A DNA stretch of 32,000 nucleotides from Sinorhizobium meliloti (GCF_017876815.1 NZ_JAGIOS010000002.1:540001-572000), one strand, 5' to 3'. Positions 1 to 32,000 are shown, counted from the stretch's first letter. Numbers and translations are program-made. Notes: generated by a model from the sequence alone, not told the origin.

Positions 1-102
1 GACTTCGAGCGAGACCTCGCGAACCGGCACCCATTCGGAGGCACTTGTGGCCGGGGCAAGCCAGGTGCAAAGCAGCGCCGCCGCGAGCGATCGCCTCCTC
101 AT
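1..102 (-). CDS. 5' end of an exported protein (partial, continues past the window start)
   Basis: The ATG at 102..100 overlaps the TGA (101..99) of the upstream GT2 gene (ATGA coupling). It translates to MRRRSLAAALLCTWLAPATSASEWVPVREVSLEV, which has a basic n-region, a hydrophobic core and an A-x-A-like site, so it looks like a signal peptide. It is open-ended and therefore absent from the ORF track. Confidence 0.45.
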   Translation of the reverse strand, partial: MRRRSLAAALLCTWLAPATSASEWVPVREVSLEV

Positions 103-1142
103 GCCGTCTTTCCGAGGGCCGGTTCACCGAGAGAGGATTCCCCGAGAGAGGGCTTTCCGAGGATCGTGCTTTCGATCGGCTCGGCAGGCAGCCGCCGGCT
201 TCGCAGGAAGCCTACAGGAAGGGCCGCCGCATGGAAGAACCAGGCGACGACCGTATAGAGACCCATGCTGAGGCCGCCTTTTCGGAAGCTGACGGCAAGA
301 ACGGCGACCGCGAAACTCGCGCAGACGGCGGCGAGGGCCAGGAGCGTATCAGGCAGCAGCAGGATCAGGCCGAGACAGGCGAGCCACCAGAGATAGATGA
401 GACCCCAGAGTTTCAGCTCCGGCAGTTCCTGCAGAAGCTGAAAGAAATAGGGCTTGCCGAGAGAAGCGCGCAGTAGCTCGCCGATCCCGTAGAGATATTT
501 GGTCTTCCAGCGGCGAACGAGCAGCCGGTAGGAATTGACCGTGTGGCCGAAGTGCTGGACGAAACGGCGGTCGAGCCGGTAAAGCCTCCAGCCGGCACTT
601 CTGAGGCGAATGCCGAGGTCGAATTCCTCGTAGCCGTGCAGGTTGCGGTCCGAGAGGTAGCCGACGTCCTCGATGGCACTGCGCCTGTAGAGCCCGCCGC
701 CGTTCATGCGGTCGATCGGACCCGTCCGGTTCTCGGGCGCATTGCGGCTGACGCGGCGCGCGAATTCGAGATTCGAGATGTGCATCTCCTCCACATGTCC
801 GGTAACGCCCGCCATGGTCGGATGGTCGGCAAGGAAGCGGACGGCGTCTTTGAGGAAGGCAGCGTCGAGCAGCATGTCGCCGTCGATGAGACAGACGTAA
901 TCATGACGGGAATGCTGGAAGCCGAGCTGCGGGCCGATGCCGCAGCTCGGTCGCGCGGGCGGGGCGATCTGTGCGATGATGACGGGATATTGCGAGGCGA
1001 TCTCGACCGTGCGGTCGCAGGAGCCGCTGTCGGCGATGATGACCTCGCCGCCCGTGTCCTGAAGCGCCGCAAGCGCGCTCTCGACGGTTGCGGCAATCCG
1101 CTTCTCTTCATTCAATGTCTTGATGATGATGGATATGGTCAA
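99..1142 (-). CDS. Family 2 glycosyltransferase with a C-terminal membrane domain
   Basis: This is the ORF 99..1292. The text ISIIIKTLNEEKRI..VIIADSGSCDRT..LIDGDM shows a GT-A fold start and a DxD motif. The C-terminal part is hydrophobic. My preferred start is the TTG at 1142, which is preceded by GGGGG and avoids a 95-nt overlap with the VanZ-like gene. The maximal ORF start is 1292. Confidence 0.85.
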   Translation of the reverse strand: MTISIIIKTLNEEKRIAATVESALAALQDTGGEVIIADSGSCDRTVEIASQYPVIIAQIAPPARPSCGIGPQLGFQHSRHDYVCLIDGDMLLDAAFLKDAVRFLADHPTMAGVTGHVEEMHISNLEFARRVSRNAPENRTGPIDRMNGGGLYRRSAIEDVGYLSDRNLHGYEEFDLGIRLRSAGWRLYRLDRRFVQHFGHTVNSYRLLVRRWKTKYLYGIGELLRASLGKPYFFQLLQELPELKLWGLIYLWWLACLGLILLLPDTLLALAAVCASFAVAVLAVSFRKGGLSMGLYTVVAWFFHAAALPVGFLRSRRLPAEPIESTILGKPSLGESSLGEPALGKTA

Positions 1143-1197
1143 GAGAGCCCCCAAAATCGTGCAGCGAAAATCTATCCGCGGTAGTTTGCGCTTTGGT

Positions 1198-1560
1198 TCA
1201 TGCCCGCGATTTTCGGCTGGAACCGGGCAAAAGGCTGACAAGCAGCCAACCGGCGCCGACACCGCAGCCGGCCCCCGCCACTTTGACCGCAAGGTCTATC
1301 AACCGGGCATGGCGGTCGGCGGCGAGCATCTGCGTGAGTTCCAGCCCGATTGCCGCCGCGAGCATAGCCGCCAGAACGGCGAGCACGTGCCGGGGATAGG
1401 CGATCGCGAACATGAGACCCGTCAGCCCGAATGCCCCGAACCGTTCAATCTGCACCGAGCTGCCCATGTGCGGGCGCAGATCGAGCGGAGAGAGGGTCGA
1501 ATAGGCAATGACGCCAAGAAGGAGCCACGCAAGAACGGATGCGATGCGCCTGGCATTCAT
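1198..1560 (-). CDS. VanZ-like small membrane protein
   Basis: It is a 120-aa ORF with 3-4 hydrophobic helices (LAWLLLGVIAYSTLSP..; FGAFGLTGLMFAIAY). Its ATG overlaps the stop of the upstream GT4 gene (ATGA at 1557-1560). The family call is from general resemblance only. Confidence 0.6.
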   Translation of the reverse strand: MNARRIASVLAWLLLGVIAYSTLSPLDLRPHMGSSVQIERFGAFGLTGLMFAIAYPRHVLAVLAAMLAAAIGLELTQMLAADRHARLIDLAVKVAGAGCGVGAGWLLVSLLPGSSRKSRA

Positions 1561-2813
1561 TTCGTCACGGCCCGGTAAACGTCTAGCGTCTTCAGTGCCA
1601 CGCTCGACCAGCTATAGACGGCTTCGACGCGCTCGGTCTGCGCGAGCACCTCTTGTTCGTCGGGGGGATTGGCGATCTTTTCGGCTATGGCAGAGGAAAG
1701 CGCGTCGACGTTCCCCAGCGGAAAATAATCGCCGGCGGGCAGGCCGAGCTGCCGGTTGGCAACGATGTCGCTTGCCAGAACCGGGAGGCCATGGGCCATC
1801 GCCTCCAGAAGCGCGATCGGCATGCCTTCGTGGCTCGACGGCAGCACGAAGAGCGCCGCATTGGCGAAGAGTTCCGCCAGGCGATCGCCGGTCTGGAACC
1901 CCGTCAGGACGACGCCCGGCACGCGGCTGGCCAGCGCCCGTACCTCCTCTTCGTAGACGCCCGCGAATTCCGCACCGCCCGCAAGCACGAGATCGAATCC
2001 GCTATTTCCAAGTTTTGCATATGCCTGGATGAGATCGATCTGCCGCTTCTCCGGAACAAGCCGCGCCGCAAGCAGGATATAGCGCCGTCGCGTCAGACGG
2101 AATTCGCCGAGAATGCCGGTTTCGCTGCTGGAGCGCGAAACGGTGACGCCATTCGGCACCAAAGACACCGGTACGCGATAGCGTTCGCCCATCGTGTCGG
2201 CGATATCCCTGGAGATTGCGATGCGGCCTTGCGCGAGCCGCATGCCCATGCGTTCACCCGCTCGCAACATCCTTCTGGCGAAAGCCCCCCATTTCTGTCG
2301 GTCGTAGTCGTAGCCGTGGTGGGTCACAACGACGTTCAGGCGCATCAGCCGGGCGAGCGGTACCAGGAGCGCCGGGCCGACGGCGTGGATGTGCAGGATA
2401 TCCGGGCGCCGCAGCGCCGCATAGCATACACCGAGGAAGGTATGGACGATGGCCTCGAGCGCCATCATACGTGGAGACCACAGGGGAGTGACGCGAATTC
2501 CATTCCAGGAATGCGGCGCAGGAACCGCAAGATAGCGCCGGCGTCCGACCACCTCGACATCCCAACCATGCGCGATCAACCTGCCTGCGAGCATCTCCAC
2601 GTGCTTTTCGACGCCGCCCTGAACGTTCGGAATGCCACGAAGCCCGAGCATCATCACGCGGCGGCGCTCGATCGGCAGTTCACGATAGACGCTTGCAGGC
2701 ATGCTCGCGGTTGCGCCGCCCGGCATTGCCGGGGCATCCGGCCCTGCCGAAGGTCGATCTCGGGAAACTCCCGATGCTCTGCTCATGGTTGTTGCGCCCC
2801 AGCGATAACCCAA
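1557..2813 (-). CDS. Family 4 (GT-B, group 1) glycosyltransferase
   Basis: VMMLGLRGIPNVQGGVEKHV is a typical GT4 N-terminus. The C-terminal EGMPIALLEAMAHGLPVLASD matches the E-x7-E region. The start is uncertain; internal ATGs at 2786 and 2702 are possible. Confidence 0.88.
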   Translation of the reverse strand: MGYRWGATTMSRASGVSRDRPSAGPDAPAMPGGATASMPASVYRELPIERRRVMMLGLRGIPNVQGGVEKHVEMLAGRLIAHGWDVEVVGRRRYLAVPAPHSWNGIRVTPLWSPRMMALEAIVHTFLGVCYAALRRPDILHIHAVGPALLVPLARLMRLNVVVTHHGYDYDRQKWGAFARRMLRAGERMGMRLAQGRIAISRDIADTMGERYRVPVSLVPNGVTVSRSSSETGILGEFRLTRRRYILLAARLVPEKRQIDLIQAYAKLGNSGFDLVLAGGAEFAGVYEEEVRALASRVPGVVLTGFQTGDRLAELFANAALFVLPSSHEGMPIALLEAMAHGLPVLASDIVANRQLGLPAGDYFPLGNVDALSSAIAEKIANPPDEQEVLAQTERVEAVYSWSSVALKTLDVYRAVTK

Positions 2814-2924
2814 TTCGCATCTTTTACGAGCAGAACACTTACCATCCCGGTAAGAAGGTCATTAGATTCGTAGAGGTCTGACCGAAAATCAGACGGCGAT
2901 GGGCGGCGATTGCGAAATGGCCTG

Positions 2925-3062
2925 GACGGATGCATGCCTCCGTCATCCCTGTGCTTGTCACAGGGATCCAGCAGCGCCGCGTCTGTGGCGGGGGAAGAGT
3001 TCTTTCAGCCCAAGGACTTGGGCTGGCTGGATTCCGGTGACGGGCACAGGAATGAGGATCGG
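2925..3062. repeat. Nested palindromic intergenic element (rhizobial RIME/Sm-repeat-like)
   Basis: The left arm tcatccctgtgcttgtcacagggatccagcagc (2943-2975) pairs with the right arm gctggctggattccggtgacgggcacaggaatgagga (3022-3058). There is a central palindrome cagcccaaggacttgggctg. A half copy is present at 14811-14839. Confidence 0.75.
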
Positions 3063-3072
3063 ATGAGAAGCC

Positions 3073-4302
3073 TCAGGCCGCGCCGATTTCCCCATAAAGA
3101 TCGAGCGTCCTCTCGCGGTAGGCGGCGGCGGAGAATTCGCTCGCGACCCAGGACCGGGCGGCCGCCCCCATGCGGGCGCGTTCCCCGGGCGAAAGGGCGG
3201 CCATTTCGCGCAGGGCCCTGGCGAGGTCCCCGGCATCTCCTGGAGCCGCAAGCAGACCGGTCTCGCCTTCCTTGACCATTTCCGGAATCCCGCCGATCGC
3301 CGCGCCGATCACCGGGCGCTGGAGCGCGTAGGTTTCAAGCACGCTGATGGGGGCGTTTTCGTACCATTCCGACGGCAGCACGAGCGCGCGGGACTCGCCG
3401 ATCAGCCTGTGCAGCTTCTCGCCCGAGAGATAGCCGGCGAAGGTCACGTCCGCCTTGAGCTCGGCCGCGAGGCTGCGAAGGGTCTGCTCCTCCGGACCGG
3501 TGCCGGCGATGACCAGCCGCTGGTTCGACAAAGCCGCCGCCCTGATCAGGGTCGCGAGGCCCTTTTCCGGCGCCAAGCGGCCGGCAAAGGCGAAATAATC
3601 GCCCTCCTGCCAATCACCGGAAAGAGCCGTGACATCGACGAAATTGGGGATGTGAACCATCTTCTCGCGGGGCCAGCCCCATTCGGCGAGCTTTTCCAGA
3701 TAGAATCGGCTTGGCACGACCAGCCGGTCCACCTTGTCGCGGTAGAGCCCGAGCAAGCGGTGCAGCACCGTTTCGGCGAGCACCACCGCGCTCAGAGGGG
3801 CCGAACCCTTGACGCAGCGATGGCGCAGGACATTGTAGACCCTGCCGCCGCGGCAGTCCTCGCATACCCGGCCGTCCCGCAGCATCTTGTAGGAGGGGCA
3901 GGCGAGCTTCAGGTCGTGGACCGTCATCACCACCGGAATGCCGGCGGCTTTCAGGGTCGAGAAGATCGCCGGCGACAGGTGATGATAGACATTGTGCGCA
4001 TGGGCGACCGAAGGGCGGGCGCGGTCGATGAGCCTGCCGAGATTGCGCTGCGCCTCGAGCGAATAGATGACGCTCGCCGCCTGGACGGCCTTGCGAAGGA
4101 GACCGGTGCGGCGGCCGTATTCTATCTCCGAAACGAAATAATCCGACCAGGGCGAGAATTCGTTGAGTTCGTGGTGCATGGCGAAGGGGACGATGTCCCA
4201 GCCGATCTCGCCGAACATGCTCATATGGTCGAAGAACACCGCCTCCGCTCCGCCGCGGCGGTAGAAATAGTTGTTGATCGCAAGAAGGCGCTTCCCGGTC
4301 AC
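3073..4302 (-). CDS. Family 4 (GT-B) glycosyltransferase
   Basis: It is a 409-aa ORF. The GTG start is preceded by AAGGAGG with a 5-nt spacer. The N-terminus reads KRLLAINNYFYRRGGAE, there is a Cys-rich block CPSYK..CEDCRGG..RHRCVKGS, and the C-terminus reads PSEWYENAPISVLETYALQRPVIGAAIGGIPE. Confidence 0.9.
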   Translation of the reverse strand: MTGKRLLAINNYFYRRGGAEAVFFDHMSMFGEIGWDIVPFAMHHELNEFSPWSDYFVSEIEYGRRTGLLRKAVQAASVIYSLEAQRNLGRLIDRARPSVAHAHNVYHHLSPAIFSTLKAAGIPVVMTVHDLKLACPSYKMLRDGRVCEDCRGGRVYNVLRHRCVKGSAPLSAVVLAETVLHRLLGLYRDKVDRLVVPSRFYLEKLAEWGWPREKMVHIPNFVDVTALSGDWQEGDYFAFAGRLAPEKGLATLIRAAALSNQRLVIAGTGPEEQTLRSLAAELKADVTFAGYLSGEKLHRLIGESRALVLPSEWYENAPISVLETYALQRPVIGAAIGGIPEMVKEGETGLLAAPGDAGDLARALREMAALSPGERARMGAAARSWVASEFSAAAYRERTLDLYGEIGAA

Positions 4303-4312
4303 CAGAGCCTCC

Positions 4313-5068
4313 TTACCAACCGATCCGGTCAGCGGCGCTGTCGACGGGAAGGATGCAGCATCCCTTTTCGACGGCGTAGCGGACCAGATGATCGAAGCTG
4401 TCGGGGGTGCAGCCGTAGTTTGTGGGCTGCGCGGCGATATCGTGAGTGAAGAAGATCAGCCAGCCGGGACGCTCGGCGACATCGTCTATCCAGCGCGTCA
4501 GCGCGCGCGCCCCATCCTCCGGCTGGCGGATCTCTACGCCTTTGAGCATCATCGGGTCGACGGCACCGCGGTTGATGTCCTCGCCCCCTGCCCGGCAGGT
4601 TCGGTAGCGGCGGCGGAGTTCGGCCCGTGCGGACGGCCAGGCAGCGTTGTAGGGGAATGCAAAATTCGATGCCGCCGGCGAGACGCCGACGCCCTTCAGG
4701 TACTCGGCATTGCGGTCGAGATCGGCGCCGAGCCCGGCAATTTCGCGCAATCTTCGGTGGGCGAAGGTGTGACAGCCGATTTCGTGTCCGCGCGCGAGCA
4801 ACTCGCTGCACCCTTCGGGCGTGATCAGGCTTCGATCCGGCTCCACCTGCCCGGCAAGCCCGCCCGCTATATAGAAGGTGCCGCGGACTCCATACTTCTC
4901 GAGGATGGCTGCGCCCGCCCCAAGCGCGCTGTCGGGGACATCGTCGAAGGTGAAGGAGACGAGCGGAACCTTAGTCTCCAACTCGCGCCGGGCTCCAGCC
5001 AGCTTCCAGATCGCCCGGTTCGCCAGCCTGTCGACAAGCGGACCGAACCCACTCAGCTTCTCAAGCAT
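4313..5068 (-). CDS. Polysaccharide deacetylase (NodB homology / CE4 family)
   Basis: FTFDDVPDS matches the TFDD motif and GCHTFAHRR is a His-His metal motif. It overlaps the Wzy-like gene by 8 nt and lies 10 nt upstream of the GT4 start. Confidence 0.85.
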   Translation of the reverse strand: MLEKLSGFGPLVDRLANRAIWKLAGARRELETKVPLVSFTFDDVPDSALGAGAAILEKYGVRGTFYIAGGLAGQVEPDRSLITPEGCSELLARGHEIGCHTFAHRRLREIAGLGADLDRNAEYLKGVGVSPAASNFAFPYNAAWPSARAELRRRYRTCRAGGEDINRGAVDPMMLKGVEIRQPEDGARALTRWIDDVAERPGWLIFFTHDIAAQPTNYGCTPDSFDHLVRYAVEKGCCILPVDSAADRIGW

Positions 5069-6392
5069 GCGCTACCCTCCCCTGGCGAGCGCGTGCAGGA
5101 GCAGCCGCCAGTTCCGCGCTCGACTGCAACGACAGTCCATAGAGTGCGACCATGAATGTGAACCACAGAAGGCTCCCCCCCTCGAAGAAGAGACTTTCGA
5201 GGCCGGCGTTGAAGATCGTGTAGAGCCATATGCGTACGAACAGCCTCGTCAGATGCGAATGCTCGCGCTCCGGAGCAATGCGGGCGATCTTTCTAAGCGG
5301 CAGGAAAAGGATCCAGATCAGGGTCAGGGCAAGGCCCGGGAAGCCCGTCATCAGGGCAATGTCGAGATAGGAATTGTGACCGTTGGCGGCAGCGACGGCC
5401 CAGGTCTCGACCGAGCCGCCGCTATAGACCAGTTCTTCCGTCTGCCAGAAGGCCTTGAAGCCATAGCCTGTGAGAGGCTGTTCGGCGAGCGCGCCGAAGG
5501 CGAAGCGCCAGATATCGGCGCGATTGGTAAAGGTCGCATCGATGCCGAGCCCGCTGATGAAATCGCCGAGCGGGGCGAAGACGGCGGAGCCCACCGCGAA
5601 GAGATTGAAAAGACCGACGCCACCGACGGCAATCGGGATACGAAGAAAGCGCACCTTCTCGAATATGAGCGCGAGCAGCAGAATGGCCGGCAGCATCGCG
5701 GTCGACGTCTTGCCCCCGGTGTTGACGAGGAAGACGAAAGACAGCGCGACAATGACGATCCCGGCAAATCTCGACCAGGTGTTCATGACGTAAAGGCCGA
5801 TGAAGGCTGCGATCACCATGGCGGCCGCGGCGCTGTTCTTGTGGGGAAAGTGGCCGCGCCACAGGCCGGCATTCATCGGCTCGCGCAGTTCTGACGCCTG
5901 ATGGATCGCGAGCTGCGGCTTGAAGACGATGCCGTAATAGGCGACGGCGAGCATGATGAGGATGCCGATGCCGAGCATCTTGGCGAAGTGGCGTTCCGAG
6001 GCGGGCAACAACAGGTAGACGCTGGCATTGACGGTGACCATCAACGCGAGGATCGCACCCTTGATGCCGAGCATCGGATGCGCCGAAACCAGCGAAACGA
6101 AGATGAACCAGGAAAAGAGGATCGCCAGCAGGGCGCGCGGCTGCAGGATCGCTTCCCGCAAAGGGTGCACCAGGCCGTAGCCGAGCATGCCGGTGAAAAG
6201 CAGGAGCGAGATGATCTGGTTCAGCCGGTTGGAATTGCCGGCGGAAGGGTCCAGCACCGCCTCGCCCGTCAGATCCACGAAGGGATTGATGGAGATCCAG
6301 AAGAACAGGAAGATCGCCATGAAGAGCACGGTGCCGACACGCGCCTTCACCGCATTCGTCGGCTCGACCTCTCCGTAGCCCGCGCGATCCAT
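5061..6392 (-). CDS. O-antigen ligase/polymerase-like membrane protein (Wzy-type)
   Basis: It is a 443-aa protein with roughly 10-12 transmembrane helices. The block AAANGHNSYLDIALMTGFPGL is typical of the Wzy_C / O-antigen ligase domain. Confidence 0.8.
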   Translation of the reverse strand: MDRAGYGEVEPTNAVKARVGTVLFMAIFLFFWISINPFVDLTGEAVLDPSAGNSNRLNQIISLLLFTGMLGYGLVHPLREAILQPRALLAILFSWFIFVSLVSAHPMLGIKGAILALMVTVNASVYLLLPASERHFAKMLGIGILIMLAVAYYGIVFKPQLAIHQASELREPMNAGLWRGHFPHKNSAAAAMVIAAFIGLYVMNTWSRFAGIVIVALSFVFLVNTGGKTSTAMLPAILLLALIFEKVRFLRIPIAVGGVGLFNLFAVGSAVFAPLGDFISGLGIDATFTNRADIWRFAFGALAEQPLTGYGFKAFWQTEELVYSGGSVETWAVAAANGHNSYLDIALMTGFPGLALTLIWILFLPLRKIARIAPEREHSHLTRLFVRIWLYTIFNAGLESLFFEGGSLLWFTFMVALYGLSLQSSAELAAAPARARQGRVAHA

Positions 6393-6404
6393 CTCCCGGG
6401 CTCC

Positions 6405-8021
6405 TCAGGCGGCCACGTGGGTCTTGCCGCGAAGAAATTTCCAGAGGCCGAGGGCAAGTGCCGCGGCGATGCCGATTGCGAGACCCAGAAGGCCGCCGCC
6501 GATCAGCAGGATCAAGGTACGCGGGGGCCAGCTTCGCGCATTGGGCGGCAGGGCACGCGAGATGACGCGAATGTTCGTGGTGTCGATCTGCTGGCGTTCG
6601 GTGATCTGCTGCGCGCGTGCCAGATGGGTTTCGTAGATCGCCGCCTTGCTGCGCGCGTCGCGTTCGAGGTCACGAAGCTGCACCTGGGCCTGGTTATCGG
6701 TGAAGACGTTCGACTTTTCGTCATCCGCCTTGCCGCGGAGTGCGTCGAGCGCCTTTTGCTCCCGGTCGAAGTCGGCCTTCGCGCGCTCCAGAATGCGGCG
6801 GGCTTCATCCTTCATCGCGGCTTCCAGCGTCGTGCGCTCCGAGCGCGCGGCGACGAGCCGTGGATGTCGCTCGCCATAGGTAAGCTGCATGGAGCCGATC
6901 TGCTGCTGCAAGGCGTTATACTGCTGGCGCAGATTGGTCATGTTCGCCGACTCGAACACCGAGGCGCTGGCGGTCTGGCCCTCGGCAACAGCCGCGCTCA
7001 TCTGCCAGTAACGCGTTTCCGCCTGGATGAAGCGCTGCTGACCGTCGAGGACCTGTGTGTTGAGCTCGCTCGAAAGCTGGTTGCTGACGAGCTCGCCATT
7101 GGTGGATTGCAGGCCGTTGTCGCGCCGGAAATCCTCGACCCTCTTCTCCGCTTCGGTGACGTTGCGCCGCAGCTCATCGAGTCGTTCATTCAGGTTTTGC
7201 GCTACCCGGCCGGCGCTCTCGGCGGCCGACTGGAAGAGTTCCGCCTCGAAAGCCTCGACGATCGCGTCCGAGAGGGCGATTGCCTTGGCCGGTTCCTCGC
7301 TCCACACCTTCAGGATCACGACGAAGGAGCGTTCCTCCCGGCGCGCCTCGACCCTCTCGGACAAGGCGCGCATCGCCGCTAATTCCTTGTCCGCCTCGGC
7401 GTCCCGCGGGGCGATGAGCGCCTTCAGCCAGTCGAGCAATGTCGGCCTGACGAATTCGGGGTCGTCCGCAAGCCGCATCTCGCCGATGACGCGTTGGAGG
7501 ACGTTGCGCGAGGTCAGTATCCGGAGCTTGCTTTCGACTTCCAGCAATTGCGCGTCGCGCTGCGGATTGGTCGTAAAGACGTCGTCGCTGACGACGTTGA
7601 GATTGGAAGGGTCCACGACGAGGTCGGTATAGACCGTGTATCGCGGCGTCGCCGTCACCGCATAGGCGAAGGCGGCGGCAACCGAAAGGACGAGCGCGAG
7701 CACGATCCAGCGGGCGCCGTTGCGCAGCCACCCGATGAGGTCATTGACCCCGATGCTGCCCAGGAGGTGGAGTTGCGGGAAGAAATCCGCGACGGGGGAA
7801 GGCTGCTTCTCAAGAGCGCGCGCCTGATGGGCGGGGACGGGAATATCCACCACGCGGGCGGAGGTGCCATCCTCCGCCTCGGCGGGAGCCTCCTCGTTAG
7901 CAGCGGGCTCTTCCGTTACCGCGGGCACGAGGTCGAGCAACGACCCTCCGCCCGAGCGAAGGCGCTGATGTGGCCTTTCAAGGCGTAATCCCAGTCCCTC
8001 GGGCTCGCTGCGCCGATACAT
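6405..8021 (-). CDS. Polysaccharide co-polymerase (ExoP/GumC/Wzz-like chain-length determinant) without a kinase domain
   Basis: The Wzz-type N-terminal block PRYTVYTDLVVDP follows TM1. There is a long coiled-coil periplasmic region. A Pro-rich motif (RVISRALPPNARSWPPR) precedes TM2, and the protein ends 12 aa after TM2. I saw no Walker A motif. Confidence 0.85.
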   Translation of the reverse strand: MYRRSEPEGLGLRLERPHQRLRSGGGSLLDLVPAVTEEPAANEEAPAEAEDGTSARVVDIPVPAHQARALEKQPSPVADFFPQLHLLGSIGVNDLIGWLRNGARWIVLALVLSVAAAFAYAVTATPRYTVYTDLVVDPSNLNVVSDDVFTTNPQRDAQLLEVESKLRILTSRNVLQRVIGEMRLADDPEFVRPTLLDWLKALIAPRDAEADKELAAMRALSERVEARREERSFVVILKVWSEEPAKAIALSDAIVEAFEAELFQSAAESAGRVAQNLNERLDELRRNVTEAEKRVEDFRRDNGLQSTNGELVSNQLSSELNTQVLDGQQRFIQAETRYWQMSAAVAEGQTASASVFESANMTNLRQQYNALQQQIGSMQLTYGERHPRLVAARSERTTLEAAMKDEARRILERAKADFDREQKALDALRGKADDEKSNVFTDNQAQVQLRDLERDARSKAAIYETHLARAQQITERQQIDTTNIRVISRALPPNARSWPPRTLILLIGGGLLGLAIGIAAALALGLWKFLRGKTHVAA

Positions 8022-8336
8022 CCGCTTTTCCCCATCCCCTTGGAGCCACCAAGGTGCTTATTGCCGCATAAGCAATTCCCCATGCAGATTTAGGGCCTGC
8101 AGGGTGAATATTCGGTTAAACGGAGGTGTTCGGGGGGTAACCTTTTGGGCGGACCAGCTGGCGTAGGCATCCTCACGCGTCCGGCTGCTGGCCATTCAAA
8201 GCATATCCGCTACGCACCGGATCTCCGAGGGGCGATCGTATTACCCCGACGATTCCCAGGCTGTGCGGAGTGCAAAGTGCCAAAGCGGCGGCCTGCCTAT
8301 CCCACATAACGCACCTATCTCGGTGGAGAGCCGCTC

Positions 8337-9245
8337 TTAGAGGTCGACCAGTTTCTGAACAGCCTCGTCTACGCGGGCTCTGTCACCCGGTCCAAGCGGC
8401 AAGATCGGCCGCGGGGGCAATGCCTGAAAGAGGTTCAGGATGCTCCCGATAGCGTACATCACGCGGAAACTGCCGAACTCCTTAAACAGGGCCCATAGCG
8501 GTTGGAATGCCATGTCGATCCGATGCGCTTCCGCGCGATCGCCCGCTTTCGACGCCCGGGCGAGTTTCGATGCGGGTGCAGGCAAGAGACCGCCGACGAC
8601 GCTGAACCACGCATCGGCACCCGACAGGAGCGCATCTGCTGCGCCCCAATCGCCGCTGTAGCCGATAGCAAAAGCTGCAGACGTGTTCGCACGCAGTCGA
8701 GCGATCTCACCCTCGAAATCGCCGTCGGCGGGCAACGGCATCTTCACCGCGGCAATATTCGGCACTTGCGAGAGCCGTACGATCAGTTCCTCGCTGAAGA
8801 CGAACTTGGTCGTGCCCGGATTATTGTAGATGCAGAGCGGCAAGTCGGAAGCGCCGGCAACGGCAACGAAATGCTGATAAACCTCCTCCTCGGTCAGAGG
8901 CGTGTAGGATACGGGAGCCAGGAGGAGTCCGTCTGCCCCGGCTGCCTTCGCGTCGCGCGCGAGCGCCTGAGCCTCGTCGGTCCTGAGTGCGCCGACGCCG
9001 ACGATGAGGGGAACTCTGCCTCCCACACATTCGACAGCGGTCTCCACTGCCCTTCGCCGTTCACCGCGCGAGAGAAATGCGTAAGCGCCTGTGCTGCCGA
9101 GCAATCCAATCGAGTCCGCGCGTGCTACGCGGATACGCTCGAGCAGTCGCGACAGCGCCTCTTCCGAAACCTTGCCGTCCATATCGGCGGGTGTCGGCGG
9201 GAACGCTGACAGGCCTTCAAACAGAACCGCAGGTGCCATCGTCAT
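8337..9245 (-). CDS. Dihydrodipicolinate synthase / N-acetylneuraminate lyase family class I aldolase
   Basis: It shows the family motifs GSTGAYAFLS (the GxTGE-like motif), IYNNPGTT and AAVKMP (candidate Schiff-base Lys). The substrate cannot be inferred. Confidence 0.8.
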   Translation of the reverse strand: MTMAPAVLFEGLSAFPPTPADMDGKVSEEALSRLLERIRVARADSIGLLGSTGAYAFLSRGERRRAVETAVECVGGRVPLIVGVGALRTDEAQALARDAKAAGADGLLLAPVSYTPLTEEEVYQHFVAVAGASDLPLCIYNNPGTTKFVFSEELIVRLSQVPNIAAVKMPLPADGDFEGEIARLRANTSAAFAIGYSGDWGAADALLSGADAWFSVVGGLLPAPASKLARASKAGDRAEAHRIDMAFQPLWALFKEFGSFRVMYAIGSILNLFQALPPRPILPLGPGDRARVDEAVQKLVDL

Positions 9246-9412
9246 TTCCCATCGACTGCGTCAGAATAGGCCTCGCTCATACAATCGCGAATGATCCACG
9301 GCAAGACATGCAACCAAAAATCCGTCGGCAGCCGGCTCCGGATCTCTCGCACGCGTGCCTTGCCGCCGCTGCAGTCAACGATTAAATTGCCATCAATGAA
9401 GAAGGAAGCCGC

Positions 9413-9662
9413 ATGGCGAGCATGACGATCCGCAACCTCGATGACGGGCTTAAAAAGCGTCTGCGCATTCGTGCCGCCGCGCATGGGCGTTCAATGGAGG
9501 ACGAAGCGCGGGACATCCTTCGCGCCGCGCTTTCGACCGGCGAAAACCGCCCGGCCAATCTCGCGGCAGCAATCCGCTCCCGCATCGTGCCGCTCGGAGG
9601 CGTTGAGCTTGAGCTACCCCCCCCGCGAGGCCATGCGCGGCCTACCGGATTTCTCCGGGTGA
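9413..9662 (+). pseudogene. vapB: RHH-type antitoxin (VapB/FitA/StbC-like), frameshifted in a C8 tract
   Basis: The N-terminus MASMTIRNLDDGLKKRLRIRAAAHGRSMEDEARDILR is a ribbon-helix-helix antitoxin. The expected C-terminus REAMRGLPDFSG* lies in another frame (the ORF 9441..9662) after the C8 run at 9617-9624. As sequenced, the start frame reads on into the toxin. Confidence 0.7.
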
Positions 9663-10086
9663 TCATTCTCGACACCAATGTTCTGTCGGAGCTGCTGGCC
9701 CCGGCGCCCTCCGTCGCGGTAGAGACCTGGCTTGCCGAGCAACAAACGGCGGCTGTATTTGCCACGACGGTAACGGGAAGCTGAGCTTTTCTACGGCTTG
9801 CGGCTCATGCCCGACGGACGCCGACGGCAAGAGCTCGAGGCAGCGATTGTCCCGATCTTTCGTGAGGATCTTGCCGGGCGTATTCTACCGTTCGACAGCG
9901 AGGCGGCGGACGCTTTCGGTTGCATAGCCGCCCGGCGGCGTAAACTCGGTCGCCCGATCAGCCAGTTCGACGCACAAATTGCCGCGATCGCCTGGTCTCG
10001 CGGTGCCTCCGTGGCTTACCCGCAATGTCGCGGATTTCGCTGACACCGGTGTAACTATCATCAATCCCTGGGATCATCGGCCGTGA
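9659..10086 (+). pseudogene. vapC: PIN-domain toxin (VapC/FitB-like) with two frameshifts
   Basis: The GTG at 9659 overlaps the antitoxin TGA (GTGA) and gives IILDTNVLSELL (PIN motif). The reading frame breaks at about 9775 (an extra G, so TVTGS* replaces TVTEAELFYGLRLMPDGRR) and at about 10016 (an extra T, so ASVAYPQ.. replaces ASVATRNVADFADTGVTIINPW). The restored stop would be at 10084-10086. Confidence 0.75.
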
Positions 10087-10102
10087 CGTTTGTAAGCCCC
10101 AG

Positions 10103-11251
10103 CTAAAAATCCGTCAGCAGCCGGCTCCAGGTCTCGGAGGCGAGGCCGCCGATATAGATGTCGTTGCGCTCTGCCGCTTCCTTGAGGTCCGCATGGCGGG
10201 TCACCATGCAGAAGTAGCCGCGGTGCCGGAATGACAGCCATCGCTGGCGCGAGATAGCGTTCATCAGGAATGGCTGTGCCATGCCGACCGCCACGGCATA
10301 GCCTTCCGCATCGAGCCGCGCGAACATCGCAGCGGCGACGTCGCGTTCGCGCCCCTCTTCGCAGACGAGATTGAGCACCGTGGCCACGGCACCTTGCTTG
10401 CCGAAAAAAAGAAAGGCGCCGATCGTGCGGCCGTCCGCGAGAACGACTTTCCTGCATTGGAGCGTCCCGAGGCTCCGGTTCATCGAAGCGACGCACACGA
10501 GCCAATCGAATTCGGCTCGCGACCAGGTCGGGCGGATCGCAAAGCGTTCCAGCATCGGGCTCGCGCATTGGAGGAACCCCTCGACGCCCGCTGCCTCGAT
10601 CCTGCATTCGCCCTCCGCCTTCGGCCGCATGGAGGGCCGCAACCGGCGCAGTGCACGGTCAACCAGCCTGAGAACGCCGACGACAACGCGCGAGCGCGCT
10701 ATCGGGAAGTGACTGGCCGCAAGGAAAGCCGCGGCGGTCAAGGGCAGAAACGAACGCTGCCATTCGAGGCTCTGGATCGGCAGGACGATGCCACCTCCCG
10801 CAACCCAATGGTCGGCGCTGACCGGCGACGCATTGTCGGAGAAGCACATGTCCTGGCGAGACGCCCGCATGGTGCGCGCAAGACGCGCCGCTCCAACGGC
10901 CCCTGCTTTACCATCCGCCATGAAGGCACAGAGAAGACGGGCCATGGTCGGGCGGCCATTGACCATGAACGCCATCGGTACCGCGAGTATTGCGCTGTCT
11001 ATGCCGGTCGCACCGTTTTCGTGCACGACGCTGCCGAGTTCGGGAGAATAGTGGGGGCTGCCGAAGAAGACGGTCTCGAGATAACGTCCAAGGTCATTCT
11101 CGGGCGCGTGGTCCTGCCTTCGGAAAATCCTGTTGAACAGCCGTCCGACCGCCGGAATGTCGCCGGGCGCCATGGCGCGTGTACCGCGGCGGTGCCCTGC
11201 ACCGACCGGCACACTCTCGGATACGCGAATTTCATCCGCCTCCATCGTCAT
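10103..11251 (-). CDS. Two-domain GNAT-like acyltransferase, unknown specificity (paralog A)
   Basis: This is the 3' part of the ORF 10103..12334. The ATG at 11251 overlaps the wzx stop (ATGA). It is homologous along its whole length to the product of 13506..14627 (GDIPAVGRLFNRIF vs EDIPAVARLFQKVF; SLEWQR vs SLDWIR; GGLASETWSRL vs NGLAGEHWSRL). Confidence 0.75.
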   Translation of the reverse strand: MTMEADEIRVSESVPVGAGHRRGTRAMAPGDIPAVGRLFNRIFRRQDHAPENDLGRYLETVFFGSPHYSPELGSVVHENGATGIDSAILAVPMAFMVNGRPTMARLLCAFMADGKAGAVGAARLARTMRASRQDMCFSDNASPVSADHWVAGGGIVLPIQSLEWQRSFLPLTAAAFLAASHFPIARSRVVVGVLRLVDRALRRLRPSMRPKAEGECRIEAAGVEGFLQCASPMLERFAIRPTWSRAEFDWLVCVASMNRSLGTLQCRKVVLADGRTIGAFLFFGKQGAVATVLNLVCEEGRERDVAAAMFARLDAEGYAVAVGMAQPFLMNAISRQRWLSFRHRGYFCMVTRHADLKEAAERNDIYIGGLASETWSRLLTDF

Positions 11252-12558
11252 ATGGCGCCCGCTCCAAAGGTGAGCGCAGCCTGGCGGCGGTCGCGCCGCA
11301 CGAAGTGCAGGAGCACGCTCCAAGAGGCGACCACCATCGCGATTTCGATTGCGTAGAAGGACAGGAAAGTTCCCATCGGCGGGGCGTACCAGCTTGCCCA
11401 TACGGCAAGGCCGGCGCCGGCGATGCTGCCGAGCCCCATGACGGTCGCGCGGGCGGCGTGTGCGCCGGAGGCACCAAGTGCCTCGACCGCGACCGACCAC
11501 ATCGCGAGCGGCACCACGACCCAGCATAGGATTCTGACGAAGCCGACCAACGAGAGATAGTCCTTGCCGAAAAGGTACGGCAGGACCGGTGCCAGAACGA
11601 AGACCGTGACGGCCGCAGCGAGGCTGATGACCGTGGCGGCAGCGAGCACCCGGCGTACGCGCTGCAGCGCCTGGTGAAGTCCCGCCGCCGTTGCCCTCGC
11701 CGAACCCGGGTAGATAAGCCGGTTTAGCGCTTCCACTGAAAGATAGCTGCTCTCCAGCATGCGGCGGGCGACACTGTAGCTCGCGACGACCTCGGCGGTG
11801 GTGACGAGGCTCAGGACAAGCAGGTCGGCATTCTGGCGGAGCGCGCGCAGGATGAATGGTATGCTGAAGTAAAGGCCTTGCGGGATTTCCTCCCGCACGA
11901 TGCGGTAGCGCGGCGTACCAAGTCCCCGGATTGCCCGCATACACAAGAGCGCCACGAGGACATGGCACAGAAACTGCCACACCGCCCAGTATGCGACGCT
12001 GGTGACGCCGAAGGCGATGCAGGCGAGTGCCGCCGCAACCGTCCTCGCGGCCGCAAAACCGACGACGACCTTGTTCGCGGAGGCAAAATCCGTATGAGCG
12101 ATATAGATCTGCTCGGTGAGCACGATGACCCGGACCAGCAGGATATTGGTGACGAGCATCAGCGTGATCACGGCGACATTCGTCACGGGGTCCGGCGAAA
12201 GGGTGAAGAAGAACGGCAGGACCACCGCTCCCAACAGGACCAGAGCTGCCCCGCTCGCCGCCGTCAGGATGACATTGTGTCCGAGCATCTGCGGATAGAT
12301 CGCGCGGTCGCGCGCGACCCGGCGCACCAGGCATTCCATCGCCCCGAGCCCACAGAGATGGACGGCTATGTTGGCGACTGCAGTAATTGCGACGAAAACG
12401 CTGAACTCGTGGACGCCGAGCCAGCGTGCAAGGATGGCAAAGGTAAGGAGTTGCGCCGCCGAACCGAGAACCAGACTGCCGCCAGAGGCGAGATAGGACA
12501 CGACCATCGGCAGGAATGGTCTGTCGCCGCGCTGTTCCGTCACACCTTCCGGGGCCAT
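11248..12558 (-). CDS. Wzx-type oligosaccharide flippase (MOP superfamily polysaccharide biosynthesis protein)
   Basis: It is polytopic (about 12 transmembrane helices). The N-terminal block GSAAQLLTFAILARWLGVHEFSVF is typical of Wzx. My preferred start is the ATG at 12558; the maximal ORF start is 12633. Confidence 0.8.
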   Translation of the reverse strand: MAPEGVTEQRGDRPFLPMVVSYLASGGSLVLGSAAQLLTFAILARWLGVHEFSVFVAITAVANIAVHLCGLGAMECLVRRVARDRAIYPQMLGHNVILTAASGAALVLLGAVVLPFFFTLSPDPVTNVAVITLMLVTNILLVRVIVLTEQIYIAHTDFASANKVVVGFAAARTVAAALACIAFGVTSVAYWAVWQFLCHVLVALLCMRAIRGLGTPRYRIVREEIPQGLYFSIPFILRALRQNADLLVLSLVTTAEVVASYSVARRMLESSYLSVEALNRLIYPGSARATAAGLHQALQRVRRVLAAATVISLAAAVTVFVLAPVLPYLFGKDYLSLVGFVRILCWVVVPLAMWSVAVEALGASGAHAARATVMGLGSIAGAGLAVWASWYAPPMGTFLSFYAIEIAMVVASWSVLLHFVRRDRRQAALTFGAGAI

Positions 12559-12774
12559 CCGTTCTGCCTTGACAATCCGACTAAGGGTCGGCACCGGGCT
12601 GCGACCTGCACCCTCGCCGATTGAGGCGCACACTAGCGAGGATAAGTGATTGGCCGGTTAACATAAGCTTTGTGACGCCATGTGTTATCGGACGCCCTCC
12701 ATTTCAGCTTCCGTTTACCTGCACGCGCTAGTGTGCGCCGGACGACATCCAATCCGATAACCGAAGGAGCCTTC

Positions 12775-13509
12775 GTGCTGCAGGGCGACAATCATCTTGA
12801 CGGCCGGACCGAGGGTCGCTCGCCGCGGCTCGTACGATTCATGGGCGTCGACCTCGAACTCGCACCGGACGTGCTCGTGCCGAGGGAGGAGACGGAACTC
12901 CTTGGGCGGAACGCCGCAGCGATCCTGACCGAGCGCGCCGGACCGGCGACCGTGATCGACATGTGCTGCGGATCCGGAAATCTCGCTCTGGGGATCGCCG
13001 AGGAGGTACCGCTTGCGCGTGTCTGGGGTGCCGACCTCACCGACAGCACGGTCGCGCTTGCGCGGCGCAACGTCGATCGCCTTTCGCTTGGCGACCGCGT
13101 CGTCATCCGGCAGGGCGACCTGTTCGCCGCCCTCGCCGGAGAAGACCTCGAGGGCGCCGTCGACATGATCGTCTGCAACCCGCCCTATATCTCGACATCC
13201 CGCCTCGAAGGCGACAGCGCGCATCTTCTCGCGAGCGAGCCGCGGGAGGCGTTCGATGGCGGCCCCTACGGCATATCCATCCATCAGCGGCTGATCCGCG
13301 AGGCCGTCGCCTTCCTCAAGCCGGGCGGCTGGCTCCTCTTCGAGTTCGGAGAGGGACAGGATCGCCAAGCCACGGCGCTTCTCGCCCGAACGAAGGCCTA
13401 TGAGGCAGTGACATTCGCGGAGGACTCGGCCGGAAAGCCGCGGGTCGCACTCGCGCGCAGGCTGGGAGGTGCAGCGGCAACCGCCGCGGCTGACGGGGCA
13501 AGCAGATGA
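12775..13509 (+). CDS. HemK/PrmC-like NPPY SAM-dependent methyltransferase lacking the N-terminal helical domain
   Basis: Motif I reads VIDMCCGSGNLALG and motif IV reads VCNPPYI. The blocks LVPREETELL and EPREAFDGGPYG are typical of PrmC. The GTG at 12775 is preceded by AAGGAG with a 5-nt spacer. The maximal ORF starts at 12682. Confidence 0.8.
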   Translation: MLQGDNHLDGRTEGRSPRLVRFMGVDLELAPDVLVPREETELLGRNAAAILTERAGPATVIDMCCGSGNLALGIAEEVPLARVWGADLTDSTVALARRNVDRLSLGDRVVIRQGDLFAALAGEDLEGAVDMIVCNPPYISTSRLEGDSAHLLASEPREAFDGGPYGISIHQRLIREAVAFLKPGGWLLFEFGEGQDRQATALLARTKAYEAVTFAEDSAGKPRVALARRLGGAAATAAADGASR

Positions 13510-14627
13510 GCGACATCCGTTCGCTCGCAGTCGAGGATATCCCGGCTGTCGCGCGGCTCTTCCAGAAGGTTTTCCGCAACAGCGCGGAGGAGCCGCCGCC
13601 TGCGTTCATCGAATATCTTCGGCAGCTCTATATCGATGCCCCGGGCAACGACCCGGAAATCCGCCCGCTCGTGTACAGCAACGATGACGGCCGGATTTCC
13701 GGCTTCGTCGGAGCGAACACTCTGGCCATGACGTATCGCGGCAGGCCATTGCGCGCCGCGATCTGCGGCTCGCTGATGGTCGAAGGCCACGAAAGCGATC
13801 CGATGGCCGGCGCGCGGCTGCTGAAAGCGTTCCTTGCAGGACCGCAGGACCTTTCCTTCAGCGAAACGGCGAGCGAAGTTTCGACGCAGATGTGGACGAA
13901 GCTGCGTGGCGTCGTGCTTCCGCAATACAGCCTCGACTGGATACGCGTCATCCGGCCCGCATCCTTCGGCCTCGATCTCGTCGCGAGCCGGTTCGGCCCC
14001 GCTCGCGCACTCGGCCCGCTGGCTCATGCGTTCGACCGCCGTCATCGCGGCAAGTTGCGACGCGGCGAGTTGCGCTGGTCGGGCGTGCCCGACGCCGCCA
14101 CCACACAGGGCCCGCTGCAGGTCGCCGACATCGACCGGCATGGCTTTGCCGAGCTCTTCGCACCCTTGACCCGGCAGTTTGCCGTGCAGCCGGCCTGGGC
14201 CGAGGGCCAGCTGGACCATATCCTCGAAGACGCGGAGAAGAAGCCGGAATTCGGCGCGCCGGTGCTTGCGGCCGTGAGGACGCGAAGTGGTGCTCCCGTC
14301 GGAGCGTTTTTCTACCACCTGCAGCCCGGCGGAACTGCCAGGGTTCTCCAGGTCCTCGCCCTGCCGGGACAGGCCGGTTCGATCCTCGACTGCCTGATAG
14401 AGCACGCGGCCGCGCGCCGCGCCGCTGCGGTTCGCGGTCGAACCCAGCCGGCGCTGCTTGAGGCCATGATGGGCCGCCGTATCGGCTTCGTCCATGCCGC
14501 CTCGACCGTCGTCCATTCCCGCGAGGAGGAACTCGTCGACGCCTTCCGTCATGCACAGGGTTTCATCAACGGGCTGGCGGGGGAACACTGGAGCCGGCTG
14601 ATCGGCGGGACTTTCAACCGGATCTAG
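13506..14627 (+). CDS. Two-domain GNAT-like acyltransferase, unknown specificity (paralog B)
   Basis: It is a 373-aa ORF. Its ATG overlaps the methyltransferase stop (ATGA at 13506-13509). It is a paralog of the product of 10103..11251. Confidence 0.75.
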   Translation: MSDIRSLAVEDIPAVARLFQKVFRNSAEEPPPAFIEYLRQLYIDAPGNDPEIRPLVYSNDDGRISGFVGANTLAMTYRGRPLRAAICGSLMVEGHESDPMAGARLLKAFLAGPQDLSFSETASEVSTQMWTKLRGVVLPQYSLDWIRVIRPASFGLDLVASRFGPARALGPLAHAFDRRHRGKLRRGELRWSGVPDAATTQGPLQVADIDRHGFAELFAPLTRQFAVQPAWAEGQLDHILEDAEKKPEFGAPVLAAVRTRSGAPVGAFFYHLQPGGTARVLQVLALPGQAGSILDCLIEHAAARRAAAVRGRTQPALLEAMMGRRIGFVHAASTVVHSREEELVDAFRHAQGFINGLAGEHWSRLIGGTFNRI

Positions 14628-14686
14628 AGCGCTTCCAGAAATGTGCATAGCGGTCTTGCGCCCGGGAATGCGTCGTTCGAAATGCA

Positions 14687-14707
14687 CTAGATCACGATGA
14701 TTTTAGG
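14687..14707. repeat. Short intergenic repeat (ctagatcacgatg..tttagg family), inverted copy
   Basis: Its reverse complement cctaaaatcatcgtgatctag matches cctaagagcatcgtgatctag at 15805-15825 and cccaaaagcatcgtgatctgg at 31706-31726. Confidence 0.65.
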
Positions 14708-14810
14708 CCGGCTCGACAGTCATCGACGTGATCGATTCTGGCGTTGCGCGTATGTAAGCCATCTTGCCGACAGCACCGCCCGCGGAAACGTATCGGAGGA
14801 CTGCAATCTC

Positions 14811-14839
14811 TCCTCCTGTGCTTGTCACAGGAATGAGGA
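14811..14839. repeat. Half copy of the cctgtgcttgtcacagg palindromic repeat
   Basis: The sequence tcctcctgtgcttgtcacaggaatgagga matches both arms of the element at 2943-3058. It forms a small hairpin on its own (cctgtg/cacagg). Confidence 0.7.
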
Positions 14840-14880
14840 AATCAAGCAAACCGCGGCGGCTATCCGAATATCAACAGTCT

Positions 14881-15612
14881 CTAGACTTGAAGCTGCTCGG
14901 CAAGCGGCTTTTGATAGACGACGATCGGGGCGTGGTAGGGTACACGCTTGTAGAGATCGATGACGTCCTGGTTCACCAGCCGAACGCACCCCGACGAGAC
15001 TGCCTTGCCGATCGACTTCCATTCCGGCGTGCCGTGCAGACGGTACAGCGTGTCCTGCCCGTTCTGGAAGATGTACAGCGCGCGGGCACCCAAGGGATTG
15101 TCGATGCCGGGGGCCATGCCTCCATTCGCGACGGAGTATTTTTCGAGTTCCGGCCGGCGGGCGATCATATCGGCCGGAGGCTTCCACCGAGGCCAGGGCT
15201 GGCGCCAGTGTATGATCCCTTCGCCCTGCCAGGCGAAGCCCTCGCGCCCAATGCCGACGCCGTAGCGCATCGCCGTTCCGCCAGGCTCGATGAGGTAAAG
15301 GAACCGCCCGGGCGTGTCTACGACCACCGTCCCCGCCGGTTCGCCGGTAGGGTCCGGCACCCGCTGGCGAAAGTATTTCGGATCCATCTCCCTATAGGGG
15401 ACTGCCGGAATAAAATGTCCGCCATCTTCGACGGCAGCATATCTGGCTTCCAGTTCGGCATCGCTCGCCAGCCCGATCGGGCGGCTCACCAGACGCGGCA
15501 CGGGAGCGCGCTCCGCCTGCGGCGCAGAGGTCGAGCACCCCGCGACGGCTGCTGTTGCGGAGATCGCTCCCAGAAGAAGCGTGCGTCTTTGTAATTGGAT
15601 TTTGCTAAACAT
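14881..15612 (-). CDS. L,D-transpeptidase (YkuD/ErfK family), probable lipoprotein
   Basis: The catalytic block is LHGTPEWKSIGKAVSSGCVRLVNQD. The start at the ATG at 15612 gives MFSKIQLQRRTLLLGAISATAAVAGCS (signal peptide plus lipobox). The maximal ORF runs to 15693. Confidence 0.9.
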   Translation of the reverse strand: MFSKIQLQRRTLLLGAISATAAVAGCSTSAPQAERAPVPRLVSRPIGLASDAELEARYAAVEDGGHFIPAVPYREMDPKYFRQRVPDPTGEPAGTVVVDTPGRFLYLIEPGGTAMRYGVGIGREGFAWQGEGIIHWRQPWPRWKPPADMIARRPELEKYSVANGGMAPGIDNPLGARALYIFQNGQDTLYRLHGTPEWKSIGKAVSSGCVRLVNQDVIDLYKRVPYHAPIVVYQKPLAEQLQV

Positions 15613-15792
15613 CTCAAGCGAGTACGAAGAGGGAAACGGGGATCGCGTGTAGACGTGTAGCCGACTCGCGTGGATTGCCAAACTCACGGCCAATCACATA
15701 TTCGATATCTGCAACCCCGCGCGGAGGGGTCGTCGGAGATTTAGACGTGACGAAGTCGGTGGCCTGCCCAACTGGAGCGGGCTGAGGAGAAG

Positions 15793-15826
15793 AGGTCGAC
15801 TCGACCTAAGAGCATCGTGATCTAGG
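15793..15826. repeat. Palindrome plus cctaagagcatcgtgatctagg repeat copy
   Basis: The palindrome aggtcgactcgacct is followed by cctaagagcatcgtgatctagg. The same architecture occurs at 31692-31726. The repeat contains the TAG stop of the EAL gene (15822-15824). Confidence 0.65.
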
Positions 15827-16637
15827 AATGCAGCTGCCGCGATCCCGCAGATCTCGGTTTGGCTGCCGGCAGCGGCGCCGGCTGGCCACAATAGACGGGG
15901 TACAGCGTCGGCTCGGACAGAAGGAAGCCCTGCACATGCGTTGCGCCGGCCTTTTTGACGGCTTCGAGCTGTCCGTAGGTCTCGATGCCCTCGATGATCA
16001 CCGTCGGCGCGACGCATGAAGCGAGCCCTACCAAATGATGGAGGAACCCCTTGCCCTTGCCCACACCCTGGCCGCGGCCGATGAAGAATGCGTCCAGTTT
16101 CACGATGTCGACGGGAACGGACAACAGCGATTCCGGCGTCGAGTGACCCGTTCCGAAACTGTCCAAGGCGATTCTGTAGCCCAGTGCGCGTGCGCCTTCG
16201 ATGAACTCCGCCGCCGTCGGCAGAGTGGCCAGCGGCAGGCACTCCGTTATTTCGAGAACAAGGCGCGAGGCCATTTCCCGATTTCGCGAAAGCAGGTCGT
16301 AAAGTTCCGACCAGGTGTTCTCGTCGAAAATATTGCCGGCCGAGATATCGCAACCCAACACGCCCGACGGATTGCAGTCGAGCCACTCGAATGCGAGACC
16401 GACCATGTATCGATCGAATAACGCAACACGTCCCGACGCTTCGAGAAAAGCAGTGAATTCCTCGCTCGTCCTGACCGCTCCGTCACGTTCTACGAGTCTG
16501 CCGAGGCACTCCGAATAGAGCACCTCGCCCGTATCGTCGACCGCATTGACCTGCTGCAGGGAAAAGCCTATCCGCCCCTCCCGCATCGCTTGGGTCACGG
16601 CGCCGGCGACACGGTCGAATCTTCTCAGATGTTCCAT
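15822..16637 (-). CDS. Stand-alone EAL-domain protein (c-di-GMP phosphodiesterase or receptor)
   Basis: It shows ECLGR (an EAL motif variant), LVLEITE, ALDSFGTGHS, VKLD, IEGIET and VQGFLLSEP. I saw no GGDEF or sensor domain. Confidence 0.88.
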   Translation of the reverse strand: MEHLRRFDRVAGAVTQAMREGRIGFSLQQVNAVDDTGEVLYSECLGRLVERDGAVRTSEEFTAFLEASGRVALFDRYMVGLAFEWLDCNPSGVLGCDISAGNIFDENTWSELYDLLSRNREMASRLVLEITECLPLATLPTAAEFIEGARALGYRIALDSFGTGHSTPESLLSVPVDIVKLDAFFIGRGQGVGKGKGFLHHLVGLASCVAPTVIIEGIETYGQLEAVKKAGATHVQGFLLSEPTLYPVYCGQPAPLPAAKPRSAGSRQLHS

Positions 16638-16658
16638 CCGGCGACGCGCCTCGTTCGG

Positions 16659-17393
16659 TCAGTTTTCGAGCGCGATGTCCTCATCAGGCGTCGTATCGAG
16701 GAGGTGCTCACGAATATCGTCTATCTTCCCGACGGGGGTTCCGACGCCGAGCGTTTCCTTGACGTCTTCCAGTGTTGCGTCCGTCACTTCGCCGCCATTC
16801 GTGAAGCTTGCAATCGCCTCGCGCAGCGCTTCATCGCTGAGAGCGGGATCGGTCGGGATGACGTCCGAGCCGAATTCGGCCTCGAACTCGGCATAGGCGA
16901 TCGCATAGGCGGAGATTGCCGCCATCCGCGGGTCGTTCGAGTTCAGATAGGCGTGATAGTTCCGGCCGAGCGAGCTCAGCTTTGCCGCTTCGGCCTGCGA
17001 ATTTTTAGGCTTCGGCGTCGGGACAGCCGTTTTCGTGGCCCTGGCCTTGACTACCTTGCCGGACTTGCCGGTGGCCGCACGTTCGGACTTCCTGCCGTGC
17101 TTGAACAGGTCCTGGAGGAAACGAGGCGTGCCCGCACGTTCGCCGCCCGATCTGCCCGAATCGGATCGAGCCTTCGCATGGCTTCCGCTATTGCCGTGGT
17201 TTCCGCTCTTGCCGTGGCCGCCGCCATTGCCGCCGCCGCTGCCGCCGCCGCTGCCCCCACCGTTGCCCCCACCGTTGCCATTGCCGCCCTTGGCGAAGGC
17301 GATGTCCGATATGCCGGGCGCAATGCCCGCCAGGGGCGCACCTGCAAGCGCAAGCGCAATAAGACCTCGTCCGACGAATTTGGAAACAGGCAT
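16659..17393 (-). CDS. Secreted glycine/asparagine-rich protein, unknown function
   Basis: AGGAGG lies 5 nt upstream of the ATG. A Sec-type signal MPVSKFVGRGLIALALAGAPLAG..AFA is followed by KGGNGNGGGNGGGSGGGSGGGNGGGHG, then an acidic, alpha-helical-looking C-terminal half. It lies 21 nt upstream of the EAL gene. Confidence 0.7.
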   Translation of the reverse strand: MPVSKFVGRGLIALALAGAPLAGIAPGISDIAFAKGGNGNGGGNGGGSGGGSGGGNGGGHGKSGNHGNSGSHAKARSDSGRSGGERAGTPRFLQDLFKHGRKSERAATGKSGKVVKARATKTAVPTPKPKNSQAEAAKLSSLGRNYHAYLNSNDPRMAAISAYAIAYAEFEAEFGSDVIPTDPALSDEALREAIASFTNGGEVTDATLEDVKETLGVGTPVGKIDDIREHLLDTTPDEDIALEN

Positions 17394-17608
17394 GGGGGCC
17401 TCCTATCGAATGTCGCGGCCGTTGTTGCTCCGGCCGATTTTCTGCTTCAATTGATAAAGCGATAGCGTGCAACTGGCGCGGGTTCCACCGTCGCCGGACC
17501 AATGCGCCGGTTGATAGGACTTAGGTCCGTGGGCACGGTCGTCAAAAGTCCCAAGATGCGCTATGACCAAGGGGTAAGGGATGGCGCGCGTTGACCGGCC
17601 GGCCGGAG

Positions 17609-19081
17609 ATGCTAATTTGTCGGTTGCAAAGAACGCAGCAGTGCCGGCGACGAATTGAGCGGGCCATCGTGAGATTTCTCGTGCACGTCGACGACCTCAT
17701 CAGACGGTGGAACTCTCAGCCGCTGGCAAAGCAGTTCCTGATTATCGGTGGCTCGGTAGCCGCTGCGGCGATGCTTGTCGTCGGTGCCTTCGTGACGAGC
17801 CTCATAGAGGAAGCCGTGACGCGCAACTCCGCGGCAACCACGGCGCTCTATGTCGACAGCGTGATTGCGCCGCTCCTGCCCGACATGCAAACGACGCAGG
17901 TGCTCGACGACTCGGTGGCACGGGCGCTCGACGAAACGCTTGGGCAGGGCGCTTTGGGCGATCGGCTCGCGTCGTTCCGACTTTGGCGGGCGGACGGGAC
18001 CGTTCTCTATTCGAGCGAAAAGGCCATGGTTGGTCAGAAGTACGAGCTGGGTCCGGAGCTGACGGCAGCATTCGACGGCGGCATGGTCGCTCGCTTCATG
18101 CCTCTCGACGAGGCCGACGGCGAGACGGAGCGCCTTTCGAACAGTCCTCTCCTGGAGATCTACAATCCCCTTCTCCAACCCTGGTCCGGTGAGGTGGTCG
18201 CCGTCTCGGAATTCCACGAGATTGCCGATGAATTCGAGCAGAGCCTCAATCGGGCGCGGCTTCACACGTGGATCGCCGTTGCCGGCTTCACGCTCGCCTT
18301 CTTCATCGCGCTTTCGGCCATCGTCTTGCGCGGCAGCAGAACGATCGAGAAACAGCGCCATGCGCTTGGGCAGCGCGTCGATGAGCTTTCGGCGCTGCTT
18401 GCGCAGAACGAGGCACTGCGTGCGCGCCTGCGCCAGGCATCCCAGCGTGCGACCGCGCTGAACGAAACCCTGTTGCGGCGGATCGGCGCCGACCTCCATG
18501 ACGGACCGGCGCAGCTCGTGGCTTATGCTTCGCTTCGGCTGGACAGCAACAAGCTTGTCAGCCCCTCGACGCCCGCCGAACTGCGCGAGCGTGAGATCGC
18601 CGCCATCAAGGGCAGCCTCGACGAGGCGATGAACGAGATCAGGACGCTGTGCAACGGGCTGGTGCTGCCGCAGATAGAGACTGCCAGCCTGAGGGAGATT
18701 CTGGAGCGTTGCGTTCGCGCCCATGAACAACGAACGGGAACGACCGTGGACTTGTCGATGAGCGACCCGCCCGAGCGCCTTTCCGCATCGGCGAAGATAT
18801 GCATATACCGTTTCGTGCAGGAAGCACTTAACAACGCCTTTCGTCACGGCGGCGGCATCGCTCAGCGCGTGACGCAGAACACGAACGGTGACAAGATTAC
18901 CGTCGAGGTTGCCGATGGCGGTCCGGGCTTCGACCCAAGCGAAGTACGGCCGACGAGCCTCGGCCTCGCGGGTCTTAAAGGCCGCGTCGAGAGCCTCGGC
19001 GGAACGTTCGAGATCAACCCCAACGCGCCCGGCACCATCGTCCGGATGTCGCTCGGCCTCGAGGAAATGGAGCAGGCATGA
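17609..19081 (+). CDS. Sensor histidine kinase, HisKA_3 (NarX/LiaS-type) with a periplasmic sensor domain
   Basis: It has two transmembrane segments (LIIGGSVAAAAMLVVGAFV; WIAVAGFTLAFFIALSAIVL) flanking a loop of about 150 aa. The H-box is DLHDGPAQLV. The HATPase region shows EALNNAFRHG, DGGPGF and GLAGLKGRVESLGG. The start is uncertain (TTG 17591, ATG 17609 or GTG 17669). Confidence 0.9.
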   Translation: MLICRLQRTQQCRRRIERAIVRFLVHVDDLIRRWNSQPLAKQFLIIGGSVAAAAMLVVGAFVTSLIEEAVTRNSAATTALYVDSVIAPLLPDMQTTQVLDDSVARALDETLGQGALGDRLASFRLWRADGTVLYSSEKAMVGQKYELGPELTAAFDGGMVARFMPLDEADGETERLSNSPLLEIYNPLLQPWSGEVVAVSEFHEIADEFEQSLNRARLHTWIAVAGFTLAFFIALSAIVLRGSRTIEKQRHALGQRVDELSALLAQNEALRARLRQASQRATALNETLLRRIGADLHDGPAQLVAYASLRLDSNKLVSPSTPAELREREIAAIKGSLDEAMNEIRTLCNGLVLPQIETASLREILERCVRAHEQRTGTTVDLSMSDPPERLSASAKICIYRFVQEALNNAFRHGGGIAQRVTQNTNGDKITVEVADGGPGFDPSEVRPTSLGLAGLKGRVESLGGTFEINPNAPGTIVRMSLGLEEMEQA

Positions 19082-19737
19082 TGACGGGAATTCGAGTAGC
19101 CGTGGTCGATGACCACCCTCTGTTCAGGGAGGGTGTGACCCGGAGCCTGTCGGAGATCGACGGGTTCGAGATCGTCGCGGAAGGCGGGTCGCGGGACGAA
19201 GCGGTCGCGATTGCGCAAAGCCTCAACCCTGACGTCATGCTGCTCGACATCTCCATGCCGGGCGGCGGGCTGAACGCAGTTCCGGCGATCCTGAGCGTCG
19301 CGCCCTCGCAGAAGATCGTCATGCTGACCGTTTCCGAGGCGAATGACGACGTCGCGGCAGCCCTGAAGGAGGGCGCGAAGGGTTACATTCTCAAGGGCAT
19401 CGGCGCGAGGGCGCTGGCGGAAGTCATTCGCACCGTCGCCTCAGGCGAGAGCTATGTCGCCCCCACCCTTTCCGCCAAGCTGCTGACGGGGCAGCTGGCC
19501 AATTCTGCACCGGCCAAGTCCAACCTCGTTGCCGAGCTGACGCGGCGCGAACAGGAGGTCCTGCACCTCGTCGCCTCGGGAATGAGCAACAAGCAGATTG
19601 CCCGAAAGCTCGATCTGCACGAGAAAACGGTGAAACATCACATGACGCAGATCATGGCGAAGCTCGACGTCGCCAACCGGACGGAGGCGGCCATGGTGCT
19701 GCGCGACGCGCTCGACTGGCGTCCGGTCAGTCAATGA
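19078..19737 (+). CDS. NarL/FixJ-family response regulator (REC + LuxR-type HTH)
   Basis: The REC domain shows VAVVDDHPLFREG and LLDISMPGG. The HTH reads LTRREQEVLHLVASGMSNKQIARKLDLHEKTVKHH. The ATG overlaps the kinase stop (ATGA at 19078-19081). Confidence 0.93.
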   Translation: MMTGIRVAVVDDHPLFREGVTRSLSEIDGFEIVAEGGSRDEAVAIAQSLNPDVMLLDISMPGGGLNAVPAILSVAPSQKIVMLTVSEANDDVAAALKEGAKGYILKGIGARALAEVIRTVASGESYVAPTLSAKLLTGQLANSAPAKSNLVAELTRREQEVLHLVASGMSNKQIARKLDLHEKTVKHHMTQIMAKLDVANRTEAAMVLRDALDWRPVSQ

Positions 19738-20185
19738 AGGACAGAAGCCGTCTCCGGTCGGCCGAGGTTGCGCGCCGGTTGACGATCGTGCGCCCGCGCG
19801 AATCCTTCATGATGTAGCGGGCGCCTTCGATCACCTCGCTGATGCCGTCCCGGTGACGTACGCGCAGGATGGAGCCGCCGCCTTCCACGGACGTCGCTGC
19901 TCTTCCGCTTGCCCGGCCGGAATTCGAATTGCCGCCGCCTTTGCCGTTCGAGCCACCGCCCCTGCCATTCCCGTTTCCGCCGCCGCCACCGTTTCCGCCG
20001 CCTCGTCCGCCGCCGCCTCCTCCGCCGCCACGTCCGCCGCCGCTACCGCCTCCCTTGGCGAGAGCGGACTGCGGTTCCAGTTCGATGCCTGAGCCCGACA
20101 GCGCGATTTTGTAAGGCGATACGGCGACGGGAAGGCCGACCGAAACCCAGCACAGTGCTGCGAGAAAGTTTCGACGCGTGACCAT
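19727..20185 (-). CDS. Exported glycine-rich protein with a twin-arginine-like signal, unknown function
   Basis: AGGAGG lies 6 nt upstream of the ATG at 20185. The N-terminus MVTRRNFLAALCWVSVGLPVAV has a T-R-R-x-F-L Tat motif. It is followed by AKGGGSGGGRGGGGGGGGRGGGNGGGGGNGNGRGGGSNGKGGG and a roughly 55-aa basic C-terminal domain. Its 3' end overlaps the response regulator 3' end by 11 bp. Confidence 0.7.
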   Translation of the reverse strand: MVTRRNFLAALCWVSVGLPVAVSPYKIALSGSGIELEPQSALAKGGGSGGGRGGGGGGGGRGGGNGGGGGNGNGRGGGSNGKGGGNSNSGRASGRAATSVEGGGSILRVRHRDGISEVIEGARYIMKDSRGRTIVNRRATSADRRRLLSFID

Positions 20186-20581
20186 CACGCTCCTCCTGAA
20201 GAGTTTTACCGGCCTGCGCCTGATCGCGGTCTCGCGAATGCATTGACGCTTTCACCGATCGTCGGCATCGCCGCCGACGCGACAACAGTCCACCGGGAAA
20301 GCCCAACATTCGCTTTCGCCAGCTGTTGCGCCATCTTTGTTCACGGTCTGGTCAGTGCGTCAACTGCAATCGAGGTGGTTCAGACGTTTCGCTTTCACGG
20401 GTCGGACGATCGTCCGATGCGATTCGGACCAAAGTCCGACGATGGGGCAAGGCGGCTAGGCGAAAGCGGCTCTGCAGCCTCTCGAATGAGAGGCTGCAGA
20501 AAAAAAAAGGTTATCGATCCAGTTGCCATTGCGCAACCTGCCGGGGCTCGGTGATGCTGCGGTCCGGCGACGCGGACCGGC

Positions 20582-20845
20582 TCAGGCCGCCCTCACGCCC
20601 GCCTTCATCGGGATCTCGATGTCGACTTCGAGCGTGGTGACGTGCTCGCCGCGTTCCATCGTGACGTTGACCTTGTCGCGGTCGACCTGGACATGCTTGG
20701 CGATGACGGCGAGAATTTCTTCCCGAAGCACCGCCACGAGATCCGACTGGCCGACCGACGCGCGCTCATGCGCCAGCAGCACCTGCAGGCGCTCGCGCGC
20801 CGTCGGCGCCGAGGTCTGCTTGCTGAAGAAACGGAAAATGCTCAT
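20582..20845 (-). CDS. minE: Cell division topological specificity factor MinE
   Basis: The sequence [29 protein letters not shown] is a canonical MinE N-terminus. It is ATGA-coupled to minD. Confidence 0.95.
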
Positions 20846-21657
20846 GCTGCCCTCCGTCCGAATATCTTGCCCAGGAAGCCACGCTTCTCGCCGGGAATGG
20901 TCATCGGTACCGTTTCTCCCGCGAGGCGGCGCGCAGCATCCAGATAGGCACGCGCCGGAGCGCTGCTGCTGTCGGCGAGCGTCACCGGGGCACCGAGATT
21001 GGAAGCCTTGAGAACGTCCATGCTCTCGGGAACGATGCCGATGAGCGGGATGGAGAGTATCTCGAGGACGTCATCGACCTTGAGCATGTCGCCACGCTCG
21101 GCACGGACGGCATCGTAGCGTGTCAGCAGCAGGTGCTTCTCGACCCGCTCTCCGCGCTCTGCCCTTTCGGTCTTGGCATCGAGCAGGCCGATGATGCGGT
21201 CGGAGTCGCGAACGGAGGAGACTTCCGGATTGGTGACGATGACGGCGAGGTCGGCGTGGCGCATCGCGAGCGTCGCGCCGCGCTCTATCCCGGCCGGGCT
21301 GTCGCAAATGATCCAGTCGAAGTGTTTCCTGAGTTCTTCCATCACCCGCTCGACGCCCTCGGGGGTCAGGCTGTCCTTGTCGCGGGTCTGCGATGCCGGC
21401 AGCAGGAACAGGGTATCGAGGCGTTTGTCGCGGATCAGCGCCTGCGGCAGCTTCGCGTCGCCCTGGATCACGTTGACGAGGTCGTAGACGACCCGGCGCT
21501 CGGCGCCCATGACGAGGTCGAGATTGCGCAGCCCGACGTCGAAATCGACGACGACCGTTTTCTCGTTGCGCTGCGCCAGCGCCGCACCCAGTGCGGCGGT
21601 TGACGTCGTCTTGCCGACGCCGCCCTTTCCAGATGTAACTACAACTACTTTCGCCAT
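20842..21657 (-). CDS. minD: Septum site-determining ATPase MinD
   Basis: [24 protein letters not shown] shows the deviant Walker A motif. It is 271 aa from the ATG at 21657. The longer ORF extending to 21786 reads through an intergenic repeat and is rejected. Confidence 0.95.
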
Positions 21658-21676
21658 CTTCCCGCTCCTGTTGTCA

Positions 21677-21727
21677 GAGCGGGATGAGGAAAACTGTGAG
21701 CGGTTTTCCGCCCGCATCCCCGCTCTA
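21677..21727. repeat. 51-nt hairpin repeat in the minC-minD spacer
   Basis: The sequence is agagcgggatgaggaaaactgtgagcggttttccgcccgcatccccgctct. By hand alignment it is 45/51 identical to 31610-31660. The differences in the stem preserve base pairing. Confidence 0.8.
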
Positions 21728-21754
21728 ATCCGATAAATCCCGCCGGCAACCGGC

Positions 21755-22504
21755 TCAGTTAAGTCTTTCCGCCATGATCGAATCACCTTCCAGCCAGAGC
21801 TGGACCGACTGGCCGCGCAGATTGGGCGCCATGTCCTCGGCCGTCTTGTAGACGCCGTCGATTGCCAGCAATTCCGCTTCGAGCCGGCGGCAGAAAATGC
21901 GCGCAGACGCGTTTCCGACCGAGCCTGCCAGCGCCCGCCCTCGGAGCGTCCCGTAGATATGGACCGAACCTCCTGCGACGATCTCCGCGCCGGATGCGAC
22001 AGAGCCGACCACCGTCACGTCGCCTTCCGGGAAGATGACCGACTGTCCGGACCGAACCGGTTCCCGGACGATGATCGATGCCGTCGCCCGCACCGGCTGA
22101 ACCTCCTCCGGCGTAATCGGCGCAGCGGCCTTTCCCTTGCCGGCCTTCGGCGGATCGGCAGGATCGGCCTCAGGCACCTCGAAATCGGGCGCCGGCCGGC
22201 CGCCCTTCATGGCAGGCGGCATTCCCGGTTCGAAGAGCGAGGGACGTCCGCCTTCGATCCCCATCACCCTGACATTGCGCTGGCCGAGCTCGTCGAGCAG
22301 GCTCTTCAACTGTTTCCGGTCGATCTCGAGATCCGCCACGTCGAGCACCACCGGGCGCCCCAGGAAGAAGCCCGCCGAACGCGAAGCGAGGTCATCGAGC
22401 CGGCCAAGCCACCAGTCGAGCGGCAGTTCCGGGGAAAGCACCAGCGCCAGGAAGGAGCGGCCCTTGATGCGGATCGAGCGAGCGTCTGTTAGCACTTTGG
22501 TCAT
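21755..22504 (-). CDS. minC: Septum site-determining protein MinC
   Basis: The N-terminus reads IRIKGRSFLALVLSPE. The C-terminal beta-helix block reads SGQSVIFPEGDVTVVGSVASGAEIVAGGSVHIYGTLRGRALAG. Its position upstream of minDE supports the call. Confidence 0.93.
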   Translation of the reverse strand: MTKVLTDARSIRIKGRSFLALVLSPELPLDWWLGRLDDLASRSAGFFLGRPVVLDVADLEIDRKQLKSLLDELGQRNVRVMGIEGGRPSLFEPGMPPAMKGGRPAPDFEVPEADPADPPKAGKGKAAAPITPEEVQPVRATASIIVREPVRSGQSVIFPEGDVTVVGSVASGAEIVAGGSVHIYGTLRGRALAGSVGNASARIFCRRLEAELLAIDGVYKTAEDMAPNLRGQSVQLWLEGDSIMAERLN

Positions 22505-22741
22505 CTTCGTTAATTATTGGTTGCCAAGATGTAGGCGAGCCATGGTTAACAAATGGTTAACCGGGCCTCCTTCTTTGCCTGATCTTCGGTCCGTTTCGCC
22601 TCCGCATGACGTGGAGATTTCCGTGACGTGCGAGACCATCTGTCCGCAAAGAGACCCGACGGAACCGGCGACCAGTTCTAGGCAGCATGGTGACGATGGG
22701 AGCTTGCACAGGGCTGACGGCTGGGGGGAAGAGGGGCATCA

Positions 22742-22778
22742 AAAAGGGGAGAGGAAGTTTCGGTTCCTCTCTCCTTTT
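22742..22778. terminator. Bidirectional intrinsic terminator-like hairpin downstream of the DUF1127 gene
   Basis: The stem aaaaggggagaggaa (22742-22756) pairs with ttcctctctcctttt (22764-22778), giving 15 bp with one G-U pair and a 7-nt loop. A/T tracts on both sides give a U-run on either strand. Confidence 0.65.
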
Positions 22779-22800
22779 GCAGCAGGCCGACCACTGCAGG

Positions 22801-23052
22801 TCAATCCGGGCGCCCTGCCTTAGCCTGAATGAAGGCGCCTATGTCCCAGATGGGGACTTCCTCCTCCGCCTCCGGAAGGCCGATGTCTCGGCGCATCCGA
22901 TTCGACAGATGGGTGATCTGGTTTTGCGCCTGACGGCGCCTCCAGGCGGCCGACATCAGCGCGCGTGCGGTCTTCCAGACGCCGAATTTCCGGTAAAGTT
23001 CATCGACCGTCGCCGCGAGGGGTTCGACAACTAAAGCTTGTGGTTCACGCAT
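22801..23052 (-). CDS. DUF1127 domain small protein
   Basis: It is 83 aa. WRRRQAQNQITHLSNRMRRDIGLPE matches the DUF1127 signature (W-R-R..L..LS..L-x-DIGL). Confidence 0.8.
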   Translation of the reverse strand: MREPQALVVEPLAATVDELYRKFGVWKTARALMSAAWRRRQAQNQITHLSNRMRRDIGLPEAEEEVPIWDIGAFIQAKAGRPD

Positions 23053-23211
23053 GACTGTCCGTCCCGGCGCAGTGACGCAGCCAGGTCCTTTCGAGGATCA
23101 GAGACGTGCGGATGCGGAACGCAAAAATGCGAACAATCGCCCCGTCATCCGGTCACGTCAGGTAAAAAGGGGATCGCCAAATGGCGGAATTGCGGGCTTG
23201 TGAGCCTTGGA

Positions 23212-23301
23212 TCAGTAGCGGCTGAAACCAGATGCGCTACGCATCGAAGGCGTGATAGCCGTTCCGCCGCAGAGGCGCACAAACACGAGATTGGAATCCA
23301 T
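23212..23301 (-). CDS. Candidate 29-aa small ORF
   Basis: GGAGG lies 6 nt upstream of the ATG at 23301. The ORF translates to MDSNLVFVRLCGGTAITPSMRSASGFSRY*. It is below the size cut-off of the ORF track and has no recognisable homology. Confidence 0.3.
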   Translation of the reverse strand: MDSNLVFVRLCGGTAITPSMRSASGFSRY

Positions 23302-23491
23302 CTTACGCCTCCTCTGATTTGAATTGCGGATGAGGTGATCCTTGCACGAGACCGGCCGATCGGCAAGTACTCAATTTCGAATTGCAGCCACCGAACGATT
23401 TCCGTTGCAGGAAAGCAACACTTTCCGATTGGAAGGCCGATCTCCGCCGCGAAGGCTCACATCGATCGAGCGGCCGTGAGCGGCCCGCCGA

Positions 23492-24535
23492 TCACCGCCC
23501 GCCGGCGGGTCGATCCACGCCGGTCGGTCCGCTGCGGAGAAGCGCATCGATCTCCGCCATTATTGCCGCCGGCAATGGCCCCAGCTGCATCGCCGCGAGA
23601 TTCTCCCGGACCTGCGCCTCCGACTTGAAACCGGGTATGGGGAGGGTGCTGGGCGAACGGGCGAGAAGCCAACCCAGCGCGCCTTGAGCCAAGGTTCTGC
23701 CGCCCGTCTGGAGAAGCTCTCTGAGCTCTTCAAGGCGCCGGAGATAGTCGGCACGCGGCCGTCCGTCCTCGAAGAACCGCACCCAACTGTGACCGGCCGC
23801 GCGCACGTCGTCGTCAGGCAGGCGCGTGTCAGGATTGAACTTGCCAGTCAGAAATCCCATCGCCGATGGCGACCGATTCAGGCTCGCAAGATCGGTGCTC
23901 TCGCACATCGCCAGCATATCGGGCCCGTTCGTGAAGACGTTGAGCTCCTGCTGAACCGCGACGAAATGCGGAAACTTCACCATCCGCTTCGCGCCGGCGG
24001 CGTTGTCCGTGCTCCAGCCCCAGAAACGGATGGCACCTGTCTCAGCGAGCTTTTCAAGTGTCTCGCCGGCAGCATCCGCCTGATCGTGCGACAGTTCGCC
24101 GACATGTATCTGATCGAGGTCGATATGGCCGGTGCCCAAACGCTGGAGCGACGCCGTGCAGGCCTGCTCGATATAGGAAGGGCTGACATCCGTGCCGATC
24201 AGGGCACGTTTGGCACGGTCGTAGGTATATCCGAACTTGGTTGCGACGATTGCCTCGCCTCGTCGCCCCTTGAGGGCTCGGCCAATGACCTCCTCGCTAT
24301 GACCGGCTCCATAAGCGTCGGCGGTGTCGATCAGCGATGCACCCATGTCGAGCCCGACATGGATTGCTCGGATCGACTGTTCGTCATCGACCTCTCCCCA
24401 GCCGTCCGCCTTCCCGTCGAGGGTGAAGAAGCCTCCGATCGCCCAACAGCCGAGGCCGATCGATCCGGCGGAGAGGCCGGAGCGACCCAATGGTCTGTGC
24501 CCGATCGCTGATACGTCGCTGGCAAGCATGATCAT
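23492..24535 (-). CDS. Aldo/keto reductase
   Basis: The ATG at 24535 is preceded by AAGGGAAG. The blocks LGRSGLSAGSIGLGCWAIGG, IDTADAYGAGHSEEVIG and VATKFG are typical of AKRs. The maximal ORF runs to 24646. Confidence 0.88.
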   Translation of the reverse strand: MIMLASDVSAIGHRPLGRSGLSAGSIGLGCWAIGGFFTLDGKADGWGEVDDEQSIRAIHVGLDMGASLIDTADAYGAGHSEEVIGRALKGRRGEAIVATKFGYTYDRAKRALIGTDVSPSYIEQACTASLQRLGTGHIDLDQIHVGELSHDQADAAGETLEKLAETGAIRFWGWSTDNAAGAKRMVKFPHFVAVQQELNVFTNGPDMLAMCESTDLASLNRSPSAMGFLTGKFNPDTRLPDDDVRAAGHSWVRFFEDGRPRADYLRRLEELRELLQTGGRTLAQGALGWLLARSPSTLPIPGFKSEAQVRENLAAMQLGPLPAAIMAEIDALLRSGPTGVDRPAGGR

Positions 24536-24825
24536 TCTTCCCTTTGTGGAACGATGCTCGCGCACTATGTCACCGCCCAAACGGCGCCCGGAAGTTCCGA
24601 TTCTGCAGGGTGTTTTTCGCCGATGAAAAATCGGCCGGTGCGGCAATCCGGCCTCGGCAGCGCATCGAACCGGCAGAAAAGACAGTCAATTCAGCTGGTA
24701 TGTTATTGCTTGGCGAGACTCATGTTACGCTAACGGCGCATCTCCGGTTGAACGCATGGCGGCCGCTTCTCTACTCGCCGTCGTGCAGTCAATCGAAGAT
24801 GATCGTCAGCAGCGGAGAAAACACC

Positions 24826-25005
24826 ATGAACCGCAACGTTATCATTGGCATTATCGTGCTCGCGATTATCATTCTCGCGGTCATATTCTTCATGCCAGGG
24901 ACGGCTGAAACGCCCCCGGCGACTGAAACAACTCCCCCGGCGACGACGGAGCCCGCGCCCACAGAACCGGCACCGGCACCGACGACACCTGCGCCCTCTC
25001 AATAA
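24826..25005 (+). CDS. 59-aa single-pass membrane microprotein with a Pro/Thr-rich tail
   Basis: GGAGA lies 8 nt upstream of the ATG. The sequence is MNRNVIIGIIVLAIIILAVIFFMPG followed by TAETPPATETTPPATTEPAPTEPAPAPTTPAPSQ. A strong hairpin follows the gene. Confidence 0.55.
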   Translation: MNRNVIIGIIVLAIIILAVIFFMPGTAETPPATETTPPATTEPAPTEPAPAPTTPAPSQ

Positions 25006-25011
25006 AGCCGG

Positions 25012-25051
25012 CCGATCGCACGCCCCGTTCAGAGACGGGGCGTGCGATCGG
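25012..25051. terminator. Perfect 17-bp hairpin between convergent genes
   Basis: The arm ccgatcgcacgccccgt (25012-25028) pairs with acggggcgtgcgatcgg (25035-25051) around the loop tcagag. It lies 6 nt after the microprotein stop and 4 nt after the NadE-like stop. No clear U-tract is present. Confidence 0.6.
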
Positions 25052-25055
25052 ATCC

Positions 25056-26060
25056 TTACTCGATCTCCTCGACCGGCTGCACCAGCTGCGGCCCGAGATG
25101 CAGGTAGCGCGTCGCCTTGCGCTTGGCGGCAATGTCGGCCCAGACGCGCTCGACCTGAGCCACGCCTAGATTCGCCGCGCGTCCGACCTCGTCGGCACTG
25201 AGTCCGTTGTTGAGGCCGAAGAGGCAGAGGTCCATGCGGTCATAAGGCAGGGAGAAATAGAACTCCTCCTGCGTCTGCTCGAGCGAATAGGTGTCTGTGG
25301 TCGGCGGCCGCCGCCGGATTTCCTCGGGAATGCCGAGATGTCCGGCGAGCGCATAGACCTGCGACTTGTAAAGATGGGCGATCGGTTTGACGTCTGCCGC
25401 GCCATCGCCATTCTTGACGAAGAAGCCTTGGTCGTATTCCAGCCTGTTCGGCGTGCCGAGCACGGCGAAGTTCAGCCGGTCGGCATGGTAATATTCGATC
25501 TGCTTGCGGGTGCGCTGCTTCATATTCGTCGCGGCTACGATGCCGAGATAGACGGAAGGCGGCATGCGCAGCTTCGTCTGTTTGCCTTCGGGGTCCTGCA
25601 CCACGAGCGAGGAAATGTTGTAGCCGTCGCCTTCGAGCGCATTGGCGATGACGATCTTCGACGCCCAGCCCGGGCCGTAATCGGGGACGAGTTCGCGAAT
25701 GAAGGCATCGCGCCGCTGATAGCAGCCCATGGCATCGAGCGTCGGTCCGATGTCCTCGACCACCGCCTCGACACCGAACGTCTCGGCGACCAGCCGGCCG
25801 AGGCGCAGGCTTTCCGGGTCGGAATCGTTCTCCGGCATGAAGAGGCAGAAGACATTCTTCGCACCGACGGCGCGCACGGCCAGTGCGACCGAGACGCTCG
25901 AATCGATGCCGCCGGAAAGGCCGAGTACGAGGCCGCGTTTGCGCAGGCTGCGCAACTGGCCCCGCAATCCGGCGACGATTCGGTCGGCCTCCGCAGCTTC
26001 GTCGATTTTCAGCGTGTCGGCCGAGAAGACGAGCCTGTTCTGGTCCGGTCGGATATTCAT
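25056..26060 (-). CDS. Short NadE-family PP-loop ATP pyrophosphatase (NAD synthetase-like amidating enzyme)
   Basis: LVLGLSGGIDSSVSVALA shows the SGGxDS PP-loop. The C-terminal block reads GDGAADVKPIAHLYKSQVYALAGHLGIPEEI..PPTTD..EQTQEEFYFSLPYDRMD. The ATG at 26060 overlaps the ligase stop (ATGA). There is no nitrilase-type glutaminase domain. The maximal ORF runs to 26183. Confidence 0.8.
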   Translation of the reverse strand: MNIRPDQNRLVFSADTLKIDEAAEADRIVAGLRGQLRSLRKRGLVLGLSGGIDSSVSVALAVRAVGAKNVFCLFMPENDSDPESLRLGRLVAETFGVEAVVEDIGPTLDAMGCYQRRDAFIRELVPDYGPGWASKIVIANALEGDGYNISSLVVQDPEGKQTKLRMPPSVYLGIVAATNMKQRTRKQIEYYHADRLNFAVLGTPNRLEYDQGFFVKNGDGAADVKPIAHLYKSQVYALAGHLGIPEEIRRRPPTTDTYSLEQTQEEFYFSLPYDRMDLCLFGLNNGLSADEVGRAANLGVAQVERVWADIAAKRKATRYLHLGPQLVQPVEEIE

Positions 26061-27604
26061 TCTGCGGGCTCCAATGTTTCGGCCGCAAGGCGGCGGCTGA
26101 CTTTTCCTGTATCCGTCTTCGGCAATTCGGTGCGGAACTCGACGATCTTCGGCACCATGAAATCCTCGAGATGGCGGCTGCAATGACGGATAATGTCCTT
26201 CTCCGTCAGCGTCGGGTCCGACAACACGACGAGAGCGCCGATCGCGGCCCCAAGCACCGGATCGGGAACACCGATGACCACGGCCTCGGCAATTCCCGGA
26301 TGCGCATGCAGCACGGTCTCGACCTCCTTGGGCGCCACCTTTTCGCCGCGCGTCTTGATGATGTCGTCCTTGCGGCCGACGAAATAGAGGAAACCCTCCT
26401 CGTCGGTACGGAACAGGTCACCGGTGTGAAGCACCTTTTCCCAGGGGTTGGGGCCGGGGCGGAGCATGCGCTCGGTCGCGGCGTCGTTGCGCCAGTAGCC
26501 CTGCATCACATGCGGGCCGCGAATGACCAGTTCGCCGGGTACACCGGGCGGTACCCGGTTTCCCTCGTCATCGACCACGAAGGCTTCGGTATTCGGTATC
26601 GCGATCCCGACGGAACCCGGGCGCCGGTCGAGCTCTTCCGGCGGCAGATAGGTGCAGCGCTTGCATTCCGTCAGTCCGTACATGGAATAGAGCCGGGCGC
26701 CCGGGAAAAGCTCCCTCAGGCGGGCGATATGCGCCGGCGGCAGTGCTGCCGCGGTGTTGGAGAGATAACGAAGGCTCGGCAGGAAGCCGGGTTCGAGGTC
26801 ACGCATCTGCAGGATCATCGCCGCCATGGTCGGCACCAGCGGGAAACCGGTAACCCTTTCGGTCCGGATGCGGTCGAAGATCGCCTGCGGGAAGGCGAAT
26901 GACTTTTCGAGCACGAGCGTCGCGCCGAGCCGGATCGCCATCAGCAGCTGATAGAGCCCGTAGTCGAAGGCGAGCGGCAGCACGTTCAGGATGATGTCGT
27001 CAGGCGTGTTGCGGAGATAGGTGGTGATCGACTCCGAGGCCGCATCGATATTGCGATGCGTCATCATCACGCCCTTGGGACGGCCGGTCGAGCCGGAGGT
27101 ATAGATCAGCATGCCGAGGTCGACGTCGATGCCGCCGTGGCGGACGGGGGCGGGTGCAGCCGTCAGGCATTCCTCGAAGGAAGCGGCACCGTCCGGGATG
27201 CGGCCGCCCGGCGCGGCGGTCGAGGCGACGAATGGCGCATGGCCGGGAGCAAGCGCCAGCGCCTCGGCAACGACCGGCATCAGCTTGGCCTGCGTCAGGA
27301 TAGCCGCCGCCTCGCAATCGGCGACGATATAGGCAAGCTTGTCCGCCTTGGTCGAAGCATTGATCGGGCTGAAGGTCGCTCCGGCCTTCAGGATCGCGAA
27401 GATCGCGGCGGCCGCCTCCCAGCAATTGTCCATGAAGACCAGAACCCGATCGTTCCGCTTCACGCCGTTTTCGGCAAGAGCGGCGGCGAGGCGGGTCGAA
27501 AGATCGTCGAGTTCGGCATAGCCGAGCCGCCGGCGACCGGTGACCAGCGCCGTCTTTGCCCCGTTGGCCGCGGCGTTCCTGATGAGGAATTGCTCGAACC
27601 GCAT
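26057..27604 (-). CDS. ANL-superfamily adenylating enzyme (acyl-CoA / acyl-carrier-protein ligase)
   Basis: The AMP-binding core is LIYTSGSTGRPKGVMMTHRN. It also shows GELVIRGPHVMQGYW and GDLFRTDEEGFLYFVGRKDDIIKTRGEKVAPKEVE. Confidence 0.92.
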   Translation of the reverse strand: MRFEQFLIRNAAANGAKTALVTGRRRLGYAELDDLSTRLAAALAENGVKRNDRVLVFMDNCWEAAAAIFAILKAGATFSPINASTKADKLAYIVADCEAAAILTQAKLMPVVAEALALAPGHAPFVASTAAPGGRIPDGAASFEECLTAAPAPVRHGGIDVDLGMLIYTSGSTGRPKGVMMTHRNIDAASESITTYLRNTPDDIILNVLPLAFDYGLYQLLMAIRLGATLVLEKSFAFPQAIFDRIRTERVTGFPLVPTMAAMILQMRDLEPGFLPSLRYLSNTAAALPPAHIARLRELFPGARLYSMYGLTECKRCTYLPPEELDRRPGSVGIAIPNTEAFVVDDEGNRVPPGVPGELVIRGPHVMQGYWRNDAATERMLRPGPNPWEKVLHTGDLFRTDEEGFLYFVGRKDDIIKTRGEKVAPKEVETVLHAHPGIAEAVVIGVPDPVLGAAIGALVVLSDPTLTEKDIIRHCSRHLEDFMVPKIVEFRTELPKTDTGKVSRRLAAETLEPAE

Positions 27605-27631
27605 GATGGTGATGCCCCCGCCCTTCGCCGC

Positions 27632-27898
27632 TTACGCCGAGACCGGCACGGCGGCTTTCGCTTCGATGAAAGCCGAAATCCGCGCGAGCGAGTCGAGATT
27701 TTGCGGGACGATGTCGGCATCGGCCATCACGATCCCGAAATCGTCTTCGATGAAGGCCACCAGTTCCAGAACGCCGGTCGAATCGATGATGTCGTTCTCG
27801 ATCAGCGAAGCGTCGTCCGCGAGTTCGTATGCGCTGTCGCCGAAGAGAAAGTTCTCGATGACGAATGCCTTGACCTTGTCCTTAATCGCTTGGGTCAT
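27632..27898 (-). CDS. Acyl/peptidyl carrier protein
   Basis: It is 88 aa and acidic. The phosphopantetheine attachment block is NDIIDSTGVLELVAFIEDDFG. AAGGA lies 7 nt upstream of the ATG. Confidence 0.85.
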   Translation of the reverse strand: MTQAIKDKVKAFVIENFLFGDSAYELADDASLIENDIIDSTGVLELVAFIEDDFGIVMADADIVPQNLDSLARISAFIEAKAAVPVSA

Positions 27899-27924
27899 TC
27901 CACTATCCTTTTTTCCAACGGTTT

Positions 27925-29862
27925 TTACGCGGCCTCAGCCTTGCGAAGGCTGGTGCCGGTGAATGTCTGCAGCCAGAGTTGCGTCGACAGGACGCCGACG
28001 AAGGCCGCGTTGTCGCGAAAGCCCGAGGCGGGGCGCGACTGGCATTTCTCGTAGAGTTTCGTTACCGCTTTGGCGTTGAAGAGCCCGCCGGCGGCGACCG
28101 CGTCCTCGCTCATGGCGGAGCGCACATAATCGAGTTCGCCCGCGCCGCTGAAGGAGTGGCTGTCCGGAGCGCGATAGGGCTGCTTCGTCCGCCGGCCGAT
28201 CGCCGGCGGCAGCAGGTCTTTCGTCGCCTCGCGCAGGATATGCTTCTCGACGAGCCCTCTGAGTTTCATTTCCGGCGGCAGCTTTGCGGCGAATTCGACG
28301 AGGCGGTGGTCGAGGAACGGGAAACGGCCCTCGATCCCATGCGCCATCGCCATGCGGTCGCCCTGGCTCGAGAGAATATATCCGGGCAGCAGGAAGCGGC
28401 TTTCGAGATATTGGGCCTGATGCAGCGGATGCCAGCGGCCGAAGGCGGCGGGGAGCCGGCTGACCAATTCTTCCGCCGCATCATAGCCCTTGAGTTCGGC
28501 GCGCAGGTCCGAGGAGAAGAACATCTTGGTTGCCGCCGTGCCCTTGAGGCGTGGCCGATGCGAAAAGAGCGGGTCGTCGAGGGCCACGTCGCCGGCGCCG
28601 AAAAAGGCGGCGAGATACTCGGCCGACTGCTGCTGCAGGCCTGGCAGATAGGGGTAAAGCTTGCGGAACAGATGCGGCCTGATCCGCGAGCCGGGTTGCC
28701 GGCCGCAGAAACGGCGGACGCGCGCTTCCTTGAAGATATCGTAACCGGCGAAAACCTCGTCGGCGCCCTCGCCCGTCAGCACTACTTTCAGACCCGCCTC
28801 GCGCACCAGGCCGGACAATTTGTAGAGCGGCGCGGGCGCAGTGCGGATGATCGGCTTCTCGGTAAAGCGGATGACATCGGGAAAGTCCCTGGCGATGTCG
28901 CCGGCGCGGCATGCGGCCGCGCGGTGTTCGGTTCCGAGCGCCGCTGCCATCTCCTCCTGGAATGCGCTTTCGTCATGCTCCGCGCTATCGAAGGTGACGG
29001 AGAAGGTGCGCAAGCCTTGGGACGTCATCCCGGCCGCCAGCGCCGAGATGATGGACGAATCGAGGCCTCCGGAAAGATAGGCGCCGACGGGCACATCGGC
29101 CCGCATGCGGATCCGCGTCGCGTCCGTCAGGAGCGCGCGCAATTCCTCCGCAGCGCGGCTTTCCTCCGCATAGGCTGGGCGCTCGTCCCGGTCCGGATAG
29201 TCGAGCTGCCAATAGGGCCTTGTCGTGGTGCCGTTCTGATCGGCGATCATCAGATGCCCGGGCTCGAGCTCGTGGATGTCGCGGAAGGGCGTACGCGGCG
29301 CGATCGGCGCCCATAGGGTGAATATCTGGTCGAGCGCGATCGGGTCGATCTCTGCGGAGACACCCGGAACTTCGAGGAGCGCCTTGACCTCGGATGCGAA
29401 ATAGAGCGTGCCGCCTTTCAAAGTGTGGAAGAGTGGGCGCACACCCATGCGGTCGCGCGCGAGCATCATCCGGCGCCGGCGTGCGTCCCAGATCGCGAAG
29501 GCGAAATCGCCGTTGAGGAGAGAGAGACAGTCCTCGCCCATCTCTTCGTAAAGATGGAGGATTACCTCCGTATCGCTGGAGGTGCGGAACCGGCGGCCTC
29601 TGGCGCGCAGTTCGTCGCGCAACTCCACATAGTTGAAGATTTCGCCATTGAAGGCGATCGTCAGCTCGCCGCTCGGGTCGGACATCGGCTGCTGGCCGTC
29701 CCCGAGCCCCACAATCGACAGCCGAACATGACCGAGGCCCGCACCCGGCGCGGTGAAGATCCCACGCTCGTCCGGGCCGCGGTGGCCGATCGCGGCCGTC
29801 ATCCTTTCGAGAAGGGGCTTACCGTCCCGTATTGAACCAAGGTACCCGCCGAATCCGCACAT
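27925..29862 (-). CDS. Asparagine synthase (glutamine-hydrolysing) family amidotransferase
   Basis: MCGFGGY gives the N-terminal nucleophile Cys2. It also shows NGEIFNY and VGAYLSGGLDSSIISALAA (PP-loop). The product is 645 aa. Confidence 0.92.
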   Translation of the reverse strand: MCGFGGYLGSIRDGKPLLERMTAAIGHRGPDERGIFTAPGAGLGHVRLSIVGLGDGQQPMSDPSGELTIAFNGEIFNYVELRDELRARGRRFRTSSDTEVILHLYEEMGEDCLSLLNGDFAFAIWDARRRRMMLARDRMGVRPLFHTLKGGTLYFASEVKALLEVPGVSAEIDPIALDQIFTLWAPIAPRTPFRDIHELEPGHLMIADQNGTTTRPYWQLDYPDRDERPAYAEESRAAEELRALLTDATRIRMRADVPVGAYLSGGLDSSIISALAAGMTSQGLRTFSVTFDSAEHDESAFQEEMAAALGTEHRAAACRAGDIARDFPDVIRFTEKPIIRTAPAPLYKLSGLVREAGLKVVLTGEGADEVFAGYDIFKEARVRRFCGRQPGSRIRPHLFRKLYPYLPGLQQQSAEYLAAFFGAGDVALDDPLFSHRPRLKGTAATKMFFSSDLRAELKGYDAAEELVSRLPAAFGRWHPLHQAQYLESRFLLPGYILSSQGDRMAMAHGIEGRFPFLDHRLVEFAAKLPPEMKLRGLVEKHILREATKDLLPPAIGRRTKQPYRAPDSHSFSGAGELDYVRSAMSEDAVAAGGLFNAKAVTKLYEKCQSRPASGFRDNAAFVGVLSTQLWLQTFTGTSLRKAEAA

Positions 29863-29879
29863 GCCTATTCGCTCTCACG

Positions 29880-30210
29880 CCCGCAATGACACCCTAAATA
29901 TAGCCTGAATACCGGCGAGAATAGTTAATCAGCGGAGCTTTTTTCAATAATGGTAAATTGTCTTTCTTGGCCTCAATAATAATCGCAGCATCCTTGCGCC
30001 GCTTAATATTCGTATTTACTTTGATACGTTTTTACACTTATTTTACTAAAATTGGATCGGCGGACAAATCTTGCAGTCTTAACAGATCGATAACGGGACC
30101 GCGCGCCGACAGGTTCTTTCACACTGCAGGACTCGAGGTGTGGAACCGCGTAGTTTCCATTTTGTTAAGAAAAAGCGTCCAATCTTAACGTTTGAGCTGC
30201 ACATCTCGGA
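29880..30210. promoter_or_regulatory. AT-rich intergenic tract upstream of the asnB-like operon
   Basis: By my hand count, 29941-30060 is about one third G+C, against more than 60% in the flanking genes. On the minus strand there is a CTATAT hexamer (29903-29898), which matches the rhizobial -10 consensus, about 35 nt upstream of the asnB-like ATG. I saw no matching -35 element. Confidence 0.4.
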
Positions 30211-30214
30211 GCAC

Positions 30215-30340
30215 ATGATGAGCTACGATTGGACCGGCGAGCGGACACGTCGGATGAAGATGATGAGATATGCGATCGCCATTGCGCTCGCCCTCGGGCT
30301 GATTGCCGGCGCGGCGTCTTGGACCCTGCAGACCATCTAA
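30215..30340 (+). CDS. Candidate 41-aa membrane microprotein
   Basis: The sequence is MMSYDWTGERTRRMKMMRYAIAIALALGLIAGAASWTLQTI, with one hydrophobic helix. The SD is weak and close (GGAG 3 nt upstream). The call is speculative. Confidence 0.25.
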   Translation: MMSYDWTGERTRRMKMMRYAIAIALALGLIAGAASWTLQTI

Positions 30341-30682
30341 GCCGTATCGCATTCGGCTTGCCCGGCAGGGAAACGCCCCGATACATCTTTCCTAACTCGA
30401 ATTGAGTAAGCGCTAAACCTTGACGCGAGCGCGCGCCAGGAGTGAAATCCGGGTTGAGGCGTATGCCTTGAGGCCGACCGCCGAATACGATTGAGGAGGC
30501 GGCCTCACCAGTTTCGAGGGGGCGATAGGTGGACCCCGCCGCATAACCGATCAGCAGCAGCGCGGGTTCACCTATCGGGTCGGTGCCGGCCAGTTCGACC
30601 CTATATTTTCACGATTTGCAAAATGGCGCGGGAACAAAGCAGTTCCTTGCGTGTTCTTCGACGCAGCCGCGTGGAGGGTCGA

Positions 30683-30859
30683 ATGCAGAGAAAATTCATG
30701 CCGACGGACGTATTCCTGCGCCTCGAGAGGGAATGGCAGCACATGCGCCATGCAAAGCACAATCTCGAGATCGAGGCCGTTCCTGCGAACGATCAGCGCA
30801 TCGACGGTATCAATGAACTGGAGCCCTCCGCGACCCCGCGGAACGCGCATAGGAGCTAG
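30683..30859 (+). CDS. Candidate 58-aa hypothetical protein
   Basis: GGAGG lies 5 nt upstream of the ATG at 30683. The product begins MQRKFMPTDVFLRLEREWQHMRHAKHNLEIEAVPANDQRIDG... An 18-bp hairpin follows 48 nt downstream. It has no recognisable family. Confidence 0.3.
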   Translation: MQRKFMPTDVFLRLEREWQHMRHAKHNLEIEAVPANDQRIDGINELEPSATPRNAHRS

Positions 30860-30906
30860 TCCGCTTCATCCCTCGAATTACGACGATTATTGCGTAGGTG
30901 CAAAAA

Positions 30907-30950
30907 GGTAGAGCGGATGCGGGCCCAAAGCTGCCCGCATCCGCTCTACC
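30907..30950. repeat. Perfect 18-bp hairpin related to the gcccgcatcc..gctct repeat family
   Basis: The arm ggtagagcggatgcgggc (30907-30924) pairs with gcccgcatccgctctacc (30933-30950). The arm sequence resembles the stems at 21677-21727 and 31610-31660. It may also act as a terminator. Confidence 0.6.
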
Positions 30951-31051
30951 TGGAGGCGTGGAAGATATTCTGATGGTGTCTGTCGGGAACCGCGAATCCC
31001 GAACGTCCTTGGGCCGTACAGAATGTCCCCTTATCGAAGGAGATTCCTTCC

Positions 31052-31528
31052 ATGCCCAAGATTATCTCCCATCTCTGGTTCCCGGAAAACGCGCGTGAGG
31101 CGGTCGACTTCTACGTATCGACGATCCCGAATTCCGCCATATCGGGCAGCACCACCGTGCCCGCCGAAACGCCCAGCGGCCCGCCGGGCAGCGTCACGGT
31201 GATCGAATTCAAGCTCGGCGACCAGAACTTCACCGCACTCGAAGCCGGTCCTCTCGATCCTTTCAACCACGCTTACTCGATCCAGGTCGCCTGCGACAGC
31301 CAGGAAGAGCTCGACCGCATCTGGCACGCCTTCCTCGACAATGGCGGCCAAGCGGAGCACTGCGGCTGGCTGAAGGACCGCTGGGGCCTGTCCTGGCAGA
31401 TCGTTCCCCGCGTCCTCGGCGAGATGATCTCGGATGCGAACCGCGAAAGAGCGAAGCGCGTGACGGAAGCCATGCTTGCCATGGTAAAGTTCGATATCGC
31501 CGCACTCGAGCGGGCTCACCGCAGTTAG
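31052..31528 (+). CDS. VOC-superfamily protein (PhnB / 3-demethylubiquinone-9 3-methyltransferase-domain family)
   Basis: The blocks MPKIISHLWF, FKLGDQNFTALEAGP, AEHCGWLKDRWGLSWQIVP and AMLAMVKFDIAALE are typical of this family. Confidence 0.85.
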   Translation: MPKIISHLWFPENAREAVDFYVSTIPNSAISGSTTVPAETPSGPPGSVTVIEFKLGDQNFTALEAGPLDPFNHAYSIQVACDSQEELDRIWHAFLDNGGQAEHCGWLKDRWGLSWQIVPRVLGEMISDANRERAKRVTEAMLAMVKFDIAALERAHRS

Positions 31529-31609
31529 CTTTACAGCACCGCGCTCACGACTTCGTGGCTGCAGAGTAGCGCCGCAGGGGTTATTATCCCGCCCCGTGAG
31601 CCACAGGCT

Positions 31610-31726
31610 AGCGCGGGATGAGGAAAAGTGTGTGCGGTTTTCCGCCCGCATCCCGCGTCTCAACTTCTTGGAATCGATCATGTTCATGCTTTCAGGTCGA
31701 CCTGACCCAAAAGCATCGTGATCTGG
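31610..31726. repeat. Composite rhizobial intergenic repeat (hairpin module plus palindrome plus catcgtgatct module)
   Basis: 31610-31660 matches 21677-21727. The palindrome tcaggtcgacctga (31692-31705) plus cccaaaagcatcgtgatctgg matches the architecture at 15793-15826. Confidence 0.75.
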
Positions 31727-31753
31727 AGAGCTTCGGGCCGAAGGGAGCGAGCG

Positions 31754-32000
31754 ATGACTTTCACGCGGCGCGCAGTCGTTCAGGGGCTAGGCATGGGTAT
31801 GTCGCTGCCGCTTGTGCCGCGGGCGTGGGGCCAGGCTGCCGACCTCACGAAGCGGGTCATACCGAAGAGCGAAGAACCGCTGCCGCTCATCGGCCTCGGC
31901 ACCTGGATCACGTTCAACGTCGGAGACGACGCTGTACTGATGGACGAATGTGCCGCCGTGATCGCTGCCTTCTTCGAAGGCGGCGGTCGCATGATCGATT
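31754..32000 (+). CDS. Aldo/keto reductase with a Tat-type signal (partial, 3' end outside the window)
   Basis: AAGGGAG lies 6 nt upstream of the ATG at 31754. The sequence MTFTRRAVVQGLGMGMSLPLVPRAWG is followed by PLIGLGTWITFNVG, which looks like an AKR N-terminus. It is open-ended and so absent from the ORF track. Confidence 0.7.
   Translation, partial: MTFTRRAVVQGLGMGMSLPLVPRAWGQAADLTKRVIPKSEEPLPLIGLGTWITFNVGDDAVLMDECAAVIAAFFEGGGRMID

Follow-up and report, generated by a model that had tools for sequence, protein, structure and literature searches.

The four genes considered here raise the question of why a single operon should bring together a dedicated carrier protein, an adenylating ligase and two amidating enzymes, one of the AsnB type and the other resembling the NAD synthetase NadE. 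The window that we analysed, 32,000 nucleotides in all, comes from the pSymB replicon of Sinorhizobium meliloti, whose records, strain 1021 included, it matches with 99-100% identity. About 45 S. meliloti pSymB records show the four genes in this arrangement, with 99-100% identity. The operon had been labelled an orphan in the initial annotation, but it was in fact published in 2009 as asnB-smb20651-smb20650-nadE1 (Ramos-Vega et al., Microbiology 155:257, PMID 19118366), with an acyl carrier protein that was verified biochemically. Compared to the published operon, gene content is identical and there are no sequence differences. Co-transcription of smb20650 and smb20651 is reported in a later paper (PMC7232532 citing Ramos-Vega 2009), and the function of the operon was still termed unknown in 2017 (PMC5686131).

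Layout of the operon and of a nearby polysaccharide locus

All four open reading frames lie on the minus strand. The AsnB-like amidotransferase (27925-29862, 645 aa) starts with MCGF, has Cys2 as its nucleophile and carries an SGGLDSS PP-loop; the carrier protein SMb20651 (27632-27898, 88 aa) has its serine in IIDSTG; the ANL ligase SMb20650 (26057-27604, 515 aa) contains YTSGSTGRPKGV; and the NadE-like protein NadE1 (25056-26060, 334 aa counted from the ATG) carries LSGGIDSS and is without a glutaminase domain. The intergenic gaps are 26 and 27 nt, and the ligase and nadE1 genes overlap by ATGA at 26057-26060 (TCAT on the plus strand). A perfect 17-bp hairpin begins 4 nt past the nadE1 stop codon, with arms at 25012-25028 and 25035-25051 that are 100% complementary and enclose a 6-nt loop; this element (25012-25051) is a probable terminator common to the convergent gene at 24610-25005. 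On the upstream side, an AT-rich leader or promoter region for the minus strand lies at 29863-30195, where GC content is 0.43 against 0.63 for the window and falls to 0.31 in the lowest 100-nt stretch. It holds an exact CTATAT -10 box (29898-29903) as well as a AATTTACCAT box (29950-29959) that does not vary between S. meliloti, S. medicae, S. fredii and S. psoraleae. The perfect inverted repeat and the three tight junctions together are far above chance expectation. Everything the initial annotation had said of this layout was found in place: the four packed minus-strand frames with their gaps and overlap, the five motifs in their respective frames, and the hairpin and AT-rich tract.

The window also contains a polysaccharide locus at 0.1-14.6 kb. 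Pfam matches identify, between 99 and 8021 on the minus strand, a GT2 (99-1292), two GT4 genes (1557-2813 and 3073-4302), a NodB-type polysaccharide deacetylase (4313-5068), a Wzy_C polymerase or ligase (5061-6392) and a Wzz/GNVR co-polymerase (6405-8021). The same strand then carries a tandem-GNAT acyltransferase (GNAT 2; 10103-11251, 382 aa), which shares an ATGA overlap with a Wzx-type flippase gene (11248-12558, Polysacc_synt, annotated as an LPS biosynthesis protein). On the plus strand a HemK-family N-methyltransferase with an NPPY motif (12682-13509) overlaps the start of a further tandem-GNAT acyltransferase (GNAT 1; 13506-14627, 373 aa), which is annotated as hypothetical. The four genes directly adjoin this set of Wzx, Wzy_C, Wzz, NodB deacetylase and GT4/GT2 genes in S. 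psoraleae, Ensifer, Bosea, Chelativorans and Pararhizobium, and likewise in S. fredii, while in S. meliloti they are separated from the locus by an insertion of about 10.4 kb that contains minCDE. Judged from this comparison of sequences, the 0.1-14.6 kb locus and the operon are the two halves of a single ancestral cluster, a point that had been missed. The GNAT-like genes at 10-14.6 kb had already been named as candidate partners, and this suggestion is borne out by their orthologues, which adjoin the operon in relatives. As far as we checked, the 2009 work did not connect the operon with the polysaccharide locus, with the tandem-GNATs or with the HemK-like gene.

A cassette that recurs across genomes

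Close relatives of the NadE-like protein occur in at least 591 species of the GTDB representative set. We counted neighbours at 67 loci from many phyla, all of them flanked by 6 kb or more. The 80 loci that we examined were those most closely related to a single query and cannot be treated as independent samples. Beside the NadE-like gene lie an ACP gene at 66 of the 67 loci, a ligase at 64 and an AsnB at 61, and all four are together at 59, in nine gene orders. AsnB is missing from some loci (Neorhizobium type) and the ligase from others. Fusions occur as well, joining the ligase to the NadE-like protein (849 aa, 3 members from 3 samples), the NadE-like protein to an AcpS phosphopantetheinyl transferase, and the NadE-like protein to an A-subdomain and a PCP (two contigs). 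This synteny, the shuffled orders and the fusions show the four genes to be one functional unit that includes the NadE-like member. The initial annotation had proposed such a survey of neighbourhoods and had tied this gene to the ligase and the operon, with which the co-occurrence agrees. By these comparisons the gene belongs with the cassette and does not encode an NAD synthetase that has strayed there.

The cassette has recurring partners, namely a tandem-GNAT transferase, of which GNAT 1 is the S. meliloti representative (46/67 loci), and a HemK-type methyltransferase with NPPY (25/67), which had been overlooked earlier and which in distant phyla is found inside the operon. In other phyla the cassette accompanies Bac_transf, GT4, WecG and an exosortase. 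What is newly recognised here is that the four-gene set is a widespread cassette within surface-polysaccharide gene clusters.

Relationships of the individual enzymes

Profile searches against Pfam and NCBIfam, which had also been proposed, agree with the first assignments for the AsnB-like protein, the ligase and the NadE-like protein. The carrier protein has no Pfam hit at 1e-3, PP-binding included, and matches only ACP models of NCBIfam, all below cut-off; the DS[TMA][GA] motif is kept in 78/78 carrier orthologues. It is described as a bona fide ACP that is phosphopantetheinylated by AcpS (PMC7232532 citing Ramos-Vega 2009).

NadE1 has an NAD_synthase domain (PF02540, E = 3e-48) and scores 532 with the NF002048 (PRK00876) subfamily model, above 313, and 144 with the TIGR00552 nadE domain model, above 64. 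The equivalog models for NH3-dependent NadE are not reached (NF010587, 166 vs 255; NF001979, 91 vs 250). The AF2 model has the NadE fold and its top Foldseek matches are all NadE or NMN synthetase, with TM-to-target of 0.82-0.88. It also carries a beta insertion of about 55 aa that no solved NadE has. When NadE1 is aligned with E. coli NadE, the core residues E208, K216, D219, D223, K232 and T254 are found to be kept, and at the NaAD pocket N179, R183, Y190, F213/F214, K216, D219 and K313/R314 are kept. Three equivalents differ, namely those of Tyr32 (Q35; Y/Q/I in the family as a whole), of T169 (V215) and of the EHKR histidine (A312), and we take these positions, with His257 the last of them, to have the NaAD-pocket roles described for B. 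subtilis. On the earlier suggestion to see whether the NaAD-contacting residues are kept, model and alignment give a mixed answer, with the fold and many pocket residues kept, these three changed and the insertion added. NadE1 shares its fold, PP-loop and most catalytic-core residues with NadE and with the Francisella NMN synthetase, and the expected chemistry is common to NadE and NadE1, a carboxylate being adenylated and the adenylate then displaced by nitrogen. It differs from NH3-dependent NadE in the insertion, the changed residues and the failed equivalog cut-offs, and also in being a dispensable gene that is linked, and sometimes fused, to carrier-protein machinery. Since pSymB can be cured once engA and the tRNA-Arg gene are relocated (PMC4207669), nadE1 is not a housekeeping gene.

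The AsnB-like protein has the features of a class II glutamine amidotransferase (N-terminal Cys, GATase_7 and Asn_synthase domains in Pfam, PP-loop). It passes TIGR01536 with 508 bits (cut-off 267), and stays under TIGR03108, the XrtA amidotransferase model (448, cut-off 817), and under the AsnB equivalog NF006949, for which free aspartate is the substrate (332, cut-off 499). TIGR03104 (NAGGN) is the third-best model, and the top PDB match is 7ylz, a hydroxyamidotransferase. The protein is 33% identical to E. coli AsnB, from which it differs by an insertion of about 55 aa and by changes in the segment past the GEG motif. At least 70 of 73 orthologues retain the MCG start, and the PP-loops of both this protein and NadE1 are conserved in their orthologues.

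The ligase has AMP-binding and AMP-binding_C domains in Pfam and scores 457 with TIGR03098 (cut-off 592) and 292.6 with the A-domain model TIGR01733, slightly under 317.4; it is far under the cut-off of every FadD equivalog model. Among solved structures it is nearest to NRPS A domains (LgrA, 6e-90), followed by 3wvn (1e-76), which is deposited as a 'non-ribosomal peptide synthetase' and which we take to be VinN, the 3-methylaspartate:ACP ligase. Oxalate-CoA and malonyl-CoA ligases come next, and FadD5 and FadD13 rank lower. The pocket residue Arg316 is invariant (74/75 orthologues), as is the A10 lysine K501. Asp214 stands at the amino-binding position of A domains in 52 of 75 orthologues, and since it co-varies with Lys315 it may be structural rather than amino-binding. 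In these comparisons the ligase is similar to enzymes that adenylate amino acids and dicarboxylates, and not to fatty-acid ligases; SMb20650 is the probable loader of the carrier protein.

GNAT 1 has only a weak GNAT match by sequence (Acetyltransf_9, 17.7 bits in Pfam); a distant counterpart at another locus matches Acetyltransf_9 and Acetyltransf_17. Its AF2 model (pLDDT 87.9) has two GNAT domains in one chain and matches N-myristoyltransferases, Eis and 2hv2 in Foldseek (E about 1e-13, TM 0.5-0.57), so that the predicted fold resembles that of amine-acting N-acyltransferases. GNAT 2 is 30% identical to GNAT 1 (E 3e-45), and this paralogue follows wzx in relatives too. The HemK-like protein, with the motif IVCNPPYIS, passes TIGR00536 (hemK_fam; 151.6, above 115.5) and stays under the PrmC equivalog (179 vs 199). 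The latter match begins at profile position 54-79, leaving the N-terminal release-factor-binding domain of PrmC unmatched, and the protein is probably a member of the family and not PrmC itself.

A proposed function and its alternatives

The reading that we prefer, with a probability of roughly 55%, is that the operon makes up half of a polysaccharide-tailoring system that has become split, and in which a small acid tethered to a carrier is amidated, sometimes N-methylated, and moved to an amine of a glycan. The cassette probably assembles a side group with an amide on its small carrier protein and hands it over to a sugar polymer, a glycan being the most likely target. The A-domain-like SMb20650 would adenylate a small and polar acid, which is probably an amino acid or a dicarboxylic acid, and thioesterify it onto the phosphopantetheine arm of SMb20651. 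The AsnB-like enzyme would turn one or more free carboxylates of the bound unit into carboxamides, using glutamine via Cys2, and NadE1, an ammonia-type PP-loop adenylating enzyme, would perform the same amidation or make another amide. Where present, the NPPY methyltransferase would N-methylate the amide nitrogen. The tandem-GNAT (13506-14627, or its paralogue at 10103-11251) would then move the acyl unit from the carrier thioester to an amine, most likely that of an amino sugar freed by the NodB-type deacetylase, and the repeat unit would be flipped by Wzx, polymerised by Wzy and length-controlled by Wzz. The loaded acid, the amidation on the carrier, the target of methylation and the acceptor are all parts that we infer, and for one of the amidating enzymes the substrate could instead be a nucleotide sugar or a uronic acid within the polymer. 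We know of no S. meliloti polysaccharide with such a group, which counts against the proposal; the 0.1-14.6 kb locus may be silent in the laboratory.

Other readings of the operon should be weighed against this one. It is unlikely, in our view, that SMb20650 is a C12-C18 acyl-ACP synthetase, with the tandem-GNAT N-acylating the amine of a lipid, glycolipid or sugar and the amidating enzymes modifying the acceptor. A fatty-acid role of the operon was reportedly the working idea of the 2009 authors, and their abstract is said to describe C12:0 and C18:0 forms of SMb20651 in E. coli, which would favour fatty acids over a small polar acid. Co-expression of SMb20650 in E. coli is reported to yield acylated holo-SMb20651 (PMC7232532 citing Ramos-Vega 2009), but the cargo seen there may be adventitious. 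The top Foldseek matches of the tandem-GNAT are myristoyl-CoA:protein N-myristoyltransferases, although a TM of 0.5 reflects only the generic tandem-GNAT fold. The ligase lies nearer to A domains and small-dicarboxylate ligases than to FadD5 and FadD13, and its pocket is polar with an invariant Arg. Additionally, smb20650 cannot stand in for fadD in mutants of S. meliloti or of E. coli, neither rescuing growth on oleate nor clearing free fatty acids, though this tests CoA formation and not ACP loading (PMC7232532).

We consider it improbable that the product is a diffusible amide metabolite, such as an osmolyte, a signal or a siderophore-like compound (compare NAGGN, made by Ngg/AsnO), and that the polysaccharide linkage is incidental. 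AsnB relatives do amidate small molecules, as the rank of the NAGGN model recalls, and a few cassettes are without obvious glycan genes nearby: L003 lies among IS elements, L004 adjoins a Tn7-like element, and L089/L090 has an NRPS-like setting with A-PCP, two alpha/beta hydrolases and an Sfp-type PPTase. Most loci, however, from several phyla, lie in Wzx/Wzy, glycosyltransferase or exosortase clusters; the S. meliloti set is without a thioesterase or condensation enzyme, its conserved partner is an N-acyltransferase and the locus has a sugar deacetylase. Already disfavoured, and very improbable, is a set of housekeeping neighbours, in which NadE1 would be a normal NAD synthetase that depends on ammonia, AsnB would be a normal asparagine synthetase, and the ligase and ACP would have no relation to them. 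It would agree with the public annotation (NAD(+) synthase and asparagine synthase), with the broad models TIGR00552 and TIGR01536 being passed and with most E. coli NadE core residues being kept. Against it stand the failure of all three specific equivalogs, the insertion, synteny across phyla in shuffled orders, the fusions to ligase, PPTase and PCP, and a replicon that is dispensable as a whole after engA and tRNA-Arg are moved.

The tailoring system that we prefer has analogues. In D-alanylation (DltA/DltC), in the addition of glycine to lipid A (AlmE/AlmF/AlmG) and in butirosin biosynthesis (BtrI/BtrJ/BtrK/BtrH), where the AHBA side chain is made on an ACP and moved to a sugar amine, adenylating enzyme and carrier are both free-standing proteins; the enzyme loads the carrier with a small acid for optional tailoring and transfer to a cell-surface or sugar acceptor, and the cassette would follow the same logic. 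It is no member of these systems at the sequence level. Their transferases are MBOAT/DltB, the LpxL-like AlmG and BtrH in place of a tandem GNAT, and to our knowledge they use neither AsnB- or NadE-type amidation nor a HemK-type methyltransferase. The XrtA/PEP-CTERM set is closer in composition, with a ligase, a carrier and an AsnB-type amidotransferase in an EPS locus, and its models TIGR03098 and TIGR03108 are the best-scoring specific ones for our ligase and AsnB. The initial annotation had described the operon as similar to, yet distinct from, these exosortase-A accessories, and this stands, because both proteins are under the cut-offs; in the members tested, from S. meliloti and three other lineages, the ligase scores 362-464 (592 required) and AsnB 367-487 (817 required). 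The operon was also said to have no exosortase, and there is none in the 32-kb window; an exosortase follows the cassette at L066 only, and it is XrtW, not XrtA. As far as we know, the XrtA ligase/ACP/amidotransferase set is biochemically uncharacterised, and NadE-like, tandem-GNAT and HemK-like partners are absent from its descriptions.

A wider proposal, which we put forward tentatively and hold to be possible though not favoured, is that one clade within the PP-loop enzymes of the NadE family no longer makes NAD and acts on carrier-bound substrates, either amidating a tethered carboxylate or bonding its own acyl-adenylate to the carrier-bound unit. Together with the AsnB-type, HemK-type and tandem-GNAT enzymes it would equip polysaccharides of the Wzx/Wzy or exosortase-linked kind, in hundreds of species of many phyla, with an undescribed acyl decoration that bears an (N-methyl)carboxamide. 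The bond-forming option is hinted at by the fusion with an A-subdomain and PCP, where the NadE-like part stands in for the adenylation core.

The operon and its published record

The four minus-strand genes that the initial annotation had called an orphan operon are already in the literature: Ramos-Vega et al. (2009; PMID 19118366) described them as the asnB-smb20651-smb20650-nadE1 operon. It adjoins minCDE in the window. Across its 5 kb it has 100% identity to pSymB from several S. meliloti strains, and about 45 records match at 99-100%. A later paper from the same group that summarises the 2009 work (PMC7232532) states that the acyl carrier protein (ACP) gene is co-transcribed with smb20650, that AcpS yields holo-SMb20651 and that acylated SMb20651 arises when SMb20650 is co-expressed; the same paper reports that SMb20650 could not replace FadD in S. 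meliloti or in E. coli. In 2017 the function of the operon was still said to need investigation (PMC5686131), a 2025 paper on a minimal pSymB does not mention its genes, and our literature searches found neither a product assigned to the operon or cassette nor a tie to exosortase systems. What appears to be new is the cassette as a conserved glycan-linked system of six components that includes a carrier-linked NadE paralogue.

The gene layout stood as first read, and profile searches agreed with the families named from motifs. The AsnB-like protein (27925-29862, 645 aa) matches GATase_7 and Asn_synthase, the ANL ligase (26057-27604, 515 aa) matches AMP-binding and AMP-binding_C, and the NadE-like protein (25056-26060, 334 aa) matches NAD_synthase. 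For the carrier protein (27632-27898, 88 aa) NCBIfam ACP models were the only matches, every one of them below its cut-off; the top match, 'ACP for OlsHI' (57 against a cut-off of 130), belongs to an unrelated planctomycete GH3-dependent ornithine-lipid pathway and was rejected. The genes are separated by gaps of 26 and 27 nt and an ATGA overlap at 26057-26060. The perfect 17-bp inverted repeat was also found again, with arms at 25012-25028 and 25035-25051, a loop of 6 nt and a start 4 nt past the stop codon. It is shared with a small convergent plus-strand ORF (24610-25005), whose product spans the membrane once and ends in a Pro/Thr/Ala/Glu-rich tail (…TPPATETTPPATTEPAPTEPAPAPTTPAPSQ), and is likely a bidirectional terminator for this ORF and nadE1.

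Upstream, the AT-rich tract was verified as 333 nt 5' of asnB with a GC content of 0.43, against 0.63 for the window. A box, AATTTACCAT (29950-29959, minus strand), is invariant 5' of asnB in four Sinorhizobium species while the adjacent AT-rich sequence diverges, and the S. meliloti -10 consensus CTATAT occurs unaltered at 29898-29903 (minus strand), 36 nt ahead of the asnB ATG, with no good -35 element. The conserved box together with this lone -10 hints at a promoter under activator or repressor control. No family reached threshold in an Rfam scan of the whole window, and thus no riboswitch is called in the AT-rich leader.

The NadE-like gene as a cassette member

The initial annotation had suggested asking whether short NadE-like genes travel with ACP, ligase and AsnB genes, and they do. 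When one genome per species was scanned, a close NadE-like relative turned up in at least 591 species; the best 80 loci (at least 60% identity) come from Alphaproteobacteria, Nitrospirota, Planctomycetota, Elusimicrobiota, Verrucomicrobiota, Acidobacteriota, Myxococcota, Gemmatimonadota and Actinomycetota. Among the 67 loci flanked by 6 kb or more on both sides, the NadE-like gene neighbours an ACP gene in 66, a ligase gene in 64 and an AsnB-like gene in 61, and all four genes stand together in 59. Nine arrangements are seen in these loci, the commonest being AsnB-ACP-LIG-NADE (49 loci) followed by NADE-AsnB-LIG-ACP (6 loci). One full cassette (62-72% identity) comes from an assembly labelled Bacillus subtilis strain SK6B4 (locus L029, JAHREI010000008.1); its identity values closely follow those of two Brucellaceae contigs (L030 and L031). 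This assembly is probably contaminated or mislabelled.

A representative library clustered at 50% identity holds 404 NadE-like relatives (E up to 1e-30), some of them fused to carrier-related domains. A ligase~NadE-like fusion of 849 aa has three members from three samples and lies in an operon of the order AsnB-ACP-[fusion]-tandem-GNAT, and another relative is fused to an AcpS-type phosphopantetheinyl transferase. On two contigs the NadE-like domain is joined to an AMP-binding C-terminal subdomain, with Asn in place of the A10 lysine, and to a PCP. These two metagenome contigs (L089 and L090) carry an NRPS-like mini-cluster in which the NadE-like domain stands where an adenylation core would be, with an A-PCP didomain, a GDSL protein, two alpha/beta hydrolases and an Sfp-type PPTase as neighbours and a 730-aa protein without a family match upstream. 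Other apparent fusions were discarded: the long ORFs at loci L068 (827 aa), L062 (483 aa), L069 and L063 have N-termini that are Arg/Pro-rich shadow frames, and the C-terminus of the library protein P0364 is junk sequence.

Transferase partners and the split polysaccharide locus

The orphan GNAT-like genes, earlier named as candidate partners, proved to be linked to the cassette, as a homologue of the 13506-14627 ORF (GNAT1) adjoins it in 46 of the 67 loci. This ORF encodes 373 aa, is annotated as hypothetical and has no match by sequence in the PDB or NCBIfam, so only its predicted fold was informative; the AF2 model (pLDDT 87.9) is a tandem-GNAT fold resembling N-myristoyltransferases and Eis. 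GNAT2 (10103-11251) is its 30%-identical paralogue, ATGA-coupled to wzx. A HemK-family methyltransferase (12682-13509) has homologues adjoining the cassette in 25/67 loci and lies inside the operon in Rhodocyclaceae, Myxococcota and Gammaproteobacteria. It has the NPPY motif and passed the hemK_fam model, failed the PrmC equivalog, and its N-terminal, release-factor-binding part went unmatched in the profile search.

In S. psoraleae, Ensifer, Bosea, Chelativorans and Pararhizobium the cassette, its partners and polysaccharide genes are contiguous, in the order asnB-acp-lig-nadE, <-GNAT1 <-HemK, wzx-> GNAT2-> wzz-> wzy-> NodB-deacetylase-> GT4. The same polysaccharide genes occupy 0.1-14.6 kb of the window, parted from the cassette by a block of about 10.4 kb (14628-25055) that is missing from the contiguous locus of S. 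psoraleae, Ensifer and Bosea and holds an L,D-transpeptidase, an EAL protein, a hypothetical protein, a histidine kinase/response regulator pair, minCDE, a DUF1127 protein and an aldo/keto reductase. In S. fredii NGR234 minCDE alone lies between the halves, and in S. medicae and S. meliloti the two-component system, the EAL protein and the L,D-transpeptidase are found there besides minCDE. The intermediate state in NGR234 suggests, from gene order, that the block was acquired by stepwise insertion. Between wzz and GNAT2 the window has a DHDPS-family gene (8337-9245) and a plasmid-stabilisation gene. As wzz and GNAT2 are adjacent in relatives, 8022-10102 is a further small insertion among the polysaccharide genes. 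In other phyla the genes around the cassette encode an initiating sugar transferase, GT4s, WecG, a hexapeptide acyltransferase, a GDSL protein and, in Ca. Manganitrophus, an XrtW exosortase.

A proposed amidation route and its rivals

The best solved relatives of the ligase are NRPS adenylation domains, LgrA (6e-90) and 3wvn (1e-76), deposited as a non-ribosomal peptide synthetase, which we take to be VinN, a 3-methylaspartate:ACP ligase. Oxalate-CoA ligase and malonyl-CoA synthetase come next, and all of these rank above fatty-acid ligases. Its A4-like motif is AFDYGLYQ, and Arg316, directly after YGLTE, is kept in 74 of 75 orthologues and the A10 Lys in all 75. Asp214 is present in 52/75; a second pocket type has lost it along with Lys315, and there D214G, Y218T, T284A, K315(L/I/V) and C317A co-vary and Arg316 is kept. 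The ligases of loci L002, L004, L041, L053, L056, L057, L068 and L076 are of this type, and every Neorhizobium-type locus that does not have AsnB shows it. These co-varying changes suggest that the cassette family may use two substrate classes. No substrate was called from a Stachelhaus-type code, as the register past YGxTE is ambiguous by two residues relative to LgrA.

The AsnB-like protein retains Cys2 and the PP-loop, its closest solved relative being the hydroxyamidotransferase 7ylz. The NadE-like model has the NadE fold (TM to target 0.82-0.88) with a three-stranded insertion of about 55 residues that solved NadEs do not have. The catalytic core is conserved relative to E. coli NadE, and several positions are altered that, in B. 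subtilis work, are reported to touch NaAD.

We propose that the ligase would put a small amino- or di-carboxylic acid onto the carrier, and that the AsnB-like enzyme, using glutamine, and the NadE-like enzyme, using ammonia or another nitrogen nucleophile, would turn free carboxylates of the tethered unit into amides. Where it is encoded, the NPPY methyltransferase could then N-methylate an amide, and the tandem-GNAT protein would hand the unit to an amine; the most plausible acceptor is a de-N-acetylated amino sugar in the Wzx/Wzy repeat unit. The genes, their motifs, folds, synteny and fusions and the function of the ACP are established, and the substrate, the place of amidation, the target of methylation and the acceptor are inferred. 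We put the overall logic, amidation of a carrier-bound acid followed by transfer to a glycan amine, at about 0.55, and hold each chemical detail with much less confidence.

A route in which fatty acyl groups are loaded onto the carrier is unlikely; acylation of SMb20651 on co-expression of SMb20650 can be read in its favor, and the ranking of the ligase relatives and the failure to replace FadD point the other way, although the latter bears on CoA formation and not on loading of the ACP. A small-molecule product is less likely again. The NRPS-like setting of L089 and L090 would suit it, and the polysaccharide and transferase genes beside the cassette argue for a glycan acceptor. That housekeeping genes lie side by side by coincidence, as the annotated NAD(+) synthase might suggest, is very improbable: pSymB can be wholly removed once engA and tRNA-Arg are relocated (PMC4207669), therefore nadE1 is not the essential NAD synthetase of the cell, and this, with the synteny and the fusions, speaks against the housekeeping role that the initial annotation had offered as a way to disprove its reading.

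In DltA/DltC, AlmEFG and butirosin Btr an acid takes shape on a carrier and then passes to a surface polymer or a sugar amine. The cassette would resemble them in this carrier logic, by analogy, and differs in having two PP-loop amidating enzymes, one a recruited NadE paralogue, joined by a tandem-GNAT transferase and in many cases by a HemK-type methyltransferase. By sequence it is nearest to the uncharacterized accessory genes of exosortase-A loci. No cassette ligase or AsnB that we tested reached the cut-offs of the exosortase-A models, and on these scores the cassette is a sister of that set and not a member.

If amidation on the carrier is correct, an operon open since 2009 gains a testable function, as does one of the two ACPs that still lack an assignment in a model rhizobium. 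The labels 'NAD(+) synthase', 'asparagine synthase' and 'long-chain acyl-CoA ligase', given by automatic annotation, would have to be replaced in at least 591 species and 404 clusters (50% identity, E up to 1e-30). The PP-loop NadE family would gain a new type of reaction, carrier-protein-linked amidation, and the HemK family possibly a non-protein substrate, and bacterial surface polysaccharides would include some with a chemical decoration not known so far, of relevance to symbiosis, biofilms and antigenicity. The same reading suggests a possible role for the exosortase-A accessory set.
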